64,000 nt of DNA from NCBI GenBank assembly GCA_903868795.1, contig CAIPWR010000108.1, positions 5,589-69,588 of the forward strand, given 5' to 3'. Position 1 is the first letter of the stretch. Every line of letters begins with the position of its first letter. Shown here piece after piece: positions 1 to 64,000 of the stretch. Position numbers and translations under genes: made by a program. This stretch comes from an uncultured Spartobacteria bacterium. Lineage in GTDB: Bacteria > Verrucomicrobiota > Verrucomicrobiia > Chthoniobacterales > UBA6821. Below the pieces are notes generated by a model. It had not been told where the DNA came from and searched no databases. It saw nothing but the letters and a program-made list of their open reading frames with translations.

Positions 1-1264
1 AAGAGTTGGGTTGAGATGCCAGGACGGTATGGAATATGTCGCCCTTTCGTTGGGTATTCTGCGATCAGGTTGTTGTCTTGTACCGATTGCTCCAGAATTG
101 ACTGAATCTGAGAGAGACAATCTTGTCTCAACGATCCAGTTGGACGCAGTAGTTCATCATCAGATCGCCTCAGATGATCAGATCTCTTTTTCAATAGAAG
201 AGCTTCCGGGCGGTCGGGTGAGCGCGGACTTTGATAATCTAAACCCTGCTTTCATTCGGTTTAGTTCCGGAACAACAGGTGCATCAAAGGGTATAGTATT
301 ATCCCACAAAACTCTTCTCGACCGGATTGAAACCGCAAACCGGGGACTAAAGATAATATCTCAAGACCGAGTTCTGTGGGTGTTGTCGATGTCGCATCAC
401 TATGCCGTCTCTATCATGCTGTACCTTTGGAATGGCGCAGCGATTGTTCTGCCAGAAAGTTACCTTCCCGGTGATTTGCTTGCCGCCGCTAATCGTGACC
501 AGGCAACTGTCATTTACGCTGCTCCATGCCATTTTATCTTTCTCACTTCTGGAGAGAATACGGAAAAATTCTCATGGTCTTCCTTGCGGTTGGCGGTTTC
601 TACAACAGCGCCGCTGCTTCAAGAGACCGCAGAAAGATTTACAGCAACTTATGGAGTTCGTCCTCTCCAAGCATTGGGAGTCATGGAAGTCGGGCTGCCC
701 TTTATCAATAACTCTAATGATGGGTTAAGGGATTCTTCTGTGGGGCGCCCATTGCCCGGTTTTGATGTAGAGATTCGAGATACAGCCGGGGTGGCTGTAG
801 GGGCTGGTATTCAAGGAGAACTTTTTGTGAAAGGTCCCGGGATGTTCGACGCGTATATTGATCCATGGCAATTGAGAGAGCAGGTGACTGCACCTGACGG
901 ATGGTTTACTACAGGGGATATCGCGAGGATGGATTCTGCGGGCTATGTCTATCTTCTTGGCCGATCAAGGACGATCATCAATGTGGGGGGAATGAAGTTT
1001 TTCCCAGAGGAGGTTGAAAGGTGCATCGGTACGGTACCAGGTGTCTTAGAATCAAGGGTTATTGCAACCCATCATCCCACTTTTGGATCGGTTCCCATTG
1101 CCGAGATTGTGAAAGCAGATAAAGAGGATGTGCAGATCAAAACCCTTTTGATGCATTGCAGAAAACACCTTGCCCGATACAAAGTGCCGATCGATTTCCG
1201 CTTTGTATCCTCCATCCCTAAGACACCAACTGGAAAAATCAAAAGGACAACATCTTCATTGTAA
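1..1264 (+). CDS. AMP-dependent synthetase/ligase (adenylate-forming aryl/acyl ligase); 5' end lies outside the window
   Basis: The frame of ORF 11..1264 stays open to position 2. Adenylation cores present: SSGTTGASKG, TTGDIARMD, GRSRTIINVGGMKFFPEEVE, PKTPTGKIKR. Confidence 0.9.
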   Translation, partial: RVGLRCQDGMEYVALSLGILRSGCCLVPIAPELTESERDNLVSTIQLDAVVHHQIASDDQISFSIEELPGGRVSADFDNLNPAFIRFSSGTTGASKGIVLSHKTLLDRIETANRGLKIISQDRVLWVLSMSHHYAVSIMLYLWNGAAIVLPESYLPGDLLAAANRDQATVIYAAPCHFIFLTSGENTEKFSWSSLRLAVSTTAPLLQETAERFTATYGVRPLQALGVMEVGLPFINNSNDGLRDSSVGRPLPGFDVEIRDTAGVAVGAGIQGELFVKGPGMFDAYIDPWQLREQVTAPDGWFTTGDIARMDSAGYVYLLGRSRTIINVGGMKFFPEEVERCIGTVPGVLESRVIATHHPTFGSVPIAEIVKADKEDVQIKTLLMHCRKHLARYKVPIDFRFVSSIPKTPTGKIKRTTSSL

Positions 1265-1312
1265 TAATTCATGAATTTACATGAACAATCTTGCGAGATC
1301 TCTTGATCGCAT

Positions 1313-1753
1313 ATGTTTTGGGGTTTACGATTGTGCAGTATGAGAATCATTCTTTTAATTGCTCTTATCGGCTCAGTTTTTTTGCAGGCTGGATGCTCGA
1401 ATGCCGAAAAATATGCCGCTAACCAATCAGCTTCATCTTCTTGGCTGAAGGCTACTGCTGGCACTTCGAGGGTCAGCATTGATGGCACATGGCAATCTTT
1501 AGAGTTCGGATGGGGAGGAGATGGACGATTTGTTCAAACCGGCAACCAGATTACTGGCGCTCTTGGTAATTACTCTGTCCGGGGTGTTATTAACGGATCG
1601 ACCGTCTATCTAACTTTTGATTCGAATGGGTGGACCTACTACACGGGTATTCTGAAAAAGAACGGAAACATGCTTGCCGGCTTTTATTCCAGCTCAGTGC
1701 CTTTTTCATCTCAAAATCAGGGAGTTCTGACTTTGCGTAAAATAGCCGATTAA
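1313..1753 (+). CDS. small putative lipoprotein
   Basis: Hydrophobic N-terminus ending in the lipobox-like LQAGC. No recognisable domain. Confidence 0.5.
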   Translation: MFWGLRLCSMRIILLIALIGSVFLQAGCSNAEKYAANQSASSSWLKATAGTSRVSIDGTWQSLEFGWGGDGRFVQTGNQITGALGNYSVRGVINGSTVYLTFDSNGWTYYTGILKKNGNMLAGFYSSSVPFSSQNQGVLTLRKIAD

Positions 1754-1784
1754 ATAGACGCTTTAGACTGCAATCACTGATTTT

Positions 1785-3032
1785 TTGATGAAGATTGCAG
1801 TCATTGGAGGAGGCCCCTCCGGAAGTGTTGCTGCTGCGTTGCTCGCAGAACGCGGTCACAGTGTCTTTATTTTTGATCAGGGAAGGCGTCCAAATACACT
1901 TGCGGGAGAGTCCTTGGTTCCAGGCGTCATACCGATCCTCCGCAAGCTAGATATTGAGGAGAGGGTTGCAGCAATTAGCGTATTCAAGCCAGGTGTTTCA
2001 TTCTATCCAGGAGGGGGTAAGGAGTTCGCCTTCAGCTTTACCTCGCTGCCAAGGAAGAATCCCCAGTATGCCTACAATGTTCCTAGGCCAGCTTTTGACA
2101 ATCTGCTGCAAAGCCGAGCTTTGGAGTTGGGGGCCATCAAGGTCAATATTAAGGCAGAATTGCATTCTTCAGGAGACAGGCTCTTGTTGTCTCCTGACAC
2201 ACTTAAAAGTGTCAATGCATGGCAAGGAGTGCAACCAGATCTGATTGTTGACGCCTCCGGTCGGCGCAGGATGAGTTCCAAGCTCTTGGACATTCAATCC
2301 GAGACTGGCCCGCGCCGTGATGTTGCTTTCTTCGCCCATTTCCAGGGTTTCTTTCCTGAGACCCCATCAGGTCAGGTAAGGATCAACCGACTTTCGAATG
2401 GTTGGTCTTGGAGGATCCCATTGAGGGATAAAATGTCAGTGGGTGTTGTCATGTCCCAGAAAGACGCCGCTGAACTTGGGACTTCTTCAGCTGAACGACT
2501 CGAGGAAGCAATCAGAAGAGATCCTATACTGAGGAAGGAATCCAAAGACCTTCAACGGGTTTCTGAGGTTCGCACGTATGGGAACTACCAACTGATTGCT
2601 CATCGCGGGAGTGGTAAGAACTGGGCAGCAGTTGGTGATGCATTCGGATTTGTGGATCCCATGTTGTCTCCTGGTATGATGATCGCAATGGACTCTGCTT
2701 TGCTGCTATGCAAGGAGCTAGAGAGATTTCCAATACAGAATGCCTTGGAGAGTTACTCCCAGCGAGTTACTCACGAGTTAAGATCATGGATGGATCTCAT
2801 CTCCTATTTCTATAACGGCAGGATCTTTGAACTTCATGATGCAGGTAAAGCATTCCAGAACCAATATCACTACCTGCCTCTTGAATTTATGGAGTCTTTT
2901 ATGAGCAGGAACATGGCAGGTATGGCCTCGGGCTTTACAACCTCATCTCCATTCAGTCGAGGAGTGCTAAAAAATATGGACCGATGGGTTTTGGGTGAAT
3001 CTGCAACGGATCAAAAATATGCAATCATCTAG
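1785..3032 (+). CDS. FAD-dependent halogenase-like oxidoreductase (copy 1)
   Basis: N-terminal IGGGPSGS dinucleotide fold, GESLVP motif, and the GWSWRIPL (WxWxIP) signature of flavin-dependent halogenases. Confidence 0.7.
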   Translation: MMKIAVIGGGPSGSVAAALLAERGHSVFIFDQGRRPNTLAGESLVPGVIPILRKLDIEERVAAISVFKPGVSFYPGGGKEFAFSFTSLPRKNPQYAYNVPRPAFDNLLQSRALELGAIKVNIKAELHSSGDRLLLSPDTLKSVNAWQGVQPDLIVDASGRRRMSSKLLDIQSETGPRRDVAFFAHFQGFFPETPSGQVRINRLSNGWSWRIPLRDKMSVGVVMSQKDAAELGTSSAERLEEAIRRDPILRKESKDLQRVSEVRTYGNYQLIAHRGSGKNWAAVGDAFGFVDPMLSPGMMIAMDSALLLCKELERFPIQNALESYSQRVTHELRSWMDLISYFYNGRIFELHDAGKAFQNQYHYLPLEFMESFMSRNMAGMASGFTTSSPFSRGVLKNMDRWVLGESATDQKYAII

Positions 3033-3089
3033 TTCTATCAACCCACTCAATAATTAATCCTCGGATGCGAATCCTTTGCTCTTTTTTAG

Positions 3090-4319
3090 ATGAATAACCC
3101 TACAGCTAGTGCTGCGGCTTTTTTTCTCCAGCTTTCCTTGATATTAGCTGCATGCGGGGCCTGCCGTGCGGTCATGCGAAGGATTGGTCAGTCCCCTGTG
3201 ATTGGAGAGATGATTGCCGGTGTTCTCCTGGGCCCATCGCTTTTTGGTATCATTGCCCCAGATCTCTTTCAGGCCGTTTTTTCTGCAGCATCTCGTCCTG
3301 TGTTGTTTGCAGTGGCTCAGCTTGGGCTCTCTCTCTACATGTTTGTAGTAGGCTTAGAATTCCGAACAGATGTCTTTCGCGCAAATCTGAGAACTGCGGC
3401 GCTAGTTTCAGGAGCAGGTATAATCGCACCTTTTATCTTCGCAGGCTTCATAGCATTTTGGCTGGAGCAAAAGGGGGGGTACTTTACGCCGCATGTCTCC
3501 CTAGCTATGGCTGTACTTTTTATCGGCGCTGCTATGTCAATTACGGCATTCCCCATGCTTGCGAGGATTATTCGTGAAAATGGATTGAAGGGCACAACCG
3601 CAGGAACGGTTGCCCTTGCTGCTGGCAGCTTTGATGATGTTGTTGCCTGGATGCTCCTTGCGACTGTGTTGGGGTGTGTTTCTGGAAATCTAATGCTCGT
3701 TGTAGCGGCTCTGGGTGGTGGCCTGCTCTATACATTATTTTGCTTAAAGTTAATTAGCCCTGTCCTTCACCACTACTTCAGAGATCAGAAAAACGATTCA
3801 GCGCTGCTTGGGGTACTGATGCTTCTTTTGGGTTTATGTTCCTGGTTTACTGACTTGATCGGTCTCTATTCTGTATTTGGAGCATTCATTCTAGGTCTCG
3901 CTGTGCCAAGAGGAGGGGCAGCAGAGAAAACCGCAGAGCGTATTAGTCCTGTTACCACGGCGCTACTGCTACCGTTCTTCTTTACCTATTCAGGATTGAA
4001 CACTCGTTTTTCGCTGCTGAACTCTCCCTCGCTATGGCTGATATGCTTGTGCCTAGTCCTGGCAGCAGTAGCCGCAAAACTCGGTGCCTGCTATGGAGCC
4101 GCTCGCTTTTGTGGAAAGACTCATTCCGATGCTCTCACTATTGCGTCACTGATGAATGCGCGCGGGCTTATGGAACTTATTCTTTTGAATATAGGACTTC
4201 AGGCTGGGCTGATCACTCCAACACTTTTCACCATGCTTGTCCTGATGGCTGTTGTGACTACTTTGATGGCAGCACCCGGATTTAATGCTGCGAGGAGACT
4301 CTCAGCCAGTAACTACTGA
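3090..4319 (+). CDS. cation:proton antiporter (CPA/Kef-type Na+/H+ exchanger family)
   Basis: 409 aa and polytopic, with many hydrophobic segments. N-terminal GQSPVIGEMIAGVLLGPS is typical of the CPA family. Confidence 0.75.
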   Translation: MNNPTASAAAFFLQLSLILAACGACRAVMRRIGQSPVIGEMIAGVLLGPSLFGIIAPDLFQAVFSAASRPVLFAVAQLGLSLYMFVVGLEFRTDVFRANLRTAALVSGAGIIAPFIFAGFIAFWLEQKGGYFTPHVSLAMAVLFIGAAMSITAFPMLARIIRENGLKGTTAGTVALAAGSFDDVVAWMLLATVLGCVSGNLMLVVAALGGGLLYTLFCLKLISPVLHHYFRDQKNDSALLGVLMLLLGLCSWFTDLIGLYSVFGAFILGLAVPRGGAAEKTAERISPVTTALLLPFFFTYSGLNTRFSLLNSPSLWLICLCLVLAAVAAKLGACYGAARFCGKTHSDALTIASLMNARGLMELILLNIGLQAGLITPTLFTMLVLMAVVTTLMAAPGFNAARRLSASNY

Positions 4320-5049
4320 AAGGAGTCTTCCCCCAAAGAGGTTTTGTTTCCACTTGGCATCGTTCCTTTTCAAAAGTTGAGATAAGATGTTTAAGTTCGG
4401 GAAAATTAATTGTCCCGCCCTGAATCCATCCCGTCATCCGAGTCCACCATTCTTCAAGTAGGGTCATTATGGATCGCCATCCGCATCCACGGACACCATT
4501 TCGGATTAGCACTGTGCTTCCGTTGCGAGCTGCTGAAGCGAGACGACGAATAAAGAACTCTTGTTCTCTTTTGGGTAGGTAGTGAAGAATATCAAATGCA
4601 CAAATGATCTCCGCGTTGTCCAATGGAAAATTCAAAAGGTTGCCTTGCTGCAAGTCTAGTTGGTGCCCCAGTCGATTAGACGCGTTAATACCCGCTATGA
4701 TTTTCCAGCCCCCCAAGTCACAGCCACGATATTTTGCGTCATGTCCATGAAAATAGAGAAAAAGTCCAAGAAGCCCTAATCCGCAACCGAGATCAACTAT
4801 CATTCCACTAGTGCCTTGCACTGCAGTTAACGCGGTATCAAACACAGGATCAGCTGTGAGTTTACCTTGAATATAGCCCCGAAGCCACCTTCCCCCTGAA
4901 AATGACTGAGCAATCTTTTTGATGACTGCACGCTGCGTAGTCATGAGTCGTTTTTTAGAGAATAACAATTTGATACATGGTGTAAGGTATTTGTCATTAT
5001 CTTGTTGCGAATCAATTGTGACAGGTATGGAAAAATTCTGGGGGAGCAA
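4282..5049 (-). CDS. class I SAM-dependent methyltransferase
   Basis: MIVDLGCGLGLLG glycine-rich SAM motif. The start is uncertain: TTG at 5049 or ATG at 4944. Confidence 0.7.
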   Translation of the reverse strand: MLPQNFSIPVTIDSQQDNDKYLTPCIKLLFSKKRLMTTQRAVIKKIAQSFSGGRWLRGYIQGKLTADPVFDTALTAVQGTSGMIVDLGCGLGLLGLFLYFHGHDAKYRGCDLGGWKIIAGINASNRLGHQLDLQQGNLLNFPLDNAEIICAFDILHYLPKREQEFFIRRLASAARNGSTVLIRNGVRGCGWRSIMTLLEEWWTRMTGWIQGGTINFPELKHLISTFEKERCQVETKPLWGKTPFSSYWLRVSSQH

Positions 5050-5067
5050 CTAGCCTTGAGATGAATC

Positions 5068-5904
5068 ATGGAAAACGGTGAGCCCCAGTTCAAGAACGAA
5101 CCCCTCAGCCATGTTGCTGCAGACTCGAGAGTTCACCTCACGCTTCTAGGAAATCTCAAACAGAAGGGTGCTCACCTATATTTTATCGTTACGGCACTTC
5201 TTTTGGGGGTTCGGTGGCAGATCCTGATCCTCACCGGTCTCAAAAAACACGATCCCTCCAAGGAACGCCTTCGTCTGGGACTTGGATCACTCAAATATAT
5301 CACCTTGCTCGAATCCTGGGGTCTCATACGTACTGAGTTTGTCGGTTTCGACGACGCCTCATCGTGGAGGGGACGGATTATCGCGCCGAATCACCCCTCA
5401 ATGATTGATGCCATATTGATCATGTCCAGAGTCATGCAGACTGACTGTGTGATCAATGCCAAGCTTCTCTCAAACCCACTCACCGTTGGCGCCGCAAGAC
5501 TCTGTAACTTCATTCTTAATGACAGCACCTTGGGGATGATCAAAACCTGCCAGACGAGGCTGGCAGAAGGTGCAAACATTTTGATCTTTCCCGAGGGAAC
5601 ACGTACCCGAACTCTGCCCCTAGGCCGCTTTTACCATTCCTATGCCTTAGCTGCTATCCGCGCTGGAGCCCCAATCCAAACGGTATTCATCGAGTGTGAT
5701 TCGAACTACTTCGGCAGCGAATTCTCTTTCATAAAACCCGCACGTTCAAAAGTCCCCCTTTTATTCAAGATCACTGCAGGCAAGGTCTTCCCCACGACAA
5801 GGGAGCTTTCTCCTCGTGAGCTTTCATCCGAAATCGAAAATTATTTCAGAGAGAATCTAACGAGCAATGGCGTTGGGGTCGCCCGTACAAGGTTTGCAAA
5901 ATGA
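5068..5904 (+). CDS. PlsC-family lysophospholipid/1-acylglycerol-3-phosphate acyltransferase
   Basis: NHPSMID (HX4D) and FPEGTRT acyltransferase motifs. Confidence 0.8.
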   Translation: MENGEPQFKNEPLSHVAADSRVHLTLLGNLKQKGAHLYFIVTALLLGVRWQILILTGLKKHDPSKERLRLGLGSLKYITLLESWGLIRTEFVGFDDASSWRGRIIAPNHPSMIDAILIMSRVMQTDCVINAKLLSNPLTVGAARLCNFILNDSTLGMIKTCQTRLAEGANILIFPEGTRTRTLPLGRFYHSYALAAIRAGAPIQTVFIECDSNYFGSEFSFIKPARSKVPLLFKITAGKVFPTTRELSPRELSSEIENYFRENLTSNGVGVARTRFAK

Positions 5905-6671
5905 AGTCCTTAGATTCACATTGCGTCATCATCCCAAGTTTTAACAGCGGAGATCTGCTGAGAAAAACAGTTCTAGAAGCATTGCAGAACTGTGACAGCG
6001 TTATCGTGGTAGATGATGGTTCTACTGATCAAAGTTGCGAAGGCTTGTGGGGATACCAAGACTCAAACAATGGGCTGACTATACTCACTCACGAAAAAAA
6101 TCTTGGTAAGGGAGCTGCTGTCATTACCGGAATGAGCCATGCCTTACAGAAAGGTTTCTCCCATGCAGCTGTATTTGATGCGGACGGACAGCATTATGCA
6201 GCGGATCTTCGACGCTTCATGGATCAATCTCGCCTGCATCCTGAGGCAATGATTCTGGGAGTTCCGATCTTTGATGCGGAGGCGCCTGCCCTTCGGGTCA
6301 ATGGACGATTAGTGGGTAACTGGTGGACGAACCTCGAGACACTTTGGGGAGGTGTACGAGATTCTCTGTATGGATTTCGGGTTTACCCGATTGAAGCATC
6401 CTTACAAGTCATGCGAAGCATTAAGGGAGGAAGACGTTTTGACTTTGATACCCAGCTTGCCGTCAGGCTCTATTGGAAGGGCATTCCGCCGCTGAATCTT
6501 GATACGCCAGTCACCTACAAGAAGAGGACACAAGGAGGTGTAACGCACTTCAAGTACGTAAGAGACAACCTGCTACTCGTTTATGTACATACTCAGCTTG
6601 CTCTTACCGCCTTTACCATGATCCCAAGGCTGCTTCGATTGCGATCCCGGAGGGCTCTCGATTCCCAGTGA
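5901..6671 (+). CDS. family 2 glycosyltransferase
   Basis: IIPSFNSG, VVDDGSTD and DADGQH motifs. ATGA start/stop overlap with the upstream gene. Confidence 0.8.
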   Translation: MKSLDSHCVIIPSFNSGDLLRKTVLEALQNCDSVIVVDDGSTDQSCEGLWGYQDSNNGLTILTHEKNLGKGAAVITGMSHALQKGFSHAAVFDADGQHYAADLRRFMDQSRLHPEAMILGVPIFDAEAPALRVNGRLVGNWWTNLETLWGGVRDSLYGFRVYPIEASLQVMRSIKGGRRFDFDTQLAVRLYWKGIPPLNLDTPVTYKKRTQGGVTHFKYVRDNLLLVYVHTQLALTAFTMIPRLLRLRSRRALDSQ

Positions 6672-7459
6672 ATTATCTCACTCCAAAACAGAGACGTAGA
6701 ATTGGCTATGTCTCAGCAGGAGCTTTAGGATTTGGGGCGATAAAGACAGGTCTGGCTGGAGCTGCGGGAACAAGTAGCATTCTAGCAGTTGGTAGCGGAG
6801 CCGTCCTGCTGATCCCTTCACTGCTTCGCAACTGTTCATTGTACGGTCAGGTGATCACGAGTTTTGTGCCGGTAGGCAGGCAGGTCTGGTTGACCATCGA
6901 TGATGGGCCCACACCTGAAAACACTCTCGAAATGCTCGATGTGCTCTCTCGGAATAATGCCAAGGCGACTTTTTTTTGCATTGGAAAGCGCATTGCAGAT
7001 AACCCTGAACTTACCACTGCAATTCATTCTGCCGGTCATTCTCTTCAAAATCACACATACAGCCATTCAGTAGGCACTTTTTGGGCTACCACCAGACGCA
7101 GGGCTTTATTGGAAATCAGGGAATGTAGCCGTCTGATCCAAAATGCCTCGGGGATATCCCCTATCCAGTTTAGAGCACCTGCAGGACTTGCAAACCCATT
7201 GCTTCATCGTGCCGTTGAAGACGCTGGGTTGAGCTTTGTCGGTTGGTCCGCTTCCGGACTTGATGGGGTTCCGCGCGACCCCACGGCAGTAATTGAGAGA
7301 ATCATGCACTCTGTAAAACCGGGGGCAATCATTCTTCTTCACGAGAGCTCTCTGAAGAATATGAAGCCAGGAACAAGAGCCAAGACCCTTGAAATACTCC
7401 TGAAGAGGCTTCACCAAGAGGGGTTCACCACCACAATACCGAGCCTGCAATTGAGCTGA
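6668..7459 (+). CDS. polysaccharide deacetylase (NodB/CE4 family)
   Basis: TIDDGP and HTYSH motifs. GTGA overlap with the GT2 gene. Confidence 0.8.
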   Translation: MNYLTPKQRRRIGYVSAGALGFGAIKTGLAGAAGTSSILAVGSGAVLLIPSLLRNCSLYGQVITSFVPVGRQVWLTIDDGPTPENTLEMLDVLSRNNAKATFFCIGKRIADNPELTTAIHSAGHSLQNHTYSHSVGTFWATTRRRALLEIRECSRLIQNASGISPIQFRAPAGLANPLLHRAVEDAGLSFVGWSASGLDGVPRDPTAVIERIMHSVKPGAIILLHESSLKNMKPGTRAKTLEILLKRLHQEGFTTTIPSLQLS

Positions 7460-7509
7460 TCTTTTCTTGTCCGCCGAGGGGCATCTGCTGTTATACTACC
7501 GATCATTTT

Positions 7510-7788
7510 ATGTCAGAAATCACCATTGATGCCCTGAAGACGATTCTGGTCGAGAACTGCATGGTCAAAGTGGATCTCTCGACGATTTCAGAAGAGACTC
7601 CCCTTTTTGGTCCTGAAGGGATCGGGCTGGACTCCCTGGATGCGCTCCAGATCATCATCGCTGTTGAAAAACAGTACGGAGTCATCATAGGAGACCCGAC
7701 TGCTGCTCGGGATGCACTTCAAAGTTTGGGTGTTCTTCGTGATTGGGTCTTGAAAGCCGTAGCCGTACGTCAGTCCGCGATTAACTGA
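7510..7788 (+). CDS. acyl carrier protein
   Basis: 92 aa with the GLDSLDALQ phosphopantetheine-attachment motif. Confidence 0.85.
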   Translation: MSEITIDALKTILVENCMVKVDLSTISEETPLFGPEGIGLDSLDALQIIIAVEKQYGVIIGDPTAARDALQSLGVLRDWVLKAVAVRQSAIN

Positions 7789-7790
7789 CC

Positions 7791-9062
7791 ATGAAACCAA
7801 GCAATCTATACGATGTCGTAATCATCGGGGGGGGGCCTTCAGGTTCTGCTGCGGGGGCACAACTTGCTAAAAGTGGCAAACGTGTGTTGATCCTAGAAAA
7901 GGAGTCGTTTCCTAGATTTACGGTTGGTGAATCTCTGTTGCCTCATGGGAATGATCTTCTTCGAGAGATAGGTGTCTGGGATAAGATGGAACAGGCAGGC
8001 TTCATACGTAAATACGGTGCTGAGTTCTCTACAGGGGATGGAGGAAGACTTCAGCGTTTTTGGTTTGCCAAAAATCTCGGCCAATCCAAGGAATATTCGT
8101 ATCAGGTTGAACGCTCAAAGTTTGATCACATCTTATTGAACCACGCACGAGACCTAGGGTGTGAGGTTTTAGAACAAACGAGAGTACAGGATCTGATTCA
8201 AAATAATCCCGAAAGAATTGAACTGGAATGCACTGGACCTCATGGTGCTCAGAGTTTTTCAAGTCGCTGGGTTATTGATGCTAGTGGAAGAAACTCGTTT
8301 GCAGGCAGTCGTGTGGGCTTGAAAAGAAAAAGCACACAAAAGAATCGGAGAGTTGCCATATATGGTCACTTCGAAGGAGTTTTTCGGAACAGTGGAAAAG
8401 CAGAAGGTCATATTACCATAGCACGATTGGCGGAGGGTTGGTTCTGGTTGATACCTCTTGCAGGCAATCGAACTTCTGTAGGCCTCGTTCTACCTGCAGA
8501 GCAAATGAAAGGAGGATCTCCTGATACACTCAAAGCGATTTTTAATCAGGCAGTTCAAGCAAACACCGAAGTTAAAACACGCATGCACGGGGCAACTCCC
8601 ATTACTCAACTTGCAGCAACAGGTGACTACAGCTGGAAGTTTTCATCATTTGCTTCTGAGAGAGTTATTCTTACCGGAGATGCCGCTGGATTTGTTGATC
8701 CCATATTCTCATCCGGTGTGATGCTGGCATTAAAGTCTGCCATGAGCGCATCTGATCTTATTAATCATGCTGATGCACACGATCGATTCCTTACCAGATG
8801 GGAAAGATTCACGTATACGCGCGAAATCACAGGCTGGATGAACCAGTACGCTCGCATCATCAGAGCATTTTACGACCGCGCAGGATTTGAGGTATTTATG
8901 AACCCTTCGTCGTTCATGAAGATTCCTGGAAGCATTGGCCGCCTTGTAGGGGGAGATGCTGATCCTAGTCTTTCAGATCGAATTCGTCGGGATGCATTTC
9001 ATGTTATCTGCAAAATCCAACGTTTTTTCCCGATTGCACCAGCAATTTCCTCACTGAGGTGA
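7791..9062 (+). CDS. FAD-dependent halogenase-like oxidoreductase (copy 2)
   Basis: IIGGGPSGS, GESLLP and GWFWLIPL (WxWxIP) motifs. Confidence 0.7.
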   Translation: MKPSNLYDVVIIGGGPSGSAAGAQLAKSGKRVLILEKESFPRFTVGESLLPHGNDLLREIGVWDKMEQAGFIRKYGAEFSTGDGGRLQRFWFAKNLGQSKEYSYQVERSKFDHILLNHARDLGCEVLEQTRVQDLIQNNPERIELECTGPHGAQSFSSRWVIDASGRNSFAGSRVGLKRKSTQKNRRVAIYGHFEGVFRNSGKAEGHITIARLAEGWFWLIPLAGNRTSVGLVLPAEQMKGGSPDTLKAIFNQAVQANTEVKTRMHGATPITQLAATGDYSWKFSSFASERVILTGDAAGFVDPIFSSGVMLALKSAMSASDLINHADAHDRFLTRWERFTYTREITGWMNQYARIIRAFYDRAGFEVFMNPSSFMKIPGSIGRLVGGDADPSLSDRIRRDAFHVICKIQRFFPIAPAISSLR

Positions 9063-10073
9063 TTGAGGGTAAAATTCCTCGAGCTATTTCTCAGACTTTT
9101 GAATTTGCCGATGTCTATGAACAGGCACGATCGTGATTATAGGGGTAGGAGTTTTTACCGCTTCCTCTACAATGCATGGTGGTTCGAGTTTGTTCTTTTT
9201 GCATGGCGAATTGTCGGGAAAAGACTGGGTAGGTTTATCTCTCGAGGCATAGGCCTAGCATATTCTCTGACTCATCCAGCAACGGTAAGGGCGATCCGTT
9301 CAAATGTTGCTCTATTGGCACCAGATAAGGCCTCTTTTCGGACTGCCTGCAGGCTACTCATGAACCAGGCTGAATGCTTTTCTATCTACGGAGAGTTGGC
9401 TGCTATCGAGCCTGAAAAAGTTATGGGCCTTCTAGCCAAAAAAGAGGGTTTCCAATTTCTTAAGCAGGCCCATGAAGAAGGGAAAGGGTGTCTTCTGGTT
9501 ACTGGCCACCTGGGGTTCTTCGAGCTTGGTGGCCTCGTGATGAGGCAAATGGATTTCCCTATGACTGCATTGACTCAGCCTGAGCCTTCGCCGGGACTGA
9601 CCCAATGGCGGGCAGACTTCAGGGAAAGATGGGGGGTCAACACCATTGTGGTTGGGGATGATGCCTTTTCAGTTGTTGAAATTGCTAGAACCCTTCGAAA
9701 TGGCGGATTCGTAGCAATGCTTGCTGACCGACCTTACAACAACAGTAACTCCATACCTGTGGAATGTCCCTATGGGCACATGCTGTTTTCGGGAGCCCCA
9801 GTCCTTATTTCTCTTGTCTCCGGGTGTCCCATTATCCCTGTGGGGGTAACAACCCACAGTGATGGGAAGTTCCAAATCACGGCACAACCTCCGATTTATC
9901 CTAAATGGTTACCTGAGGGGAGGGAGCAAAGTCTCGCACACTACACACGGCAGATTGCCAAATCTCTGATCCCGATGTTTATGGAAAACCCTGATCAATG
10001 GTATCATTTCTCGCCGCTAGGATGCACTGCGTCATCCGGGTCGAGCTTAAAACCTGCTTCTACAATCACATGA
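9063..10073 (+). CDS. LpxL/HtrB-type lipid acyltransferase family protein
   Basis: Size and a TGHLGFFE motif resembling the H(x)GNWE box of lauroyl acyltransferases. The start is uncertain (TTG at 9063). Confidence 0.6.
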   Translation: MRVKFLELFLRLLNLPMSMNRHDRDYRGRSFYRFLYNAWWFEFVLFAWRIVGKRLGRFISRGIGLAYSLTHPATVRAIRSNVALLAPDKASFRTACRLLMNQAECFSIYGELAAIEPEKVMGLLAKKEGFQFLKQAHEEGKGCLLVTGHLGFFELGGLVMRQMDFPMTALTQPEPSPGLTQWRADFRERWGVNTIVVGDDAFSVVEIARTLRNGGFVAMLADRPYNNSNSIPVECPYGHMLFSGAPVLISLVSGCPIIPVGVTTHSDGKFQITAQPPIYPKWLPEGREQSLAHYTRQIAKSLIPMFMENPDQWYHFSPLGCTASSGSSLKPASTIT

Positions 10074-10492
10074 GCCAGGGCGCCCTCACTCCGCATGGAC
10101 CAGGTTTTCGCTTTGTAGATCGTTTCGAGAAGTCTAGTGCAGATTCTGGAATCGCATGGAAGACATTCAATGGAACAGAACCATTCTTCGCTGACCACTT
10201 TCCGGATAACCCATTACTGCCCGCGGTTCTTCTTGTAGAATGTGCAGCCCAGGCAGCGGGTATTCTTTGCATGCACGGGTCCACGGAACATCTTGAACCA
10301 ATGTTTCTGGCGAGCATTGACCAGTTCCGAGTTATCGCTGCTGTTTATCCCGGAGATACACTCAAAAGTAGCGTAGCAATCATCAAAACATTCGGGCATC
10401 TTGTTCAGGTAGAAGCAGAATGCCATGTTGGAGACAAAGCTGTTGCAAGGGGGCGGTTGATGCTGAGTCGTCAATTAGGTTCAGCATCTTAA
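10070..10492 (+). CDS. FabA/FabZ-like hotdog-fold dehydratase
   Basis: HFPDNPLLPAVLLVE motif. ATG at 10070 overlaps the upstream stop (ATGA). Confidence 0.75.
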   Translation: MSQGALTPHGPGFRFVDRFEKSSADSGIAWKTFNGTEPFFADHFPDNPLLPAVLLVECAAQAAGILCMHGSTEHLEPMFLASIDQFRVIAAVYPGDTLKSSVAIIKTFGHLVQVEAECHVGDKAVARGRLMLSRQLGSAS

Positions 10493-10519
10493 TGAGATTG
10501 AGCTAGCGCAATCATCAGG

Positions 10520-11221
10520 ATGAATCCATTTGCATCACCTAAAGGTCTACTCTTCCTGATCATTCTCCTGACCATGTCAGTAAACCTGCTCGGAGATACT
10601 CAAAAAGATTCGGTTGGCGACATTTCACCACTGAGGACCATGATCGCCTTACAGAAGTCGATTCATACATTATCTGCTGATTTTTCTCAAAGCCGGTCGT
10701 TAAAGACCCTACGCGATCCAATCATCAGTCACGGAAAACTCTGGATACAACCCCAACAGTTCTTCCGCTGGGAGCTTGGAACTCCACCTAAAACAATCGT
10801 TATAGGAACTCCAACTGAAACAACTGTCATCCAACCATTCAAAAAGACCGCTTCTAAAAAGATCCGCTCATCACCAACTGGGGGTACTGACACCTGTGAG
10901 GCATTTGGGATGATGTCTCTTCCTGGAAATGGAGACTTTGATGATTTTCAACGAGAAGTCCGGATTCTTAAAACTGAGAACTCAGCGGGTATATTCCATG
11001 TGGAGTTTATTCCAAAAAACATCGAACAGGTCCGTGGACTGACCGCAATCAGATTGGATTTTAACTCTCAAACTGGACAGTGGATCCGGCTGGAGTTCCT
11101 GACTCGCGATGGATCATCCATCCGCAACGACTTCACAGATATTAAAATTAACCAGACTTTGGATCCGCACCTCTTCGAGTACAATCTGACTGGATTCAGG
11201 ATCAGCGATGAAAAGAAATAA
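10520..11221 (+). CDS. LolA-like lipoprotein-carrier family protein
   Basis: Signal peptide, size, and position directly upstream of the MMPL gene, as in aryl-polyene clusters. Confidence 0.55.
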   Translation: MNPFASPKGLLFLIILLTMSVNLLGDTQKDSVGDISPLRTMIALQKSIHTLSADFSQSRSLKTLRDPIISHGKLWIQPQQFFRWELGTPPKTIVIGTPTETTVIQPFKKTASKKIRSSPTGGTDTCEAFGMMSLPGNGDFDDFQREVRILKTENSAGIFHVEFIPKNIEQVRGLTAIRLDFNSQTGQWIRLEFLTRDGSSIRNDFTDIKINQTLDPHLFEYNLTGFRISDEKK

Positions 11222-13577
11222 AGCGCTTTGGATTCTGCTATGCCTAGGCGCAACTGCCTACATCGCATTGGGGTTGTCGAGAATCAGCTTCAACGTCGAC
11301 ATCCTACGCCTGCTTCCTTCCCAACTTCATCAGGTTGAGGGGCTCTCTCTTTTCCTAAGGAACTTTGCCCTGCCAAATGAACTGATCATTACCATTAATG
11401 CTTCCGATGCAGAGACAGCAAGTGCCTCAGCGGATAGGGTATCAGAGGCTTTATCAAGCAACCCAAGTCTAGTCAGCCGCGTTGTCGATACTCCTCCATG
11501 GGAGAAAAACCCCGCAACTCTTGCGGAATGTTTGAGCTTCTTGTTGATCAATCAATCATCAGAAAAAACTGATGGTCTAGTTGCGAGCCTCGGGCCTGCT
11601 CAGGCTGAAGAAACCTTAAAGACAACACTACAAGATCTAACCGACTCGATTTCACCACGCGATATGGCCCTGCTGAGTTGGGATCCGTATAGGCTCTCCT
11701 CTTCGCTCATAGAGAACTCAGCACTCAGTTCTTCGCAGCGATCAGCATTCTCATCCCCAGATGGGAGGTTTCGTGTTGTTTATGTAGAGTCTCCCAAGAC
11801 ATTCTCGAACTACAAAGAGACAGCTGAATGGCTCAAAAAAATCAGAGGAGTCGCCACGGCAGCAGTCGTTGGAAAGGATGTGCAACTCGGCTTTACAGGT
11901 GAGCCTGCATTTGTTGCCGAGATATCGACAGGAATGCAATGGGACATGGTTACCTCGGCTGTTACCACCATGGCGCTCATCACGTTCCTTTTTTGGATCT
12001 GTTATCTAGAGATCTCACCACTTCGTTGGCTCCTTTTGCTGCTTCAGTTGATCTTTCTCGTCTCTCTTGCCACAGCTGGGTTATTCCTTAACCAACTCAC
12101 CGCAATAGGTGCTGGATTCGCGTCGGTGATGATAGGTCTTAGTGTCGATTATGGGTACTTTATCTACCAGCAGTCCCTACGACATTCTGGAAGCGTTTCA
12201 GAGTTACAGTGGAAATGCCTCCGGAACATCCTTTGGACATCAAGCACCACCGCTGCGGCCTTCTTTTCGCTGAATCTTAGCAGTCTTCCGGGTCTTTCTC
12301 AACTTGGGAACATGGTTGGTATAGGGGTTTGTGTCGGAGTCATCGTCATGCTTGGGGTCTTTACGCCACTTTGCATTAAGTTTCGGAGTTCTGGGAGCCC
12401 CCTTCCTTCCTCGAAGATTGATCAGATTTTCTCGTCATCCCGTTTCATTAAGTTCGGAGAACTCATGGCTATCACCATGGTGATCGTCTGCCTGGGTACT
12501 TTGATCTTGAAGGGGTTCCCTCATGCGGACTTCTCCCCATCAACTCTTCGCCCTAAAAACAGTCAATCTCATCATGCCCTCGAACAGCTTTCGCATAATC
12601 TTGGAGTCCAGAAGAGCGAACTAAATCTGGTCGTTACTGGTAGAGACGAAACGGAAGTGCTCATCCGGCTACAGAAGACCCAAAAGCATCTTGAGGAAGC
12701 TAAGAGGGGTGGAAAAATACGAAGCTTCATCTCCCCACTTGTGCTTTGGCCTGACTCAGCCAATCAACAAAGGAACCTTTCCTCCCTCGGATCTCTTGAG
12801 AAGGATCTCCCCCGATTGAAGAGTTCTCTTTTCAATGCTGGCTTCAATGAGGGCGCTTTCTCGTTCACTTCAGATGTATTGGGACAGATAGCAGCATGGC
12901 AGACGATAACTCCTCCGATCTGGCCTTCTAACCCAACAAGCCAATGGATTCTTCAACGATTGGCACGCCATACGAATGGAAGCTTTATGGCACTTGGCAT
13001 CGTAGAGCCTGTCCCAGGTTTTGAACGATCTCTTGTTGAAGAATTCAGTAGTGATGGTGTGTATCTCGTAAGTTGGGAAATTTTATCGAAGGAACTTGAA
13101 CAGCTCCTACCCAAGGAAATCATTTTGGTCTCCTTAGGTCTCATTTCTGGGATTCTGGTTATCTTGGCTTTTGGTCTGCGCAGCATCAAAGCCTTGGGCC
13201 TTTTTATTGCTACAACACTCTTGGTTCTCCTCTGCCTTACCGGGGCTATGTCACTTCTGGGGATGACTTGGGGGCTTCTCAATCTTGCAGCAGTTCTACT
13301 GCTTCTAGGTACCGGGACCGACTACAGCATCTTGTTCCTACTAGCACTTCGACGGAATGGAGGCGACATCTCGGCAGCGTATAATGAACTTGGGCTGGTG
13401 ATTTTCCTGTGCTGCACTTCTGCGGCAGTTGGTTTTGGATCCCTTGCATGGGCCAGCAACCTCGGCCTGGCTGCCCTGGGTAAAACCTGTTCTTTAGGTC
13501 TCCTCATTGATGGAGTGATCTCTCTCTTTCTATTGCCCCGACTCTGGAGGTCCCTTTTTACAGAAAAGAAGGCCTGA
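11208..13577 (+). CDS. MMPL/RND-superfamily exporter
   Basis: 789 aa with two blocks of multiple transmembrane segments separated by large soluble domains. Confidence 0.75.
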   Translation: MKRNKALWILLCLGATAYIALGLSRISFNVDILRLLPSQLHQVEGLSLFLRNFALPNELIITINASDAETASASADRVSEALSSNPSLVSRVVDTPPWEKNPATLAECLSFLLINQSSEKTDGLVASLGPAQAEETLKTTLQDLTDSISPRDMALLSWDPYRLSSSLIENSALSSSQRSAFSSPDGRFRVVYVESPKTFSNYKETAEWLKKIRGVATAAVVGKDVQLGFTGEPAFVAEISTGMQWDMVTSAVTTMALITFLFWICYLEISPLRWLLLLLQLIFLVSLATAGLFLNQLTAIGAGFASVMIGLSVDYGYFIYQQSLRHSGSVSELQWKCLRNILWTSSTTAAAFFSLNLSSLPGLSQLGNMVGIGVCVGVIVMLGVFTPLCIKFRSSGSPLPSSKIDQIFSSSRFIKFGELMAITMVIVCLGTLILKGFPHADFSPSTLRPKNSQSHHALEQLSHNLGVQKSELNLVVTGRDETEVLIRLQKTQKHLEEAKRGGKIRSFISPLVLWPDSANQQRNLSSLGSLEKDLPRLKSSLFNAGFNEGAFSFTSDVLGQIAAWQTITPPIWPSNPTSQWILQRLARHTNGSFMALGIVEPVPGFERSLVEEFSSDGVYLVSWEILSKELEQLLPKEIILVSLGLISGILVILAFGLRSIKALGLFIATTLLVLLCLTGAMSLLGMTWGLLNLAAVLLLLGTGTDYSILFLLALRRNGGDISAAYNELGLVIFLCCTSAAVGFGSLAWASNLGLAALGKTCSLGLLIDGVISLFLLPRLWRSLFTEKKA

Positions 13578-13645
13578 AGTCACTTCATAGAGGGCATTTT
13601 GGTCAGAATGACCTCCTCATTGTTTTCAAAATCTGATGTTTTGTT

Positions 13646-14866
13646 GTGATGCCCTCCGTGAATTCATCCAAGCCTGTGATTACAGGATACGGCTGCGTTA
13701 CGCCTCTGGGAGTGGATGTGGAGTCCACGTGGACAGGAATCATTGAAGGAAGGACTGCGAGGAGCCCCATCTCTGCCATCGAGGTTCAAGGGTGCAGAGT
13801 CACTGAAGGTGCGCAGGCAATACTTCCTGAAATACCCTCTCTATCCAAGAAACAGCTTTCTCGTCTTAGTCGTTCCTCCCGACTCGCTCTTCCCGCTGTT
13901 GAAGAGGCACTTCAAATGGCGGGGCTTTTAGACTCCCGAGGAACATCGATCTATCCCCGAATCGAGATGTCGATCAGTACAACTGCATGCGGCATGGAAA
14001 TGGGGGAACAGTTTCTAAACTCTATCTGGCAGGACCATGGCCAAGGGCAAACTGCTAAAGTGGCCCACTATCAAGCCCAACAGCAGGTTAGCGAGATCCA
14101 CCGTCATTTTCGTTTCCACGGCCCCGCAATGATCGTGGCAAATGCCTGCGCTGGAGGGGGCAATGCGATTGGACATGCGGCTGATCTGATCAGGGCTGAT
14201 ATGGCTGATATTGTTCTGGCGGGCGGATATGACGCCCTCTGCGAACTGGTTTACGCTGGGTTTGATTCTCTACAGACACTGGCTCCTGATGCGTGTCGAC
14301 CTTTTGATCGGGGTCGCCGAGGCCTGATGCTTGGCGAGGGGGCGGCTTTTATTGTTCTTGAGAGCGAAGCCCATGCTGAAAAAAGGGGGGCAACAATTCA
14401 TGCTCGTGTTGCCGGTTACGGCCAGACGACTGATACTTTTCATCTCACCCAACCCTCTCAGGATGGAAAACCTCTTGAGAAGGCCATGAGGCAAGCGCTA
14501 CAGGAAGCATCTCTTTCTCCCAGTGATATCGGATATGTGAATGCTCATGGTACCGGTACCCCATTCAATGATGGGGCTGAGGGAAAGGCCTTCGCTAATG
14601 TGTTTGAAGGGCATTCGACCCGACTCAGTTCCACGAAATCAGCCATTGGGCATACTCTTGGAGCTGCTGGTGCTATTGAAGCGCTGATTTGTATTAAAGC
14701 ACTACAAACTGGAATATTACCTCCGCAGATTAATCTCCAAGATCCCGAGCCTCTTGTCTCAAAAGCCTTGGTGAAAATGGACGAACGTGCCGATCTTAAA
14801 GCTGCAATAAGTGTCAATCTAGGCTTCGGTGGCTCTAATGCCGCACTCTTGCTTACCCGGCCATGA
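13646..14866 (+). CDS. beta-ketoacyl-ACP synthase (KAS II-like)
   Basis: Active-site ANACAGG, plus HGTGT and NLGFGGSNA motifs. Confidence 0.9.
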   Translation: MMPSVNSSKPVITGYGCVTPLGVDVESTWTGIIEGRTARSPISAIEVQGCRVTEGAQAILPEIPSLSKKQLSRLSRSSRLALPAVEEALQMAGLLDSRGTSIYPRIEMSISTTACGMEMGEQFLNSIWQDHGQGQTAKVAHYQAQQQVSEIHRHFRFHGPAMIVANACAGGGNAIGHAADLIRADMADIVLAGGYDALCELVYAGFDSLQTLAPDACRPFDRGRRGLMLGEGAAFIVLESEAHAEKRGATIHARVAGYGQTTDTFHLTQPSQDGKPLEKAMRQALQEASLSPSDIGYVNAHGTGTPFNDGAEGKAFANVFEGHSTRLSSTKSAIGHTLGAAGAIEALICIKALQTGILPPQINLQDPEPLVSKALVKMDERADLKAAISVNLGFGGSNAALLLTRP

Positions 14867-15864
14867 GAATTGGAATCCTTTCCTCTGGCGCGGTGACCCC
14901 AGGTTGCATTGGGGTAGAGTCATTGGACTCTCCATGGCCTCAAAAGCTTGTAGTAAGTGGGTCTGGAAAACATTCCTACAATGCCTCCCTCGTAGACCAA
15001 TCTCTGCCTGAGATAACTCGATGGGGGAAAGAACCCCGACTTCGGAGAGCCAGCCCCATCGCCTACTATATGACCGAAGCGGCTTCGCAGGCGCTTTCCG
15101 CTGTCCCTGACATCAATCTATCACGCACGGGGGTCATTGCTTCGTTCTTCCTTGGCTGCCTTGTCTACTCAGTCCGCTTCTACAAGCAAATGACCACTGA
15201 AGGTCGCCGATTTGCTAGTCCGATCCTGTTCCCGGAGACGGTCTTTAACAGCCCTGTAAGTCACCTTGTATCGACTCTTGGAACTTCGGGACCAGTCTAC
15301 TCGCAAGTAGGAGATAAATCCTGCTGGGCCAACTCTCTCCGTACTGCTGAATGTTGGATGCGCAGAGGAAACGTCGACAATGTCCTTTTGATTGGTGCTG
15401 AGGAATTTGATCCCTACCAACTCGATGCTTTTCATTCTGCTGGATGGATGCGTGGAAATGGCTTGGTGCCGGGGGAGGGGGCGGGGGCCATCCTCCTGAC
15501 TTCAAAACCATCTGATCAATCAGTGATACTAGCCGGGCTATCTGACGGTTATTGTTACTCCTCAAAGTCTGAGGCTCTCGCTGCTGGAGTTGAATGCCTC
15601 GCGGCACACCCTCGTGAGTCCAAGGTAATGCCAACGGCAACCGGATGGGTGCAACAGGTCGAATCCAAAGTTGTTGGAGACCGTATGCTTTCAGGTATTT
15701 CTCACCCCTTCTGCGAGGCTTCTACTGCCTCTGCTGTTTGGGATACGATCAGAGCTGCAAAGCTTATTAATCAGGGACTGACTCAGGAGCTAATCGTCCC
15801 TTATTGGGGCCTATCCCAACAGTTTGGTGCAGCCAGACTTACAGCACCTTCATTTACTAGCTAG
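14863..15864 (+). CDS. KS-like chain-length-factor-type protein
   Basis: Thiolase-fold-like sequence that lacks the HGTGT histidine motifs. ATGA-coupled to the KS gene. Confidence 0.65.
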   Translation: MRIGILSSGAVTPGCIGVESLDSPWPQKLVVSGSGKHSYNASLVDQSLPEITRWGKEPRLRRASPIAYYMTEAASQALSAVPDINLSRTGVIASFFLGCLVYSVRFYKQMTTEGRRFASPILFPETVFNSPVSHLVSTLGTSGPVYSQVGDKSCWANSLRTAECWMRRGNVDNVLLIGAEEFDPYQLDAFHSAGWMRGNGLVPGEGAGAILLTSKPSDQSVILAGLSDGYCYSSKSEALAAGVECLAAHPRESKVMPTATGWVQQVESKVVGDRMLSGISHPFCEASTASAVWDTIRAAKLINQGLTQELIVPYWGLSQQFGAARLTAPSFTS

Positions 15865-15867
15865 AGA

Positions 15868-17448
15868 TCAATTTATCGCGCCTGCAAATTCAGGCACTGA
15901 ATCAATCGCGGCAGTCGAGGAATCTGGCGATCGGAACCAGGATTTCCACCCCTCCCGAATCTCGAGGAGGAGCCAACCAAACAAGGAACCAATAATGATC
16001 TTAAGAAGTTGGGAGAGCTTGAAGTTGAAGCCCCCAAAGAGGTCTCTACATCCGTTGTTGTGGCAACCGAAACGGCCATCCTTCCTGCGCTGCATACCCA
16101 TAGCCGCCATCCGACGGTTATAGCAGCGCATCAGCCAGAATACGGGCCATGCGTTTTGGTGACTATATGGAGGCTGGGAAAGTTCTTTTCCACCACTTTG
16201 GAAGATCACTTTAGCAACAAAGAGATAGTAGAGACCCACATCCAGCCTGAATGCGATCTTCATAAGATCGAAGTCACCCATGTAATCGTACTTATTCTGG
16301 TAAAGAGCTTCGAGCATCCGTTGGTAGCTCGTAGTGAACTCCCGATTATGACGGGTCAGTTCTTCGGATAGGTTTTTATTCTTTCTCCAAGACATGATCA
16401 CCTTGACTGCCGAGCTTGTTGTAAAAGCAATCCAGTCCATTCCTGGACTGTAGAACGGATCCAGAAATGCTGAGGCATCTCCAGTAAGCACAAAGCCATC
16501 TCCCGCCTGTACTGTTGAACAGTAAGGAAGATTTCTTCGGAAATGAACGTCGCCTTCGATATATTCGGCACCCTGGAGCATTTCGCGGGCGCCGGCATGA
16601 CGTGAGAGGAAGTCCCTGATTTTTTCGCCTACTGGAGCACGATCATCAGGCCATTCTGCCCGGCGTTGATCGATGACAACTCCGATGCTTGTATCCCCTC
16701 CTTTGAGGGAAATCCACCATGCCCACCAACCATCTCCGATCAGATGATTAGTGGCTGTTCCTCGAATTCCCACAAAGGATCGTGAAAAATCAGATTCGGA
16801 ATCTGAAAGAGATGAGTCATCCCAATCCTTAGCTCCTCTCCAGCGGGACCAAGTGGCGAGCGTTGGATGTGTGGGAGTTGGACGATACCAACCATTTGCT
16901 CTGGCAAGCATGCACTTCAATCCCGAAGCATCAATGACCCATCGGGAGCGAAGAATACTCTCTCCCTTATCAGATTTGATCTTGAGCGTCTGATCTCCTC
17001 CTGCAGCAAGATCAACAGAGGTGACCTGAGCAGGGCGCATAACATCGACCCCCTCACTGCGTGCACGATTGAGGACCTCCTCATCAAGAACTGAACGATC
17101 GACTAAAAATGAGGGTACCGTGGAGAGGTATTTTCCGCCAATTTCAGAACACTCTCTAATCCCGGATGCTTGGTCATTTGAAAACCAAAACCTCAGACCA
17201 TTCTTGCAGATTTGAGATTGGGTCAGAAAGCGGGTGAGACCGAGTTTTCGGCAGAGAAAATATCCACTGACCTCTACGGTGGCTTCCCCGACTCGCCTCT
17301 TAAAAGAAGTATTCTTCTCGATAAGAATGATTCGAAGCGATGGATCTTCCCTCTTCAAAAGGAGGGCCGCCGAAGCTCCACTCAAAGCGCCACCTATGAC
17401 AGCGACATCGTAGCACTTCTCATCATTCTTATGGCTGAGATTGTGCAT
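15868..17448 (-). CDS. FAD-dependent halogenase-like oxidoreductase (copy 3, divergent)
   Basis: VIGGALSGAS, GEATVE, and GWWAWWIS (WxWxIS, a variant of WxWxIP). Confidence 0.65.
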   Translation of the reverse strand: MHNLSHKNDEKCYDVAVIGGALSGASAALLLKREDPSLRIILIEKNTSFKRRVGEATVEVSGYFLCRKLGLTRFLTQSQICKNGLRFWFSNDQASGIRECSEIGGKYLSTVPSFLVDRSVLDEEVLNRARSEGVDVMRPAQVTSVDLAAGGDQTLKIKSDKGESILRSRWVIDASGLKCMLARANGWYRPTPTHPTLATWSRWRGAKDWDDSSLSDSESDFSRSFVGIRGTATNHLIGDGWWAWWISLKGGDTSIGVVIDQRRAEWPDDRAPVGEKIRDFLSRHAGAREMLQGAEYIEGDVHFRRNLPYCSTVQAGDGFVLTGDASAFLDPFYSPGMDWIAFTTSSAVKVIMSWRKNKNLSEELTRHNREFTTSYQRMLEALYQNKYDYMGDFDLMKIAFRLDVGLYYLFVAKVIFQSGGKELSQPPYSHQNAWPVFWLMRCYNRRMAAMGMQRRKDGRFGCHNNGCRDLFGGFNFKLSQLLKIIIGSLFGWLLLEIREGWKSWFRSPDSSTAAIDSVPEFAGAIN

Positions 17449-17463
17449 ATTGTGCGACTATAA

Positions 17464-18504
17464 GTGTCTCGACCTTACGCCTGCAACGGAGTAATTGGCT
17501 TGTCCTCCTCTATGCGCAAATACTGGCTCGCCATCATACAGGCGGCTTTTTCAGTCTTTCTGATCTGGCACATCTTTTCAAATCCCGCCCTCAGAGGGGA
17601 GGCGTCAAAAGTCTTTTCGGCGGCAAATCCTCAGTGGTTGTTTTTTGGGCTCCTCTTAGCCCTGTTGAATGAAACTCTAGCTGCCGTGAGATGGTGGTTA
17701 GTTCTACGCGCTTTCGGCACGCCGGTCTCACTGGGACGAGTGTTCGTCTTTTGTGGAGCCGGTGCGTTTTTTTCTCTTGGGTTACCCGGAACAGGAGGGG
17801 GGGATGCATTCCGGATTCTTTATATCATTCGACTCTACCCTCAAAAGAAACTCAGGGCATCGCTCACAGTCTTGGCAGACAGACTTTGTGGTCTCGTTGC
17901 CTTGATTCTAGCTCTAAGCATTTCTTTGCTTGTGAACTGGCCCCTTTTTGAGGCCCACCCGATAACCCACAAGCTCCTGACGATCTCAGTATCCATACTC
18001 AGCTCGGCTGTTTTTCTCATTTTCCTGTGGTGGCTTACTACGCTCCCTGGGATTCGCTCTCTATGGGTTCCTGGATTCTTGTCCCCCTTGAGGAGACGAT
18101 TTCATCATTTGGGTCATATCTTTAGTGGCTTAGGGGCACGCCCGATCTTGATCCTCCTGGGAATTATTGCGTCAATCGGAGCGACCCTAGCGCACTTCAG
18201 CACCTATTTCTTCAGCGCAAAAGCCTTTGCCGTATCACTCGGTATGATGGACATCTTTGCGATCATGCCGGTAGTGGATACCTTGGTTGCTATTCCAATC
18301 ACTCTTTTTGGGATAGGCCTTCGAGAAACTCTCTTTCAAGAGCTTCTCGGAACCATCTATTCAGTTCCAGGAGGGGCTGCTGCCCTCATCTCTCTTGGCG
18401 GGTTTGGATTGCAGGCAACGGTTTCGATTCTCGGTGGGTTACTTGTGCCCTTTACATCGGCCGCATCCAGATCAACGGAACATACTGCTTCGGATCAAAC
18501 TTAA
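17464..18504 (+). CDS. polytopic membrane protein, flippase-like/LPG-synthase TM-region (UPF0104-like) family
   Basis: About 8 hydrophobic segments and a GTGGGDAFR motif. The assignment is tentative. Confidence 0.5.
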   Translation: MSRPYACNGVIGLSSSMRKYWLAIIQAAFSVFLIWHIFSNPALRGEASKVFSAANPQWLFFGLLLALLNETLAAVRWWLVLRAFGTPVSLGRVFVFCGAGAFFSLGLPGTGGGDAFRILYIIRLYPQKKLRASLTVLADRLCGLVALILALSISLLVNWPLFEAHPITHKLLTISVSILSSAVFLIFLWWLTTLPGIRSLWVPGFLSPLRRRFHHLGHIFSGLGARPILILLGIIASIGATLAHFSTYFFSAKAFAVSLGMMDIFAIMPVVDTLVAIPITLFGIGLRETLFQELLGTIYSVPGGAAALISLGGFGLQATVSILGGLLVPFTSAASRSTEHTASDQT

Positions 18505-18516
18505 AACACGGTAATT

Positions 18517-19809
18517 TTATCTCAGCAGATCTCCTCTGATCATCTGCTCCATGGTTGTGACCTCCTCCGTGGAAATCACTCCAACGCGCCAACACAGAGT
18601 TCCAGTAAGGCGCCCGTCCCTTTCGCTAAAAAACAAGCCGGTGCCAGGAGGCTGAGAGACTGAGGGCACATGCCACCCATCCTGAATAGCTCCTCCGCAG
18701 AAGCTCTGAATTCCCGACATGAATGTCGCAGTATGAGCGTGGAAAAACGAAGAAATCTGTCCCGAAGCCTCTCTCTTCATAAATATCCGGTAGATATTCA
18801 GGGGAAGTCGCCTCATCCAATTCGTCATGATTAAAAAGGCTTCATCGAAGCCCGATTTGGCCATGGAGCTGTACTGATCTAGGAGCATTCTTGCAGCAGT
18901 TTCCAAAGACTCCGTCTCAGACAGCTTCAACGAGAAAAACATTTGGGAAACCTGATTCTGGAAAATTGGTCCATTCGCTCCCCTCTTTCTTTTTTGTAGG
19001 GAGATGGGGCACTCCAAGGATCCATTGTGTATTCCTCTTTCAACCAGCACCCGCCTATGTCCTCTCATCGCAACTGCGAGGAAATAAGGGAGAAGAAAAA
19101 TCCCCCCTGTGAGTTGTTGAGCCTTCTGCCTAATGATCTCTGATTCCTTTTCTGTAAACCTGATCAGTAAGAAATCAGAAACATTAGAACCTTTTGCTTC
19201 TTCCCCGGCCGATCTGACCTGTTCATTACGCAGGATCCAGTATCTATCGATGAACGGCTTTACGGCTTTCAACTTATCTCTCAACCCCATTGGCCGAACA
19301 TCGGGGATGCTGTGCGATGAAGTCCGGCTATCTGGATTACTGGAGCTAGCAGACAGTCGCGAGATCTCTGCTAGAGCCAATTCTGCGCCCTTTCCATCAA
19401 AAATGAGATGACTCCAGCTCATCAGCACCACGGTATCCTCGCACACCGAAACCACATCAATCCGCATCATTCCCCTCCATTCAGTAGTCAGAAGCTTTTT
19501 TGCCAAGTCGAGTGGATCCCTTTGCTGAGAGTGTTCCTTCACCTCGATCTCTGGAACACCGGCTTTCTTCCAGCAAGGGACGGCTCCCGGATAAGCGCGA
19601 CTAATCCTGGCGTGAAGCATTGGATGGCTTGCTGCAAAACGGTCTACTCCAGACTTAAGAGCTGAAATGGAAAACCCTTTGCCCACCGCAACCATGGTGA
19701 CGCATCGGTGGTGCCCCTGTCCGGACTTAGTCATGTAATCGTCCAGAGCTGCAATATAGCAGTCACACCCACTAAGTGGTGCGTTCCATGTAGTGTCTTC
19801 TAAAGACAT
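18517..19809 (-). CDS. condensation-domain-like acyltransferase
   Basis: WSHLIFDGKG matches the HxxxDG condensation/acyltransferase motif. The start is taken at the internal ATG (19809) to avoid overlapping umuC. Confidence 0.5.
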   Translation of the reverse strand: MSLEDTTWNAPLSGCDCYIAALDDYMTKSGQGHHRCVTMVAVGKGFSISALKSGVDRFAASHPMLHARISRAYPGAVPCWKKAGVPEIEVKEHSQQRDPLDLAKKLLTTEWRGMMRIDVVSVCEDTVVLMSWSHLIFDGKGAELALAEISRLSASSSNPDSRTSSHSIPDVRPMGLRDKLKAVKPFIDRYWILRNEQVRSAGEEAKGSNVSDFLLIRFTEKESEIIRQKAQQLTGGIFLLPYFLAVAMRGHRRVLVERGIHNGSLECPISLQKRKRGANGPIFQNQVSQMFFSLKLSETESLETAARMLLDQYSSMAKSGFDEAFLIMTNWMRRLPLNIYRIFMKREASGQISSFFHAHTATFMSGIQSFCGGAIQDGWHVPSVSQPPGTGLFFSERDGRLTGTLCWRVGVISTEEVTTMEQMIRGDLLR

Positions 19810-19835
19810 ATTAAGAAGGTGGCAGATGACATGGG

Positions 19836-21110
19836 TTATACCTGTGCCACTGGTAGTTGCTTCCAATTGGTCGTGTAGTGCGGGGAATGCCTCTCTGATC
19901 TCATCTTCCAGCCCTTGACTGAGCCTTCAGTTCCTTGGGATGCACGGGTGATTACAGGATTCTTGGGATCACCCATGCGGCGGTTGATCTCATCCACGAT
20001 CTTGTCCACATCGATCCGGGCCTTGGGCTGATCAAATAGGCCGGGCTGGTACTCATCCTCGCTCACCAGATTTACAAGCTGCACTCCAGTTTTCTTGTAG
20101 CGGTAGCCGGGCCGGTAGATCTGTTGGAGGAGATCTCGGGCCACAGTCATGAGTTCCGCTGAAGAATGAGTTGGTCGATCCAGCGTGATGGCAATCCCAC
20201 GGGAATACTGGGGCTCATCCCTCATGAAGCGGTTGGTCTGGAGGAAGACCTCTATTCGGGTAGCAAGCAGACCAAAGCGACGGACTTTTTCACTGGCGCG
20301 GGCCACATGATTAGCAAGGGCCTCTTCCAGCTCCTCTAGGAGCTCTACAGGACTTCCAAAGGACCTGCTGGCCATGACTCCCTTCCGGTCTGGAGGCATC
20401 TCTTCCAGCTCTAGGCAGGAGATTCCGTTCAGCTCACGCAGGAGACGCTCCCCGATCACTCCCATGCTCTTCCTGATGGCTGCGGGATCAGCTTGTTTGA
20501 ACTCTAGGGCTGTCTTGACACCCATACCCCTGAGCCGTTGCGCGAGGTTTTTACCAACGCCCCAAAGGTCGCCTGTTTCCATCCCTGTCAGAATCCCATC
20601 AGGATCCCAGTAGCTCGCGAGATCGAAGACCCCGCCAGTGAGATCCTTGTTCTTCTTGGCATGGCGGTTGGAGAGCTTGGCAAGGAGCTTGGTTGAGCCG
20701 ATGCCGATACAGACGGGAATGCCGGTCCACTGAAGCACCTTGGCCCTTAGTACTCGGGCCTGCTCCTCCGTGAATCCCTCTGGAACCTGAAGGAAGGCCT
20801 CATCAATGGAGTAGACCTCGATGGCTGGCACCTCCTCCCGGAGGATCGACATCACTCTGGCACTCATGTCGCCGTAGAGGGTGTAGTTCGAGCTGAAGAC
20901 CTGAACCCCATGCTTTCGGATCACTTCCTGCTGTTCGTGGAGTGGTGCGCCCATGGGAATACCAAGAGCCTTGGCCTCTTCGCTCCGTGAGATGATGCAC
21001 CCGTCATTGTTGGAAAGCACTACGACCGGCTTGTCCTTCAGGGCAGGGTTAAAGACCCTCTCGCAGGAGCAGAAGAAATTGTTGCAGTCGACCAGAGCGA
21101 GGCGGTTCAT
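19836..21110 (-). CDS. umuC: Y-family DNA polymerase V catalytic subunit UmuC
   Basis: MNRLALVDCNNFFCSCERVFNP and VVVLSNNDGC motifs. Start placed at the ATG at 21110. Confidence 0.9.
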   Translation of the reverse strand: MNRLALVDCNNFFCSCERVFNPALKDKPVVVLSNNDGCIISRSEEAKALGIPMGAPLHEQQEVIRKHGVQVFSSNYTLYGDMSARVMSILREEVPAIEVYSIDEAFLQVPEGFTEEQARVLRAKVLQWTGIPVCIGIGSTKLLAKLSNRHAKKNKDLTGGVFDLASYWDPDGILTGMETGDLWGVGKNLAQRLRGMGVKTALEFKQADPAAIRKSMGVIGERLLRELNGISCLELEEMPPDRKGVMASRSFGSPVELLEELEEALANHVARASEKVRRFGLLATRIEVFLQTNRFMRDEPQYSRGIAITLDRPTHSSAELMTVARDLLQQIYRPGYRYKKTGVQLVNLVSEDEYQPGLFDQPKARIDVDKIVDEINRRMGDPKNPVITRASQGTEGSVKGWKMRSERHSPHYTTNWKQLPVAQV

Positions 21111-21126
21111 GAGCTTAATCAAGCAA

Positions 21127-21570
21127 CTAGGACAAGGAAGCGGACTGCTCGCGGAGTAACTTGTCGGCAATTGGGGCAATAGCGGCCAAGTGCGTTCTCA
21201 CTTCAAAGTAGCCACTCTGAATCTCAATCTCCGTCAGAAAACCTACGGATCTTAGAGCATCTAGATACTTCGCCTTTGTAATGGTGATGGCTGCAAAGCG
21301 TTCAGAAACATTATTCCAGTCCCTTTCAGCTCCGCCAAAGTAAGGGGATCCTGCTCTCGTTTCCATCGTCATTGCCAGATTTCCGAGAGAAGCATTATCT
21401 CCACCTTGGTTGAATGTTCGCTCAGTCATGGACTGAATCAAATCGAGAGCGCTCTCTAGCTCCACCCGATCTTGCTGGGGTAGATTTATGGTCATTGAAG
21501 CAATATTGCCCCACTGGAGTGGGTGTCTTAGATCCCAGCATAGATATTCAAAGTAGGTTCCTGACTGCAT
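21127..21570 (-). CDS. hypothetical protein inserted between umuD and umuC
   Basis: 147-aa ORF that fills the umuD-umuC gap with 3-nt and 16-nt spacers. No recognisable motif. Confidence 0.5.
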   Translation of the reverse strand: MQSGTYFEYLCWDLRHPLQWGNIASMTINLPQQDRVELESALDLIQSMTERTFNQGGDNASLGNLAMTMETRAGSPYFGGAERDWNNVSERFAAITITKAKYLDALRSVGFLTEIEIQSGYFEVRTHLAAIAPIADKLLREQSASLS

Positions 21571-21573
21571 AGC

Positions 21574-22002
21574 TTATCTCGCTTGATGGATGATGAAGGT
21601 GACGGCTCCCCAGATAGTGAGCTCCTGATTCTCACCCACCTCAATGGGTGAGAAGGAATCATTGGCTGCTTCTAGGAAGATCCTGCCATTCAGCTTGCGG
21701 AATCGCTTTACGGTGAATTCTCCGTCTATCATGGCCACCACGATCTGACGGTCAGCTGGGCTGACTGACTTGTCCACGATCAGGGTATCGCCAGTGTGGA
21801 TCCCCGCATCGCGCATGGACTCCCCCTTCACCCTAACGAGGAAGGTCGCGGCGGGGTTACGGATCAGTTCCTCATTGAGGTCGATCCCGCGCTCCAGATG
21901 GTCATCAGCGGGCGACGGAAAACCGGCTTCCACCGATGCTGAGACTAGGGGAAGTCGGATGCTGGTGCGTTTTTCTAAGGGAATAGGTGCGGAGAGAGAC
22001 AT
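21574..22002 (-). CDS. umuD: UmuD / LexA-like S24 peptidase
   Basis: VEAGFPSPA (Ala-Gly cleavage site), the GESM serine motif and a TVKRF lysine region. Confidence 0.85.
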   Translation of the reverse strand: MSLSAPIPLEKRTSIRLPLVSASVEAGFPSPADDHLERGIDLNEELIRNPAATFLVRVKGESMRDAGIHTGDTLIVDKSVSPADRQIVVAMIDGEFTVKRFRKLNGRIFLEAANDSFSPIEVGENQELTIWGAVTFIIHQAR

Positions 22003-22009
22003 GCGATTT

Positions 22010-22903
22010 TCAGGGCATTCTCTCACTGGAGATCTTGTTGGCAAGTTGCCTCCCCAGAACAGTGTTCATGTACTTCGCATCAGGGATGATTCCCACCCTT
22101 CCTAGATCCAATCGGTCGGCATCCCAGCAGGTGCCGATCGTTGGGTTGGCATTGTGAGTGGTCTCCGTGTGCCAGGTGCAGGCAAACTCCAGAAGTTCAA
22201 ATTGCTCGTCGGTGATCTGAAAATAAGTGCCTCGAAGCTCATGGGCATAAGCCGCACCTCTTCTGCCATGATCTGGGTCTGAGAATTCGTTCTCCCGCCT
22301 GCTGTCATGGAAGAGGGCAAAGAGTCGCACTACGACGGCATCAGCGCCGGAGCTTGCGGCTAGCATTAGTCCGTTCTGCTCGACCCTTTTCCAGTGATCC
22401 GGGCCATGGTCGGAATGCTCGTCCAATGGAAACTGACTGGTGACAATCCGCCAGAGTTTCTCAAAGTCGATTCCTTGGTCAGAAGATTCAATCTTTTCCA
22501 GATTTTTGGATTCTTCATCGGGAAGGATTCTCTTTTCCCAAGCCTCGATCCTGATCCTCTCACCGGAGAGGCATCCGATCACCGAGAGGATTCCGTCTGT
22601 CACGCTGAAGATGGCGTTCTGACCGTGCTTTCTTCCCATCGTGAGAGCCTCCTCATCGGTCAATCCGGCCACTCCCCAGCCTTCCTCGCGATGCGTGAGA
22701 TCCGGAGAACATCCCGTGATTCGGAAGCAGCGAGAGCCAGCAAGATTCAGTTCTTTTCTGAGTTCCTCATCAGCTTTGGCATTGAGTTCGGCTCCGAGGA
22801 TGATGCCGGGGTTATACGCCGTGATGATGTGGAAATTCCGAGGCCACCCACCGGATGGAGGAGAGGCTTGAAAGACTGTCTCGAGATATTCTGGATGAAT
22901 CAT
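22010..22903 (-). CDS. DUF3293-like N-terminal domain fused to an HD-type phosphohydrolase-like domain
   Basis: The N-terminus has IITAYNPG...EGWGVAG...GQNAIF. The C-terminus has HWKRV...LFALFHDSRR...DPDHG. The ATG at 22903 overlaps the upstream stop (ATGA). Confidence 0.55.
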   Translation of the reverse strand: MIHPEYLETVFQASPPSGGWPRNFHIITAYNPGIILGAELNAKADEELRKELNLAGSRCFRITGCSPDLTHREEGWGVAGLTDEEALTMGRKHGQNAIFSVTDGILSVIGCLSGERIRIEAWEKRILPDEESKNLEKIESSDQGIDFEKLWRIVTSQFPLDEHSDHGPDHWKRVEQNGLMLAASSGADAVVVRLFALFHDSRRENEFSDPDHGRRGAAYAHELRGTYFQITDEQFELLEFACTWHTETTHNANPTIGTCWDADRLDLGRVGIIPDAKYMNTVLGRQLANKISSERMP

Positions 22904-23628
22904 TGCGTGTCCTTCGTGACGGCTAAATCTTCTTTTGTGATCGTGGCTGGAACGCTCGGGACGTGAATAACCTCCTTGATTCCAGTGCTCCTGAGAATAG
23001 TCCAGACGGGATCGTCTTCTGAGATGCGGGTCTTGAGGCAAATGACGTGAGGTCCGAGGGCCATGAATCCGAAGCCAAGTGTTCCAAGATCACTTCTGCG
23101 CCTCACATCCAATCCAATCACTGGAGAGAGGGTGATCCCTGATTCTTTTGAGCTCTTCTGCAATGCCCTGATGAAGCTCGTCATCATGGTGGTAAATCCA
23201 TGACCGAATTGGCCATCGTAAGAGCCTTGGTAATCGTATTCGAGAGCCTCGCGTCCTGTCTTTGATGGGAAGCAGAAGTAAGCGATTCCGGACTCATAAA
23301 CAGGACCTGGCTTGGTTCGGATATAGGGACACGGCATGAATACACCAGAGAACCCATATCCGAGGTATTCCACAAAGCTGTCGGCAATCAGAATGCTGTT
23401 GGCCTGATAGGAGACCAAACTCTGCTTCTCATCACAGTCGGTGGGTTGCTGTTTGACGCCGAAAACCTCATCCTCCCCACACTGCATCACTAGACCAAAG
23501 TCAGCTCCATTGTGTGTTTCTGGAAATCGAAACGCTCCGTAGGGAAAATAGGATCTTATGGCTCGAAGTATCTCTACGGGGGGCTCTAGCAATGTTACTT
23601 CGCCTTGGGGTGTCTGAACGGTTTTCAT
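22900..23628 (-). CDS. hypothetical protein
   Basis: 242-aa ORF, translationally coupled to the downstream gene. No motif recognised. Confidence 0.5.
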   Translation of the reverse strand: MKTVQTPQGEVTLLEPPVEILRAIRSYFPYGAFRFPETHNGADFGLVMQCGEDEVFGVKQQPTDCDEKQSLVSYQANSILIADSFVEYLGYGFSGVFMPCPYIRTKPGPVYESGIAYFCFPSKTGREALEYDYQGSYDGQFGHGFTTMMTSFIRALQKSSKESGITLSPVIGLDVRRRSDLGTLGFGFMALGPHVICLKTRISEDDPVWTILRSTGIKEVIHVPSVPATITKEDLAVTKDTQ

Positions 23629-23688
23629 GATGGATGATTATACCAGTGAAAGTAGACACAGGGTGTCCTAGGCCAGAGAAACAAATAA

Positions 23689-25383
23689 CTACGTGTTTAC
23701 AGTTAGCTGGTAGCTTTCAAGTTCGTTCGGATGAACGCATCTGATCATCGAGACATAGCCGTTTCTATGTTTTCCGCTACTGAAGAAAGTGCATCCACCC
23801 GGCTCCTCCTGATCATCTTGAAATGAGAAAGCAAAATACCTTAAGACGCCTTCATGGACGCCCGTTCCAGCCTTGAAGATTGACATTTGAGACTTTGTCT
23901 TTTTCCCGCTGATATGCCTCCCCAAAAAAGACAACAGATCATGTCTGCCTCGTATAATAACCTTGGAAGGTGCGTTTATATACGAGACATCTTCAACGAG
24001 CAGCCTGGAGAGACCCGATAAATCGCCCTCATTAAGACCTCTCACGTAGCTTTCCACCGCCTTAGCATCATCAAAAGGGAGTTCACGTATCTCCTCCAAT
24101 TTTTCATTCATTGAGGCGGGATTAAGAAACTCCGGTCTCCGAGCGAAAGAGAGGGGGGAAATCTCATCACTGAACTCCTCAAGTCCTTCCACAGAAATAT
24201 TGAATCCGTCATCTACTGGATCCAATAGGACGCTTAGATGAAGGCAACCCATTCCCTGATCTAAGGCCTCTAGTCTATTGATCTGGCGCTGCTCCTCGGA
24301 AAGCGACTCCCGGTTACTGCATGATTCACTCTTTGTATCAACATATAGTAGAAGGCGCTGATCACCCTTTCTCACCGAAAAAGCAGGATGTTTTTTTCTG
24401 AATAGTACTCCCTCCAGGCAATCCACTTCCCATCCATCAGTCAAAAACGCAGCTCCGACAATTTGGAGAGCAAGTGGAAGCTGTGGGTTCGAGTACAAGT
24501 AGGAAATCCCGGCCAGAAGTCCATTGGGCATTCCCGATGCATCGTTCGGGAGTTCAATGTCCATCAATGAAGTTTGGTCCTCGGAGGGACCGATTGGCCC
24601 TCCCTGCAACCAGGCCGTCCCCGCCACGGAATCCCCCTCGGCTGGCTTGTATGAACCGAGGACCTTGTTACTGGCATATATCCTGACACGTATCGGTTCA
24701 TCGCCATCGGGTCTAAGATTCAACTGAATGATGCATCCTTCCCCATAAAGACCTTCATATGGGAGTACCTCCTCCACGACGGACTGAAATTCAAAATCTG
24801 CGTCTCCCTGATCTACATAATACCTTCCACCCTCCATCTGGAGGCGAATTGATCGGAAGTCAGAATGATCGCTGTCCGAATCGCCTTTCTTTTCTTGTAT
24901 CTTGGGCCCCGCAGAAAACATCTTCTGATCCAACTCAGGGCATCCCTCCACCTTACTAAGCGTGTAAGCGAAGGCTGCGAGGCCCCAGATGTAACGATGC
25001 CCGTTGGTTAGTATCGATTGAAGGCAATTGTAGACCGCACAAAAGACCTCAATCTCAAAACCATCTTTAGCGAGCAGGCGGACGATGCCTTCGTGCGATG
25101 ATCCGTCCTCTTCCATGATTGGCTTCAGCGTATGTACCTGAAACTCGTTCTTAGTTTCCCTTTCGGGTTCCTCAAGGATTGGATAGGAAGATTCTGGCTC
25201 CTTGTCGGGATGAGTTCGGATGGTGACTGCTGAGACCGGCTCTTCATTCCCCACCAGATACTGTCCCTCTGCCATGTATTCTCCGTCCCAAAGAAGATTT
25301 CCCGTTTTGAGCACATGATCGATGTGCCTTTCGATTGTAGCTTCATCGCCCAAAACAGTAAGCCAATGCCTTGTGTGATTCAT
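23689..25383 (-). CDS. hypothetical protein (564 aa)
   Basis: Long uninterrupted ORF with no motif recognised. The C-terminal ~110 aa may be NTF2/SnoaL-like (weak). Confidence 0.55.
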   Translation of the reverse strand: MNHTRHWLTVLGDEATIERHIDHVLKTGNLLWDGEYMAEGQYLVGNEEPVSAVTIRTHPDKEPESSYPILEEPERETKNEFQVHTLKPIMEEDGSSHEGIVRLLAKDGFEIEVFCAVYNCLQSILTNGHRYIWGLAAFAYTLSKVEGCPELDQKMFSAGPKIQEKKGDSDSDHSDFRSIRLQMEGGRYYVDQGDADFEFQSVVEEVLPYEGLYGEGCIIQLNLRPDGDEPIRVRIYASNKVLGSYKPAEGDSVAGTAWLQGGPIGPSEDQTSLMDIELPNDASGMPNGLLAGISYLYSNPQLPLALQIVGAAFLTDGWEVDCLEGVLFRKKHPAFSVRKGDQRLLLYVDTKSESCSNRESLSEEQRQINRLEALDQGMGCLHLSVLLDPVDDGFNISVEGLEEFSDEISPLSFARRPEFLNPASMNEKLEEIRELPFDDAKAVESYVRGLNEGDLSGLSRLLVEDVSYINAPSKVIIRGRHDLLSFLGRHISGKKTKSQMSIFKAGTGVHEGVLRYFAFSFQDDQEEPGGCTFFSSGKHRNGYVSMIRCVHPNELESYQLTVNT

Positions 25384-25502
25384 GGGGCCATTCTTTTACC
25401 ACGGAATAATTCATAGAGCTACAAACGTTACCTTTATGACACATGAAAGGTTTGTCTCGAGGGAAGTCCTCTGCTATAAAATTCACAGCATCAGGAACGT
25501 CT

Positions 25503-25620
25503 TTGGGTAACACCAAGGGCTGCCAACCTAGGAAGGAGAAATATCCTAAGGTGGCTGGGTGAGGAAACTCACCCTTGGATAGGGAAACCTATCCGATGTG
25601 CAGCGGGGAGAAATCCCGCT
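25503..25620 (+). ncRNA. candidate structured RNA (unknown class): tandem GAAA-tetraloop hairpins
   Basis: gggtgag-GAAA-ctcaccc (25557-25574) and ggatagg-GAAA-cctatcc (25577-25594), each a 7-bp stem. Also agcggg..cccgct (25602-25620), cctagga..tcctaagg (25527-25551) and ttgg-gtaaca-ccaa (25503-25516). Lies in a 354-nt ORF-free gap. The strand is inferred from the GNRA loops. Confidence 0.4.
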
Positions 25621-25737
25621 GAACAACTATCTCTCCGGCTTTCTAAAGCGCTCTTCCTGATCATCCGATCAACGGGGGGCTTTTTTTATTGCCCGGGTTC
25701 CTGGTGTTTCACCTCAAACGAGAAAGGAAACACCAAC

Positions 25738-25950
25738 ATGAGTCACAAACCCACCCTGGCAGTAAGGATCACCAAGAATCCGTTCCATCATCTTTGGAAC
25801 AACAACGGCACCTGGTGGTGCCACTACACCGAGCACCTACAGGATTACACCAAGTGGCGTGTCCGTCGCAGCCTCCACACGAGCGATTCATCGCTCGCCC
25901 GCGTTCTCCGGGATTCCCTCCTCTGCGAGGCGGCCCATTACGAAGCCTAG
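25738..25950 (+). CDS. small basic hypothetical protein (70 aa)
   Basis: ATG ORF downstream of the RNA candidate. The segment HLWNNNGTWWCHYT...RVRRSLHTSD loosely recalls N-terminal arm regions of tyrosine integrases. No catalytic domain follows. Confidence 0.35.
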   Translation: MSHKPTLAVRITKNPFHHLWNNNGTWWCHYTEHLQDYTKWRVRRSLHTSDSSLARVLRDSLLCEAAHYEA

Positions 25951-26152
25951 GACGCCCAGCGACCTACAACCCAAGCCATACTGCGACCATGCACGGACTC
26001 CAGGAAATCATCTACGCCAATAGGGAAGTCGCCCGAAAGCATAAGGCACGTGCTCTCAGGAAACGAGCTGAACGCGCACAGCAAGTCATTGCCGAGTGCA
26101 TCGTAAGCAGCAGGGGCATTTCGTTCACAACCTCCAAATGTCGATCCAAACC

Positions 26153-26854
26153 ATGAGCACTGAATTCACAAGTCCCGTCGATCTCCCCATCACCCGTTCC
26201 CAGTTCCTTCTCGGAGGGCTAGGTACGATTGCCTTGGCATTGCTTCCTTTTCGGAAGTCAGTGAACACAGTCGCCAGCACAACGTCACCATCGACCCTGC
26301 TTGTTAGGAGGGAGAGTTTAGAGATCCCGGATTACTCATTGGATCAAGCTCGTGAGAAGCTCGATCTCTGGAACATCAAACACCGAGAATCTGCACGCTC
26401 TCTCAAGTGTGAACCCCCTTTATCAGTCATCCTGGGGTTGCTTTTATTTAAGGATCGTCATGACGGCATCGAACGAGATGGTTGGAGGAACAATCCCCTT
26501 AATAAAGAGCTTAGGGAGTTTTTTACCCAAAATAGAATCAGGAGGATCCTTGTGGTAATTGCGAGCGGGGAAGCTGGCCAGCCAATACATGACATCCTGC
26601 AAAGGGAACTACACAAGACCGGAGGATTCGGACCAATCATGAGCCAAATGCCTCTTCATCTGCACTATAGAGCATATATCAAATCTCGGGTTCTCGATTG
26701 CTACGATCCCGCAGATCTCGATTCCACAACTGAGGGATGCAGGCTGAAAGGATTGAGGCGGAGTTTAGCCTCTTGCGGAGAGGTCAATCTCGATGAGTTG
26801 CTTGCGTTGCCATTCCAAGATGCTTTTCGGGAAAGGATGGATGATTTCGTCTGA
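26153..26854 (+). CDS. hypothetical protein with N-terminal hydrophobic anchor/signal
   Basis: The ATG at 26153 overlaps the stop of a 55-codon upstream ORF (25989..26156, ATGA). N-terminus is TRSQFLLGGLGTIALALLPF. Confidence 0.45.
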   Translation: MSTEFTSPVDLPITRSQFLLGGLGTIALALLPFRKSVNTVASTTSPSTLLVRRESLEIPDYSLDQAREKLDLWNIKHRESARSLKCEPPLSVILGLLLFKDRHDGIERDGWRNNPLNKELREFFTQNRIRRILVVIASGEAGQPIHDILQRELHKTGGFGPIMSQMPLHLHYRAYIKSRVLDCYDPADLDSTTEGCRLKGLRRSLASCGEVNLDELLALPFQDAFRERMDDFV

Positions 26855-27209
26855 AGCTATCTAAACGGCAAGAAATCTCACGTAGGTTATCTGGAAACAC
26901 GTTTTTTCGGACCTCCACAATGACGGGTGTGGTGGGTTTGAGAGAGTCTCGGGTCCCGGCAGCCCTCTGTCTGTGGATCAGCCTTGGGCACACTCCTCCA
27001 AATACTGGGGGGAGATCATGACTGACTGCCTAGTCTTTGGAGAGTTCCGACTTGGAGAGACCCAGTGACTTCCCAGGGAACGAGTGGAGCCATTCCTCAA
27101 GGACCTCTTGAAGAAGAGTAACTTCAACAGGATGGGGGGAGGGGAAGGGCCTACTTTGGAAGAATGGATCATGAGGGAATACGATACCTCCAAGTAAGCC
27201 CTTAACGAA

Positions 27210-27482
27210 CTACCCTCCGGCAATTGCTGGAACGATGGAAATCACGTCGGAGTCTTTGACGGGCGTTTGCTTCTCCTGAAGGAAGCGCACGTCCTCGTCG
27301 TTGAGGAAGATATTCACGAAGCGGCGGATTTCTCCCTGCTCGTCCACAATGCGCTCGGCGAAGCCGGGATAGGTTCTGTTAAGTTCGTTGAGAATGTCAC
27401 CGAGGGAGGAGCCCGTTACGGGAACCTCCTCCTGATTGTCGGTGAGCTTCCTGAGAGGGGCGGGGATGCGGATTGTTGCCAT
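27210..27482 (-). CDS. ThiS/MoaD/CysO-family ubiquitin-fold sulfur-carrier-like protein
   Basis: 90 aa starting MATIRIP. Contains RFVNIFLNDEDVRF and ends in IVPAIAGG followed by the stop (C-terminal Gly-Gly). Confidence 0.8.
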   Translation of the reverse strand: MATIRIPAPLRKLTDNQEEVPVTGSSLGDILNELNRTYPGFAERIVDEQGEIRRFVNIFLNDEDVRFLQEKQTPVKDSDVISIVPAIAGG

Positions 27483-27505
27483 GGTCGTGGAATGAAAGTG
27501 GGGGG

Positions 27506-27796
27506 TTACTTGGAGGATGCAGTTTTCTTCGGGTGACGGAGCTTCAGGACCTTGGACCTCAGATCCTCCTCGGAGATCTCGCTGGTGGCGGCCCAGCCTC
27601 CCTGGCCGTCGACGGCATAGACCTAGATTGGTTTGCCGGGAGTATTGCCAGGTTCGTTGAGATAGGTTTTGTGAAGGACGCCGAGACGACACGGCTTTCC
27701 CTGTGCGTTGACGCCCCAGGCCTCGCTGAGTGGCTCAAGGGGTTGGAAACCCCATCCGGAGGCAGGGATGGGACGGAAGGTTATGTTCTTGCTCAT
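27506..27796 (-). pseudogene. small ORF interrupted by an in-frame TAG (27623-27625)
   Basis: MSKNITFRPIPASGWGF...GKPI-TAG-VYAVDGQGGWAATSEISEEDLRSKVLKLRHPKKTASSK-TAA, all in one frame. It lies directly upstream of the ThiS-like gene. Confidence 0.4.
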
Positions 27797-28125
27797 GGGT
27801 GTCTGTGGTTGGTTGGGGTTGGGACACCGGGAATCCGGAAATGCATAACCGCCGACTCCTATCAGAAAGCGGCGGTTGGATCCGGGAGACTGATTTTGTT
27901 CGGAGGATTTCTCCCGCCGCACATCGGATGAGTTAACTCATCCAGCCACCTTGGGTGTGTCTCCTCCCAGGTTGGCACCGCCCGCTTTCGCGGAGGAATT
28001 CCTGAGGTCTGCCACATTACCAGAACACTCATTTCCAAGGAAAACTCTCGGTGTGTCATACGCTCATCATTGTGGGATTTCTCGTCCTTTTCCTTTCCCT
28101 TGCAGAGGAGACAGGCGCACGCTAG

Positions 28126-29316
28126 GTGAGAGGAATGCCCAAGCGTTCCTCTCCCAAATCCTCCTCTTCCCCGAAGCAGAAAAAATCTTCCGTCGTTGAA
28201 AAGACGGTGCCTGTGATGCAGAAAGCTGCAGAAGCTACCAAGGCGAAGGCCAAGCTATCGGCCGAGAAACCATCCTCACAGGGAATCATTCAGGGAAACA
28301 CATCCCGTGATCATATCTATCGGATCTTCGTGATCTTTTCTGAGGTTCAGAATGAGCGTTATCCCACACCAAAAAAGCTGGCAGCTCTTTGCGACGTCAA
28401 AGACAGGACAATCCTTCGTGACATCGATCAGATCAATGGACTTTTGAGCAATTTTGAGACCACTCATGAAAAAGTCGGAAGGGTCGACACCAACGCAATA
28501 GAGTTCGATCACCAGAAAGGTGGGTACCGCCTCAGGCATAAACTCAACCACTTCCCGATCATCCGTGTTGAGGACCCTGATCTGTTAACTCTTCATTTTC
28601 TTCGCCAGTGCCTGGAGCCCTACAAGGACACGGGTATCGGAAAGAGCATGATCGAGTCCTTTAACCGCACCTTCGGTATCCTAACAGGAACGACAGACTG
28701 GAAGCAGTGGGAGCGGATCGTCCACTTCCGGTTTGAGGGTAAGCCCGAGGTTGCCAAGGAGGATGTGAAGCTCTTTGACCTCCTGCACAAGGCTATCAGG
28801 GAAAACCTTCAGGTATCGCTCGACTACAAGCCTGCCAAGGATCCCAAGAGCACACGCATCATCGAGCCTCACTTCCTCTTCATGCGTAACGGTTCCTGGT
28901 ATCTCTATGCCTCAAAGGCCGGCAAGCCCGAGAAGCGTACCCTGAAGTTCGCCCGCATCAGTAATGCCAAACTCACCGGCGAGAAGTTCACCCACGTCCG
29001 GATGGATCCCAAGGACTGCTTTGAATACAGCTTCGGAGTCGTCCCCTCCCAATCCAAGGCTCTCAAGAATCCTGTCGTATTGGAGTTCACCAAGGAGTCC
29101 GCCCAGCGAGTTTCCGAGACACTCTGGCATCCCGAACAAAAAGTGAAGGATCTCCCTGGAGGCGGAGTGCGCCTGGAGCTTCCCTTCGACGAACCGACCT
29201 ACCTGGAACTGAAGCCATGGATCCTCAGCTGGGGTGCCTCAGCCAGAATCATCGGACCGAGAGAACTCAAGGATAAAGTGGCAGAGGATGTGCGGGCGAT
29301 GGCTGCTGGGATTTGA
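28126..29316 (+). CDS. WYL-domain transcriptional regulator
   Basis: Lys/Ser-rich N-terminal tail, an HTH-like YPTPKKLAALCDVKDRTILRDIDQI segment, and the NGSWYLYA WYL signature, followed by a C-terminal extension. Confidence 0.8.
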   Translation: MRGMPKRSSPKSSSSPKQKKSSVVEKTVPVMQKAAEATKAKAKLSAEKPSSQGIIQGNTSRDHIYRIFVIFSEVQNERYPTPKKLAALCDVKDRTILRDIDQINGLLSNFETTHEKVGRVDTNAIEFDHQKGGYRLRHKLNHFPIIRVEDPDLLTLHFLRQCLEPYKDTGIGKSMIESFNRTFGILTGTTDWKQWERIVHFRFEGKPEVAKEDVKLFDLLHKAIRENLQVSLDYKPAKDPKSTRIIEPHFLFMRNGSWYLYASKAGKPEKRTLKFARISNAKLTGEKFTHVRMDPKDCFEYSFGVVPSQSKALKNPVVLEFTKESAQRVSETLWHPEQKVKDLPGGGVRLELPFDEPTYLELKPWILSWGASARIIGPRELKDKVAEDVRAMAAGI

Positions 29317-29370
29317 GCCAAAACACCAGCCCTATTAATCCGAGCATATACCGCCTCCCTGTCCTCTTCC

Positions 29371-30042
29371 TCAAAGCTTACAGAAGCCGCTGTCTCCTTT
29401 CGAATTCTGGAGAAAGCCCTTGATCTGAAAGTCGGAACCAGCGGCGGAGGGTAGATCTTTCGAACTCGCTATGGATGTCCCAATTATCAAGACACGATCG
29501 GATATTTTTCGATTTTCTTCCCAAATGTGTTTACGGATAAAAAGTTGTATCGACTTCTTTTGATAGAGACCCAGGGCATTTTGAGTGAAGGAATTACTTT
29601 CATCGTAATACTCTAAGCCGTAGATGAAATCCAAAACAATCACACCGATTGCGCTCGGGTTTTCAAAATAGCGGATCCAGTCCCCGTAGTCGATGAAGCC
29701 TGGGCCGATTACTAAAACTGCAAATGTAGTAGACGGGTCTTCCTTCAAGAGGTCATTGAATTCACCTTCAGGGCGATTATTTGCTCTCTGACCTATGTCA
29801 ACCAAGTTGATGTAGTTACGATTTTGCCCAAATCTTTCAGGAGCATCCGAAAGTCCCAACTCACACGCCATTTCAGAACAAAACTCTTTTATAAAAAAAG
29901 ACTTACCAGCGCCAGTATCTCCCATCACCAAAACCGAGTGAGGACCCTTTCCCTCCATTTGTGCTTTGAAAGCACTCCGAAGTGTTGTTTTGAATTCATT
30001 AGGAGTCCAGGAGGGAAATCCGTTGTTTATTGGCTTTGTGTT
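29371..30042 (-). CDS. P-loop NTPase of unknown family
   Basis: Walker A motif VMGDTGAGKSFF. Start taken at MNTKPINN (30042). Low-GC gene. Confidence 0.6.
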   Translation of the reverse strand, partial: NTKPINNGFPSWTPNEFKTTLRSAFKAQMEGKGPHSVLVMGDTGAGKSFFIKEFCSEMACELGLSDAPERFGQNRNYINLVDIGQRANNRPEGEFNDLLKEDPSTTFAVLVIGPGFIDYGDWIRYFENPSAIGVIVLDFIYGLEYYDESNSFTQNALGLYQKKSIQLFIRKHIWEENRKISDRVLIIGTSIASSKDLPSAAGSDFQIKGFLQNSKGDSGFCKL

Positions 30043-30065
30043 CATTGCTAATGAATGAGTTGAAA

Positions 30066-30272
30066 TCACGCATATGATCCATCCCATTCTCTCTTTTTTA
30101 GAGTAGGATGGGTTGGGCATTTGTAGCATTTGTGCAAGCCCTTGGCCTCTCGACATTTTAGGCAAAATCGATGGTCTTCAGGACAATACCAGTATTTGCC
30201 ACCAAGGAAATCATCGCAAACATCACATTTTCTAAAAGCCTCCTCAATTGTTAAAAACCCAAGCGGATTCAT
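30066..30272 (-). CDS. 68-aa zinc-binding protein with C3HC4 (RING-HC-like) cysteine/histidine spacing
   Basis: C16-x2-C19-x10-C30-x3-H34-x2-C37-x2-C40-x8-C49-x2-C52, read directly from the translation. Confidence 0.55.
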   Translation of the reverse strand: MNPLGFLTIEEAFRKCDVCDDFLGGKYWYCPEDHRFCLKCREAKGLHKCYKCPTHPTLKKREWDGSYA

Positions 30273-30306
30273 GATTGTTTGGTTTTTAGATTTGGTTTTG
30301 TTTTTA

Positions 30307-31107
30307 TTACGAATTAAATAATCCTATCAGTTTCTTTAGTTCTCGATCCAGCACCGAACCTGCCGTGTAGTCGGCTGGGGAGATCAGGTTGACGCGGCCT
30401 TCTTCGAGTAGCAGCTTGGCCTTCTTTTTTGCGGCTGATCCGGGCTTGTGGACGGCGACGGAGTAGCCGCCCATGTTTTTCACGAGGCTCATGCAGGGGA
30501 CATCGGTCTCCCCGTCACCGATAAAGATCATCCTCTCGAAGGGAATGGGGCGTTTTTCCATTGGCTTGTAGGCGTTGATCCCGGCTGTGTCCCAGACATC
30601 CAGGCATCCCTTGTTGATGCGGAAGAGGAACTGCGTCTTCGTCGTGTAGTTCACGGCCATGGAGGGCCACTTTGCGATGCCGTTCTGGTCATACAGGAAC
30701 GACGAGGCATAGATGGTCTTGAACTCTTTCCCGATTTTGCACCCCTCGATCATCTCCTTGATTCCTGAGGAGATAATGTAGTGCTCGAGCTTCACCCCCT
30801 TGCTCTTGGCAAAGCGGTTCATCCTGCCGAACCAAGTCTCCACGCCCGGGAAGAAATCAATATCCCTTCCATGGTTCTGGAAGGACTTGCGTGTTAGCTC
30901 CACCCCGTTCTGCATCCCGGCCTCGCGGACCATTAAAAACATATAACAAAGGATCGGGTCCGCGTTCTGGGTCTTTGCCAGATCCAGAGCCATCTTCCAG
31001 AACTGCTTTGGCTTCACCCCAAGCTGCGGAATATACCCGTACTCCTGCATGTAGCGGGGACAGAGAGTCCCGTCGAAGTCGTAGCAGAGGGCAACAGTGC
31101 CTTTCAT
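30307..31107 (-). CDS. HAD-superfamily hydrolase
   Basis: CYDFDGTL (motif I) and IGDGETDVPCM (motif IV). Confidence 0.8.
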   Translation of the reverse strand: MKGTVALCYDFDGTLCPRYMQEYGYIPQLGVKPKQFWKMALDLAKTQNADPILCYMFLMVREAGMQNGVELTRKSFQNHGRDIDFFPGVETWFGRMNRFAKSKGVKLEHYIISSGIKEMIEGCKIGKEFKTIYASSFLYDQNGIAKWPSMAVNYTTKTQFLFRINKGCLDVWDTAGINAYKPMEKRPIPFERMIFIGDGETDVPCMSLVKNMGGYSVAVHKPGSAAKKKAKLLLEEGRVNLISPADYTAGSVLDRELKKLIGLFNS

Positions 31108-31165
31108 TGCTGAAGATCTAACCGATACATCTTTCGTGCGACAAACGAAAAGACCTGCCTCAAGA

Positions 31166-31558
31166 TCAAAACAGTCCCTGAAGGCCCTGAAGGCGGATGA
31201 GGGTACTAGTCAGGATCAGGGCCAGCGGTGTTCGGGCTTCTCGTTTCGCTGGCGGATACGGTACCAGAGGTGGTGGCATTCGAAGCAATGGAAAATCAAC
31301 GTCTTCCTTTTTGGTGATGCGCCCCCGAGATGCTGTCGGTTTCCGGCGACGCTTTTTCCCTTCCAGAGCTGCATTCTTTTCGGTCCATCCCTCCTCTCGG
31401 ACATAATCACTGACTTTCCTCACCTCCTCCTCGGTGATCTTCCATCCGTCATGGCGGCGCACGCCGATCACCTTCTCTGGGGTAATCACGAAGGCATACT
31501 CCATCCCGTTCAGGGTGAGGCGGACTTGCCCTTCGGCAGCGTGTTTGAAGGTGTTCAT
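31166..31558 (-). CDS. hypothetical protein with a basic tail
   Basis: 130-aa ORF. The N-terminal 60 aa look globular and the rest is Lys/Arg/Pro-rich. Confidence 0.45.
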   Translation of the reverse strand: MNTFKHAAEGQVRLTLNGMEYAFVITPEKVIGVRRHDGWKITEEEVRKVSDYVREEGWTEKNAALEGKKRRRKPTASRGRITKKEDVDFPLLRMPPPLVPYPPAKREARTPLALILTSTLIRLQGLQGLF

Positions 31559-31587
31559 CTGGATAAATCGATTCGGCAGATTAATCT

Positions 31588-32403
31588 CTAGGCTGCCTTG
31601 CGTTCCTCCCCTTCGTTTCCCTGCTCGGTTGTGGGCACATCACTTTGAGAGGTCGGAGAGACGGGGGAAATCCCGGCGTCGGGATCCTGAGGCTTTTGAA
31701 GTGGTTGTTCAGGAGCGCTCTGGAGGGCTTCCGATTGGGATAAGGGCTTCTGGGTTCCCTTGCGGTTCGACTTTTTCTTTGTAGGGGCAGGGGTGCTGCC
31801 GCTGTCGACTGATGTAGGAGTTGCTTGGGCTTTTGTTTTTCCAGAGCTCTTCGCTTTGGAGCCGGCATCCTTGGAAACCTTCCTACCTTTTTTGGTAGGT
31901 TCCTCGACATGGGCGGCATGGTAGTCCAGTTCTGCGAGATAGACGGCATCCTCAGGAGTCGTTCCTGCGTAAAGAACCTGCATCAGTGCTGGGTAGTAGC
32001 GGTCAGCTGTTCCAAGGGCGGTTCCAAAAAGGCGACGGATCATCCCATCCTCCAGCTTGCCCTCGGGCATCACATGGGATGCATGGAAGCGAACTTCCCC
32101 ATCCTTCCAGTCCATCTCGAAGTTCCCGACAACGAGACCGTAATTGGCACGGGTGATGAACTCCGCGGCAATGGCACGAAAGGGTTCCTTCACCATCACG
32201 GGGTACTCGATGAAGATCTGAAGAACGTCGCCGGTCTTGTCGAAGTTGAAGCGACACTTCTGCACGGCATTGCCCGAGTTCATGGAGAACCAAATACGGC
32301 GCTCCTCGCGTTTGCAACTGTAGCGGATGCCAACTGCCTCAAAATGGTCGAGCAGGGCTTGGAAGGGATCGCCGTAGATGGGGTTATGGTTTTCGTCGTT
32401 CAT
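31588..32403 (-). CDS. YbjN-like (T3SS-chaperone-fold) protein with disordered Lys-rich/acidic tail (copy 1)
   Basis: FITRANYGLVVGNFEMDWKDGEVRFH and YAGTTPEDAVYLAELD. Paralogous to 41936..42682. Confidence 0.65.
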   Translation of the reverse strand: MNDENHNPIYGDPFQALLDHFEAVGIRYSCKREERRIWFSMNSGNAVQKCRFNFDKTGDVLQIFIEYPVMVKEPFRAIAAEFITRANYGLVVGNFEMDWKDGEVRFHASHVMPEGKLEDGMIRRLFGTALGTADRYYPALMQVLYAGTTPEDAVYLAELDYHAAHVEEPTKKGRKVSKDAGSKAKSSGKTKAQATPTSVDSGSTPAPTKKKSNRKGTQKPLSQSEALQSAPEQPLQKPQDPDAGISPVSPTSQSDVPTTEQGNEGEERKAA

Positions 32404-32525
32404 GGGTGTTTTCGGGGTTGGGGAATTGGTTATGGGTTATTGGGAAATCCGGGGGCGGGACAAAGATCCGCGTGTGTCATGAATTCATCTTGGATGGGGC
32501 TGGTGTCAGCATCTGTCGTGACGTT

Positions 32526-33380
32526 TCAATTCATCGCATATCCCGTCTCAGCGAGTTCCCCGAGGCACTTCGGGCAGAGGGCCATTCTCCATGATCGGCC
32601 ACACTCCTTCCGCCAGGTCCAATTGGGACTGTTCAGTGAGGCCCGCACCGCCCTGACCGGTCCATCGATTGGGCAGAGGAATGGGGCCTCTTTCGTGGCT
32701 TGGGTATCCGGGAAATCAAAGAAGCGTCGTGCATAGAGACCCTCAAGGAGGGGATCTCTCCCCTTGTGGAGTGGATGATGCAGGCTTGCCGCAAAATCCC
32801 AGAAGGGTTGGTCCCCCCGGCTTCCAGCATGGCGGATCTCGATCCCCCCGATGGAGTAACACCAGTGTGAGCGTCCTGGCTTGGAGAGCGCTTTACGAAA
32901 ACCGAAAAAGCACTCTTTGAAGAGCCGGCGCACATGGTTTGAGGAGAGCCGTTGCTTCACTGTGTATCCGTCTGGTATCGGGTTGCGCTCGCTTTCGGGC
33001 AAATAGATCCACTCCTCCGTCTTCCCTCGCGGGCCACACTGGAGGATGTAGTCGGCTTCATGGGAGCGCTCCAGAAGGGCAGCAAGGAAAAGAAAATCCT
33101 TGGTATGAGAAAGCTTGCTTCCCCATTGCGGTGCGAGTTGCGTTTCGGAAGGGATCTCACACGGAGTGTATTTTGCATGAAACTCCTCATCCATCGGTTC
33201 TAGAAGGGAAAGATCCGCCAATTCTTTTAGGCGTTGTTCCCTGCTTTCGTTAGCGCAACGGATGTTCTCCAACTTGTCCTCCACAATCCGTTCATCACGC
33301 AGTTTCAAAAAATGGGCGCGTTCCTCCTCATCGAGGTCATCCATTGCGAGGATCGCATCGTAGGCGTTTTCGTATTCCAT
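32526..33380 (-). CDS. hypothetical protein with C-terminal Cys pair
   Basis: 284-aa ORF lying 12 nt downstream of the AAA+ gene. The C-terminal CPKCLGE suggests a zinc-binding knuckle. Confidence 0.5.
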   Translation of the reverse strand: MEYENAYDAILAMDDLDEEERAHFLKLRDERIVEDKLENIRCANESREQRLKELADLSLLEPMDEEFHAKYTPCEIPSETQLAPQWGSKLSHTKDFLFLAALLERSHEADYILQCGPRGKTEEWIYLPESERNPIPDGYTVKQRLSSNHVRRLFKECFFGFRKALSKPGRSHWCYSIGGIEIRHAGSRGDQPFWDFAASLHHPLHKGRDPLLEGLYARRFFDFPDTQATKEAPFLCPIDGPVRAVRASLNSPNWTWRKECGRSWRMALCPKCLGELAETGYAMN

Positions 33381-33392
33381 GGTGATTGGTGT

Positions 33393-34502
33393 TCAGGCGG
33401 CAAAGCCGAGAATCTTGCTTTCGGAGGAGTTTGTTCCCTCCTGCTCATTGAAAATCTCCGCAAGGGAGTAATCCTCCGGCCCTCCAGGTAGAGAGAGTCC
33501 ATGGTGGGCTGCGAGGCGGCGGGCGTCGGTGCGGGAGAGGCGTCCGAAGTGACGGCGTGCCATGAGGCGTCCGGGTCGAAGCAGGGCGTCGTCGAGATCG
33601 GAAGCGCGACAATTCACCGTCGCGATGATCTGCAGGCGGAGGAAGTCGGCCAACATTCCGTCCGAGTAGTTTAGGACAACCTGCACAAGCGAGCGGTTAT
33701 CATTGGCACGGGCCATGAGTGCCTGCTCGGCATCCTCGATGATCAGCGCGAGTTTTTTGTCCTGATGGAGTTCCCTCTGACGGGCCCAGAATGAGATGAA
33801 GTCACTATCGACCAAGCAGCCGATCTCATGAGGAGCGATATAATAGAAGCAATGAGTCTTCGCGTGCTGGGACACCAGATGCCTTAGGAAGGTCGTCTTC
33901 CCGGTTCCAGGAGGTCCCTCCAGAATCGTCAAGCCAGACGGTTTGTCCTCAAAACGATGCATAAAATCCGCATGCCAGCCGTTGAAATCCTCGCCATAGA
34001 GGAGTGATAATTCCTGCGCATCGGGCACCTTGACACCCTCCAGTGGGACGGTCTCCGTCCCGATACATCCGCAGGAACGTTCAATCAGATAGTAGCATGG
34101 CTTGATAGGCTTAACCAAGGACCACGCCATTTTGTAAAGCCGCCGTGCGAGCTTAGCCGTCGACTTCCAGTCGCGACCATAGGCACGGATGGTCGAGCGA
34201 TAGCAGGTGGCGAACATGCCGCTTCGGGTTCGTAGGATAAGAGCTTGGGCGGTGAAAACTCCCTTGCAGTCCCACTCCGAATCGGTACGCAGGAGTTTCT
34301 TTTCAAGACGCTTGCCGAGGGCCTTGAGATCGTATTTGGGAGGAGTGACCTCGACGCGGTGCAGGGGGCCGCTGCCCAGCTCCTCCATGAGACAAAGCGG
34401 AAGTCCCCCACCCTCCTCCATATAAACGGGAACCATGGTGAGTGGAAAGGTTTGCTGCGGAGCGGGCATCAGTGGCTTCTGGTTGAAATCGAAGGTTTCC
34501 AT
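33393..34502 (-). CDS. BCS1-like classic-clade AAA+ ATPase (paralog 2)
   Basis: Walker A GPPGTGKTTF, Walker B LIIEDAEQAL, and ATVNCRASDLDDALLRPGRL. The C-terminus is KILGFAA. Confidence 0.85.
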   Translation of the reverse strand: METFDFNQKPLMPAPQQTFPLTMVPVYMEEGGGLPLCLMEELGSGPLHRVEVTPPKYDLKALGKRLEKKLLRTDSEWDCKGVFTAQALILRTRSGMFATCYRSTIRAYGRDWKSTAKLARRLYKMAWSLVKPIKPCYYLIERSCGCIGTETVPLEGVKVPDAQELSLLYGEDFNGWHADFMHRFEDKPSGLTILEGPPGTGKTTFLRHLVSQHAKTHCFYYIAPHEIGCLVDSDFISFWARQRELHQDKKLALIIEDAEQALMARANDNRSLVQVVLNYSDGMLADFLRLQIIATVNCRASDLDDALLRPGRLMARRHFGRLSRTDARRLAAHHGLSLPGGPEDYSLAEIFNEQEGTNSSESKILGFAA

Positions 34503-34554
34503 GAGTTGTGTGTAAGAGTTGGTTTGATATGCCGGACAGGGTCAGCGTGCAGGC

Positions 34555-35052
34555 TTATCGATGGACGGTGCCGCTATAGGAGCGTCCGCCAGCTGTGGTC
34601 CCCGAAACCGAGTAATTCCCACCGCCGGTGTAGGTGACATTCCCTGATCCGCCCCGATAGGTGCTGTAGCTGGCGCTGCCATTACCATTGTAGGTTCCAC
34701 TGCCGTAGCGGCCGTAGTAGGTCCCGTTCCCGCCACAGTAACCATACGGGCGATAGTAGTTCCCATAGCAACCTCCATAACCGGTATATCCACGATAGCA
34801 CCCGCCCCACCAACCGAAGAATCCGTAGGGTGCATAGCCTCCGTAATATCCGTAGGGATTGTAATAGGTCGCGTAAGGATTTCCGTAATATCCGGGATAA
34901 TAGGTAGTATAAGTAGGCGCAACCCATGGAGTGGTCACCGTGGTTCCATTTGGGTAAGTTATTGTGGCACAGGAGCAAAGTGCTGATGAAATCAGTGTAA
35001 AAAGAATAATGTTATATAAATTAAATGATTTCATTTCTACTATATTAGACAT
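34555..35052 (-). CDS. secreted/lipoprotein-like Gly/Tyr/Cys-rich protein (GY-1)
   Basis: N-terminal signal FTLISSALCSC, followed by an extreme G/Y composition that includes GNYYRPYGYCGG. Confidence 0.65.
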   Translation of the reverse strand: MSNIVEMKSFNLYNIILFTLISSALCSCATITYPNGTTVTTPWVAPTYTTYYPGYYGNPYATYYNPYGYYGGYAPYGFFGWWGGCYRGYTGYGGCYGNYYRPYGYCGGNGTYYGRYGSGTYNGNGSASYSTYRGGSGNVTYTGGGNYSVSGTTAGGRSYSGTVHR

Positions 35053-35138
35053 AGCGATTATTTCTGTTAATTACGAGCTGAAACGCGGAAAGCGTATGAG
35101 ATCGGGATGACATTTCCTGTCGGTTCCAGATGAGGGGA

Positions 35139-36218
35139 TCATGCGGCGAATCCGATGCGGCAGGGTGTAGGTTCCACATCACGGATGGGCTCCGCCGAAA
35201 AGATCTCCGCAAGGGAATAATCAGTGCGCAAAGGGAGCTCCTTCCCGAGCGAACGTGCGAGGCGGTGGCCATCCTGATGGGAAAGGCGACCGAAGGTGCG
35301 TTGGGCGGTCAGGCGACCGGGGCGGAGAAGTGCCTGATCAATATCGGTCGTGGCACAGTTCATGGTCGCGACGATGTGCAACTGGAGGAAATCCGCCAGA
35401 AGGCCATCGGTGACATTCAGGATCGCGGAGACTTCGGAACGATTGTCCATGGCGCGCGGGGCAAGGGCCGCCTCAGCATCCTCCAGAACCATGACGAGCT
35501 TTTTGCCTTCGGCCTCTTGCTTTTGGCCGTTCCAGAAGTCGATGAAATCTGGATTGGAGACGATCCCGACCGTCGAAGGTGGAACGAAGTAGAAGCGGTG
35601 CGAGGTGCGAAGCTCCACCATCAAATGGCGAAGATAGGAGGTCTTTCCGCAGCCTGGAGTCCCGTCAAGGATCGTCAGCCCGTGGGGGCGCTCGGAAAGG
35701 GCCTTGATAAAACCGGTATGCCAATCGAGGAATTCGGAGCCGTAATTGAGCGCCAGCTTCTCCTCGGCGAGACCGAACTCGGCCTTCATCGTGACTGCAA
35801 AGGTGTTGAGATCCCCGCGGCTCACGCGAAGAAGGTGATAGGTGCCGAACTCCGGCGCCTCCTCCTCGTTTGCCACAAGGTAACGTTGCAGGAGACGACC
35901 CAGCAGATGGCATGCACGAAGAGTTGGTCCGTAGACCTTGAGACACCCTTCGTCAAAATGAATGAAGAGCCCGCGATCCGAGCCGAAGATCACATGGAAC
36001 CAATGCTTCTCCTCTCCCATCCCCCCGCTGTCCGAGCGGAGGATGCGTTTGGAGAGATTTTTGGCCATCGAATTGATGTTCCAGCGTGAATCGCGGCAAC
36101 GTAGGCGGAGTCGGTGAAAGTCACGTGTTCCGTAATGTGAGAGAACCGGTTGAGGTGGGTTTTCCCCCGATTCTTCGAAGGCGTAAGAGGTCGAGACGAT
36201 CTGGTTGATGGTATTCAT
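35139..36218 (-). CDS. BCS1-like classic-clade AAA+ ATPase (paralog 1)
   Basis: GTPGCGKTSY, MVLEDAEAAL and ATMNCATTDIDQALLRPGRL. The C-terminus is CRIGFAA. Confidence 0.85.
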   Translation of the reverse strand: MNTINQIVSTSYAFEESGENPPQPVLSHYGTRDFHRLRLRCRDSRWNINSMAKNLSKRILRSDSGGMGEEKHWFHVIFGSDRGLFIHFDEGCLKVYGPTLRACHLLGRLLQRYLVANEEEAPEFGTYHLLRVSRGDLNTFAVTMKAEFGLAEEKLALNYGSEFLDWHTGFIKALSERPHGLTILDGTPGCGKTSYLRHLMVELRTSHRFYFVPPSTVGIVSNPDFIDFWNGQKQEAEGKKLVMVLEDAEAALAPRAMDNRSEVSAILNVTDGLLADFLQLHIVATMNCATTDIDQALLRPGRLTAQRTFGRLSHQDGHRLARSLGKELPLRTDYSLAEIFSAEPIRDVEPTPCRIGFAA

Positions 36219-36274
36219 GGAATGAGTCGAAGGGTCTGGATTGTCAAAAAACTGGTGGATTCCGGTGCGGGGGA

Positions 36275-36673
36275 TCAGTTGATTCCTGCAGCGCGGAGAG
36301 CATTGATGGTTAGGTCACGGGCACCCTCTTCTTCAGGTACAAACTGCTCCACCACCATGCGGATCACCTGCGCCGGGGTGAGGGGACGGAAAACCCGCAG
36401 ACTGCGGCGATGCTCGCGCAGTGCGGACTCCGATTCCTCGTTGGTCGCCGTGGTCCAGATGCTTCCATCCCAAATCTGGATGATGGTTCGCGCAATGTAG
36501 AATCCATGCTCATCCGAGTGGTGCAGCATGCTGTCCACATCGAGGAAGTTTCCCTCCTCATCCTTGTCTAGGAAGAGTGTGGTGATGTAAGTGTCGTTGG
36601 AGGGGTCGTACGTGGGCTTGGATAAGAGCATATGGGTGATTGGCGTGGGGAGTGAATATGAGTTGATTGACAC
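36275..36673 (-). CDS. hypothetical protein (first gene of the minus-strand arm)
   Basis: 132-aa ORF with a GTG start at 36673. No motif recognised. Confidence 0.45.
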   Translation of the reverse strand: MSINSYSLPTPITHMLLSKPTYDPSNDTYITTLFLDKDEEGNFLDVDSMLHHSDEHGFYIARTIIQIWDGSIWTTATNEESESALREHRRSLRVFRPLTPAQVIRMVVEQFVPEEEGARDLTINALRAAGIN

Positions 36674-36694
36674 ATAAACCCTCCTTAATCACCC

Positions 36695-36709
36695 CGACAC
36701 GGAGTGTCG
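36695..36709. promoter_or_regulatory. palindrome CGACAC-gga-GTGTCG (motif site a)
   Basis: Perfect 6-3-6 inverted repeat in the divergent intergenic region. Confidence 0.4.
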
Positions 36710-36736
36710 TTGAAACATCTGCCGTAAATAACAGAC

Positions 36737-36751
36737 CGACACTCCCTGTCG
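36737..36751. promoter_or_regulatory. palindrome CGACA-ctccc-TGTCG (motif site b)
   Basis: 5-5-5 inverted repeat with the same CGACAC..GTCG core. Confidence 0.4.
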
Positions 36752-36962
36752 TTCGCAGGCTTCTTAAGTATCGGCTATGACATCGAACTGTATTACATCT
36801 GATACTGTCGTGATTTTCTCAATTCCAACGTACTCAAAAAGCCGGAAGCCAGGTAGCGGAGGAAAACGTAGGGAGTCATTTTTTCAAACCCTCTTGACCG
36901 GATCCCATTTTATGCAATCTTCCAAAACGATGAATGAACTGTTGACACGCCGAAGGCGAAGA

Positions 36963-36980
36963 CCCGACACAACCGTCGGG
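36963..36980. promoter_or_regulatory. palindrome CCCGAC-acaacc-GTCGGG (motif site c)
   Basis: Ends 14 nt upstream of the ATG at 36995. The 21-mer cccgacacaaccgtcgggacc is identical to the one at 45507. Confidence 0.45.
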
Positions 36981-36994
36981 ACCCTGCGCTTTAG

Positions 36995-37429
36995 ATGTCC
37001 TCTAATTCATTCCCATGTTTACACAGCGATCTAGTTGATCTTGACGAAGCGGCTTCTGGCCGTGTCGCCCACCTTTCGTTGCCGAATTGTCGGTACGAGA
37101 TTCCTCCCTCCCGCAAGAAACGGAACAAGGAGTGGCACCGCTTGCTTAGCTTACGGCGTGCCATGCGCCTTCAAGACCACCTTAGCAAAAAATCGTACTC
37201 CTTTAGCAAACAATGCAACGAGCGCGGGGCATTGGAGTCCGAGATCGACCATATCGAAAAGTTTCTTGAGGCCCACTTCGCCTGGGATCTGCTCGGTGGA
37301 CGTTTCTTTGCCTGCAAGGAACGTGATCTTTCCTTTGAAAAAGTAGCGATCCTGAAGCGTCTGCATTTGCAGGAAATGCGTGAAACAACCCTTGAGCTTT
37401 TTTCTTCGGGCTACCGGAATTTTTGCTGA
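36995..37429 (+). CDS. hypothetical protein (first gene of the plus-strand arm)
   Basis: 144-aa ATG ORF lying 33 nt upstream of AAA+ paralog 3. Confidence 0.45.
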   Translation: MSSNSFPCLHSDLVDLDEAASGRVAHLSLPNCRYEIPPSRKKRNKEWHRLLSLRRAMRLQDHLSKKSYSFSKQCNERGALESEIDHIEKFLEAHFAWDLLGGRFFACKERDLSFEKVAILKRLHLQEMRETTLELFSSGYRNFC

Positions 37430-37462
37430 GCTCCTGTCTTTGGAAAACCTCAATCTCAACCC

Positions 37463-38644
37463 ATGAAAACGCAGAAACCTTCAAACCCTCTTCATCCACT
37501 CACCACGCTCGATCTTAACGCTAACAAGAAAAGTGTTTCTAGAAGCCGTAGCAAGGTCATGATGAACATCGACCTTGCGGATATCGACTCTTGGGGGGCA
37601 GATGCCTGCACTCCTCCTCTTCCTGTCCTTGCCTTTTATGGTGCTGATCCACTTCATCGGTTTGCTTTGCCGCGTGGACGTTTTGATATTGCCCGCCTGA
37701 CGAAACAATTTGCCTCACGAATCGTACGCTCTGACAGTCGTCCCGGAGGAAAATCCGATTCTGAGGATCAGGATGGTTGGAGGAGCGTCCTCTTCCATTT
37801 CAAGGGATTTGGCGCATGGCTGCACTATGAGCACGGCACGATCAGCACCTATGCGGCGACCCGTCGAAAGGCGATGCTCTTGGCTCTGAAGATGGAACGT
37901 TACCATCTCAAGGATAAAGAGACTGGCGGAAGCTTTGAATTGATCTCCCTGGAGAATGGATCGATCGATACCGAGACAGTCACCCTAGGGATGGAAACAA
38001 TCCTTGAAGATCGGATTCTCTCCCTGCATTACGGCGAGGACTTTCCTAAATGGAGTCGCGATTACGAAAGCATAATCACTTCGAAAAAGAGCGGTTTGAG
38101 TATCCTGGATGGGCCTCCCGGCACGGGTAAGAGTTCTTTCATCCGCCACCTGATGGGGAAGTTAAAGAGCTCGCACAGATTCTTTTTTGTTCCCCCGAGC
38201 GTGATCGATGTCGTGAGCAACTCCTCTTTCGTCAGCTTCTGGAGTCGTCAACAGATGAGTCACAAGGGACGCCAGTTCGTTCTTGTGCTGGAGGACTCCG
38301 AAGCTGCATTGATGAAGAGGGCTGCGGACAACCACTCGCTTGTGAGCAGTCTGCTCTCGGTCACCGATGGCCTTCTGGGGGACTTCATGAAGATCCAGGT
38401 AATCTGCACGATCAATTGCAAATACCAGGACATCGATCCTGCTCTTCGTCGTGCGGGACGCTTGGTTGCTCACCGCCACTTCCCTCGACTGAGCTACAGC
38501 AAGGCCTGCTCTCTCGCTGATAAGATCGGTCGTCCCGTTCCGAGCAGGGAGGAATTCTTCGATGGGGACTTCTCCCTCGCCGAGATCTACAACGCCGACG
38601 CCGCTCCCCAGCAGGAGTCGAAAATCATCGGCTTCGCCGCATAA
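37463..38644 (+). CDS. BCS1-like classic-clade AAA+ ATPase (paralog 3)
   Basis: GPPGTGKSSF, LVLEDSEAAL and CTINCKYQDIDPALRRAGRL. The C-terminus is KIIGFAA. Confidence 0.85.
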   Translation: MKTQKPSNPLHPLTTLDLNANKKSVSRSRSKVMMNIDLADIDSWGADACTPPLPVLAFYGADPLHRFALPRGRFDIARLTKQFASRIVRSDSRPGGKSDSEDQDGWRSVLFHFKGFGAWLHYEHGTISTYAATRRKAMLLALKMERYHLKDKETGGSFELISLENGSIDTETVTLGMETILEDRILSLHYGEDFPKWSRDYESIITSKKSGLSILDGPPGTGKSSFIRHLMGKLKSSHRFFFVPPSVIDVVSNSSFVSFWSRQQMSHKGRQFVLVLEDSEAALMKRAADNHSLVSSLLSVTDGLLGDFMKIQVICTINCKYQDIDPALRRAGRLVAHRHFPRLSYSKACSLADKIGRPVPSREEFFDGDFSLAEIYNADAAPQQESKIIGFAA

Positions 38645-38698
38645 TTAACCCGGCGATCAGCGACTCCTCCTGACGCATCTTCCCTATAGAAAAAGGGC

Positions 38699-39154
38699 AT
38701 GAAAAGAATTCTAATCCTGATCACGATCGTCCTCATTACTGCCACTGCTTCTCCCTCTCTTCATGCCAATCCTGGTTGGAATGGCGGATGGAACGGGGGA
38801 GGGGGCTATTCTCATAGCGGAGGCGGTGGACAATATCACCATGGAGGTGGAGTTCAGCATTATCAGGGCGGCGCCAGGTGCTACCCCGGGTGGAATGGAG
38901 GATACTACCGCCCCACTGCCTGCAGTTACGGTGGTGGCTATGGCCATGGTGGAGGGTACGGCGGAGGTTGTGGTTCTGCAGGAGGATGGTATGGCACCGG
39001 AATTCCGAATGGCCTGGGGTGGGTGCTTTGCGGACTCGGACTCGGAGGTCTCTTGGGAGTGGCTACCGCGCCGATGATCGTTGCTCCCCAGCCCGTCTAT
39101 GCTGCTCCTGCGCCCGGCATCTATTCGGCTGCCTACGGCACGCCGGTTTACTAA
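38699..39154 (+). CDS. secreted Gly/Tyr/Cys-rich protein with glycine-zipper hydrophobic tail (GY-2)
   Basis: Signal peptide ending SLHA|NP, a GGYYRPTACSYGG core, and a GLGWVLCGLGLGGLLGVA segment. Confidence 0.65.
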   Translation: MKRILILITIVLITATASPSLHANPGWNGGWNGGGGYSHSGGGGQYHHGGGVQHYQGGARCYPGWNGGYYRPTACSYGGGYGHGGGYGGGCGSAGGWYGTGIPNGLGWVLCGLGLGGLLGVATAPMIVAPQPVYAAPAPGIYSAAYGTPVY

Positions 39155-39181
39155 GACGTCAAGAAGTCGCGCGGTTTTCGT

Positions 39182-40078
39182 ATGAGTTCATTACCTCCAC
39201 CCATGCAGACAGAGTTGTCATTCCGTGGCGAAGAAGATGATTTCCTTCGCGAGTGGCTTCGTGAACGTCGCAAGACGCGTCTGCAGCGTCTAGGTGAATG
39301 GCTGGAGATGTCGGTCCTTCTTCCAGTTATTCAGGGTCTGCTAGCAGTAATCAGGGTAGCCGAGCCACTCCGAGTTGTCCCGGCACCCGTATGGACGATT
39401 GGCTCCATGCTGATCTCGATCGCAGTCTACTCTTCCAGGATGGGGTGGAAACTGGCACTTGGCTTCATCACCCTCTTGATGATCCACGAGAGCGGGCATC
39501 TGCTTGCGGCACGCTATTACGGGGCGCGCATGAGCGTTCCGATCTTCATCCCCTACATCGGGGCGATTATTGACATGAAGGAGCCGATGCGGAATGCCTG
39601 GGAGGAGGCCGTCTTCGGCATCTCGGGGCCGCTTTTGGGGACCCTTGGAGCCTGCCTCTGCTGGATCACGGCAGGCATCACCGGCAGCTTCTACTTCGCC
39701 GAGCTGGCACTCTTTGGTTTTTTCCTCAATCTCTTCAACCTCATTCCACTTGGCTTTCTTGACGGAGGACACGTCGCAGTCGTGCTCACTCGTTGGCTCT
39801 GGATTCCCGGCTACCTCATGATGGGCGCCTTCGCATGGTATGTGCATTCGCCTGTCGTGATTATCTCGCTTGTCGTCATGCTTCCAATGGTCCTCTCCCT
39901 CTTCCGGAAGAAACCACATAAAGACAATCTCTATGACCGCGTGCGGCTCGGGAAGCGTTTCGCCATGGGTGCCATCTACCTGGCCCTTGTCTCTTTCCTC
40001 GCCTGCTCCATGTCCTGGATTTTCATCAAGGACATCTACCCCGGCCTCAAGCAAGGCAAGAGCCTTATCAAGCTTTAA
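39182..40078 (+). CDS. M50 (site-2-protease-type) membrane metalloprotease (copy 1)
   Basis: HESGHLL (HExxH) and NLFNLIPLGFLDGGH (the NxxPxxxLDG motif). Polytopic. Confidence 0.75.
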   Translation: MSSLPPPMQTELSFRGEEDDFLREWLRERRKTRLQRLGEWLEMSVLLPVIQGLLAVIRVAEPLRVVPAPVWTIGSMLISIAVYSSRMGWKLALGFITLLMIHESGHLLAARYYGARMSVPIFIPYIGAIIDMKEPMRNAWEEAVFGISGPLLGTLGACLCWITAGITGSFYFAELALFGFFLNLFNLIPLGFLDGGHVAVVLTRWLWIPGYLMMGAFAWYVHSPVVIISLVVMLPMVLSLFRKKPHKDNLYDRVRLGKRFAMGAIYLALVSFLACSMSWIFIKDIYPGLKQGKSLIKL

Positions 40079-40104
40079 TCCGACGTGTGCGCCGATCTCA
40101 ATAA

Positions 40105-40458
40105 CTAAGAGTGTATGATCAAGCTGGTTCGATTAATCTCCACGTGCGAAGCGATCTCGAATGCCGACTCGATCGCTTGAAGATTTCGTCGAAGTAAATT
40201 CCTTAGTTCGGAATTTGGAATATTTCCCGTTGAGATTTGGAGAAGTCTCCGGGGGGTGCCTTTCAGAAGCAGGGAAACGACAAAGTCGGAATCCTTGCTC
40301 ACAACGATCAAGCCCTCCGAATCTGCCATTGCTGATATTAAAGTGTCGGGAGTCCTATTGCCCATCTCGAGATCCAAGGTATGGATCACCTCATGCCCCG
40401 CGTTACTGAATACGCTGCGAAGCGTACCGGGCAGTTGGGCATCTAACAGGAACCTCAC
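40105..40458 (-). CDS. DUF5615-like (PIN-like) toxin
   Basis: MRFLLDAQLP...VVSKDSDF pattern. Overlaps the DUF433 gene by 4 nt. Confidence 0.65.
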   Translation of the reverse strand: MRFLLDAQLPGTLRSVFSNAGHEVIHTLDLEMGNRTPDTLISAMADSEGLIVVSKDSDFVVSLLLKGTPRRLLQISTGNIPNSELRNLLRRNLQAIESAFEIASHVEINRTSLIIHS

Positions 40459-40697
40459 GCCGCGATCGGTTCAAGCCGCTTCACACGGCTCATCCTTGCA
40501 GCGTACGCAAATACAGCCTTGAGATCATCGGCTTCAAGATCCGGGTAATCGACAAGGAACTGTTCCACCGAGGTCGGGCCGCTAAGCATTTCCAGCACAA
40601 ACTCCACTGGGTATCGCATCCCCCTTAGGCAAGGCTTGCCATGACAGATGTCAGGATCCGTTGTGATTCGGGCCATTAATTCTGCTTCAGACATCAT
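40455..40697 (-). CDS. DUF433 antitoxin-like protein
   Basis: The ITTDPDICHGKPCLRGMRYPV motif is typical of DUF433. Confidence 0.7.
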   Translation of the reverse strand: MMSEAELMARITTDPDICHGKPCLRGMRYPVEFVLEMLSGPTSVEQFLVDYPDLEADDLKAVFAYAARMSRVKRLEPIAA

Positions 40698-40716
40698 GTT
40701 ATCTTATTCTCTATGA

Positions 40717-40923
40717 CTGGCATTTGCAAGTTCACCGGCATCGTGGAATGGCACCGGTATCCCGAATGGTCTCGGGTGGACCCTCTTTGGCCTCCAGGCA
40801 GTCGCTGCCATTGCCTGCCCACCGGTAGTTGTCGCCCCCCAGCCCGTCTACACAGCTCCCGTCTACATCCCCCCGCAGCCTGTGTATTACCAGCCAGTCT
40901 ACGCCAGCCCCGTCGTTTACTGA
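40717..40923 (+). pseudogene. 3' fragment of a GY-family gene (no start codon)
   Basis: The open frame begins right after a TGA at 40714. It encodes ..SWNGTGIPNGLGWTLFGLQAVAAIACPPVVVAPQPVYTAPVY..VVY*, which matches the C-terminus of GY-2 (WYGTGIPNGLGWVLCGLGLG..VAPQPVYAAP). Confidence 0.6.
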
Positions 40924-40935
40924 GCATTTACCTCC

Positions 40936-41661
40936 TTGTACAAGCGAGCGCCTGAAGGACGAAACCCTGACACACCAATCCGGATGACTCCGTTAATGCA
41001 ACTCTCTGCCATCGAGCGATGGGTCGATCCTCGGCGTATCTTCCACACGGTTGATCTCCTGCCGGAACCTCCAGCGTTGCTGGACATGCGACACCTCCTT
41101 ACGCCCAAGCAGGCCGCGGCTTGCGTGCCCGGCATTTGCCTCACGGTAACACCTCCTGCGGCCACCAAATTCAATGCCCAACTCTGTTTTTGGATCACAC
41201 GTGATGGGAAGAAGTCGGCTGTCTGCTCGTTCGCCGAGGGTGATCAGGAAATCTGTGCCGAATGGTTTCCGGATTTTGAGAGCACCAGCGAGATGACGGA
41301 CTTCATCGAGGAGAGGACGACCCGTTTTCTGCTGGAGCATCTCTTCGGACCGGCTTTGGACGAATGGGCCGCCTCAAAAGGGATACGCTGCGAGGAGTGT
41401 GCCAAGCCGTCGTCAGTTTTTGAGTTGGGGGCCAAGGCTTGCCACTACAGCTCAAGCAGCGGGTTTGATGACTGGCTCTTCATCGAGGTTGAGGACGGGG
41501 AAGGCTATGGCGTCACCCTTGGCATCTCGGGACGCGGAGAGTCAGCCACATTCACCTGTGACGAGGAGGGTTTTCTAGAGTTTGATCTTCGTGCCAACGG
41601 ACTCAAGACCGGCACGGAACTCATCGTCTGGATTGAGGGGGCAATCAGTAAGCACGCCTGA
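40936..41661 (+). CDS. hypothetical protein
   Basis: 241-aa ORF with a TTG start (an alternative ATG lies near 40984). No motif recognised. Confidence 0.45.
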   Translation: MYKRAPEGRNPDTPIRMTPLMQLSAIERWVDPRRIFHTVDLLPEPPALLDMRHLLTPKQAAACVPGICLTVTPPAATKFNAQLCFWITRDGKKSAVCSFAEGDQEICAEWFPDFESTSEMTDFIEERTTRFLLEHLFGPALDEWAASKGIRCEECAKPSSVFELGAKACHYSSSSGFDDWLFIEVEDGEGYGVTLGISGRGESATFTCDEEGFLEFDLRANGLKTGTELIVWIEGAISKHA

Positions 41662-41774
41662 TCTTTTTCCTCACATTTCTGATTTTCCACACGTCTGCTT
41701 CACCTGTCCGAAAGGCTACAGCCTGTATCGCTCAAGCCTTTCGCTTAATTTTATCACCAATTTTTCTCACCCAG

Positions 41775-41789
41775 CGACACCTCTCGTCG
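41775..41789. promoter_or_regulatory. palindrome CGAC-acctctc-GTCG (motif site e)
   Basis: The same CGACAC..GTCG core, about 145 nt upstream of the YbjN-like gene at 41936. Confidence 0.3.
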
Positions 41790-41935
41790 CCGCCCTATGT
41801 CAGGATTGCTTCAACTTCAGAATCGATGAACCCAATCCCCGCATCACCATTCCCCGATACGGGAAGATCCCCCCTTTTATACCTTCCACCTTCTAACCTT
41901 CACCCATTCCCTAACTCCTAGCCCCTATATCACCC

Positions 41936-42682
41936 ATGTCCGACTCCAATACCCCGTTTGAACCCGCAACCGGCCCCGACTTCGGAGGGCCCTTCAAGAC
42001 CGTGTGCGATCACTTCGAGGAACACATGAAATCCGTGAACATCGATTGGGAGAAAAAAACCCTCCGTTTCCAAGTTTATGGCGACCACGCGAACATGGAT
42101 GTCCGGATTCGTGTCTGCGAGGAGGATCATGTCCTCCAGTTCTTCATCACGCTACCCTTCCGGGTGGCGAACGAGAAGATGCGACCCATCGTGGCCGATT
42201 TTGTGGCCAGGGCAAATTGGGGTCTCGTCGTCGGATCGCTGGAATTTGACATGAGGGACGGGGAACTCGTCTACCACATGACGCAGTTGCTTGAGAACCA
42301 CACGATCGGTGATCAACTCATAGGACGTCTGTTTCGCACAGGCATGTCGACGTTCGACAGGTACATCCCCGGCATCTTTCAGATCATTTACGGAGGGAAT
42401 ACCCCGGAAGACGCCGTCTACCTTTGCGAATTGGACATGCATTCCTCCCAAGATGCCGACACCCAGTCCTCATCCGTCGCGCCGAAGAAGAAAAAGCCGG
42501 CACCGCGTCGAAAGAAATCCACCAGCAAGGACGCCGGTAAGGAAAGCGGACAGGAGAGTCATTCCTCTGATTCCGGAAACCATGCAGCTCTCGAATCCCC
42601 AGCACCTCAGGATCCCATGGGTAACAATCAGGCAGAGGATCGTGGTACATTTTCTGCAGAGGCCGAGGAGGATGAATTTTAG
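41936..42682 (+). CDS. YbjN-like protein with Lys-rich/acidic tail (copy 2)
   Basis: FVARANWGLVVGSLEFDMRDGELVYH and YGGNTPEDAVYLCELD. Paralog of 31588..32403. Confidence 0.65.
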   Translation: MSDSNTPFEPATGPDFGGPFKTVCDHFEEHMKSVNIDWEKKTLRFQVYGDHANMDVRIRVCEEDHVLQFFITLPFRVANEKMRPIVADFVARANWGLVVGSLEFDMRDGELVYHMTQLLENHTIGDQLIGRLFRTGMSTFDRYIPGIFQIIYGGNTPEDAVYLCELDMHSSQDADTQSSSVAPKKKKPAPRRKKSTSKDAGKESGQESHSSDSGNHAALESPAPQDPMGNNQAEDRGTFSAEAEEDEF

Positions 42683-43136
42683 ATTTTCCAAAGTGGGGAA
42701 TCTAGCTTTCAGCTCCCCTCATTACTGAAAAGTGCTACAAGCATGACATTCCTCCGATGACGACCGAATCCGTTCTTGAAGAGGATTTGAAGTTTTCCCA
42801 AGCGTATGGTTCGTCTATGCCAACGGATGTAAGGATCGCCCGGGCTTCGATGATAGGCTGGAATTCCGCATCAGCCTTCTGTCCCACCAAGGGAGCGGCG
42901 ACTGGGTGGAGGAGACCCTCACGGAGGCCAAGCAGGTGCTCGATGCCGATTCCTCGCCTGTATCGGATCCAGAGTGCAAGTACTGCGGGTATGTGGAGAA
43001 AGCCTCCCAACTGATGCGTTTAGCCGTTTTTGGATGCTGATTGTTCAATAAAGTGCTACAAAAATGATGATCACTCACAATCAAAAAATAAACACAACTT
43101 CGGTTAAAAAATCCGTTTTCAACTAGAGTCCATATT

Positions 43137-43523
43137 ATGAGGGAAGAATTGCGAATTGAGTTAAGTGAGTTATGTGAAGGCAATCCAGGTGTACGTAAAC
43201 TCATGCTCCATTTTTCCACATCTGAAGATGTGGCTTTTACTTCCATAAGTGATTTGGCAGCTATCGTGGGAAAGGATCCCACTGATTCAGCTGTCCGCGA
43301 AGTTGCCGATGAGCTCCTGCGGTATTTTTCCGATCAGCTAGATCTTGGTAATCCCCGCACACGGGCAAACCTTTTTGAGACTTTCCGTGCTGTCAGGAAT
43401 TCCAGAAGGACTTTTGAAGAAGAGGTCGCCGTTCGCCGAGTAAGATTCTTAAAATATCCGCTGGGTGCTCTGGTGCGGGCGACGGGCCTCCATCATCGGT
43501 TCTGGTCTTTGATTTACCCGTAG
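43137..43523 (+). CDS. hypothetical protein
   Basis: 128-aa ATG ORF following an AT-rich spacer. Confidence 0.4.
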   Translation: MREELRIELSELCEGNPGVRKLMLHFSTSEDVAFTSISDLAAIVGKDPTDSAVREVADELLRYFSDQLDLGNPRTRANLFETFRAVRNSRRTFEEEVAVRRVRFLKYPLGALVRATGLHHRFWSLIYP

Positions 43524-43583
43524 AGGATTCCCCGCTGGATGATGGAGTCTGCCCATCGCTTCAGAACGCGAAGCGCGGCAGTA

Positions 43584-44327
43584 TTACGGAGACGATTTCG
43601 ATGCAGTTGCATTTGCATGAAGGTTTTTCCTGAGGAAGAGGTGTTGAGATCCTGGCATCGGGGCGTAATTTTCCAAGGTCATCCCGTGTGTTCCGAGTGT
43701 GGACAGAAGCCTCTCCTTGGGCCAGCAGCGGATCTGGAACTGATCACGGTAACGGATTCGGGCACCGTTCCGAAGGTCATACGAGTCCTCGGTGTAGCGG
43801 TAGAGTCCGTTGCCGAGTGGCTCGACAACCATGTTGCGCTCCATGCGGCCGGTTTTCTTGGACATGGAGCCAAAAGCCCCTTCGCTTGGGGCATCCAGAA
43901 TCAGAAGTCCTCCGGGTTTCAGCGATCGGGCCATGACGGAGCAGGCAAGTTCCAGCTCATGCTCCTCGGTCGTATAGGCGATGACCGTGAAAAGACAGAG
44001 GGCGAGATCCTGATCTCCCTCGGGAATGAAGCCCTGGATCTTTTGGGTGAAATGATTGATCGGCACCTCTGCATCCCCGGCTTTTCGGAGAAGGACCTGC
44101 ATCATGGATGTGGAGGGTTCGACCGCTGTGACTTGATGGCCCTCGAGTGCAAGAGGTATGGCGACACGTCCCGTCCCGGCACCGAAGTCGATGATTTTTT
44201 TCCTGCCATCAGCGTTCCTGGTGATGTGGGAGAGGGTTTCCCGTGTGAAGCTCCCGTACATCGCACCGAAAGTTTCCTCGTAGAAGAAATCGTAGACCTC
44301 GGCCCAAGGTTCATGAGGTAATGGCAT
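43584..44327 (-). CDS. class I SAM-dependent methyltransferase
   Basis: IIDFGAGTGRVAIPLALEGHQVTAVEPS motif. Confidence 0.75.
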   Translation of the reverse strand: MPLPHEPWAEVYDFFYEETFGAMYGSFTRETLSHITRNADGRKKIIDFGAGTGRVAIPLALEGHQVTAVEPSTSMMQVLLRKAGDAEVPINHFTQKIQGFIPEGDQDLALCLFTVIAYTTEEHELELACSVMARSLKPGGLLILDAPSEGAFGSMSKKTGRMERNMVVEPLGNGLYRYTEDSYDLRNGARIRYRDQFQIRCWPKERLLSTLGTHGMTLENYAPMPGSQHLFLRKNLHANATASKSSP

Positions 44328-44473
44328 GTGAAAAGTACTTCACAAGCCTTTCATGCAAGTCAAAGCATATTTCAGTTGTACTGTTCGCGGAATTGACACC
44401 AATGTTGGATTGCCATGTGTCGAGTCAGTTGAGAGAAGAGGATATCTTTTTGATTTTCTAAAAATTCCATCAA

Positions 44474-45394
44474 ATGACTGTTGAACAACTAGCTTCCATG
44501 TTTCCCCTGATCCCCGACGATTTCCGCGAGGATTTGTCCGGTGGACCTTTCAGGGTGGCCTGGTATGCCTCCGCGGGGAACGATCTCCGCCCTGTCGAAT
44601 TACTGAGCCACACAACGGCCCGTCCACAACCGAGTGAAGGAATCAGGGTATTCCTCTACACCGGCATCAATCCGGACTTGAGGAGGCAACTCTGCCGCCA
44701 ATCATGGCCGGGCCATGTGAGCAGGAATCACTGGATATACATGACCCCGAATGGAACTCCGCGATACGAGAGGCCATACGGGGACGCATTTCTTGCCTTT
44801 CACGCCGATCTGATCGTTTTCACCCCCGAGGTTGATCCCCCCGTGCTTTTCAAGACAAGGCGAGGATGTGATTTTAAGCGAGGGATATTTGGTCCTCTCT
44901 TGGAGATATATCACGATTTCTTCGGGGATCAGGAAGCAACCTACAATGTGGAAATGGACTTCGTTTATTCGATTCAATCGATAAACGGAGTTAATAGCAT
45001 TGGTGATTTCGTTGGCTGTGAAACTGGGCTTGTTATTAAAAATAAACAAAATGGCGATACGCTTGATGTAGCTGGACTGCATTCAAGTCCCCGGGAAATG
45101 GAATACTGCAAAATTCTTTATTCTTTCATCTTTCGTGAATGCAAGAGGGAGCCGAGCCTCCTTCTTCAATCGGAAAGCATGCCTTATCCCTCGGGATACC
45201 ATACTCCCCGGAACATCTACATATTCTTCACCAAGATCTCGGATGAACACTTCAGGGATCAACTCCTTGAAAGAGGCATACGAATCACCGCAGGCTGCTT
45301 TGACTCGAATCACGTGCTCGATCAGTTTCGTGGTCTCCGGATGGACTATCCAAAGGATCTCAGGGATCCCGACCGTGTCATTGATGTGCATTGA
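44474..45394 (+). CDS. hypothetical protein
   Basis: 306-aa ORF. The N-terminal WYASAGNDLRP loosely resembles FYPGCERDASA in 46596..47603. Confidence 0.5.
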   Translation: MTVEQLASMFPLIPDDFREDLSGGPFRVAWYASAGNDLRPVELLSHTTARPQPSEGIRVFLYTGINPDLRRQLCRQSWPGHVSRNHWIYMTPNGTPRYERPYGDAFLAFHADLIVFTPEVDPPVLFKTRRGCDFKRGIFGPLLEIYHDFFGDQEATYNVEMDFVYSIQSINGVNSIGDFVGCETGLVIKNKQNGDTLDVAGLHSSPREMEYCKILYSFIFRECKREPSLLLQSESMPYPSGYHTPRNIYIFFTKISDEHFRDQLLERGIRITAGCFDSNHVLDQFRGLRMDYPKDLRDPDRVIDVH

Positions 45395-45506
45395 TCAAAT
45401 CTAGCAACGAATGCTGTCTTACACCGAAAGATTCCTTGCAATAGCCGGAGGTTCTACGCAACTTGCTCACATGATTCACTTGTACAACACGCGTTTTAGA
45501 TGCGCG

Positions 45507-45524
45507 CCCGACACAACCGTCGGG
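45507..45524. promoter_or_regulatory. palindrome CCCGAC-acaacc-GTCGGG (motif site d)
   Basis: The same 21-mer as at 36963. It ends 16 nt upstream of the GTG start at 45541. Confidence 0.45.
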
Positions 45525-45540
45525 ACCGCCATCTTAACAC

Positions 45541-46254
45541 GTGAACAACACAATCAATGACACAGTAACCCCCGTTTCTAACACGCTCCGCAGTCTGGCG
45601 GGGCGGATCGCGCGGGTCCTCCCGTATTTCAAATCCCTACGCAGCACGGAGTGCAGGGCGAGGCTGCTCTTCAACCCTCTCGAGAATTCCACGAGGTTCT
45701 ACCTCTCGGTGCGTGATGCCATGGAAAGGCTCGCGAAGGCTTCTCAGCCCTCGCTTTTGGAGATCGAGATCATCGATTCCTGCGGCGTCGAACCGGAGCT
45801 CATCCTTGCCTTTCACGATCTCCTCTCGAACCGCCCTTCCCGCGTGCGTCTGCGCGTGGTGACCAGGTTCAACCTGATTGACGGATTGATTCTTTTGCCG
45901 ATCTTGGCAGACGAGGTGCACATCGGTGCTCACTGCTGGTGGGAGTGTGTTGATCCCTTAAAAATCGAAGAGGAAAAAGACTGCATTGATGGAGATGAGT
46001 GGAAGAAACCGGTGCGCCGCGGCGCAGGGTCTACCGACGAGCCGGCTCCTCTGGCAGACCATCGCACGCTTCGTGCACTCCTCGGACAGTATCTGCCCTA
46101 TGCGGAATATTCCGGCCGGCGCGTACCGCTAGCAGCAACGTTGAGGGATTTCGGTCTCATTCCAGGAGATCAAGCCGATTTTCTCACCCGCTGCCTCACT
46201 ATGCCGATGCCCACGACACCTGCTGTCTCTGCACCGTGCAACACTCTGAGGTAA
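45541..46254 (+). CDS. hypothetical protein, possibly a degenerate ClpP/crotonase-fold protein
   Basis: By eye, EIEIIDSCGVEPELILAFHDLL...RVVTRFNLIDGLILLPILAD...HIGAHCWW aligns with the ClpP INSPGG...GxAASMG...MIHQP region, but has no Ser/His at the catalytic positions. Confidence 0.35.
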   Translation: MNNTINDTVTPVSNTLRSLAGRIARVLPYFKSLRSTECRARLLFNPLENSTRFYLSVRDAMERLAKASQPSLLEIEIIDSCGVEPELILAFHDLLSNRPSRVRLRVVTRFNLIDGLILLPILADEVHIGAHCWWECVDPLKIEEEKDCIDGDEWKKPVRRGAGSTDEPAPLADHRTLRALLGQYLPYAEYSGRRVPLAATLRDFGLIPGDQADFLTRCLTMPMPTTPAVSAPCNTLR

Positions 46255-46258
46255 TGCC

Positions 46259-46555
46259 ATGAAGAAACTCATCCTTTGCTCGTTGTTCTCCGTCGGCATC
46301 GCCCATGCCCAGCCCTGCGGTTGGGGTGGCTATGCGCGCCCTTACTCTGGGTGGATCTCCACCACTGGAGCCTGTAACGGTGGCGGCTGTTATGCCCCCG
46401 TGCTCTACGGGAACCCCTATGCCTGCGGTTACTATGCGGCTCCCACCGTTCCGGTCACCATCGGCCCACCCACGGGCATCGGCATCTCGTTCTTCGGCCT
46501 GAACATCCTGTCCATCAACCCGACGCTTCCCCAGGCAACCTTGATTACCCGCTGA
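46259..46555 (+). CDS. secreted Gly/Tyr/Cys-rich protein (GY-3)
   Basis: Signal peptide ending IAHA|QP, then CGWGGYARPYSGW, NGGGCYAP and ACGYYAAP. Confidence 0.6.
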   Translation: MKKLILCSLFSVGIAHAQPCGWGGYARPYSGWISTTGACNGGGCYAPVLYGNPYACGYYAAPTVPVTIGPPTGIGISFFGLNILSINPTLPQATLITR

Positions 46556-46595
46556 ATCCACCATCTCCGCATCCAACCCAACCAAACTTATTCAT

Positions 46596-47603
46596 ATGAC
46601 AAAAGAACTCCCTCAGCAAACCGCGCCCGAATGGCTAGAGAACATGACCCAGGAGAACATCCGCGAAAGGTTTTGCCTCGAGGACATCCTCAAGGGCTCG
46701 CTGTTCTATCCCGGATGTGAACGCGATGCCTCGGCATTCGACATTTTCTCCGGGAACTATCACAGCTTTGTATTCGCGGATCCGACAGTCCGCGAAAGCG
46801 ACCTCACTCTCTGGCTCAACGGAGCCGAAATTCCCCACATCCTTCCACAGCACTACAGGCCCGTCGCTTCGACCCGTCTGAGGGATAGCGACCTTTCTAC
46901 CGTGTTCTGCTGGGATGACAAGGACCGTGAAATCTCCCGCTACGGCAGGGTGGGGAGCGAGTTTGTCCAGCGCTGGCGTCATCTTGCAGGTTCGCCGATC
47001 TTTGCTCGGGACGTCTTTTCAACCGGTGAATCCATCACGAAGATTCTCGATGTAGAGATCGAGCCGTACCTGCGCTTGATGGAGAAATCACGTGATGAGT
47101 TTGCGTCATCAATCACGTTCATCAATCGGCGGTTCCGCTATCTGCAGGAGAAAGCGCGTGCCCTTCAGGCCCAATTCGATCCGTTTTGGAATCCCGAGCC
47201 CCCATATGCCCATTGGTTTGTCATGGAGAAGTGTGATACGGCAGCGGAGGAACTTCCCGCCCGGGTCTCACTGCTCTTCCTCGGCGAGGAAGCCTCACTG
47301 GCCTACCGCGCTCTTTACACGGATCGCGGCATTTCCCCCGCGATGATTCTGATCAAGAACTGGAAGAATGGTCATGGAGACAACCGTCCCTGGAGCCGTG
47401 GGGATGTGGACTCTTCTCCCTTCTACAAGGCTGTGACCGAGTGCAGAGAAGCCCCGATGCCGGACATCGCGTTCAAGATTTACCAAGAGGAACCGGACTG
47501 GGAGGGATGGGAGGAGTTTGCGAAGATCCCTCTGGACGACAACTACCGGGGCGAAGCCCCCCTGAGGCTTCTTCGCCATGCCGGAGGAACTCTGGCAAAA
47601 TGA
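46596..47603 (+). CDS. hypothetical protein
   Basis: 335-aa ORF. Its stop overlaps the next start (ATGA at 47600). Confidence 0.5.
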   Translation: MTKELPQQTAPEWLENMTQENIRERFCLEDILKGSLFYPGCERDASAFDIFSGNYHSFVFADPTVRESDLTLWLNGAEIPHILPQHYRPVASTRLRDSDLSTVFCWDDKDREISRYGRVGSEFVQRWRHLAGSPIFARDVFSTGESITKILDVEIEPYLRLMEKSRDEFASSITFINRRFRYLQEKARALQAQFDPFWNPEPPYAHWFVMEKCDTAAEELPARVSLLFLGEEASLAYRALYTDRGISPAMILIKNWKNGHGDNRPWSRGDVDSSPFYKAVTECREAPMPDIAFKIYQEEPDWEGWEEFAKIPLDDNYRGEAPLRLLRHAGGTLAK

Positions 47604-48472
47604 ATAATCGTTTCGCCATCGCGGGTGACGAGCCCGTGTCCTTTGCCCCGCCTGCGCCTCCTGAGATTTGCTGTGAGAGGGATTGGAGCGGTGCGCCGCC
47701 GATCCGTCTCCAACCCTCCGCGCACTACTCATCCGCGCAGACGGATCGAATCATCAACTACTGGCGACCGCGGATTGCGAATCTTGTGGAGAGCGCCATC
47801 GGAATGGTCGGTGATTTTCGTCAATATCAAGAAGGTGGAAAACTCGGTATCGACTGGCAGACCAATGGGAATCCTTATCCCTGTCTGCCGTTTCTGCGTG
47901 TGGTTGGCCCCCCCGAATCGGGAAGAGACATGAGGCACTTCACCGACGAGTCCTGCCACGTCCTGCTTCAGACCTCTACGAAAGAGGAGGCTCAAGAAGC
48001 CTATTGGTTTAAGGGAAGGATTCCCGACGCTCGTGATATCATGGAATGGATAGAACGATGGTCCGTCTGGCTTCCAAACGAGAGCAGTCAGTTTGAATTC
48101 TGGAGCGTTTTCTTGCCAAGCGGGACGTTCGAAAGGTTCTGCCATTATGTGCATTCTCTCGTCCACGACTACTATCTGGAAATCCTTGAGCGCCACACGC
48201 TTTGGGAAGAAAGGATGGAGTGCGAGGGCTGGCCTCCCCCGGCAGAGGATTCACTGCCGACCGCCAAGAATCTCCCCACGTCTATCCGCTACTGGCACCC
48301 AAGACTCCTCCTTGACGAGGAGGAATTCCGCCTCACGGTGGAGAATGCAGCCGAAGTCTTCGCCTTTACTATGGACATGCTGCAACGCTACAGGCATTCG
48401 CTCGACCAGGAGGCCAAAGATGCGCTGGAAATGGCCGCTTACGAGGCGTATCTGCTTGGAAATCCCAGATGA
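47600..48472 (+). CDS. hypothetical protein
   Basis: Start placed at MNNRFAIAG (47600). Its stop overlaps the M50 copy 2 start (ATGA at 48469). Confidence 0.5.
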   Translation: MNNRFAIAGDEPVSFAPPAPPEICCERDWSGAPPIRLQPSAHYSSAQTDRIINYWRPRIANLVESAIGMVGDFRQYQEGGKLGIDWQTNGNPYPCLPFLRVVGPPESGRDMRHFTDESCHVLLQTSTKEEAQEAYWFKGRIPDARDIMEWIERWSVWLPNESSQFEFWSVFLPSGTFERFCHYVHSLVHDYYLEILERHTLWEERMECEGWPPPAEDSLPTAKNLPTSIRYWHPRLLLDEEEFRLTVENAAEVFAFTMDMLQRYRHSLDQEAKDALEMAAYEAYLLGNPR

Positions 48473-49335
48473 ACACTGCGACCACTTCCTTTGCTTTTCG
48501 TAGGCGCCGGCGAACGCAATCCTACATGCACCCTCCTCTCAGATTTGGCGGGATTGCAGGGATTATCATGACTCTTTCCCGCGTCCCAGGACCTTTCTGG
48601 TCGGCGGCCAGCCTTCTTATGTCCCTCGCTTATTATGGTTGCCGGCTGGGGTGGGGCCTTGCCGCTGGATTTTTGGTTCTCCTTTCCGTTCACGAAACAG
48701 GGCATCTGTTGGCGGCTCGCCGTTATCGGCTTAGGACCTCCTGGCCGCTGTTTGTCCCGGGTCTGGGCGCGCTGATCGACATTCAGGAGGCGCCGGGAGA
48801 CCGTTGGCAGAACGCCGTCATCGGTGTTTCGGGACCGGTCTTCGGGACCATCGGAACATTGGTCTGCTTGTTCCTGGCTCATGTCTCGGGTTGCCGTCTC
48901 CTGTATGAAGCCGCTTTTGCGGGGGCCGTCATGAATACCTTTAATCTGATCCCTGTGGGGCCAATGGACGGTGGCCGTGTGGCCGAGCTTTTCTCGCGAT
49001 GGCTCTGGATTCCCGGATACCTGATGCTTGCGGTGATCGTCTGGTATTTACGGGCTCCGGCGGCGGTCCTTCTGCTCCTGCTTATGTTGCCGATCATCGT
49101 CACGCTCTTCCGCAGGAAGAAGTCCTTGAAAAGCGACTCTCCCGACTTGCGGGAACAGTCGCGGGTCTCGCTCGGCAAGCGCCTCGCCATGGGCTTCCTC
49201 TACATCGGGCTCGTCATCATTCTGGCCTCATCGATGTGCTGGATCTTTGTCAAAGACATCGCCCCGAGGCTCCATGCTGGGAAAAGCCTTACTCATTCAA
49301 TTCCCGGCAACAAAACCGCCGGAGTGGACCACTGA
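48469..49335 (+). CDS. M50 (site-2-protease-type) membrane metalloprotease (copy 2)
   Basis: HETGHLL and NTFNLIPVGPMDGGR. The C-terminal KRLAMGFLYIGLV..WIFVKDIAP parallels copy 1. Confidence 0.75.
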   Translation: MNTATTSFAFRRRRRTQSYMHPPLRFGGIAGIIMTLSRVPGPFWSAASLLMSLAYYGCRLGWGLAAGFLVLLSVHETGHLLAARRYRLRTSWPLFVPGLGALIDIQEAPGDRWQNAVIGVSGPVFGTIGTLVCLFLAHVSGCRLLYEAAFAGAVMNTFNLIPVGPMDGGRVAELFSRWLWIPGYLMLAVIVWYLRAPAAVLLLLLMLPIIVTLFRRKKSLKSDSPDLREQSRVSLGKRLAMGFLYIGLVIILASSMCWIFVKDIAPRLHAGKSLTHSIPGNKTAGVDH

Positions 49336-49512
49336 ACGGGAATGATGCCCTGGAACTCCCCCTGCATGGACTTGCCTTCTCGGCTTCCAGCCCTTTTCTG
49401 ACGGGCAAGCCCTCTTGGGGATATGCTCCCTGGATGCTTTTCTGGGAAGCGTCTCTGATTCAGACGACATTTCCTGACGGATTCCTGCGGCAGGCTTTTT
49501 GAACTCAAGCCC

Positions 49513-50154
49513 ATGAAGCCAAAGCTCACCATTCACGCATCACAGCGTATTTCCGAGCGATGCTCCTTACGCCCGGAGGTCCTGATTGGAATGATCGTCT
49601 GCGGGGCGACTGCAGTGATTGAGATGCTCTCCGCCGCGAAGTACGCACACCATCTCTTCTACTCACCAAAAGACATGGAGTGGTTTGTGGCGATTGTCAA
49701 AAACAGCCGCCAGATCCTCACTGTCATGCCGGCCGATTGGGAGCAAGACCGTGTCTTGATAACGAATGCCCAGAAGCGCAGTGTTCGCAAGAAGGCTCTG
49801 GATTGGGAAAGAAAAGGTGCTTCAAAGGCATCGGCCAGCGGTGAAGCGATGAATATAAAGCTCGGTGAGTCGATGGGTCTGCCCGGATGGAAGGTCATCA
49901 TCAGCTACACGCGGAACGGCCATCCTCATACCAAGAACCTTGGCCGCACCGCACCGGAGCATGGGACTCCGGATGACTGGAGTTGGCCCGGACAAGTTCA
50001 TGATTGGGTCAAAGAGCGCCTTGTGGAATCAGGGATTTCCATCCGCACCATCAAGGGGATCCGCTTGGAGAAAAAGTCTGATGGACCGATGGATGGTTGG
50101 TCGCTGCTTGAGAATCTTCCCATGACCCAAGAGGAAATCGCCGCCTGTGCTTGA
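49513..50154 (+). CDS. hypothetical protein
   Basis: 213-aa ATG ORF with no motif recognised. Confidence 0.45.
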   Translation: MKPKLTIHASQRISERCSLRPEVLIGMIVCGATAVIEMLSAAKYAHHLFYSPKDMEWFVAIVKNSRQILTVMPADWEQDRVLITNAQKRSVRKKALDWERKGASKASASGEAMNIKLGESMGLPGWKVIISYTRNGHPHTKNLGRTAPEHGTPDDWSWPGQVHDWVKERLVESGISIRTIKGIRLEKKSDGPMDGWSLLENLPMTQEEIAACA

Positions 50155-50477
50155 AGATATGGGTCCTGTGAGTGATCTGAATATAAGCAAAAAGCATCTT
50201 ACTTATATTCACCGATGTCTGTGGTGTGATCGGGAAAACAAAAAAAGAGTGTAATACAAAATAAACATTTTATCCCTGAGTCAAAAGCGGTTAATCATGA
50301 AAAGATGCTTGAATCTATGTCTTTTAAAAGAGAGAAGGCATTCAGATTCTAAAAACTCATTATGAAGAAAGAATGTATTACACGTGGAAAGATCTTGACG
50401 GAGGCGTATAAATGCGCTACAAAAAACCGCAATATCAATCGATAGTTTGCAACAGGAATCTAACAAAACATTCAGAT

Positions 50478-52010
50478 ATGAACACTAAAGACGAATCCAA
50501 TACCATCCAGTGCCCGAAGTGCTCCCATGACTTCGCCATGAACGAGGCTCTTCTTGCCCGTGTCACCCAGCAGGCCCAGGTCGAAATCGAGACACGCCTC
50601 CAGTTTGAGCGTGAGAAGATCTCCCGTGAGGCCGAGGTCCGTATCGCAGAGGCTGCCAAGACCGCCGCCGTGCAGCGCAAGGCATCCGAGGAGTCTGCCC
50701 GTCTACTCCGTGAGGAGGCAGTTGCCGCCGCCGTGCGCCTCGAGCAGGAGCGTCAAGCACAGCAGTCCACGCTCCAGGCTCAGCGCGAGCAGTTGAATCG
50801 CCAGTCCATCGAGGCCCTCACCAGGCAGTTGGGCGAGATGCAGGAGCAGAACCAGCGCCTTGCGGAGCGCGAACGCCTTGCGGAGATCAACGCCCGCCAG
50901 CAGGCCGAGGCGGCCGCCCAACAGCGCCTCGCCGCCGTCTCCGCGGAGATCGAACAGCGCCTCAAGCAGGAATCCGAGCTCCGCGTGCAGGAGCTGAACC
51001 TCCAGCTCAACACCCTTCGCGATCAGGTCGCCGCCGCAAACAACCGTGCCAACCAGATCAGCCAGCAGAACCAGGGAGCCGCACTGGAGGCCTCCGTCGA
51101 GGAACAGCTACGCACGGCATTTCCACATGATCTGGTCTCCGATGTGCCCGCCGGTGTGAATGGTGCCGATATCATGCTCGACGTGCACAACGACGCTGGG
51201 GTCCACTGCGGACGCATCTTGTTCGAGACAAAAAGAACGGCGCAGTGGTCCAATGACTGGACCCGCAAGCTCGGCGAGGACTTGCATCGTGCCAAGGCCG
51301 ACATCGGGGTGATCATCACCCAGACCATGCCTCGTGACATGAAAACCACAGGGATAAAGGACGGCGTCTGGGTTGCCGATTTCGCCTCTGCCATGACACT
51401 GATCCGCTCAATCCGTTGGGGCCTCCAGGAGTCCCATCTTCAGAAGCGCATCGCCGGACAGTCCGGTGAGGCCTCTGCCATGCTCTACGACTTCGTCACC
51501 TCCAACGACTTTCGCAACCGCGTCCAGACCATCCTCAAGACCTACGCCTCAATGCGTGAAGCACTTCTCAAGGAGCGCCGCTCCATGGACAAGATGTGGA
51601 AGATCCGCGAGGCCCAGCTTGACCTCCTTGCCGGCCACACCACGCACGTCATTACCAACATCGAGGTCAAGACCGGACACCAGCTTGAGGATGACGACAA
51701 CCTGGAGCTTGGAGAGGGGAACGATGACATCGATGTCGACTTCGAGGACGCCGCCCCGGTGACACGCGCCGCACTTCCTCCTTCGTTAGGCGAGGATCTG
51801 GAGCAGCTCGGCGAGATCTTCCTTAGCAAGCTCCGCAAACTAGGTAGTTCCGCTGGCAACAAAGCCATGCGCTTCGAGCTCATCTGGGATGCCGAGAAAT
51901 TCGAACGCGTTAAACAGTACCTCATCGAGGAGGAGCTGATCATCCCCGGACGTGGTCGGGGAGGGAGCGTCAGCCTTCCTGGATACGAAAAGAACCCCGC
52001 AAACGATTGA
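50478..52010 (+). CDS. DUF2130-like protein (Zn-ribbon, long coiled coil, PD-(D/E)XK-like core)
   Basis: CPKCSHDF at the N-terminus, a Q/E/A/R-rich coiled coil, then GADIMLDV...ILFETKRT (a D..ExK-like pattern). Confidence 0.65.
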   Translation: MNTKDESNTIQCPKCSHDFAMNEALLARVTQQAQVEIETRLQFEREKISREAEVRIAEAAKTAAVQRKASEESARLLREEAVAAAVRLEQERQAQQSTLQAQREQLNRQSIEALTRQLGEMQEQNQRLAERERLAEINARQQAEAAAQQRLAAVSAEIEQRLKQESELRVQELNLQLNTLRDQVAAANNRANQISQQNQGAALEASVEEQLRTAFPHDLVSDVPAGVNGADIMLDVHNDAGVHCGRILFETKRTAQWSNDWTRKLGEDLHRAKADIGVIITQTMPRDMKTTGIKDGVWVADFASAMTLIRSIRWGLQESHLQKRIAGQSGEASAMLYDFVTSNDFRNRVQTILKTYASMREALLKERRSMDKMWKIREAQLDLLAGHTTHVITNIEVKTGHQLEDDDNLELGEGNDDIDVDFEDAAPVTRAALPPSLGEDLEQLGEIFLSKLRKLGSSAGNKAMRFELIWDAEKFERVKQYLIEEELIIPGRGRGGSVSLPGYEKNPAND

Positions 52011-52049
52011 TCCCCAATTGTACCTCAATCCCTATATATCCTTCCCAAA

Positions 52050-52289
52050 ATGAAATCCCAACTCGCCCGCCTTCAGCAGACACTCTCTACCCAATCCGAA
52101 CTCATTCAGTCCATGGTTCAGGAAATGGACGTCATTCGCCAAGAGATGGGAATGTGCCGTGACGTGACCGAATTTATGCTCTCCGTGATCTTATCCGGGA
52201 GCGATGCCCGCAAGACGCTCATGGATCAGCCCGTACCTGCATCCCGATCAACCGGCTACTACGGGCTCAACCCCTCCAGGCTCCCATAA
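52050..52289 (+). CDS. small hypothetical protein
   Basis: 79-aa ATG ORF between the DUF2130 and Z1 genes. Confidence 0.3.
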   Translation: MKSQLARLQQTLSTQSELIQSMVQEMDVIRQEMGMCRDVTEFMLSVILSGSDARKTLMDQPVPASRSTGYYGLNPSRLP

Positions 52290-52362
52290 AAGCATCCGAA
52301 TAACTGCCGGATCCCCTGATTTTTATCGCCCAACTATAATCTTACAACATACCAACATTACT

Positions 52363-54570
52363 ATGCCCCTAGAACTCAACGGACATTTCTACACCAACTT
52401 CACGGCTGACCCTGAAGTCTACAATGACGAGCTGAAGGGCTGCATTGTCGAGACAATGGAGAAGATGGAGGACAAGCCGGCCGATGACAAACACCCCATC
52501 ATGCTGCTTGGCAAGATCCAGAGCGGTAAGACCCGTACCTTCGAAGGAGTGATGTCCTTGGCATTCGACAACGGATTTGATGTCTGCATTGTGCTGACCA
52601 AGGGGACCAAGGCCCTGACCAAGCAGACCTTCGAGCGCATCCGTCAGGACTTTGACCAGTTTATCCCTAGTAGAATGCAGGTCTATGATATCATGAGTAT
52701 GCCCACGCTTTCTCGGTTCGTCTTGGGGAGGAAGTTGGTTTTCATCGTTAAGAAAGAGGACGACAATCTCCTCCGCCTGCAGGAAGCCTTATTGCTGGAC
52801 TATCCGGAACTGGGAGAGAAACGCATCCTCATGATTGACGACGAGGCTGATTTTTCCAGCGTTGGATACAGCGGGAAAAAACGAGATGTTTCAGCGATGC
52901 GCGTTGTCGCGAAACAGATCAACGATATCCGCTCCCGTCTTCCCAACAGCCTATTGCTTCAGGTGACAGCCACGCCCTACACCCTGTACCTCCAGCCGAA
53001 GGACATCGTGATCCGTGGAAATGAGTTTTTGCCGGTTAAGCCTTCTCATACCGTTCTGGTGCCCGTGCATGGCGAATATATCGGCGGGGATGTCTACTTC
53101 CCTGAGGTAGATGCAGATGATGGCGAGATCAACCACGCCGACCACATACATGTCTCTGTTCCTGACAATGAGCTGCTTGTCCTGAAGAAAAGGGATCTTC
53201 GTCGCCTCAATCTTCAGCAGACACTGACAGCGCCTTCGATCGAGGTACTCAGGAAAGCCATTGCCACATTCATTATTGGAACAACCATTCGCCGCATTCA
53301 GACCGAGAATCTTGGGAGGGAAGCCGATTTCTACAGCTTCCTCGTTCACACCCAGACCGGCCGTAGTGCACATGACTGGCAGGAGGAGGTCGTATACAAC
53401 CTTCGCAAGGCAATGACCGAAGCGGCGGAGAACCAGGATCCCATACTTATGGAACTCTTCGAGGAATGCTATGCAGACCTCACCCAGTCGGTGACCGCCG
53501 CCGGCTTTCCGACGCCTCCATTGGATACAGTCATCCAACATGCCATCCAGGCATTGCAGGATGAATACCTGAGCATCAGTAAAGTCAACTCCGACGAGGA
53601 GGTGCTCGCCATGTTGGATCTCTCGGGACAACTCAGTCTCACATCACCCATGAACATCTTCATTGGGGGCCAGATTCTCGATCGCGGAATCACCATTTCC
53701 AACCTGATTGGTTTCTACTACGGCCGCGCTCCCAAGAAGTTCCAGCAGGACACAGTACTGCAGCACTCGCGTATGTATGGCTTCCGCTCCCTAGAGGATA
53801 TTGCCGTGACACGCTTCTATACCACGGTCGACATCCACTCAGCGATGAGGCGTATGCAGGAGAGCGATGCCGCCCTTCGCCGCAGGCTTCAGCCAGGTAA
53901 CGAGGACCCCTCCGTGATCTGCATCCAGATCGCAGCGGACAACTCCATCATTCCCTGTAACCCCAACAAGATCCTTCTCTCGCAGGTCACCACGCTGCGT
54001 CCCTACAAGCGCCTCCTGCCGGTGGGTTTCCAGAGTGGATACCGCACTCACATCGCAGGCACGGTTACTATGATTGATGGGTTGATTGCAGACCATCAGG
54101 TCGAGGGAAATCCCAACGCTCCCTTCCTCATGCCCCTCCAAGCAGTTGTCACCATCCTGCGCCGCATCTACGGCACCTTGGAATTCGAGGAAGCCGGCTA
54201 TCCGAGCAACCTCGACGAAATGATCGGAGCGCTCACTCACCTCAGTCAGAATTCCCCGAATGAGGCCGAACGCGGACTGGTCTGGGTACTTTGGCGTGGT
54301 GATCGTGAAATCAACCGATTCAAGGCCAACGGACGCTTCAGTAATGCCCCCGATACCTCCACTCAGGAGGGGCGTGCTGCCCGGGACGTTGCAATCGACA
54401 CCCCAGCGCTCATGCTCTTGCGTCAGAATGGACGCGCCGAGGATAACTGGCGTGGTACACCTTTCTACTGGCCGGTTCTTCTTACGCCTCTTCACACGAA
54501 GACGGCCCTCTTTGCCAACCAAGTCATCGAAGATGATCTGGCTGGTCACAATGATGATGATCAGGATTGA
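52363..54570 (+). CDS. Z1-domain protein (P-loop, methyltransferase-associated defence family)
   Basis: LLGKIQSGKTRTF Walker A and MIDDEADF, in a Z1-like layout. Start placed at the ATG at 52363. Confidence 0.65.
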   Translation: MPLELNGHFYTNFTADPEVYNDELKGCIVETMEKMEDKPADDKHPIMLLGKIQSGKTRTFEGVMSLAFDNGFDVCIVLTKGTKALTKQTFERIRQDFDQFIPSRMQVYDIMSMPTLSRFVLGRKLVFIVKKEDDNLLRLQEALLLDYPELGEKRILMIDDEADFSSVGYSGKKRDVSAMRVVAKQINDIRSRLPNSLLLQVTATPYTLYLQPKDIVIRGNEFLPVKPSHTVLVPVHGEYIGGDVYFPEVDADDGEINHADHIHVSVPDNELLVLKKRDLRRLNLQQTLTAPSIEVLRKAIATFIIGTTIRRIQTENLGREADFYSFLVHTQTGRSAHDWQEEVVYNLRKAMTEAAENQDPILMELFEECYADLTQSVTAAGFPTPPLDTVIQHAIQALQDEYLSISKVNSDEEVLAMLDLSGQLSLTSPMNIFIGGQILDRGITISNLIGFYYGRAPKKFQQDTVLQHSRMYGFRSLEDIAVTRFYTTVDIHSAMRRMQESDAALRRRLQPGNEDPSVICIQIAADNSIIPCNPNKILLSQVTTLRPYKRLLPVGFQSGYRTHIAGTVTMIDGLIADHQVEGNPNAPFLMPLQAVVTILRRIYGTLEFEEAGYPSNLDEMIGALTHLSQNSPNEAERGLVWVLWRGDREINRFKANGRFSNAPDTSTQEGRAARDVAIDTPALMLLRQNGRAEDNWRGTPFYWPVLLTPLHTKTALFANQVIEDDLAGHNDDDQD

Positions 54571-54640
54571 TCAACAGCGCCGCTTTTCAGATCGCCGAAC
54601 CTCATCGCCCTGTTAACAATTCTTAATTCCCTATAACCTT

Positions 54641-57600
54641 ATGTCTGAATTTTTTGAAAAACCGATTCTGAATTCACCCTATGAGCGTCCTGCAAAGCAC
54701 TGGGAACTCGATCAAGACGGGCAGCCGACTCAGAAAATCATCGATGAACGTCGTAAGGTCAAATTCATCACGCCGATTCCGAAGCCGAAAAAGCGGCGTC
54801 GCGGACAGCGTGAGTTGGATCTTCATGCTGGTACTGAAGAACAGAGGTACTCGGAGGATCTGATCAATGAGATTCGTCGTTTGGTGGACGAGTGGAGGGA
54901 GTATCCGCGTAACCTTTGGCAGGTGACTCCTGAAACAGCTCGTCTATTGGAGCATTGGAGGCACCATAATTTTGCCTCTGTGAGACCATTTTTTTGTCAG
55001 ATCGAGGCCGTCGAGACACTGATCTGGCTCACAGAGGTTGCGCCGAATAGTGAACGCGGAAAGAAACTTATAAAAAGTTTAGAGGCATCCAATGAAGAGT
55101 CCAATCCGGGGCTCTATCGACTGGCACTCAAGCTTGCTACTGGCGCCGGGAAGACAACGGTCATGTCGATGGTGATCGCCTGGCAGACCGTGAACGCAGT
55201 CCGCCGTTCTACCAGCAAGCAGTTCACCAAAGGTTTTCTCATCGTCGCTCCCGGTCTGACCATTAAGGATCGCTTGCGCGTCCTGCAGCCGAACGATCCA
55301 GATAATTACTATTCTACTCGTGAGATCGTCCCTCAGGACATGCTGGGCGACATCCAGAAGGCCCGAATTGTTATCACGAACTATCATTCCTTTAAACTTC
55401 GTGAGCGCTTGGAACTTTCCGCAGCTGGACGAGCACTCCTCACCGGACGCACAGGTGAAGCTCTTCAGACCAAGGAGTCCGAAGGACAGATGCTTCAGCG
55501 CGTCATGCCAGAGCTCATGGGAATGAAGCATGTCTTGGTGTTGAATGACGAGGCCCACCATTGCTACCAAGAGAAGCCACCGGAACCTGACGATGAGGAG
55601 CTTAAAGGAGAGGACAAAAAAGAGGCTGCAGAATGTAACGAGGAGGCTCGCCTCTGGATATCGGGCCTCAAAATTGTTCAGGAATATCTCGGGATCAACA
55701 GGGTGATTGACCTCTCCGCTACCCCTTTCTTCTTGAAGGGATCCGGTTATGCGGAAGGAACTCTCTTCCCATGGACGATGTGTGATTTCTCACTCATGGA
55801 TGCCATTGAGTGCGGTATCGTGAAGCTTCCTCGTGTTCCTGTTGCGGAAAATATCACAGGCCCGCAGCAGCTCCCAATTTACCGGGATCTTTGGCCCCAT
55901 ATCGGAAAAGAACTGCCCACCGGCAGCAGTCGCGGCAATGCGGAGCTCGATCCACAGCAGCTACCTCCACTCCTGACTACGGCACTGGAGTCTCTGTACG
56001 GTCATTACAAGAAGACCTTTGACCTGTGGGAGGATAAGGGAATCGAAATTCCTCCCTGCTTTATCATCGTCTGCCAGAACGTCGATATCTCGCGTCTGGT
56101 ATATGAGTACATCTCCGGCTACTACCGCACGGATGATAGGACTGGTACATCGACACTTGTAAACGGCCACTTTGAGCTCTTTCAAAATTTCGACAAGCAG
56201 ACCTGCAATCCTCTTGCCAAGCCTAATACTCTCCTGATCGATTCCCGGCAGCTGGAGTCGGGAGAGGCACTGGATGACAAGTTCAGGAAGGTCGCGGCGG
56301 ACGAGATAGAGCGCTTCCGCCGTGATAAAATTGAACGTAGCGGCGATCCTCGTGCTGGGGAGAACATCTCTGAGCAGGAACTCCTTCGTGAAGTTATGAA
56401 TACAGTGGGTAAGCCTGGTAAGCTCGGTGCCGGGATCCGCTGCGTGGTGTCTGTATCCATGCTGACAGAGGGATGGGACGCCAACAACGTCACCCATATC
56501 CTGGGAGTCAGGGCCTTCGGAACCAAGCTCCTCTGTGAGCAGGTCATCGGTCGCGCACTTCGCCGACAGTCCTATGAACTGAACGAGGAGAACCTCTTTA
56601 ATGTCGAGTATGCTGATATCTACGGAATCCCTTTTGACTTCACGGGCAAGCCCGTCGTGGCAGAACCTCAGCCACCTCGGCAGACCGTGTTGGTTCAGGC
56701 GGTTCGCCCAGATCGCGATCCACTGGCGATCAGTTTTCCTCGCGTAGACGGATACAAAATCGATCTTCCCGAGGAGAACCTCACGGCGAGTTTCGATGAG
56801 AATAGCTACATGGATCTTAATTCCACAATCGTGGGCCCAACCGAGGTCCAGACATCCGGCATCATCGGGCAGACGGAGGAAATGACCCTTGAGCACCTTC
56901 GTGAGGTGCGCCGTTCAACAGTCATCTACCGGTTGACTCAGCATCTATTGATGAACAAGTTCCGAGACTCAGGGGGAGAGCCGAAGCTTCACCTCTTTGG
57001 ACAGCTCTCTAGGATCGTTAGGGAATGGCTGGAAGGCGGCTACCTACGCTGCAGCGGTGATACTCAGGAGGGACTACTACTTCATCTTTATTTGGCCGAC
57101 CGTGCCTGCAATAAAATCGAGCGCGCCATTACCAGCAGTCTCCTTGGAACCCGACCAGTGAAGGCAATCCTGAGCCCCTATAATCCAGTGGGATCCACTT
57201 CCAATCTGAAGCCATTCCCTACATCGAAGCCGACTTGGGACACGGTTGGGAGAGGAAACCCCAAGAACCATGTCAACCTCGTCGTGCTCGACAGCGATTG
57301 GGAAGGTGAATTCTGCCGTGTGGTTGAGAATCACCCTAAGGTCATCGCCTATACCAAGAACCATAATCTTGGTTTCGAGGTGCCCTACCTGTTGGGTTCT
57401 GATGTCCATCGTTATCGTCCGGATTTCATCGTTCTGGTAGATGATGGTCGCGGCTCCAAGGATCCACTCCATCTCATTGTCGAGATCAAGGGATACCGTG
57501 GGGAAGATGCCGTTGAGAAAGCCGGCACTATGAAGACCTACTGGATACCAGGAGTGAACTACCTTGGAACCCATGGTCGCTGGGCATTTGCGGAATTTCG

Positions 57601-57715
57601 CAATGTCTTTGAGATCAACCGAGATCTCAAAGAGGAGATTCAGGCCCACGTTGACAGCATCATCGCTGATGCCGTTGCTGGAGTGATCGTACCACCTGAT
57701 ACTCCAGCGGAATGA
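54641..57715 (+). CDS. res: Type III restriction enzyme Res subunit (SF2 helicase plus PD-ExK nuclease)
   Basis: ATGAGKTT, LNDEAHHC, SATPF and QVIGRALRR helicase motifs. The C-terminus has RPDFIV...IVEIKG. Confidence 0.85.
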   Translation: MSEFFEKPILNSPYERPAKHWELDQDGQPTQKIIDERRKVKFITPIPKPKKRRRGQRELDLHAGTEEQRYSEDLINEIRRLVDEWREYPRNLWQVTPETARLLEHWRHHNFASVRPFFCQIEAVETLIWLTEVAPNSERGKKLIKSLEASNEESNPGLYRLALKLATGAGKTTVMSMVIAWQTVNAVRRSTSKQFTKGFLIVAPGLTIKDRLRVLQPNDPDNYYSTREIVPQDMLGDIQKARIVITNYHSFKLRERLELSAAGRALLTGRTGEALQTKESEGQMLQRVMPELMGMKHVLVLNDEAHHCYQEKPPEPDDEELKGEDKKEAAECNEEARLWISGLKIVQEYLGINRVIDLSATPFFLKGSGYAEGTLFPWTMCDFSLMDAIECGIVKLPRVPVAENITGPQQLPIYRDLWPHIGKELPTGSSRGNAELDPQQLPPLLTTALESLYGHYKKTFDLWEDKGIEIPPCFIIVCQNVDISRLVYEYISGYYRTDDRTGTSTLVNGHFELFQNFDKQTCNPLAKPNTLLIDSRQLESGEALDDKFRKVAADEIERFRRDKIERSGDPRAGENISEQELLREVMNTVGKPGKLGAGIRCVVSVSMLTEGWDANNVTHILGVRAFGTKLLCEQVIGRALRRQSYELNEENLFNVEYADIYGIPFDFTGKPVVAEPQPPRQTVLVQAVRPDRDPLAISFPRVDGYKIDLPEENLTASFDENSYMDLNSTIVGPTEVQTSGIIGQTEEMTLEHLREVRRSTVIYRLTQHLLMNKFRDSGGEPKLHLFGQLSRIVREWLEGGYLRCSGDTQEGLLLHLYLADRACNKIERAITSSLLGTRPVKAILSPYNPVGSTSNLKPFPTSKPTWDTVGRGNPKNHVNLVVLDSDWEGEFCRVVENHPKVIAYTKNHNLGFEVPYLLGSDVHRYRPDFIVLVDDGRGSKDPLHLIVEIKGYRGEDAVEKAGTMKTYWIPGVNYLGTHGRWAFAEFRNVFEINRDLKEEIQAHVDSIIADAVAGVIVPPDTPAE

Positions 57716-58728
57716 GCGTAGGCAGGCTACCATCGCTCTTCCTGTTATCTACCGATCCGGTCGGAGGGATCTGGTTTCCTCCGCGTGCCAAGGATCAAGC
57801 TAATAAACTGCGCAAATGGCACTGGGATGGGAAGCGGATACACTGGTCTCCGGATAAGCCCGAAGGAGCTGATCTTAAGGAGGAGTTCATGGGACGACTT
57901 CTTGATACAGTTGAGAAGTACCGAAAGGCAGCCCCTCAGTCTTTCCTGAAACTCAGCGGGACTTCGAAGACCGGTGTTACCTGGTCCCTGCCTGCCGTGG
58001 GTGCCTGCCCACAGGTCGATGAAACATGCGGCACCTGCTATGCGCTCGACGGATTCTACCGGACCAATATCGCGGCACAAGTTGGGCGTGTCATGAGGCT
58101 GGAATATCTAAGGGATCTTATCGCAAAGAAGCGTCTTGGAGAGTGGATCGATTGGGCCTCCGATACAATAGGACGGCTTCGTCCGATCGAGGCTGTTCCA
58201 AAGAAGATCTCACTCGATGCGCCACTGAGTGAAGCCATACCAGCCAACCACAAAAGAGTGTCCTACATGAGATGGCATGACTCGGGAGATCTCTTTCATG
58301 CGGAGTATGCCAAGGCGGTGCTCGAGGTCTGTAGGAGGACACCCGAGGTATTGCATTGGATGCCCACCAGGATGGGATCTCTCTTGGCAGGCTTACTGGC
58401 TAAGGGAGAGAGGCTTCCACCCAATCTCGCGGTCCAGGTGAGTTGTCATCGGGGAGGCATTCTTGAGAAGGCCCAGCACGCCGCGATCAGTGAGATCCGG
58501 TCCCACCAGCCCACGGCTAGGGTCGGAATGACTTATGCCCATACTGGGAGTAAAAGCAGGATGGTTACTCCCGCAGAGGTTCGATCTTCCTATGGAGAGA
58601 CGGCGTCTCTCTGTCCCGCCACAGTTGCTAAGAAGAGTGAAGATCGTGTCTGCACAGGGTGCAGACGTTGCTGGGCTCAGGCTCAGCCCGACTCTCCCAT
58701 CATTTATGCTATTCACCTAGCAAACTAG
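57712..58728 (+). CDS. three-Cys-motif protein (phage Gp37/Gp68- or GP88-like; uncertain)
   Basis: TWSLPAVGACPQVDETCGTCYALDGFY gives the pattern C-x7-C-x2-C-Y-A. ATGA overlap with res. Confidence 0.45.
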   Translation: MSVGRLPSLFLLSTDPVGGIWFPPRAKDQANKLRKWHWDGKRIHWSPDKPEGADLKEEFMGRLLDTVEKYRKAAPQSFLKLSGTSKTGVTWSLPAVGACPQVDETCGTCYALDGFYRTNIAAQVGRVMRLEYLRDLIAKKRLGEWIDWASDTIGRLRPIEAVPKKISLDAPLSEAIPANHKRVSYMRWHDSGDLFHAEYAKAVLEVCRRTPEVLHWMPTRMGSLLAGLLAKGERLPPNLAVQVSCHRGGILEKAQHAAISEIRSHQPTARVGMTYAHTGSKSRMVTPAEVRSSYGETASLCPATVAKKSEDRVCTGCRRCWAQAQPDSPIIYAIHLAN

Positions 58729-58739
58729 GTACCAACAAC

Positions 58740-59810
58740 ATGCCATCGGAAAAAATAACCCCCACTAGCAAGAGCAAACGAAAACTCGGAATTGTCTCTC
58801 TCTACGCAGGTGCAGGTGGCCTGGATATTGCGGCCTGCCGTACAGGGATGGTCGAGGCAATTGTCTCTACGGATGCGAATGCGACATTCCTATCTACCAT
58901 AGAGAAGAATCTTCCCGTTCATTTTCCAGAGGTGCGTCATGCCTCCATCGTGGAGGACGGCACGACGATCAAAGGATCAGTTCTGAAAAAACTCCTTGGT
59001 TACACCCCAGATATTGTTATGGGAGGTCCTCCATGCGATGATTTTACATCTTTAGGTAAAAAAAGAGGGCTTGCTGGTGAAAAAGGAAATCTTATATATC
59101 AATATTTGAGAGTTGTTAATGAAATAAAACCCAAAGTTTTTATTTTCGAAAATGTTCCTAATCTTGCGAAGCAGTTTAGAAGAGCCTTTGAGACTTTTCT
59201 ATCGGATGCAGAAGGTATGGGTTACCATATTAAATGGGCTCTTTTAAAAGCCTGTGACTATGGTGCTCCAACATCAAGAACAAGAATTTTTGTAGTTGGT
59301 TGGAAAAGCCAAATTAATAATAGTCGATACCAGTTTCCAAATGTAACTCATAGAGAACTTAATTTAGAGCAAGCTGAGTTGTTAAATAGCGATGAAACTA
59401 TGCCGATGGTTTACATTAGAGACATCCTGCAGTCATTGCCTGATGTTGGAACAAATGAAGCTGAAAAGTTTTTAAATCATGTTGGAAGGCCTCATCGGCC
59501 AGAAACAATAGAGCATTTAAAAACGGTGCCAATGGGTAAAAGTGTAAAGAAGTCTTATAGATACAGGTCTCCTTGGGATGGTTTAATTCAGTCTCTTACT
59601 GCAGGAGTTGATTATGCCACTAAGTCATATATTCATCCGATATATCATCGTGAAATGTCAGTGCGAGAGTACGCTAGAATACATGGATTCGCTGATTCAT
59701 GGGACTTTTCAGGAACTCACCACAATGGAATTAAACAAGTAGCAAATGCAGTTCCAATTCCACTTGGTAGTGCAGTTATCAAATCTGTTGCACAAATGCT
59801 TTCTAAATAA
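58740..59810 (+). CDS. DNA (cytosine-5)-methyltransferase
   Basis: Motif I LYAGAGGLD, motif IV GGPPCDDFT, motif VI FIFENVPNL, and motif X QVANAVPIPLG. Confidence 0.9.
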   Translation: MPSEKITPTSKSKRKLGIVSLYAGAGGLDIAACRTGMVEAIVSTDANATFLSTIEKNLPVHFPEVRHASIVEDGTTIKGSVLKKLLGYTPDIVMGGPPCDDFTSLGKKRGLAGEKGNLIYQYLRVVNEIKPKVFIFENVPNLAKQFRRAFETFLSDAEGMGYHIKWALLKACDYGAPTSRTRIFVVGWKSQINNSRYQFPNVTHRELNLEQAELLNSDETMPMVYIRDILQSLPDVGTNEAEKFLNHVGRPHRPETIEHLKTVPMGKSVKKSYRYRSPWDGLIQSLTAGVDYATKSYIHPIYHREMSVREYARIHGFADSWDFSGTHHNGIKQVANAVPIPLGSAVIKSVAQMLSK

Positions 59811-59813
59811 AGT

Positions 59814-62591
59814 ATGAAAAAGAAAAACGATAAAAAGAAGATTGAAGCACTAACTCATAAAGAGGCTAAGAGAGCTAATATTCCTACAGTTGAACATCAA
59901 TCGGTAATATCTGACGAGACCTCTATTATAAAAAAACGCACATACAAAAGAAATGCGGAATTAGATCCTCAGCTTTTATGGCATGGAAAAGATGAACAGA
60001 ACTGGAGTGATCTAGTTGTTGATGCACCACCAATCTTTATACAAGAAAAAATACATCCCAAGGCGCTAATTGACGACCTTCAAAGAGTTGCTAGAGCGAC
60101 AAAACATGAAATTGGGGAGATAACTGCAGATCTCTTTGAAGATTTTGATGGAATACCTCACGGGGTTGATAAAACGGAGTTTTATTCTCATGACCAAAAC
60201 TGGTCTAACAGGATGATATTAGGAGACTCTCTCCAAGTTATGGCTAGTTTAGCCGAACGCGAGGGTTTGCAAGGCAAAGTTCAATGCATCTATTTTGATC
60301 CCCCTTACGGGATAAAATTTAATAGTAATTTTCAGTGGTCTACAACAACACGCGACGTCAAAGATAATAAAGCTAATCATATAACGCGAGAGCCAGAAAT
60401 GGTTAGAGCCTTCCGAGATACTTGGCGTGATGGAATACATAGCTATCTTACTTATCTAAGAGATAGAATGACCGTAGCTCGCGACCTTCTTTCTAATACG
60501 GGGTCTATTTTTGTTCAGATAGGTGATGAGAACGTGCACTTAGTTCGATCATTGCTAGATGAAGTCTTTGGTGAACAAAACTTTGTGAGCCAGATTGCAT
60601 TCAAAAAGAATCTACCTCTAGGTTCGAGAACTCTACCCGGAATATATGATATTATTCTTTGGTATGCAAAAGACATAGACCAAGCAAAAATTAAGAAGCT
60701 ATATGAGCCAAAACCAATTGGATTGGGTACGGGATATACTTGGATCGATGATGGTAATGGTAGAAGAAGAAAAATGTCTTCGGAAGAAAGGCGGGATTTA
60801 ACACTATTACCAGAAGACTGTCGGCCATTCTTTACCAGCGATTTAGCGTCATCTGGTTATACGCCTACATGCTTCTTTGATATCGATTTTAAGGGAAAGA
60901 TATTTAGAGCAACCAAGCGAAGCTGGAAAACTAATAAGACTGGTATGCAACGATTAATCAAAAGTGATAGAATATTAGCGCCTGCAACTCTGCCAACGTT
61001 TGTTAAATTCTTTGATGATTTTCCCGCTAAAGAGATTCACAACTTGTGGGATGATACACATGGTGCAACTGATCTAATATATGTAGTTCAGACTTCTAAC
61101 AAAGTAGTCCAGCGGTGTATACTTATGGCTTCTGATCCAGGCGACTTAATTTTGGATCCTACATGTGGTTCCGGAACTACCGCGTATGTTTCAGAGCAAT
61201 GGGGTCGTCGTTGGATTACAATTGATACTTCGCGGGTGTCACTTGCATTAGCGCGCAGTAGAATAATGGGTGCACGCTATCCATTCTATCTTCTTGCCGA
61301 TTCACCCGAAGGACAAATCAAGAAAGGAGAATTGACTGATACAGCTCCCAGTACCCAGCTCACGCATGGAAATATTCGTCACGGGTTTGTTTATGATAAA
61401 GTTCGTCATGTTACGCTTAGATCCGTTGCGACAAATACAGAGATAGATTTTATATGGGAAAGCTTCGAGGAAAAGCTAGCTCATCTAATGCAAGAAATTA
61501 ATAACATTCTTGGTACATCGTGGCAGGAATGGGATGTTCCAAGAGATGCAATTATTTCATGGCCTGATAATGCCAAAAAGCTTCATGCCGATTGGTGGAA
61601 AATCAGAATTAGTCGCCAGGAAGAAATTGATGCCTCAATTCTAACAAATGCTGAGTTCGAGGATCTTGTTGATAAACCATTCGTAGACGAGAAGCGAGAT
61701 CGCGTAGCTGGACCTTTTTCTGTTGAGAGCCTTAGCCCACATCGGGTTCTGGGAGTAGATCATGATGGGAGCCTGATTGATCCGCTCAAGATTGCCGAAC
61801 AGGCACCTGGCTATGGGGAGCTTCGGACCTTTGAGCAGATGATCTTGGATAATTTACTCAAGGCCGGAGTCCAACAGCGTGATAAGAAAGACCGTATCAC
61901 TTTCGAGTCGATCGAGGCATGGCCAGGGGGACGCTACCTTTGCGCCGTTGGCACCTTTAAGGAAGGCGATGCAGAAAAACGCGCTGGTATCTTGGTGGGG
62001 CCGGAATTTGGAACTGTTTCTAGGCCTGATCTTGTTGAGGCAGCAAGGGAGGCGGGTGATGCGAAGTTCGATGTGCTGATCACCTGTGCCTTTAACTACG
62101 ATGCAATGGCCACGGAGTTCAATAATCTAGGTAAGATCAAGGTGCTCAAGGCCAGGATGAATGCCGATCTTCATATGGCAGGAGAACTCAAGAACACAGG
62201 GGCAGGGAATCTCTTCGTGATCTTTGGGGAGCCGGATATGGATGTTATTGATGAGAAAGACGGCCTCATAAGAATCCATGTGAAGGGAGTCGATGTATTT
62301 GATCCAACTTCCGGAGAGGTTCGTAGTGATGATACCGACGGCATCGCTTGCTGGTTCATTGACACGGACTACAACGGAGAGAGCTTTTTCGTGCGCCATG
62401 CCTATTTCCTGGGACAGAAGGATCCGTACAAGGCGCTCAAGACGACGCTCAAAGCAGAAATCGACAAGGAGGCATGGGAGACCCTGCATAGCGACATATC
62501 CAGGCCCTTTGAACGGCCCAAGAGCGGCCGTATTGCCGTGAAGGTGATCAACCACCTCGGCGATGAAGTGCTCAAGGTGCTCAAGGTCTAA
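59814..62591 (+). CDS. mod: Type III-like Mod DNA methyltransferase (beta-class N6A/N4C)
   Basis: IYFDPPYGIKF (motif IV) precedes DPTCGSGTTA (motif I). 925 aa. Confidence 0.8.
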   Translation: MKKKNDKKKIEALTHKEAKRANIPTVEHQSVISDETSIIKKRTYKRNAELDPQLLWHGKDEQNWSDLVVDAPPIFIQEKIHPKALIDDLQRVARATKHEIGEITADLFEDFDGIPHGVDKTEFYSHDQNWSNRMILGDSLQVMASLAEREGLQGKVQCIYFDPPYGIKFNSNFQWSTTTRDVKDNKANHITREPEMVRAFRDTWRDGIHSYLTYLRDRMTVARDLLSNTGSIFVQIGDENVHLVRSLLDEVFGEQNFVSQIAFKKNLPLGSRTLPGIYDIILWYAKDIDQAKIKKLYEPKPIGLGTGYTWIDDGNGRRRKMSSEERRDLTLLPEDCRPFFTSDLASSGYTPTCFFDIDFKGKIFRATKRSWKTNKTGMQRLIKSDRILAPATLPTFVKFFDDFPAKEIHNLWDDTHGATDLIYVVQTSNKVVQRCILMASDPGDLILDPTCGSGTTAYVSEQWGRRWITIDTSRVSLALARSRIMGARYPFYLLADSPEGQIKKGELTDTAPSTQLTHGNIRHGFVYDKVRHVTLRSVATNTEIDFIWESFEEKLAHLMQEINNILGTSWQEWDVPRDAIISWPDNAKKLHADWWKIRISRQEEIDASILTNAEFEDLVDKPFVDEKRDRVAGPFSVESLSPHRVLGVDHDGSLIDPLKIAEQAPGYGELRTFEQMILDNLLKAGVQQRDKKDRITFESIEAWPGGRYLCAVGTFKEGDAEKRAGILVGPEFGTVSRPDLVEAAREAGDAKFDVLITCAFNYDAMATEFNNLGKIKVLKARMNADLHMAGELKNTGAGNLFVIFGEPDMDVIDEKDGLIRIHVKGVDVFDPTSGEVRSDDTDGIACWFIDTDYNGESFFVRHAYFLGQKDPYKALKTTLKAEIDKEAWETLHSDISRPFERPKSGRIAVKVINHLGDEVLKVLKV

Positions 62592-62594
62592 AGA

Positions 62595-63860
62595 ATGAGT
62601 GTTACGGCGACTGTTCTCTTCGGCAAACCACAGCATGAGATTCAGAGTCTCATAGAGGAGAGCATCTCTAAGTCTCTCACTACGAGTATCGTAACAGGGT
62701 TCGCCACACCTGGAGGGCTAAAAGCAATTGAGGAGCCAATTAAGGCGGTGCCCGGGAAGATCTCAACAATAATTGTTGGTGCTGCTACATACCCAGGCTT
62801 TGTAGCGCTTGATGACCTTAATGCAGCCGGGGTTCCTCTAAACCGTCTTTTTATCCATCTGGGTCATACTCGAGAGTCGGGAACCTACAAAAATCCTGTA
62901 GTGCGTTTTCACCCGATGCTGCACAGTAAGATTTTCTACATGGAGTTTCCGGACGCCAAGGCTTGCGCCTTTATTGGCTCCCATAATATGACGTCATTTG
63001 CTCTCAAGGGACTGAATGGGGAGGCAGGTGTGATGCTGGAGGGGCCATCAAAATCACCAGAATTTCAAAAAGTCAGGGATCATATCGAAGAGGCAAAGAC
63101 TCAGGCGGTTAACTATTCTCCTGGTATGAAGGATGCCTACGCCTGGTGGGCACGCGAGTACCTGGATGGAATGAAAGCGGAGATGAAAATACCGATTGAG
63201 TCCACAATGGGGAGGACGATTCTGATCTTTGCGAAGGTCGAGGGCAAAGAGCGCCCTCAAGATGGGCATAACGTCTATTTCGAGATTCCGGCAGGTATTG
63301 ATCAAATCGAGTCGATGAAGACGGAGATGCATTTGTTTCTCTTTGCAACACTACCGGCTGACCCCTGGACGGCGTTGAATACTGTTCCCGAAGAGTCCTA
63401 CACTTGCCAGATCCAAGGTGTGGAAAATGAACAAGGTAACAGAGAGGTAGCAGCTGACTGGAGAATTACAGGAACAACTCCCCCTGTGTTGCATGATGTG
63501 CCGACAAAACGATATCGCCCCTTAACGCGAAAAGGAAAACAACAGGTCAGAGCAAAGGTTATGAAGAGTGGTGTCACTTCATACGAATATTTCTTTGAGC
63601 AGAAGAAGGACCGATGGGAACCGTTGTACTCAGATGCTCCTGCAATCTATGGCTATAGGAACTCCCTCAAAGGTAATCCCAATCAGAAGGTCTCACCAGA
63701 TCCTGATGATCCTAAAGCCGAAAATGGATGGAAGCTGGTCACGGGACTTGTATCCCATGACAGATCAAATAAAGAAAAGGATATGAAAGCTCTGGAGCTT
63801 GTACTGCCAGACTCTGGATCATTCATCCTCGTCTCCCTTAGGAAAAGCAAGAAGGCCTAG
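62595..63860 (+). CDS. PLD/HKD-superfamily nuclease-like protein
   Basis: A single HKD-like motif, HSKIFYMEF...FIGSHNMT. Confidence 0.65.
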   Translation: MSVTATVLFGKPQHEIQSLIEESISKSLTTSIVTGFATPGGLKAIEEPIKAVPGKISTIIVGAATYPGFVALDDLNAAGVPLNRLFIHLGHTRESGTYKNPVVRFHPMLHSKIFYMEFPDAKACAFIGSHNMTSFALKGLNGEAGVMLEGPSKSPEFQKVRDHIEEAKTQAVNYSPGMKDAYAWWAREYLDGMKAEMKIPIESTMGRTILIFAKVEGKERPQDGHNVYFEIPAGIDQIESMKTEMHLFLFATLPADPWTALNTVPEESYTCQIQGVENEQGNREVAADWRITGTTPPVLHDVPTKRYRPLTRKGKQQVRAKVMKSGVTSYEYFFEQKKDRWEPLYSDAPAIYGYRNSLKGNPNQKVSPDPDDPKAENGWKLVTGLVSHDRSNKEKDMKALELVLPDSGSFILVSLRKSKKA

Positions 63861-63887
63861 TACCTAAGAAAAGAACACTCTAAATCA

Positions 63888-64000
63888 TGAAATTCCTGAT
63901 TGCAGATACTTTTACATCAAGTCTGGCCCGTTTGATGGCTGACGAACAGAAGGCCGTCAAGACGACGGTCTTTGATCTGCAGACAAACATCGAGCATCCA
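63888..64000 (+). CDS. hypothetical protein, N-terminal 37 codons only
   Basis: An ATG ORF (MKFLIADTFTSSLARLMADEQKAVKTTVFDLQ) runs off the window. From memory, it resembles N-termini of helicase-type defence proteins, but I could not verify this. Confidence 0.4.

What the first reader, a model, noticed from the sequence alone, without database searches (positions are those of the whole stretch)
33393..38644. All three AAA+ paralogs end in (I/L)GFAA, an IGF-type tripeptide at the extreme C-terminus
The C-termini read ...SKILGFAA, ...CRIGFAA and ...SKIIGFAA, although the preceding ~20 residues have diverged. Two docking precedents are established: ClpX/ClpA bind ClpP through IGF/IGL loop tripeptides, and proteasomal ATPases bind through C-terminal HbYX tails. 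A conserved hydrophobic-Gly-Phe motif placed at the C-terminus combines both ideas and suggests docking onto a partner ring. Candidate partners in this window are the M50 proteases and the ClpP-fold-like ORF at 45541. This is inference only.
Basis: partly seen in the sequence, partly recalled or inferred. Interest (0 to 1): 0.7.

Follow-up and report, generated by a model that had tools for sequence, protein, structure and literature searches.

The report
Conserved IGF-type tail on BCS1-like ATPases
Three neighbouring ATPase genes end in a short flexible tail carrying an Ile/Leu/Val-Gly-Phe plug that is kept in hundreds of relatives from two bacterial phyla and giant phages and also sits on an unrelated ATPase family; this suggests an undescribed docking handle, possibly for the ClpP protease, but no partner has been shown.

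Summary
Three intact AAA genes (33393-34502 -, 35139-36218 -, 37463-38644 +) are 37-39% identical and end in ILGFAA, RIGFAA and IIGFAA after a diverged linker.

"GFAA" itself is lineage-specific. The conserved unit is [R/K-rich]-(I/V/L/M)-G-F, usually followed by two small residues and sometimes by up to about 30. It sits 13-16 residues after the last lid helix. It is kept in more than 90% of about 300 non-redundant relatives from Verrucomicrobiota, Bacteroidota and jumbo phages.

The proteins are soluble BCS1/YjoB-like classical AAA ATPases, with an "ED" Walker B motif, a Bcs1-like N-domain and a two-helix lid. AlphaFold leaves the tail unstructured.

An unrelated SpoVK/Vps4-type AAA family on mobile elements carries the same ...RRRIGF tail, so the tail looks like a portable docking peptide. 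It fits the ClpP-binding (L/I/V)-G-(F/L) consensus and does not fit HbYX.

No ClpP gene is linked to these genes, and the family lacks an aromatic pore-1 loop.

Verdict: a conserved and apparently undescribed motif, with the docking idea partly supported and the partner unknown. ClpP is the leading candidate, at roughly 30%.

The parts
33393..34502 (-). AAA1, 369 aa. A soluble BCS1/YjoB-like classical AAA ATPase: N-domain about residues 36-160, AAA core about 162-318, two-helix lid 324-356, tail 352-369.
   Evidence: ORF. PF00004 at 6e-08. AlphaFold model with pLDDT 90.5. Foldseek top hits are Bcs1 and YjoB over about 350 columns. Walker A is GPPGTGKT and Walker B is IIEDAE.
33396..33449 (-). 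AAA1 tail: linker NEQEGTNSSESKI (residues 352-364), L365-G366-F367, A368-A369.
   Evidence: Sequence. Mean pLDDT of the last two 10-residue blocks is 69 and 62, and DSSP assigns no structure after residue 356. G366 is invariant and F367 at least 90% conserved in 109 sequences.
35139..36218 (-). AAA2, 359 aa, a paralog 39% identical to AAA1. Walker A is GTPGCGKT and Walker B is VLEDAE.
35142..35198 (-). AAA2 tail: linker SAEPIRDVEPTPCR, I355-G356-F357, A-A.
37463..38644 (+). AAA3, 393 aa, a paralog 37% identical to AAA1. Walker A is GPPGTGKS and Walker B is VLEDSE.
38591..38641 (+). AAA3 tail: linker NADAAPQQESKI, I389-G390-F391, A-A.
36275..36673 (-). 132-aa protein of unknown function, encoded 57 bp upstream of AAA2 on the same strand. 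It is a lineage-specific conserved operon partner.
   Evidence: Homologs lie 57-228 bp upstream of the ATPase in 7 loci: window, L001, L002, L006, L007, L011 and L013. It has no Pfam or PHROG hit.
32526..33380 (-). 284-aa protein of unknown function, immediately downstream of AAA1.
   Evidence: A homolog is also present downstream of the ATPase in L011 and L013. No Pfam hit.
39182..40078 (+). M50 metallopeptidase (HESGH motif), the last gene of the AAA3 operon. It is a lineage-specific neighbour and not a family-wide partner.
   Evidence: PF02163 at 4e-14. An M50 gene lies near the ATPase in only 7 of 86 loci.
34555..35052 (-). Gly/Tyr-rich predicted lipoprotein between AAA2 and AAA1. This is a variable insert.
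   Evidence: Sequence. The gene is absent between the orthologous ATPase genes of L001 and L002. No Pfam hit.
38699..39154 (+). Gly-rich secreted protein with a glycine-zipper-like C-terminal hydrophobic segment, between AAA3 and M50.
   Evidence: Sequence. Only a weak PXPV hit.

Best explanation
The three genes encode soluble BCS1/YjoB-like AAA ring ATPases. Their last roughly 18 residues form a flexible tether that presents a short docking peptide: basic residues, then (I/V/L/M)-G-F, then small residues. The conserved unit is this peptide, not the free C-terminus or the 'AA'.

In the assembled ring, six or seven such tails would hang from the lid side of the AAA tier. Each would insert its Ile/Val/Leu and Phe side chains into a hydrophobic pocket of a separate partner, giving avid multivalent docking.

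The partner must be conserved across Verrucomicrobiota, Bacteroidota and the proteobacterial hosts of jumbo phages, and it is usually not encoded next to the ATPase. The only receptor known for exactly this tripeptide presented by ring ATPases is the H-pocket of ClpP, which makes ClpP the leading candidate. The M50 peptidases and ORF 45541 are not good candidates.

What is shown: conservation, family assignment, the predicted disorder of the tail, the narrow linker length, and portability to a second AAA family. What is inferred: that the tail binds another protein, and that this protein is ClpP.
For: (1) Phi-G-F is kept in 233 of 256 relatives, in all 97 full-length copies from GTDB genomes of two phyla, in 40 of 42 viral-contig copies, and in Pseudomonas jumbo phage MIJ3 (...KKQKIGFGN) and a Persicobacter megaplasmid (...KKRRIGF).
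(2) The linker has no sequence consensus but its length is 13-16 residues in 86% of 306 non-redundant tails. Positions -2 to -4 are enriched in R/K/P, and +1 and +2 are A/G.
(3) Between 0 and about 30 residues follow GF, so a free carboxylate is not needed. That is IGF-like behaviour, not HbYX-like.
(4) The tail is unstructured in a pLDDT 90.5 model.
(5) An unrelated classical AAA family carries ...SRRRIGF followed by 0-6 freely varying residues in 110 of 120 close homologs. That family has a DE Walker B, an SKYLGD pore loop and a full lid, and BLASTP against AAA1 matches only the Walker A motif. Its lid geometry differs and it has no Bcs1-like N-domain.
(6) The motif matches the published ClpP-docking consensus (L/I/V)-G-(F/L) (PMC8745299). 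Many tails read IGFGA, the same five residues as the E. coli ClpX loop GSGIGFGATVK, which I quote from my own memory of that sequence.
(7) Gene neighbours differ by lineage: RtcB plus a YkuK-like RNase H protein plus SPFH in one, a DEDDh exonuclease in another, M50 in a third, or none. This fits a partner encoded elsewhere in the genome.
Against: No binding has been shown or modelled, because the tools offered no multimer prediction. No clpP gene lies near the ATPase in 90 cellular loci. The single ClpP-like ORF near a phage copy carries a signal peptide and lies on the opposite strand.

The family lacks the aromatic pore-1 loop. It has VDSD, SNPD or SNSS where Cdc48/Afg2 have KYLGE, and the loop is shorter. 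Its closest structural relatives, Bcs1 and YjoB, work as a folded-protein translocase and a chaperone without any peptidase. Threading substrates into ClpP is therefore not expected for this family.

A three-residue motif can bind other pockets. Universal conservation across hosts is explained equally well by a site on the ATPase itself.
Confidence: 0.45

Rival explanations
1. The tail acts within the ring. Phi-G-F packs in trans into a hydrophobic groove of the neighbouring protomer. It would then either substitute for the missing lid helices and stabilise or regulate the oligomer, or plug the ring's own pore as an autoinhibitor.
For: The lid has only two helices, against five in YjoB. The narrow linker length of 13-16 residues suggests a fixed target distance. 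Conservation in phages of very different hosts needs no host factor if the receptor is the ATPase itself. C-terminal elements of other classical AAA proteins such as Vps4, katanin, spastin and Msp1 contribute to ring assembly (established knowledge).
Against: The same basic-IGF tail sits on an unrelated AAA family with a complete lid, a different linker (about 10 residues after a Lys-rich helix) and no Bcs1-like N-domain. AlphaFold does not place the tail on the protomer, although a monomer model cannot show contacts in trans.
Confidence: 0.25
2. One reading: the tail docks onto a partner encoded in this window, either the M50 metallopeptidases (39182-40078, 48469-49335) or the 'ClpP-fold-like' ORF at 45541-46254.
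For: M50 is the last gene of the AAA3 operon. M50 genes recur near the ATPases in L001, L002, L006, L007, L013 and L043.
Against: The tail is family-wide, but M50 is a neighbour in only 7 of 86 loci from one lineage. ORF 45541 has no Pfam, PDB or ClpP similarity and no homologs, and its model has pLDDT 41.6. M50 enzymes are intramembrane monomers, not known ring receptors (established knowledge).
Confidence: 0.05
3. The basic-hydrophobic tail is a peripheral membrane anchor. Six or seven copies of R/K-rich residues followed by Ile and Phe would hold the soluble BCS1-like ring at the anionic membrane, replacing the N-terminal transmembrane helix of mitochondrial Bcs1.
For: Basic residues precede the hydrophobic pair. 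Neighbours are often membrane proteins: M50, TM2, glycine-zipper and SPFH proteins. Jumbo-phage BCS1 orthologs have been proposed to act next to the membrane (PMC7824862).
Against: Gly is invariant and Phe is almost never replaced by Leu, Trp, Tyr or Met. That points to a shaped protein pocket rather than generic lipid insertion. Two hydrophobic side chains make a very short anchor.
Confidence: 0.07
4. The terminal '...FAA-COOH' is an ssrA-like degradation tag that keeps these ATPases at a low level through ClpXP or a tail-specific protease.
For: The commonest ending in Verrucomicrobiota is G-F-A-A, with A at +1 in 126 and at +2 in 121 of 306 tails. ClpX recognises C-terminal LAA-COOH (established knowledge).
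Against: The residues after GF are the least conserved part. They read GG, GH, AV or RRxxxxxN, or are absent, and in the second family they vary freely. Selection acts on Phi-G-F and the preceding basic residues, not on the terminus.
Confidence: 0.05

Closest known systems
Mitochondrial Bcs1 (AAA translocase of the folded Rieske protein) and the BCS1 orthologs noted in jumbo phages
   Same: These are the best structural matches over the whole length, covering N-domain plus AAA over about 350 aligned columns. Bcs1 is the only PDB family whose sequence match runs on into the lid. The 'ED' Walker B is shared, and there is no aromatic pore-1 loop. Phage homologs are annotated 'AAA+ ATPase and BCS1 domain protein', and BCS1 orthologs in jumbo phages are discussed in PMC7824862.
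   Different: There is no N-terminal transmembrane helix, so the proteins are soluble. The oligomeric state is unknown. The Phi-G-F tail is not mentioned in either paper whose text I searched. I did not check whether eukaryotic Bcs1 has such a tail.
Bacillus subtilis YjoB (PDB 7w42), a soluble hexameric BCS1-like chaperone
   Same: Both are soluble, with a Bcs1-like N-domain, a classical AAA module and an ED Walker B. YjoB is a Foldseek hit at 3e-10 with TM 0.47 (PMC9565160).
   Different: The YjoB lid has five helices, whereas here it has two followed by the tail. That paper describes YjoB as restricted to Bacillales. No docking tail is reported for it.
IGF / IGL / VGF loops of ClpX, ClpA and ClpC that dock into ClpP H-pockets
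   Same: The tripeptide consensus (L/I/V)-G-(F/L) is the same. The motif is carried on a flexible segment of about 15-20 residues on a ring ATPase, is flanked by basic and small residues, and does not need a free terminus.
   Different: In Clp ATPases the motif sits on an internal loop of an HCLR-clade AAA+ module that has GYVG pore loops. Here it sits on a C-terminal tail of classical-clade modules, and the BCS1-like family has no aromatic pore loop. There is no clpP linkage and binding is untested.
HbYX / GQYL C-terminal tails of PAN, Rpt, Mpa and archaeal Cdc48, and the C-terminal tail of HslU
   Same: In both cases a C-terminal tail of a ring ATPase is used to dock onto and open a peptidase ring (established knowledge). 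The position at the end of a classical AAA lid is also shared.
   Different: There is no penultimate Tyr. The motif is not fixed at the terminus, since 0 to about 30 residues follow it. These phyla are not known for 20S proteasomes (own knowledge).
SpoVK/Ycf46/Vps4-type AAA of Prosthecobacter mobile elements (L030 12116-13183, P0258-P0377)
   Same: It carries the same tail...K/R-rich-RRRIGF followed by 0-6 variable residues, and occurs in some of the same loci as the BCS1-like genes (L030, L032).
   Different: Beyond the P-loop it is an unrelated AAA family. It has a DE Walker B, a canonical SKYLGD pore loop, a full lid and a disordered N-terminus.

Membership tests
BCS1/YjoB-type classical AAA ATPases | Walker A motif GxxGxGK[ST] and a classical AAA module (PF00004) | tested here: met
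   The three proteins have GPPGTGKT, GTPGCGKT and GPPGTGKS. All three score above the PF00004 gathering threshold.
BCS1/YjoB-type classical AAA ATPases | Walker B reads hhhhED instead of hhhhDE | tested here: met
   The three proteins have LIIEDAE, MVLEDAE and LVLEDSE. E256 is invariant and D257 at least 90% conserved in 109 sequences. The feature is described for Bcs1 and YjoB in PMC9565160.
BCS1/YjoB-type classical AAA ATPases | Second region of homology with arginine fingers | tested here: met
   The D-x-A-L-L-R-P-G-R-L stretch is present, with R309 and R312 invariant in 109 sequences. It aligns to the Afg2/Cdc48 stretch 'DPALRRPGR'.
BCS1/YjoB-type classical AAA ATPases | Bcs1-like N-terminal (middle) domain preceding the AAA module | tested here: met
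   The Foldseek top 12 hits are Bcs1 and YjoB chains aligned over 322-383 columns of the 369-residue model (E 9e-13 to 3e-10). TM-scores are only 0.34-0.47, probably because domain orientations differ. Pfam BCS1_N is not hit.
BCS1/YjoB-type classical AAA ATPases | N-terminal transmembrane anchor (mitochondrial Bcs1 proper) | tested here: not met
   No hydrophobic helix is present. Residues 1-30 have pLDDT 51-64 and lack secondary structure apart from a three-residue turn at 21-23. The proteins resemble YjoB and are not Bcs1 orthologs in the strict sense.
BCS1/YjoB-type classical AAA ATPases | Heptameric (Bcs1) or hexameric (YjoB) ring with an internal chamber | not testable with these tools
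   Only monomer prediction was available.
ClpP-docking Clp/Hsp100 ATPases (ClpX, ClpA, ClpC) | (L/I/V)-G-(F/L) tripeptide on a flexible surface segment | tested here: met
   In 306 non-redundant tails the residue before G-F is I in 177, V in 62, L in 36 and M in 17. One phage clade has F-G-L. The tail is unstructured in the model. The consensus is taken from PMC8745299.
ClpP-docking Clp/Hsp100 ATPases (ClpX, ClpA, ClpC) | Motif located on an internal loop of an HCLR-clade AAA+ module | tested here: not met
   The motif lies 0 to about 30 residues from the C-terminus, after the lid. The module belongs to the classical clade: PF00004, with Afg2, Cdc48 and Bcs1 as best PDB hits.
ClpP-docking Clp/Hsp100 ATPases (ClpX, ClpA, ClpC) | Aromatic-hydrophobic pore-1 loop for threading substrates | tested here: not met
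   VDSD, SNPD or SNSS align to KYLGE of Afg2/Cdc48, and the loop is shorter. The second tailed family does have SKYLGD.
ClpP-docking Clp/Hsp100 ATPases (ClpX, ClpA, ClpC) | Genetic linkage to, or physical binding of, ClpP | tested here: not met
   Linkage: there is no ClpP homolog within 6-10 kb in the 90 cellular loci or anywhere in the window. Two identical viral loci carry a secreted ClpP/NfeD-like ORF. Binding could not be tested.
HbYX-tailed proteasomal ATPases (PAN, Rpt, Mpa, Cdc48) | Hydrophobic-Tyr-X as the last three residues | tested here: not met
   The last three residues here are F-A-A, and across the family the ending varies in sequence and length.
HbYX-tailed proteasomal ATPases (PAN, Rpt, Mpa, Cdc48) | A 20S proteasome partner in the same genome | not tested
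   Whole genomes could not be queried.

The most novel reading that the evidence does not exclude
Basic-(I/V/L)-G-F C-terminal tails would be a third, so far undescribed way of coupling ring ATPases to a self-compartmentalised peptidase. In this reading, classical-clade AAA rings plug their tails into ClpP H-pockets. These rings include a soluble BCS1-like family, possibly heptameric and therefore matched to ClpP's seven-fold symmetry, and a SpoVK-like unfoldase family. They are encoded in defence islands, mobile elements and jumbo phages. Docking would let them commandeer or deregulate the host's ClpP, for targeted degradation or, in the manner of ADEP antibiotics, for gate opening during conflict between phage and host.
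Probability: 0.28. Interest if true: 0.85.

Novelty: new variant of a known kind. Interest (0 to 1): 0.62.

Why it matters
ClpP is thought to be served only by Clp/Hsp100 ATPases through internal IGF-type loops, and C-terminal docking tails are known for proteasome and HslV partners. Here an IGF-type peptide sits on the C-terminal tail of two classical-clade AAA families, and it is conserved from Verrucomicrobiota and Bacteroidota to Pseudomonas jumbo phages. That gives a concrete and cheap hypothesis to test: does a tail peptide or the ring bind ClpP, and does ADEP compete?

If the answer is yes, the set of ClpP partners would extend to ATPases carried by mobile elements and phages. It would also give prokaryotic BCS1-like ATPases, so far known only from comparative genomics, a biochemical handle.

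If the answer is no, the tail still marks a strictly conserved interaction site in an uncharacterised family that recurs in defence islands and RtcB RNA-repair operons.

Tried and rejected
- The search for related loci with the 109-sequence alignment failed for lack of a conserved stretch. It was repeated with a 16-sequence alignment.
- Megablast of the region against plasmids gave nothing.
- Rfam and tRNA scans of the window gave nothing. There is therefore no tRNA-like or Y-RNA partner here, despite the RNA-repair neighbourhoods seen elsewhere.
- PADLOC gave only weak P-loop-level hits to mad8, MkoA and TRIP13, so the cluster is not a catalogued defence system. NCBIfam gave only sub-threshold PAN, Cdc48 and FtsH hits.
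- Pfam on the roughly 700-aa relatives that lack the tail showed no informative extra domain, so no Rosetta-stone fusion was found. The exception is one M20/M28 peptidase-AAA fusion, P0200.
- ORF 45541 as a ClpP-like protein was rejected as unsupported.
- Burroughs & Aravind 2016, on RNA-repair systems, could not be read. I therefore could not check whether it describes the RtcB/SPFH/YkuK-linked ATPase.
- Literature searches for a C-terminal IGF-type ClpP-docking tail found nothing.
- Multimer modelling of the ring with ClpP or with itself was not possible with the tools.

Full report
**1. The observation**

The window holds three intact ORFs at the stated coordinates. AAA1 is 33393-34502(-), 369 aa, ending ...SESKILGFAA. 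AAA2 is 35139-36218(-), 359 aa, ending ...PTPCRIGFAA. AAA3 is 37463-38644(+), 393 aa, ending ...QQESKIIGFAA. All three pass the Pfam AAA (PF00004) threshold.

They are 37-39% identical to each other. After the conserved lid helix 'SLAEI[FY]' the next 12-14 residues share a single invariant column, and then G-F-A-A is identical in all three.

**2. What the proteins are**

The best PDB sequence hits are the D1 modules of Afg2 and Cdc48, followed by mitochondrial BCS1. BCS1 is the only hit whose match continues into the lid.

An AlphaFold2 model of AAA1 was built on a 109-sequence alignment. It is confident, with mean pLDDT 90.5 and pTM 0.83. It shows four parts:
- an alpha/beta N-domain at about residues 36-160;
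- the AAA core;
- a minimal lid of two helices (324-333 and 347-356);
- a tail with no secondary structure, where the last two 10-residue blocks have mean pLDDT 69 and 62.

Foldseek against the PDB puts Bcs1 chains first, aligned over about 320-380 columns and so including the N-domain, with B. subtilis YjoB next. The Walker B motif reads hhhhED (IIEDAE, VLEDAE, VLEDSE). The YjoB paper gives this peculiarity as shared by Bcs1 and YjoB (PMC9565160).

There is no N-terminal transmembrane helix. Where Afg2 and Cdc48 have the pore-1 loop KYLGE, these proteins have a shorter VDSD, SNPD or SNSS.

They are therefore soluble BCS1/YjoB-like classical AAA ATPases. They are not Clp/Hsp100 proteins and not proteasomal ATPases. 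No curated family names them: NCBIfam and PADLOC give only weak generic hits, and the matching PHROG has unknown function.

**3. How far the tail is conserved**

A search of 5.8 billion proteins returned 148 relatives, of which the best 120 were listed. Nearly all carry (I/V/L/M)-G-F near the end, but only 44 end in GFAA. An exhaustive HMMER search of 1.84 billion cluster representatives gave 154 proteins below 1e-30. Over both sets, 233 of 256 have GF in the last 25 residues. The exceptions are truncated or frameshifted sequences, or belong to a distinct group of about 700 aa.

A scan of GTDB species genomes found at least 453 loci in Verrucomicrobiota and Bacteroidota. All 97 full-length copies in the fetched loci keep the motif. 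The Chitinophagaceae version is E-[VI]-IGF-RR followed by 5-7 more residues.

Homologs also exist in jumbo phages of Pseudomonas, Xanthomonas, Vibrio and Acinetobacter. The phage MIJ3 protein, annotated 'AAA+ ATPase and BCS1 domain protein', ends ...QLKKQKIGFGN. A Persicobacter megaplasmid copy ends ...KKRRIGF. Of 42 copies on IMG/VR viral contigs, 40 keep the motif, and one clade has F-G-L instead.

The anatomy over 306 non-redundant tails is as follows:
- The linker from the lid helix to the Gly is 13-16 residues in 86% of cases and has no sequence consensus.
- Position -1 is I, V, L or M.
- Positions -2 to -4 are enriched in R, K and P.
- Positions +1 and +2 are A or G.
- The protein ends at +2 in 55% of cases, but 0 to about 30 residues can follow.

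In the family alignment the Gly is invariant and the Phe is at least 90% conserved. The conserved unit is therefore a tethered basic-Phi-G-F peptide, and 'GFAA-COOH' is its local dialect.

**4. A second family with the same tail**

I scanned every other ORF in the fetched loci for a terminal Phi-G-F. This turned up a 355-aa protein in Prosthecobacter loci (L030 12116-13183, and L032) that ends ...KSKSRRRIGFLAS.

It is a different AAA family. It has a DE Walker B, a canonical SKYLGD pore loop, a complete lid and a disordered N-terminus. BLASTP against AAA1 matches only the Walker A motif.

Of its 120 closest relatives, 110 keep IGF, while the 0-6 residues after it vary freely: QPS, CER, CA, LPG, GVG and others. 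The gene sits on mobile-element-like DNA alongside DUF6908, an amidoligase and a DNA ligase.

Two unrelated ring ATPases with different lids thus carry the same peptide. That is the strongest evidence here that the tail is a portable docking module for a shared receptor, rather than a structural part of one fold.

**5. Gene context**

In the window the genes form two divergent operons:
- Minus strand: 132-aa protein, AAA2, Gly/Tyr-rich lipoprotein, AAA1, 284-aa protein, YbjN-like protein.
- Plus strand: AAA3, Gly-rich secreted protein, M50 peptidase.

I clustered the neighbours across 86 loci. This showed lineage-specific partners only:
- The 132-aa protein, M50, YbjN and a HAD protein occur in this lineage.
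- An unknown 335-aa protein upstream and a DEDDh exonuclease downstream occur in Verrucomicrobiales.
- A YkuK-like RNase H protein, then the ATPase, then RtcB RNA ligase, plus an SPFH protein, occur in Chitinophagaceae.
- WYL regulators occur in 11 loci.

In several genomes the gene stands alone among housekeeping genes.

No ClpP homolog lies near the ATPase in any cellular locus. One phage contig, seen as two identical loci, has a ClpP/NfeD-like ORF nearby, but that ORF carries a signal peptide and lies on the other strand.

**6.

M50 is a neighbour in 7 of 86 loci, so it cannot explain a family-wide motif.

It has no homolog other than itself. Its single-sequence model has pLDDT 41.6, too low for a fold comparison. 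'ClpP-fold-like' is not supported.

**7. Mechanism**

Five features define the motif:
- strict conservation of a Gly and a Phe;
- a preceding beta-branched or aliphatic residue;
- a flexible linker of constrained length;
- no requirement for the terminus;
- occurrence on two kinds of ring ATPase.

Together these point to a short linear motif that inserts into a shaped hydrophobic pocket, presented six- or seven-fold for avidity.

The only known receptor for (L/I/V)-G-(F/L) presented by ring ATPases is the ClpP H-pocket (PMC8745299). Many tails read IGFGA, as in the E. coli ClpX loop GSGIGFGATVK (quoted from my memory of that sequence). ClpP is also conserved across all the host phyla involved, and its absence from the neighbourhoods is what one expects of a housekeeping hub. 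ClpP is therefore the leading candidate partner.

There are real objections. No linkage or binding evidence exists. The BCS1-like family lacks a threading pore loop. Its structural relatives, a folded-protein translocase and a chaperone, work without a peptidase.

I put 'docking peptide for a separate partner' at about 0.45-0.6, and ClpP specifically at about 0.3. The main rival is docking in trans onto the neighbouring protomer, perhaps compensating for the truncated lid, at about 0.25. A membrane anchor and a degron are less likely, because selection acts on G-F and not on the hydrophobicity pattern or the terminal residues.

**8. Comparison with what is known**

BCS1 orthologs in jumbo phages have been noted before and were proposed to translocate folded proteins next to the membrane (PMC7824862). 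YjoB is a characterised soluble relative.

My term searches within those two papers turned up no passage describing a C-terminal Phi-G-F tail. Three full-text literature searches found no report of a C-terminal IGF-type ClpP-docking tail.

The feature works like an IGF loop in sequence and like an HbYX or HslU tail in position. It fails the membership tests of both families: it is not internal, its module is not HCLR-clade, and it has no Tyr and no fixed terminus.

I class it as a new variant of a known kind, namely a docking tail on a ring ATPase, carried by a largely uncharacterised prokaryotic and phage BCS1-like family.

**9. Limits**

No multimer modelling and no whole-genome queries were possible. 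Two structure libraries were unavailable. One key comparative-genomics paper on RtcB/SPFH systems could not be read. I did not check whether eukaryotic Bcs1 or YjoB carries a related tail.

Noticed in passing
L030:12116-13183(-); L032:13426-14253(-); L093:4003-4965; L095:8001-8948: An unrelated SpoVK/Vps4-type AAA family (DE Walker B, SKYLGD pore loop) on mobile-element-like DNA ends in ...K-rich-RRRIGF followed by 0-6 freely varying residues. Of 120 close homologs, 110 keep IGF.
   Followed up: partly
L091:2308-3735 (Pseudomonas phage vB_PaeM_MIJ3); L096-L137 (IMG/VR): Jumbo-phage BCS1-like ATPases keep the same tail, for example ...KKQKIGFGN. One viral clade has F-G-L instead of Phi-G-F.
   Followed up: partly
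L063-L090 (Chitinophagaceae), e.g. L075:7058-7543, L077:8957-10405, L087:6165-7316: A conserved operon runs YkuK-like RNase H (PF04308), then the tailed ATPase, then RtcB RNA ligase, often with an SPFH/Band-7 protein and a radical-SAM protein nearby. This links the family to RNA repair.
   Followed up: partly
L014, L019, L022, L023, L029-L033, L037: In Verrucomicrobiales the ATPase is flanked by an unknown protein of about 335 aa directly upstream. In many of these loci a DEDDh (RNase_T) exonuclease lies directly downstream, often with a GmrSD-like nuclease nearby.
   Followed up: no
window 34555-35052(-), 38699-39154(+), 46259-46555(+): Three small secreted or lipoprotein-like Gly/Tyr-rich proteins lie next to the ATPase and M50 genes. 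One has a glycine-zipper-like hydrophobic segment. The copy between AAA2 and AAA1 is absent in the closely related contigs L001 and L002.
   Followed up: no
window 39182-40078(+) and 48469-49335(+): Two small M50 metallopeptidases with no PDZ hit each close a run of same-strand genes that includes a small Gly-rich secreted protein. The second run (45541-48472) otherwise consists of ORFs with no Pfam hit.
   Followed up: partly
window 31588-32403(-) and 41936-42682(+): Two YbjN-like (PF10722) proteins have long Lys/Ser/Pro-rich disordered C-terminal extensions. YbjN-like genes also sit next to the ATPase in L013, L041 and L057.
   Followed up: no
[not shown]
   Followed up: partly
window 45541-46254(+): This ORF has no homolog other than identical copies among 5.8 billion proteins and no family hit. 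A single-sequence AlphaFold model has pLDDT 41.6.
   Followed up: yes
L131:7249-7923(-) (same in L132): On one viral contig a ClpP/NfeD-like serine peptidase ORF with an N-terminal signal sequence lies 670 bp from the ATPase homolog, on the opposite strand. Its E-value against E. coli ClpP is 2e-08.
   Followed up: partly
P0241, P0246, P0249-P0251, P0256 (about 700 aa); P0200 (651 aa): Long relatives with an N-terminal extension of 350-500 aa of unknown nature lack the Phi-G-F tail and end ...NKNTLIHD.... P0200 fuses an M20/M28 peptidase domain to a tailed ATPase.
   Followed up: partly
L006:5565-12435 (same metagenome as L002): A second locus carries M50, a 120-aa protein, two tailed ATPases and a 97-aa protein. 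A TIR-NACHT-TPR protein follows directly, with DndB and FRG genes nearby.
   Followed up: no

Follow-up and report, generated by a model that had tools for sequence, protein, structure and literature searches.

Which products does the G-rich, low-complexity DNA among the AAA+ ATPase and M50 protease genes of an uncultured Spartobacteria bacterium encode, and what could such products do there? The analyzed stretch of 64,000 nt (the window) contains three full-length G/Y ORFs and a 3′ fragment (Table 1), which the sequence-only reading had taken for a single family of signal-bearing, extremely Gly/Tyr-rich proteins with a shared GY(Y/A)RP core.

Table 1. Positions of the GY genes and of neighboring features in the window
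Feature	Position	Strand	Description
YbjN1	31588..32403	-	conserved downstream member of the GY-1/AAA1 operon
h284	32526..33380	-	conserved downstream member of the GY-1/AAA1 operon
AAA1	33393..34502	-	classical-clade AAA+ ATPase directly downstream of GY-1; C-terminus ILGFAA
GY-1	34555..35034	-	small predicted lipoprotein of 159 aa, counted from the ATG at 35034 that homologues support
AAA2	35139..36218	-	AAA+ ATPase paralogue upstream of GY-1; C-terminus RIGFAA
h132	36275..36673	-	conserved protein, first gene of the GY-1 operon
21-nt palindromic element, copy 1	36963..36983	+	CCCGACACAACCGTCGGGACC; first gene of the AAA3-GY-2-M50a operon follows after 12 nt
AAA3	37463..38644	+	AAA+ ATPase paralogue 54 nt upstream of GY-2; C-terminus IIGFAA
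GY-2	38699..39154	+	predicted signal peptide 1-23, G/Y/W/H-rich region predicted to be disordered, GWYGTGIPNGLGW, Gly-zipper helix ~106-122, PxPV(Y) tail
M50a	39182..40078	+	site-2-protease-type intramembrane metalloprotease (HESGH, NLIPLGFLDG), 27 nt downstream of GY-2
DUF433/DUF5615 (PIN-like) pair	40105..40697	-	toxin-antitoxin-type pair directly upstream of the truncated GY gene
Truncated GY gene	40717..40923	+	5′-truncated pseudogene, second GY-2-family gene, P0010 type
21-nt palindromic element, copy 2	45507..45527	+	exact copy of CCCGACACAACCGTCGGGACC; first gene of the GY-3...M50b operon follows after 14 nt
GY-3	46259..46555	+	predicted signal peptide, G/Y/C-rich region, C-terminal motif
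M50b	48469..49335	+	M50 protease paralogue, 49% identical to M50a, three genes downstream of GY-3

All three full-length ORFs that had been claimed were recovered. That of GY-1 reaches 35052; homologues favor the second ATG (MKSF...) as its start. Among 268 ORFs of at least 60 aa in six frames, GY-1, GY-2, and GY-3 ranked 1st, 2nd, and 4th in G+Y content, with fractions of 0.40, 0.38, and 0.22 in this set versus an ORF mean of 0.088 (sd 0.046). The extreme Gly/Tyr content claimed for all of them was borne out for GY-1 and GY-2, but GY-3 is only moderately rich, with 26% G+Y in its mature part.

In each homologue pair, only the GY frame ran without a stop in both sequences; it was open across all homologues at 57–72% nucleotide identity. 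The dN/dS was 0.24 for GY-2 versus L008 and 0.28 for GY-1 versus L016, while GY-3 versus L014 gave a pN of 0.21 and a pS of 0.78. Because purifying selection is confined to the proposed frames, GY-1, GY-2, and GY-3 are genuine genes, and their products do not come from alternative frames, as the sequence-only reading had allowed might be the case. That they are chance ORFs or shadows of genes in other frames of G-rich DNA, as overlapping ORFs of 78–128 aa and alternative-frame public gene calls for the GY-2 orthologue in L002 and over the fragment in L001 could suggest, is hardly credible and already contradicted by the present data: alternative frames had stops in homologues and a pseudo-dN/dS above 1, protein-level motifs were kept even in a 38%-GC phage, and DNA tandem repeats were absent.

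Profile comparisons did not group the proteins as expected for a single family. The hhalign probability was 32% for GY-2 versus GY-1 and 2% for GY-3 versus GY-1; the GY-1 family is thus unrelated to the other two, as far as homology is detectable by hhalign. The comparison of GY-2 and GY-3 yielded 96.8%, most of which was contributed by the signal peptide, and the mature parts alone scored 23.8, versus at most 20.9 when the columns were shuffled 60 times. GY-3 therefore represents a second family, which is only suggestively related to GY-2. By these comparisons, the locus harbors members of three lineage-restricted families, i.e., GY-2 together with the fragment, GY-3, and GY-1. GY(Y/A)RP was rejected as a family-defining core: [YWAC]RP was present in only 4 of the 19 short GY-2-family members and 2 of the 8 GY-3-family members, and in 5 of the 7 GY-1-family members; the usual form in the GY-2 family is YYRGG.

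Instead, invariant blocks of another kind were present in the alignments A1, A3, and A4. GWYGTGIPNGLGW is invariant in the GY-2 family, and the GY-3 family shares NGGGCYAP..YGN.YA.GY and the C-terminal motif G.G..FG.NIL.IN. Common to the three families is a mature part that is rich in Gly and aromatic residues and has Arg as essentially its sole charge; nearly all mature sequences are free of Asp, Glu, and Lys. The mature parts are low-complexity sequences with much Gly, Tyr, Trp, Asn, and Cys, for which disorder is predicted. GY-1 would be a lipoprotein of convergent composition.

The N-termini of the full-length proteins point to export by two routes. GY-2 starts with MKR, ILILITIVLITA, and SLHA↓NP, and GY-3 with MKK, LILCSLFSVGIA, and HA↓QP; a heuristic test found the n-h-c pattern of Sec signals in both, in which K/R residues precede a hydrophobic core of 12 residues and A-x-A leads into [N/Y/Q]-P. 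In alignments A1 and A3, the homologues of GY-2 and GY-3 keep this A↓[N/Y/Q]P junction, and both proteins are predicted to be Sec-exported and processed by SPase I. GY-1 has the lipobox LCS↓C (LPG↓C in P0021), then the conserved TITYPNGTTVTTP.VAP and a G/Y/W/C/R-rich region; the lipobox Cys is invariant in all 7 family members and is followed by a conserved TT(V/I)TYPNGT. GY-1 is accordingly a predicted substrate of SPase II and Lol.

A signal or lipobox had been claimed for the fragment as well, but neither a start codon nor a signal sequence is present in it. Relative to L002 it carries a 291-bp deletion with 100% identical flanks, through which the promoter, start codon, signal peptide, and G/Y region were lost. 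It keeps WNGTGIPNGLGW, the hydrophobic segment, and 4–5 PxPVY-like repeat units and is a pseudogene, the 3′ end of a P0010-like gene. The description of a glycine-zipper segment with a VAPQPVY end held for GY-2, in which G112xxxG116xxxG120 precedes VAPQPVY. Among the three full-length proteins, GxxxGxxxG occurs in GY-2 only, and family-wide only small-xxx-small is kept. Hydropathy-type scoring revealed no TM-like segment in GY-1 and GY-3.

The GY-2 family has a constant order: a signal peptide, a number of GWNGGGYYRGG-like units that differs between homologues, the invariant GW.GTGIPNGLGW, a Gly/Ala-rich hydrophobic helix, and a PxPV(Y) tail. GIPNGLGW and the hydrophobic motifs are better conserved than the G/Y region. 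With a mean Kyte-Doolittle value of 1.75 and a Hessa sum of +1.4 kcal/mol, the hydrophobic segment of the window's GY-2 is TM-like, and the island subclade has the most TM-like segments of the family. AF2 predicted helices in GY-2 only at residues 2–16, in the signal peptide, and 106–122; the models of GY-2 (pLDDT 52) and GY-3 (pLDDT 38) are of low confidence, and no known family matched. Downstream of the hydrophobic segment, K and R are absent in the family (the flank is acidic in L011), and 30–60 uncharged residues or a whole domain follow. A C-terminal sorting signal, which would end in a basic cluster, was therefore rejected; PEP-CTERM, IPTL-CTERM, GlyGly-CTERM, and similar NCBIfam models did not match GY-2, P0006, P0010, or P0014 at E ≤ 0.1.

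In core-genome relatives, the PxPV tail continues into a PG_binding_1 domain, which was found at the C-terminus of at least 7 database relatives and in the loci L010, L012/13/29/30/34, L022/37, and L032. Together with the lack of K/R behind the hydrophobic segment, this domain argues for an extracytoplasmic C-terminus. We tentatively favor the reading that the proteins are membrane-associated envelope anchors or tethers with accessory copies in islands and phages, the latter probably with an exclusion-type role in conflict. The hydrophobic helix of the exported GY-2-family proteins would approach a membrane from the periplasm and serve as a monotopic or oligomeric anchor, not as a classical stop-transfer sequence, the stiff proline-rich tail would extend to the murein, and the Gly/aromatic/Arg head may self-associate or bind envelope polymers. 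The window copies lack the PG-binding domain and would be shortened accessory versions, co-transcribed in a variable island with cytoplasmic AAA+ ATPases and an M50 intramembrane protease, with a probable role in envelope remodeling or occlusion in phage-host or cell-cell conflict and not in housekeeping. GY-1 may be obligately paired with the AAA1 module in one operon. Several points weigh against the tether: the window copies have no PG-binding domain of their own, the PG_binding_1 argument is borrowed from relatives of only about 45% identity, the TM-like segment of the window's GY-2 could instead make it a type I anchor whose tail is cytoplasmic, and a simple tether does not explain mechanistically why GY-1 and the GY-2 subclade are so tightly coupled to AAA+ and M50 genes.

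Several known systems resemble parts of this architecture. Small exported proteins of the SlyB/Pcp and OsmB type have a Gly-rich segment with GxxxG spacing and are membrane-associated from the periplasmic side. GY-2 shares the small size, the export, and the hydrophobic GxxxG segment, but it is not a lipoprotein and has an additional G/Y/R head and PxPV tail; Gly-zipper_Omp, _OmpA, _YMGG, and Rick_17kDa_Anti did not match GY-1, GY-2, or GY-3 (Pfam E ≤ 0.01, NCBIfam E ≤ 0.1). OmpA/Pal-type tethers consist of a membrane anchor, an Ala/Pro-rich hinge, and a peptidoglycan-binding domain. The GY-2 relatives likewise combine a membrane-associated module, a Pro/Ala/Val-rich linker, and a PG-binding domain; however, their anchor is a single hydrophobic helix instead of a β-barrel or lipid, and the domain is PG_binding_1 instead of OmpA_C and absent from the window copies. 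The uncharacterized small exported bacterial proteins of Pfam PXPV (PF12778) also pair a signal peptide with short PxPV-type repeats downstream of it (VAPQPVY, APVY, and QPVY in the GY-2 family), but they have neither the GIPNGLGW motif nor the hydrophobic helix or the G/Y/R region. GY-2 scored 16.4 bits against PF12778 (E = 0.0086), below the gathering cut-off of 23.1 bits, and a precomputed match existed for one relative only (P0005).

The linkage to AAA+ genes was confirmed in part. GY-1 adjoins an AAA+ gene in 5 of 5 independent contexts, and the order AAA3-GY-2-M50a is kept in four island versions (window, L002, L008, and L026); the wider GY-2 family, in contrast, shows no such tie to AAA or M50 genes. 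Most of its genes have neither within 6–8 kb and are found in core metabolic neighborhoods, after a PBP or a DndB gene, or in phage. Synteny around the GY genes is conserved; in other islands, h132 is divergently oriented, upstream of a variable gene that is followed by a GY-2-family gene. The intergenic gaps in the GY operons are 27–86 nt, and GY-3 starts 4 nt past the stop of the upstream gene. Only one weak terminator-like match (34924–34943, plus strand) and one weak promoter-like match (35070–35042, minus strand) lie in or beside the GY genes; such matches were no more common than in shuffled sequence. PADLOC-DB 2.0 yielded no defense-family match for the GY, M50, YbjN, and h284 proteins and only weak P-loop matches for the AAA genes (E ≥ 2e-5).

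This neighborhood could also mean that GY-2, and perhaps GY-1 and GY-3, are substrates or regulators of an AAA+/M50 proteolytic module. GY-2 would be a type I protein whose Gly/Pro/Asn-rich, helix-destabilized TM segment is cut by the neighboring M50 protease, while the AAA+ unfoldase acts on its cytoplasmic PxPV tail, as in regulated intramembrane proteolysis or in a BofA-like inhibition of SpoIVFB. In favor of this, the hydrophobic segment of the island subclade is the most TM-like of the family. The gene order was kept while GY-2 diverged to 63–73% identity in these islands, the gaps on both sides are short, the M50 catalytic motifs are intact, the (I/L/V)GFAA tail common to all AAA paralogues could dock on a partner, and the 21-nt element precedes both GY/M50 operons. 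However, AAA3-type and M50 genes are adjacent without a GY gene in L016/L017 and on the P0021 contig, most genes of the broader family have neither nearby, and the PG_binding_1 fusions favor a periplasmic C-terminus. Site-2 proteases cleave type II (N-in) helices, and a protein with a cleaved signal peptide has the opposite orientation. We consider a role in such a module rather doubtful.

The sequence-only reading had likened the composition to that of phase-separating or cross-linkable (dityrosine/disulfide) eukaryotic G/Y proteins. Along this line, the proteins would build up a cohesive material outside the cell or in the periplasm, i.e., a gel, condensate, or cross-linked matrix, held together by Gly/Tyr/Arg "sticker" contacts, disulfides, or dityrosine like resilin, insect cuticle GYR-motif proteins, or plant glycine-rich wall proteins. 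The composition is consistent with this: G+Y+W makes up 55–83% of the N-region in most members of the GY-2 family, Arg is the sole charge, Cys is scattered, the number of repeat units varies, and GY-2 and GY-3 are predicted to be disordered. In addition, GYR-type motifs have been linked to cuticle assembly (PMC2932725). Such a matrix is nevertheless unlikely, as the Pfam GYR motif (PF02756) did not match the GY proteins, no oxidase and no peroxidase, laccase, or other cross-linking enzyme was present among the scanned island genes, the Cys counts are not consistently even, and the G/Y region is not the best conserved part. Insect GYR-motif proteins, resilin, plant glycine-rich wall proteins, and nematode or plant G/Y antimicrobial peptides share a signal peptide, G/Y(/Arg) low complexity, and GYR-like triplets, whereas the bacterial GY-2 type adds the conserved hydrophobic motif and the PxPV tail. 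The likeness is compositional only and no evidence for a common function.

A Sec-exported, cationic, glycine-rich membrane-active toxin of the bacteriocin, lysis, or holin kind, with a neighboring membrane protein such as M50 for self-protection or toxin processing, appears quite improbable. Eukaryotic G/Y-rich antimicrobial peptides have a similar composition, and this analogy, the small and cationic nature of the proteins, the hydrophobic Gly-zipper segment, and the multiple paralogues, pseudogenization, and island or phage location would fit. However, the scanned island proteins included no double-glycine leader, C39/ABC or other bacteriocin exporter, or recognized immunity-type family. The core-genome relatives with a PG-binding domain are unlikely toxins, selection is moderately purifying and not diversifying, and GY-1 and GY-3 lack a TM-like segment. 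A class II microcin or double-glycine bacteriocin was rejected, as the N-termini are of the Sec or lipoprotein type and the island proteins scanned included no C39/ABC exporter.

For the preferred reading as envelope anchors, the putative conflict or exclusion role is read from location in islands and phage. Going by the taxon-labeled homologues, the families appear to be limited to freshwater Verrucomicrobia (Chthoniobacterales) and some phages: all 6 genome matches were in Spartobacteria/Chthoniobacterales MAGs, two of which contain two paralogues each, and the remaining homologues are on unlabeled metagenome contigs. The PG-binding member of L029 sits between glpFKD and lutABC, and short GY-2-family members are in islands beside AAA/M50, PBP, or DndB genes. 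One GY-2-family gene is located on a T4-like phage contig of 38% GC, surrounded by small early-type genes and 3 kb from rIIA (phrog_612, E = 6e-120). T4 Sp, Imm, and RI, Cor, and Llp are small phage-encoded exported envelope proteins that act in superinfection exclusion or lysis control. The GY proteins resemble them in size, in the signal peptide or lipobox, in looking non-essential, and in being phage- or island-borne, but the family is also present in host core genomes and has no sequence similarity to any PHROG. Homologues of GY-3 were found in 41–44%-GC regions with small genes, GP88, and HNH.

The three small Gly/Tyr-rich ORFs GY-1, GY-2 and GY-3 were present as claimed, and their extreme composition held up: they ranked first, second and fourth by G+Y content (0.40, 0.38 and 0.22) among the window's 268 ORFs of 60 aa or longer in all six frames (mean 0.088, standard deviation 0.046). 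Codon alignments with diverged homologues were scored in all six frames. In the GY frame, dN/dS was 0.24 for GY-2 versus L008 (72% nucleotide identity) and 0.28 for GY-1 versus L016 (63%), and for GY-3 versus L014 (64%) pN was 0.21 and pS, which is saturated, 0.78. The GY frame alone was stop-free in both partners of all three pairs. The rival-frame ORFs, examples of which are listed in the table, were broken by stop codons in the homologues or gave ratios greater than 1. A low ratio in frame -1 arises only because its third positions fall on those of the true frame, and that frame contained 7–17 stops. The GY genes are under purifying selection. As only their frames are open and the rivals are stopped or have ratios above 1, the suspicion that alternative-frame or opposite-strand ORFs are the real products falls away, and that the GY ORFs are not genes is practically excluded. 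An Rfam scan of the window gave no match. DNA slippage was rejected as the source of the low complexity, the GY genes lacking tandem repeats. Public gene calls took an alternative frame both in the GY-2 orthologue of L002 (4936..5232) and in the L001 counterpart (8015..8257, window 40713..40955) of the fragment of a second GY-2-family gene, so that, as a practical point, these low-complexity genes are prone to mis-annotation. The window matches a lake-metagenome contig in ENA (ERZ18623821 scaffold_225).

Positions of the GY genes and neighbouring features in the window
Feature	Position	Strand	Remarks
Halogenase/KAS/MMPL lipid-type cluster	1-17 kb (1..17448)		AMP-ligase, three FAD-dependent halogenase-like genes, acyltransferase, MMPL transporter, ketoacyl synthase
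UmuD/UmuC	19836..22044		then WYL regulator
Island	~29-50 kb (29371..50154)
AAA+ ATPase gene	33393..34502	-	ends (I/L/V)GFAA
GY-1	34555..35052	-	165 aa
AAA+ ATPase gene	35139..36218	-	ends (I/L/V)GFAA
21-nt element	36963..36983
AAA+ ATPase gene	37463..38644	+	ends (I/L/V)GFAA
GY-2	38699..39154	+	151 aa
Rival-frame ORF	38711..38947	-
Rival-frame ORF	38763..39077	+
DUF433/DUF5615 (PIN_10-like) pair	40105..40697	-	between M50a and truncated GY gene
Fragment	40717..40923	+
21-nt element	45507..45527
Rival-frame ORF	46199..46585	-
GY-3	46259..46555	+	98 aa
Region downstream of island	50412..63860		DUF2130, Z1-domain protein, type III restriction enzyme (name from cluster members), N6/N4 DNA methylase
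GP88-like gene	~57952..58683		among defence-type genes

The sequence-only reading had placed the proteins in one family with a GY(Y/A)RP core, and this did not stand. Database searches returned separate homologue sets for the three proteins. Members of the GY-2 family (16 sequences) have a signal peptide ending in Ala before NP or YP, one to four GWNGGGYYRGG-like units, an invariant GW.GTGIPNGLGW..G block and a hydrophobic Gly/Ala-rich stretch followed by a Pro/Val/Tyr/Ala tail (VAPQPVY...). In the GY-3 family (8 sequences), the signal peptide ends in Ala before QP, YP or NP, NGGGCYAP..YGN.YA.GY is invariant inside a G/Y/C-rich region, and a G.G..FG.NIL.IN motif lies at the C-terminus. The GY-1 family (7 sequences) has an invariant lipobox Cys, a nearly invariant TT(V/I)TYPNGTTVTTPYVAP block and YGGGYFPVYGYGYGGCWNRP, then W/N/G/C/R-rich sequence. 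Each family has its own conserved short motif. The sequence [YWAC]RP occurs in 4 of 19 short GY-2-family, 2 of 8 GY-3 and 5 of 7 GY-1 members; YYRGG is the usual form in the GY-2 family. Profile-profile probabilities with GY-1 were 32% for GY-2 and 2% for GY-3. For GY-2 and GY-3 the probability was 96.8% (E = 2.6e-10). A shuffling control traced most of this score to the signal peptide: the real score was 42.9, compared with at most 33.8 when the mature columns alone were shuffled; mature parts alone scored 23.8, compared with at most 20.9 in 60 shuffles. Both families also have the Ala-xP junction and a G(I/L)G(W/I)(T/S)(L)FGL motif. These results suggest that GY-2 and GY-3 may be distant relatives.

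What all three families have in common is an unusual composition: mature D+E+K is zero in nearly every member, Arg numbers 1–7, and Gly and aromatics are plentiful. No family in Pfam, NCBIfam, PADLOC or PHROGs matched the GY proteins at curated cut-off; the nearest named one, the uncharacterised PXPV repeat, scored under its cut-off. Searches of the literature on this repeat, on glycine-zipper/tyrosine-rich bacterial proteins and on YbjN/AAA/M50 defence found nothing relevant. A search of 1.84 billion representatives with the GY-2-family profile was swamped by PG_binding_1 repeat proteins, because the alignment held four PG-binding members; it yielded only about 7 more true small members and gives no reliable family size. 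The GIPNGLGW pattern has 6 confirmed genome matches, all from MAGs of Spartobacteria/Chthoniobacterales, and two of these MAGs have two paralogues each; a further 16 matches are metagenome contigs that have no habitat or taxon label. The families are undescribed and lineage-restricted, and their kind, small exported low-complexity envelope proteins, is broadly familiar. The original finding is real, in part mis-described.

The fragment had also been credited with an N-terminal signal. Its translation ends in WNGTGIPNGLGWTLFGLQAVAAIACPPVVVAPQPVYTAPVYIPPQPVYYQPVYASPVVY and a stop codon, and it lacks its own N-terminus, because an in-frame stop precedes it and no ATG, GTG or TTG is present. The translated sequence matches, residue for residue, the C-terminus of the full-length GY-2-family member P0010 (122 aa). 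Compared with L002, the window has a 291-bp gap, flanked on both sides by 100% identity, which takes out the intergenic region, start codon, signal peptide and G/Y units of a P0010-type gene. The fragment is a pseudogene left by this deletion. The toxin-antitoxin-type DUF433/DUF5615 (PIN-like) pair upstream did not cause the truncation, since the same pair is also upstream in L002, where it is 100% identical.

The sequences indicate that the GY proteins are exported, and they are predicted to be disordered and are extreme in composition. AlphaFold2 models of the GY-2 family had a mean pLDDT of 52, with helices only at residues 2–16 (signal peptide) and 106–122 (hydrophobic segment); those of the GY-3 family had a pLDDT of 38 and no secondary structure. 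The GY-2-family hydrophobic segment has a Hessa sum of +1 to +8 kcal/mol (+1.4 for the window GY-2) and a mean Kyte-Doolittle value of 1.0–1.9. The respective values for the GY-3 motif, which is not TM-like, are +5 to +7 kcal/mol and 1.2–1.6, and a simple hydrophobicity scan found no segment in GY-1. In many GY-2 relatives the PxPV tail leads into a PG_binding_1 domain at the C-terminus. A 565-aa protein of L011 (7848..9545) has the module of the GY-2 family at its start (signal peptide, G/Y region, GTGIPNGLGWTLFGL); a long stretch rich in Ser, Gly, Ala and Asn comes next and includes three repeats, each about 60 aa long. This different C-terminal region suggests that the N-terminal module is a portable anchor for varied passengers. 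The PG_binding_1 relatives, the acidic flank behind the L011 helix and the absence of a K/R cluster behind the helix in any family member favour a periplasmic C-terminus; the island subclade could have the opposite topology. An Eep-like signal-peptide pheromone was rejected because GY-2 orthologues show no conservation of the signal peptide.

The reading we prefer, tentatively, is that the GY-2 family serves as an envelope anchor or tether, that the window copies are accessory and that GY-1 is a convergent lipoprotein belonging functionally to the AAA1 module. GY-2-family proteins would combine a sticky Gly/aromatic/Arg head, a helix that associates with the membrane or oligomerises, no classical stop-transfer anchor, and a stiff PxPV spacer, to which core members would add a murein-binding domain. 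The window copies would be short forms mobilised by islands and phages, most plausibly altering the envelope in conflict situations. If this holds, bacteria have undescribed envelope proteins made nearly entirely of Gly, aromatics and Arg, free of acidic residues and lysine, and thus a prokaryotic extracytoplasmic counterpart of eukaryotic 'sticker-spacer' low-complexity proteins. Because they occur in the host's core genome as well as in variable islands and phages, such proteins could reveal how the verrucomicrobial envelope is built or defended.

The GY genes lie in three operons: h132-AAA2-GY-1-AAA1-h284-YbjN1-h130-HAD (minus strand), h144-AAA3-GY-2-M50a and h237-GY-3-h335-h343-M50b (both plus strand). 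The flanking gaps are 4–86 nt; scans placed only one terminator-like and one promoter-like site, both weak, within or next to the GY genes, with site totals no higher than in shuffled sequence. GY-1 adjoins an AAA1-type ATPase gene in 5 of 5 independent contexts (window, L004, L016/17, P0021 contig, L038), and the GY-2 subclade lies between AAA3 and the site-2-type protease gene M50a in the window, L002, L008 and L026. This linkage, intriguing like that to phages, could mark a new regulated-proteolysis or exclusion module. We consider it unlikely that the GY proteins are a substrate or regulator of the AAA+/M50 pair: L016/17 and the P0021 contig have an AAA3-type gene beside an M50 gene with no GY-2-subclade gene between them, elsewhere the GY-2-family gene comes after one for a PBP-transpeptidase (L004) or for DndB (L005-7), and PG-binding members lie between glpFKD and lutABC on a 112-kb contig. 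Nor do we regard a cohesive or cross-linked matrix as probable; the Gly- and aromatic-rich composition might suggest one, and the likeness to the eukaryotic GYR motif (PMC2932725) and G/Y-rich proteins is architectural or compositional only.

GY-2-family genes are also present in phages. In IMG/VR, contigs of 38% GC contain one whose GGWYGTGIPNGLGWTLFGL motif is intact; it is surrounded by small early-type genes, and rIIA (phrog_612, E = 6e-120) is 3 kb away. GY-3 homologues occur in a separate, mutually syntenic region of 41–44% GC with small genes, GP88 and HNH/NUMOD4; IMG/VR scans with the GY-1 family, GY-3 family, AAA3 and M50a found no relatives. It is improbable, if conceivable, that the GY proteins form the exported envelope arm of an undescribed Chthoniobacterales AAA+/M50/YbjN conflict module. 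Here, paralogous co-regulated operons in a defence-type island would encode cytoplasmic AAA+ ATPases ending in (I/L/V)GFAA and intramembrane M50 proteases, which would govern 'sticky' Gly/Tyr/Arg proteins devoid of acidic residues and lysine; these proteins would close or reshape the envelope as a protection from phage, and phage GY-2-family copies would act in superinfection exclusion or as mimics. A membrane-active toxin, suggested by the hydrophobic Gly/Ala-rich stretch, is quite improbable; the resemblance to glycine-zipper lipoproteins, as to OmpA-type tethers and small phage exclusion proteins, is likewise architectural or compositional only.

The island itself is a mosaic of paralogous modules (three AAA, two M50 and two YbjN genes, with HAD, WYL, h132, h241 and h284), and its gene content varies between related contigs (window, L002, L004, L016, L026). 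The gene h132 is divergently upstream of each variant, and the slot downstream of it is occupied by AAA3, PBP-transpeptidase or DndB, with a gene of the GY-2 family next in every case. DndB-GY was rejected as a conserved pair, being confined to a single element (L005-7). Pfam, NCBIfam, PADLOC and PHROGs gave nothing for h132, h144, h241, h284, h130, h237, h306, h335, h343 and h213, and a megablast of the island against a plasmid collection gave no match. A prophage origin is unsupported, with just a UmuD-like gene, one unknown PHROG and no tRNA in 21–29 kb. The first 17 kb of the window resemble a locus for the biosynthesis of a halogenated lipid or an aryl-polyene-type product.

The pentapeptide (I/L/V)GFAA ends every island AAA+ paralogue or orthologue (window, L002, L016, L026, L038), despite only 38–41% identity between the paralogues; a related ATPase of jumbo phage PA5oct ends in KIGFGN. 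The pentapeptide resembles the ClpX IGF loop and the ..LAA tag of ssrA, and may serve for docking or as a degron. In both GY/M50 operons the first gene is preceded, 12–14 nt upstream, by an exact palindromic element of 21 nt, CCCGACACAACCGTCGGGACC, with a listed position in L026 (3651..3668) as well. The element had no match in 100 shuffles and probably works as a shared operator or as a 5′ hairpin. A TTTAGATG motif is close to both window copies.

Follow-up and report, generated by a model that had tools for sequence, protein, structure and literature searches.

The window, as the whole 64-kb stretch of DNA analysed is called here, contains an island in which defence-type genes (DUF2130, Z1, ResIII, methylase) accompany a candidate regulator gene (28216..29316, + strand) and two genes that stand behind leaders of a common type. 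The candidate regulator is a wHTH-WYL-WCX protein (Pfam WYL 8e-14, WCX 2e-15), and HTH_11 is detected in its orthologue from locus L020. The first leader precedes orf144 (36995..37429, +), which has an internal deletion of ~130 aa relative to its 216–280-aa homologues. The second precedes orf237 (45541..46254, +), an orphan with a GTG start that matches only itself among 5.8 billion proteins; comparison with the divergent gene of locus L032 gives a weak match (28%). The ORF at 45541 had been described as ClpP-like, but it has no CLP_protease domain and no match in Pfam, NCBIfam, or PADLOC.

The preliminary description listed five CGACAC-N-GTCG sites, two of them within identical 21-mers 8.5 kb apart. 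A pattern search of the window returned all five, on the + strand from 36695 to 45522: CGACACggaGTGTCG at 36695, CGACActcccTGTCG at 36737, CGACacctctcGTCG at 41775, and the 21-mer CCCGACACAACCGTCGGGACC at 36963..36983 and 45507..45527, both +. The looser pattern CGAC-N4-9-GTCG has eight matches against 3.8 expected. CCCGACACAACCGTCGGGACC is the sole exact 21-nt direct repeat of the window and has just these two matches even at three or fewer mismatches. A chance origin is unlikely, as had been proposed, with 0 of 100 shuffles giving any match.

The five sites do not appear to be a single element. They divide into a 15-bp box (class I) and a separate, duplicated stem-loop leader that carries the 21-mer (class II). 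Of the two identities previously offered for the motif, operator suits the 15-mers and 5'-UTR hairpin the 21-mer, because the hexamer and spacing of the former differ from the stem-loop leader properties of the latter. Compared with class I, the 21-mer has a spacer 1 nt shorter, lacks a -10-like hexamer, and lies downstream of a sigma70-like promoter within a conserved stem-loop leader. From these sequence features, class I looks like the promoter or operator of a WYL-type stress regulator, placed before many verrucomicrobial island genes, and we read class II as an RNA-type translational control element.

The class I consensus is the 15-mer cGACA-N5-TGTCg, which points toward the downstream gene. 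At least eight sites of the GACA-N5-TGTC family occur in the window, all within 23.6–49.5 kb, around the WYL gene; beyond those at 36695, 36737, and 41775 they lie at 23654, 35108, 46214, and 49465, with a degenerate copy at 38661. Box GGACACCCTGTGTCT (23654..23668, -) is followed by 11 nt, TATAAT, 8 nt, and the ATG of a 242-aa gene heading an operon with DUF3293, S24 peptidase, and UmuC-like polymerase genes. Genes for Gly/Tyr-rich products of 165, 151, and 98 aa are preceded by CGACAGGAAATGTCA (35108..35122, -; then TACGCT), the degenerate CGACTCCTCCTGACG (38661..38675, +; then TAGAAA; 23 nt to the ATG), and CGACACCTGCTGTCT (46214..46228, +; then AACACT; gene at 46259), respectively. The variants CGACACCTCTCGTCG (41775..41789, +; then CAGGAT) and CGACATTTCCTGACG (49465..49479, +; then CAGGCT) stand upstream of a YbjN-family gene at 41936 and orf213 at 49513. 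The other two boxes form a 42-bp pair, of which the left, CGACACTCCGTGTCG (36695..36709, -; then GAGGGT), faces the orf132 gene, and the right, CGACACTCCCTGTCG (36737..36751, +), stands ~157 nt before P1, the predicted promoter of leader 1, and is without a -10-like hexamer.

Across 151 kb (window and related loci), the GACA-N5-TGTC core occurs 38 times against 2.5 ± 1.3 expected, a count that overstates independence because the loci are phylogenetically related. Its spacing is strict (38 sites with N5, 5 with N4, none with N6). Allowing one mismatch gives 36 sites (5.4 ± 2.1 expected). Of 28 mismatches, 24 affect the outer positions, 1 and 15, and G2, A3, C4, A5, and C14 are never affected. 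Exact 42-bp pairs of boxes recur in eight loci, with spacers that differ in sequence. Of 76 site-orientations, 21 have an nAnnnT hexamer beginning 12 nt after GTC, a sharp peak compared with 0–12 (mostly 1–5) at other offsets, and all 21 face the downstream gene, none being antisense. The ATG often follows this hexamer by 6–8 nt, and the distance from box to AAA-gene ATG is 23–24 nt in nine loci. By inspection of the sequence, the place of a -35 hexamer coincides with the centre of the box, where A-CTCCC, A-TTTCC, and the like bear no resemblance to TTGACA. The motif is non-random and island-confined, and it occupies the same positions in related metagenomic loci, in line with the earlier proposal that separate island operons are tied into an apparent single regulon. 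By our own tally, the centre is pyrimidine-rich on the sense strand at 31 of 33 strand-assignable sites, a directionality that a symmetric dimer does not explain.

The WYL protein, already named as a candidate regulator, is a well-founded choice. Its best solved relatives are DriD and PafBC, and DriD is the closest solved structure to its WYL-WCX region. PafBC recognizes the motif tGTCgg(N10)tA(N3)T, its -26 element being read at GTC by R46/R50 (PMC8635444). In the DriD site ATACGACAGTTACTGTCGTAT, G2, C4, G12, and C14 are critical and positions 1 and 15 tolerant (PMC10853764). SiwR contacts a palindrome between -35 and -10 through R38/R42 (PMC10693628). GTC/GAC triplets of this kind are read by an RxxxR arginine pair in PafB, DriD, and SiwR. 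The window regulator contains the sequence DRTILRD; its N-terminal HTH is not alignable to DriD, so that the RxxxR correspondence is a pattern match only.

Class I shares with the promoters of mycobacterial PafBC, known for 'sigma adaptation', a GTC exactly 12 nt before the -10 hexamer and the lack of a -35 element. Both systems would have a WYL-domain regulator, many leaderless transcripts, and a translesion-polymerase operon among the targets. At promoters of the PafBC/SiwR type, transcription depends on the regulator and begins about 7 nt after the hexamer. PafBC, however, is a heterodimer that reads a single half-site and needs RNA polymerase in order to bind, whereas the class I box, a complete palindrome, has GTC/GAC triplets in both halves and so implies a homodimer. 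The phylum (Verrucomicrobiota) and the target genes differ as well. The Caulobacter DriD operator (ATACGAC-N7-GTCGTAT; crystallised site CGACA-GTTAC-TGTCG) has arms identical to those of class I (CGACA...TGTCG), the same 7-nt gap between CGAC and GTCG, and the same pattern of fixed (G2/C4/G12/C14) and loose (1/15) positions. DriD sites end at -36 before a normal -35, have AT-rich centres and ATA/TAT flanks, and include one in the driD promoter; in contrast, the class I box extends over the -35 position, its directional centre is rich in C and T, and, unlike in DriD autoregulation, the WYL gene promoter has none, no box being present before this gene in any of four lineages. DriD-type operators are bound by a wHTH-WYL-WCX homodimer that ssDNA stimulates, and the candidate regulator has the same domain architecture. 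Locus L019 has class I boxes and no WYL gene within 10 kb. SiwR, a homodimeric WYL activator of M. smegmatis, resembles the present system in its palindrome between -35 and -10, functional -26 region, RxxxR pair in the recognition helix (here a pattern match), and adjacent target genes; it differs in serving one operon through a 19-bp site with GGA at -26, where many promoters and a different box are found here. With BrxR/CapW-type WYL repressors there is a likeness in the setting, a WYL regulator in an island with defence-type genes and several boxes per island, but the boxes of BrxR, pairs of 11-bp repeats separated by 5 bp, lie downstream of the promoter and repress, and there is no sequence resemblance.

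In class II, the 21-mer is predicted to form an apical hairpin (CCCGAC/ACAACC/GTCGGG) plus ACC at the top of a ~56-nt stem-loop, which is part of a leader of 76 nt. The reported 14–16-nt spacing agrees with the 14 nt from the end of the hairpin stem to ATG 36995 and the 16 nt to GTG 45541. Leader copy 1 (36925..37000, +) and copy 2 (45469..45544, +; a ~56-nt imperfect palindrome) were delineated by RNAalifold, pair counts, and the covariance model R1 (95.9 bits for copy 1). When searched with R1, the window gives exactly two copies, the next best hit having E=0.77; each related locus with orf144 gives one, at constant position, and loci without orf144 give none. A single copy of the leader precedes each orf144 homologue of the six lineages; it is duplicated before orf237, and is nearly invariant across lineages whose AAA proteins are just 60–80% identical. 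Between the two window copies the tip is 21/21 identical and the flanks 37%; the 75 nt upstream match at 28/75 positions in fixed register, against a background of 18.7 ± 3.8. The tip has CGACAC...GTCG in common with class I and may thus also have a role as DNA.

RNAalifold predicts 19 pairs, 7 of which have changes on both sides, compared with 1.6 ± 1.0 in shuffles (0/500) and at most 3 in slid controls, although these changes come mostly from copy 2 alone and the structure derives from the same alignment. G-U pairs occur on the sense strand only. All of the 8 leaders can pair the hairpin stem of the 21-mer, one position of which varies among C-G, U-G, and U-A. Unlike the variable class I centres, the loop ACAACC and the 3' ACC show no change. 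In the predicted structure the start codon is paired in both copies: the outer helix of copy 1 (GACA 36944-47/UGUC 36996-99) takes in the U and G of the orf144 AUG, and that of copy 2 (CACG 45488-91/CGUG 45540-43) the entire GUG of orf237. With the core held fixed, 7/2000 flank shuffles fold as well as the copy 2 stem, which is therefore significant; for copy 1 the figure is 810/2000, and its extended stem does not stand out from the shuffles. A search of the whole window gave no Rfam hit at gathering score, and permissive scans yielded only sub-threshold matches (E ~1–2).

Leader 1 has a sigma70-like promoter, P1 (36894..36921, +; TTGACC, 15–16 nt, (TGc)CAATCT/AATCTT), which is predicted from the sequence and conserved in all orthologues (alignment A1). 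It lies 44 nt upstream of the 21-mer element, which falls ~35 nt downstream of the predicted start site of the P1-type promoter. Leader 2 has a promoter-like block (45436..45464, +; TTGCAA, 17 nt, CAACTT, then 6 nt to ATG 45471). Hypothetical small ORF 1 (34 codons, MNELLTRRRRRPDTTVGTLRFRC...; 36930..37034, +) spans the 21-mer and overlaps the orf144 start; hypothetical small ORF 2 (29 codons, MIHLYNTRFRCAPDTTVGTAILTREQHNQ; 45471..45560, +) would read the 21-mer in the frame used by small ORF 1 and extends over the GTG of orf237. Both would terminate 17–37 nt inside the downstream gene, and the ORF through the 21-mer is probably leaderless. The frame of small ORF 1 is enriched in synonymous changes (synonymous:non-synonymous 7:9, against 4:13 and 3:16 in the other frames), although the signal is weak.

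These features are together accounted for if class I boxes mark WYL-dependent promoters and class II is a stem-loop gating the orf144 and orf237 starts, a reading to which we assign a probability of roughly 0.55. For the binding protein, the sense of regulation (activation or repression), the start sites, and translation of the small ORFs we infer the following. Class I would supply the upstream half of a promoter that depends on a regulator and has the layout cGACA-N5-TGTCn, 11 nt, nAnnnT, and often 6–8 nt to an ATG. A dimer of the island wHTH-WYL-WCX regulator would read the inverted GTC/GAC triplets at about -39 to -25 and probably license RNA polymerase, because the box takes the place of the -35 and no -35 element is present there; the boxes could instead be repressor sites. 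Transcription would start at or adjoining the start codon, giving leaderless mRNAs. Operons containing the AAA-ATPase, Gly/Tyr-rich peptide, M50 protease, YbjN, and UmuC genes would then form one stress-type regulon. In class II, the 21-mer would be the invariant tip of a stem-loop in a transcript from the separate sigma70-like promoter, with the stem base pairing the AUG of orf144 or the GUG of orf237. The short ORF would begin at the predicted 5' end of the transcript and run through the hairpin, and its translation, or a factor on the invariant tip, would set the exposure of the downstream start codon.

Leader peptides or uORFs control stem-loops that hide a downstream start site in ermC, secM-secA, and mifM-yidC2. 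Class II, as predicted, would resemble these in that a short ORF traverses a stem-loop and the foot of that stem-loop occludes the start region of the following gene, and in the joint conservation of peptide and structure; it differs in having no known stalling motif or inducer, in its predicted leaderless mRNA, in the short ORF ending inside the downstream gene, and in matching no Rfam family. It is interesting to speculate that the two classes jointly represent a verrucomicrobial palindromic, homodimer-type 'sigma adaptation' and an undescribed leaderless uORF/stem-loop riboregulator, a tentative and rather doubtful proposal. A WYL regulator would then take over the role of the -35 contact at a whole set of leaderless promoters, from which a translesion polymerase operon and an uncharacterised module of AAA ATPase, secreted Gly/Tyr-rich peptide, and M50 protease would be expressed. 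In the same regulon, the riboregulator, with its invariant 21-nt tip, would control whether two unrelated genes are translated.

Alternatively, all sites may belong to one DNA operator family, the 21-mer being a tighter operator of the same WYL regulator, shorter by 1 nt (GAC-N6-GTC), that serves as a roadblock or repressor site just before the orf144 and orf237 starts, with the stem-loop a by-product of the palindrome. CCGACAC and GTCG are common to the 21-mer tip and the 15-mers, the sole stem change (C-G to T-A) is at DriD-tolerant positions, and the conserved 21-bp block has the length of the DriD footprint. DriD-type sites have moreover been searched for with gaps of 6 or 7, and they lie ~17 nt before start codons (PMC10853764). 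We nevertheless consider a single family unlikely. Class I spacing is strict, the N4 form (GACA-N4-YGTC outside coding DNA) is confined to the orf144/orf237 leaders, and these have no nAnnnT at the class I distance. The invariant loop and 3' ACC also contrast with the variable class I centres, the outer helices covary, pair start codons, and use G-U pairs, and the element follows the predicted start site of a conserved promoter.

The converse, that the 15-mers too act as RNA, would make them short hairpins (stem GACA/UGUC, pyrimidine-rich loop) before each cistron, bound by an RNA-binding protein or cut by a processing enzyme. Their directionality, fixed distance to start codons, occurrence in many intercistronic gaps, and CCUCC-like loops would suit such a role, but the hexamer 12 nt downstream with an ATG 6–8 nt further on would place the box upstream of the transcript. 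The arms do not covary but are invariant, and where a variant such as TGACG disrupts pairing no compensating change is seen; in addition, paired boxes keep a constant 42-bp spacing, and a 4–5-bp stem would be marginally stable. At window position 35108 and its orthologous site in L021 (8148) the loop is antisense, yet the -10-like hexamer runs in the gene direction. Hairpin function of the 15-mers thus appears improbable.

Equally slim is the chance that the 21-mer is kept solely for encoding PDTTVGT of a small functional peptide, with hairpin and binding site irrelevant. An ORF in the same frame is present in both copies and all orthologues, the window and L029 peptides are 20/21 identical with 4/5 nucleotide changes synonymous, and synonymous codon pairs flank the 21-mer between paralogues. 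A peptide constraint does not, however, explain why all seven third positions are identical between paralogues of 37% flank identity, why orthologues have far fewer synonymous changes than protein divergence would give, or why compensatory changes, one of them non-synonymous (GGG to AGG), preserve pairing.

A REP-like or mobile dispersed repeat, or chance similarity, might be suggested by a short GC-rich intergenic palindrome seen in a genome view limited to the 64-kb window, but is extremely improbable given a 21-mer repeat beyond chance with two copies and no further one in 64 kb, a single copy per related locus at constant position, always before an orf144 homologue, and public scans that gave only orthologues and a chance-level number of unrelated hits. 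The 18-mer core gave 12 hits across 596 Gb of genomes against ~17 estimated by chance, one of them a true orthologue (L008 = L046), and of the 15 hits of a metagenome scan, 4 are leaders of orthologues and the other 11 fall in unrelated coding DNA of high GC content.

Each 21-mer had also been said to be accompanied by a GCGYTTTAGATG box. Both boxes are real and are the only exact matches to GCGYTTTAGATG in the window; the second is at 45491-45502 as given, and the first is at 36986-36997, one base from the reported 36985. The first, GCGCTTTAGATG (36986..36997, +), includes the ATG of orf144 as well as the 3' arm of the middle helix, and the second, GCGTTTTAGATG (45491..45502, +), is the 5' arm of the long copy 2 palindrome. 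The ATG of the GCGTTTTAGATG box opens a 14-codon ORF, the TGA of which overlaps GTG 45541.

The identical 21-mer CCCGACACAACCGTCGGGACC lies on the + strand at 36963-36983 and 45507-45527, as first described, and is the sole exact 21-nt direct repeat of the window. No third match was found in the window with up to three mismatches allowed, and shuffles gave none. The sequences at 36695, 36737 and 41775 also read as reported, and the two GCGYTTTAGATG boxes exist (36986-36997 and 45491-45502). The five sites had been taken as instances of a single motif; comparison with related loci splits them instead into a 15-bp box, cGACA-N5-TGTCg (class I), and the 21-mer, which would form the tip of a predicted stem-loop leader (class II). 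Leader copy 1 precedes orf144 (36995-37429, +) and copy 2 precedes orf237 (45541-46254, +). The latter ORF had been called ClpP-like, a label that is withdrawn: it is without a Pfam, NCBIfam or PADLOC match and, searched against 5.8 billion proteins, remains an orphan. A prophage or ClpP reading is out, with all three databases blank and AAA ATPases and M50 proteases as neighbors.

In 151 kb, made up of the window and ten related loci that share ancestry with it, the class I core GACA-N5-TGTC was counted 38 times against 2.5 ± 1.3 expected. Spacing is strict, with five N4 and no N6 occurrences. With one mismatch allowed, 36 sites are found against 5.4 ± 2.1 expected; 24 of 28 mismatches fall at outer positions 1 and 15, and none at G2, A3, C4, A5, or C14. 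Excesses of GACA-N4 and GACA-N10 come down to coding or chance matches. Beyond the three class I sites already reported, boxes were located at 23654, 35108, 46214, and 49465, with a degenerate copy at 38661. All window sites fall within 23.6-49.5 kb, around the gene for a wHTH-WYL-WCX regulator (28216-29316, +). In eight loci, boxes are paired at exactly 42 bp in the divergent intergenic region, with 27-nt spacers unlike in sequence.

The boxes are directional. By our own tally, 31 of 33 strand-assignable sites have the pyrimidine-rich center on the downstream gene's sense strand, and the distance from box end to AAA start codon is 23-24 nt in nine loci. In 21 site-orientations, all of them (21/21) toward the gene, a hexamer nAnnnT follows the C of GTC at an offset of exactly 12 nt; the counts at other offsets are 0-12, mostly 1-5. 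Examples of these -10-like hexamers are TATAAT at 23654 (-), TACGCT at 35108 (-), and AACACT at 46214. Since the hexamer commonly lies 6-8 nt before ATG, transcription is predicted to begin at the start codon itself, and class I genes would probably give leaderless mRNAs. In keeping with this, these genes lack Shine-Dalgarno sequences, and the start is typically CCC-ATG. The right-hand pair boxes, which now precede the orf144 leader (36737 with its orthologues), have no such hexamer. At 37430-37462, the AAA gene of the window keeps only the right half of a class I box (ctCCTGTCT); a CAATCT hexamer is still there, and the ATG lies at an unchanged distance.

Characterized WYL regulators include those of Actinobacteria (PafBC, SiwR), Caulobacter (DriD), and enterobacterial defense islands (BrxR, CapW). 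The PafBC promoter motif is tGTCgg(N10)tA(N3)T, in which R46/R50 read the GTC triplet of the -26 element and a -35 element is lacking (PMC8635444); its GTC-to-hexamer distance is identical to that of class I, 12 nt. The DriD operator consensus is ATACGAC(N7)GTCGTAT, and the crystallized site ATACGACAGTTACTGTCGTAT contains CGACA-N5-TGTCG, with G2, C4, G12, and C14 critical and positions 1/15 tolerant (PMC10853764), a pattern that is also that of the class I mismatches. SiwR, a homodimeric WYL activator, binds a palindrome between -35 and -10 and requires the -26 region and R38/R42 (PMC10693628). The class I box combines the DriD palindrome with PafBC promoter geometry. In the window regulator, the WYL and WCX domains score above threshold (an orthologue has HTH_11), the best solved relatives are DriD and PafBC, and the recognition-helix region reads DRTILRD, an RxxxR pattern. 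Because of these shared features, class I is read as a set of WYL-dependent promoter boxes, activating or repressing, and would be a variant of WYL-type promoters not described before. The preliminary description had proposed one regulon with the WYL protein as candidate regulator; motif statistics, conservation and published precedents argue for both. The regulator HTH gave no alignment to DriD by phmmer or profile, and one related locus has class I boxes but no WYL gene nearby. DriD-style autoregulation was rejected, there being no class I box upstream of the WYL gene. That region (27975-28125; positions 2500-2656 in the related locus L020) has conserved blocks of its own, GGTTGGCACC and GGAATTCCTGA, with CACGCTAGGTGAG just before ATG, and a short stem between blocks whose sequence differs among species.

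The locus is of interest as a candidate WYL regulon of Verrucomicrobiota. It is defined by sequence and comes with promoters, rules of spacing, starts that are probably leaderless, and a candidate for the regulator; the pairing of DriD palindrome and PafBC geometry makes sigma adaptation outside Actinobacteria directly testable. Should this reading be wrong, it would still be a clean case of phylogenetic footprinting in uncultured bacteria, of local interest only.

The verrucomicrobial LexA box is TGTTC-N4-GAACA; no such sequence was seen near 23654. The 23654 box, with its perfect TATAAT hexamer, heads an operon (19836-23668, -) encoding a 242-aa protein of no assigned family, DUF3293, an S24 (UmuD-like) peptidase, a 147-aa protein, and a UmuC-like polymerase. 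Since a class I box heads these S24 peptidase and polymerase genes, there are hints that the regulon may respond to DNA damage. In L020 a class I box stands before an unrelated Metallophos gene, which likewise precedes DUF3293. Assignment of the 242-aa gene itself to Metallophos was wrong, as its product does not resemble the L020 protein.

Despite the common CGACAC...GTCG, the 21-mer is, judged by its sequence, no class I box, because GACA-N4-YGTC outside coding DNA is confined to these leaders and the class I hexamer rule does not hold there. A metagenome scan for CCYGACACAACCGTCRGGMC returned 15 matches, comprising 11 unrelated GC-rich coding sequences and four orthologous loci, in which the hairpin lies 14 nt before the ATG of the orf144 homologue. 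A genome scan gave 12 single matches, where approximately 17 were estimated to arise by chance in so large a collection. Among the 12 is a single true orthologue, on a contig labeled Syntrophorhabdaceae. This 2.8-kb contig (CAYMTB010000381.1, our L008, the same as L046) carries the orthologous leader, an orf144 homologue, and an AAA gene, and is probably verrucomicrobial and mis-binned. An approximately 110-nt block (TTGACC, 15-16 nt, (TG)CAATCTT, leader, hairpin) is nearly invariant in alignments among lineages whose AAA proteins are merely 60-80% identical. Upstream of copy 2 lies a diverged paralogue of this block, identical at 28 of 75 positions in fixed register against a background of 18.7 ± 3.8; its GCAAY-to-hairpin distance is 44 nt, as in copy 1, and only the 21-mer is intact. 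A covariance model picked out just the two leaders in the window (E = 0.77 for the next candidate), exactly one per orf144-bearing locus, and none in loci without orf144, a distribution that is neither REP-like nor that of an artefact. A search for more distant leaders found none, the orf144 family comprising four protein clusters only and new loci duplicating known lineages. Class II would be a leader not described before, limited to a narrow clade.

Several known identities for the leader were rejected. CsrA-like GGA hairpins would be confined to the antisense strand, an intrinsic terminator is out as the hairpin has no following U-tract, spacings are unsuitable for a Sigma54 or ECF promoter, and for an integron attC-like site the GTT...AAC order runs the wrong way round and an integrase is missing. 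RNAalifold predicted 19 pairs across eight leaders. All eight have the apical stem paired, with one pair of it varying between C-G, U-G (a strain variant), and U-A, and G-U pairs form on the sense strand only. Seven pairs are changed on both sides, most of them through copy 2, against 1.6 ± 1.0 in shuffles (0/500) and at most three in slid controls. In copy 1 the outermost predicted helix, GACA 36944-47 with UGUC 36996-99, takes in the U and G of the AUG of orf144; in copy 2 its counterpart, CACG 45488-91 with CGUG 45540-43, pairs the whole orf237 GUG. With the core fixed and flanks shuffled, the extended stem is significant for copy 2 (7/2000) and not for copy 1 (810/2000). A different basal stem in the related locus L027 was wrongly assigned; its upstream sequence is a normal leader.

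Each copy has an ATG 6-9 nt past the -10-like hexamer of the leader (36930 and 45471), which opens a small ORF of 34 codons in copy 1 and 29 in copy 2 that overlaps the downstream start. Both read the 21-mer in the same frame, as PDTTVGT, and the GCGYTTTAGATG box as RFRC, with synonymous differences. Synonymous to non-synonymous changes among orthologues number 7:9 in this frame versus 4:13 and 3:16 in the others; the window and L029 peptides are identical at 20 of 21 residues, with four of five nucleotide changes synonymous. Coding constraint by itself falls far short of explaining how strongly third positions are conserved, so selection must also act on this region at the nucleotide level. 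The most likely mechanism would be coupling of a leaderless uORF to the stem-loop. The 21-mer leader is a candidate, compact in size, for a translational control element of a new kind.

The orf144 family has a predicted structure of pLDDT 36.7, too low to use. The window orf144 lacks approximately 130 central residues conserved in 216-280-aa homologues (MGHWRFVKVT...FGHERHYHTEEWIPNG), and may be a decayed copy, though its leader is intact. A distant orf237 homologue (28% identity) is found in two lineages (L032 5557-6009; L027 108-743), divergent from the orf144 operon with the 42-bp box pair in common; unlike it, the window orf237 has its own leader copy.

The island encodes three AAA ATPase paralogues (38-41% mutual identity, all ending ...GFAA), two paralogous M50 peptidases (49% identical), YbjN-family and HAD proteins, the WYL regulator, and small Gly/Tyr-rich proteins with signal peptides (34555-35052, -; 38699-39154, +; 46259-46555, +), two of whose three genes lie directly downstream of an AAA gene. 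DUF2130, Z1, ResIII, and methylase genes follow downstream. Related metagenomic loci, with AAA proteins 56-87% identical, show the same order: WYL, HAD, YbjN, small gene, then divergent AAA and M50. Gut-type metagenome contigs L013-L018 are identical to the window, and the names given to AAA homologues assign the lineage to Verrucomicrobiota. AAA/Gly-Tyr/M50 modules are repeated within 33393-40078 and 45541-49335 and kept across related Verrucomicrobiota. PADLOC, Pfam, and NCBIfam assign no function to the module as a system, and the locus offers a functional handle on this conserved, unannotated combination of AAA ATPase, Gly/Tyr-rich secreted peptide, M50 protease, and YbjN.

At 43539-44327 a 260-aa ORF (+) overlaps a 247-aa ORF (-), and is probably spurious, since the latter has a methyltransferase Pfam match. 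A toxin-antitoxin-type pair, DUF433 and PIN-like DUF5615 (40105-40697, -), separates the first M50 gene from the module that follows, and is absent from the equivalent position in the related loci examined. In a related lake metagenome contig (L043, 9038-12298), the M50 gene is followed downstream by genes for Sel1, Prim-Pol, and reverse transcriptase (RVT_1), suggesting that defense or mobile cargo is drawn to this spot.
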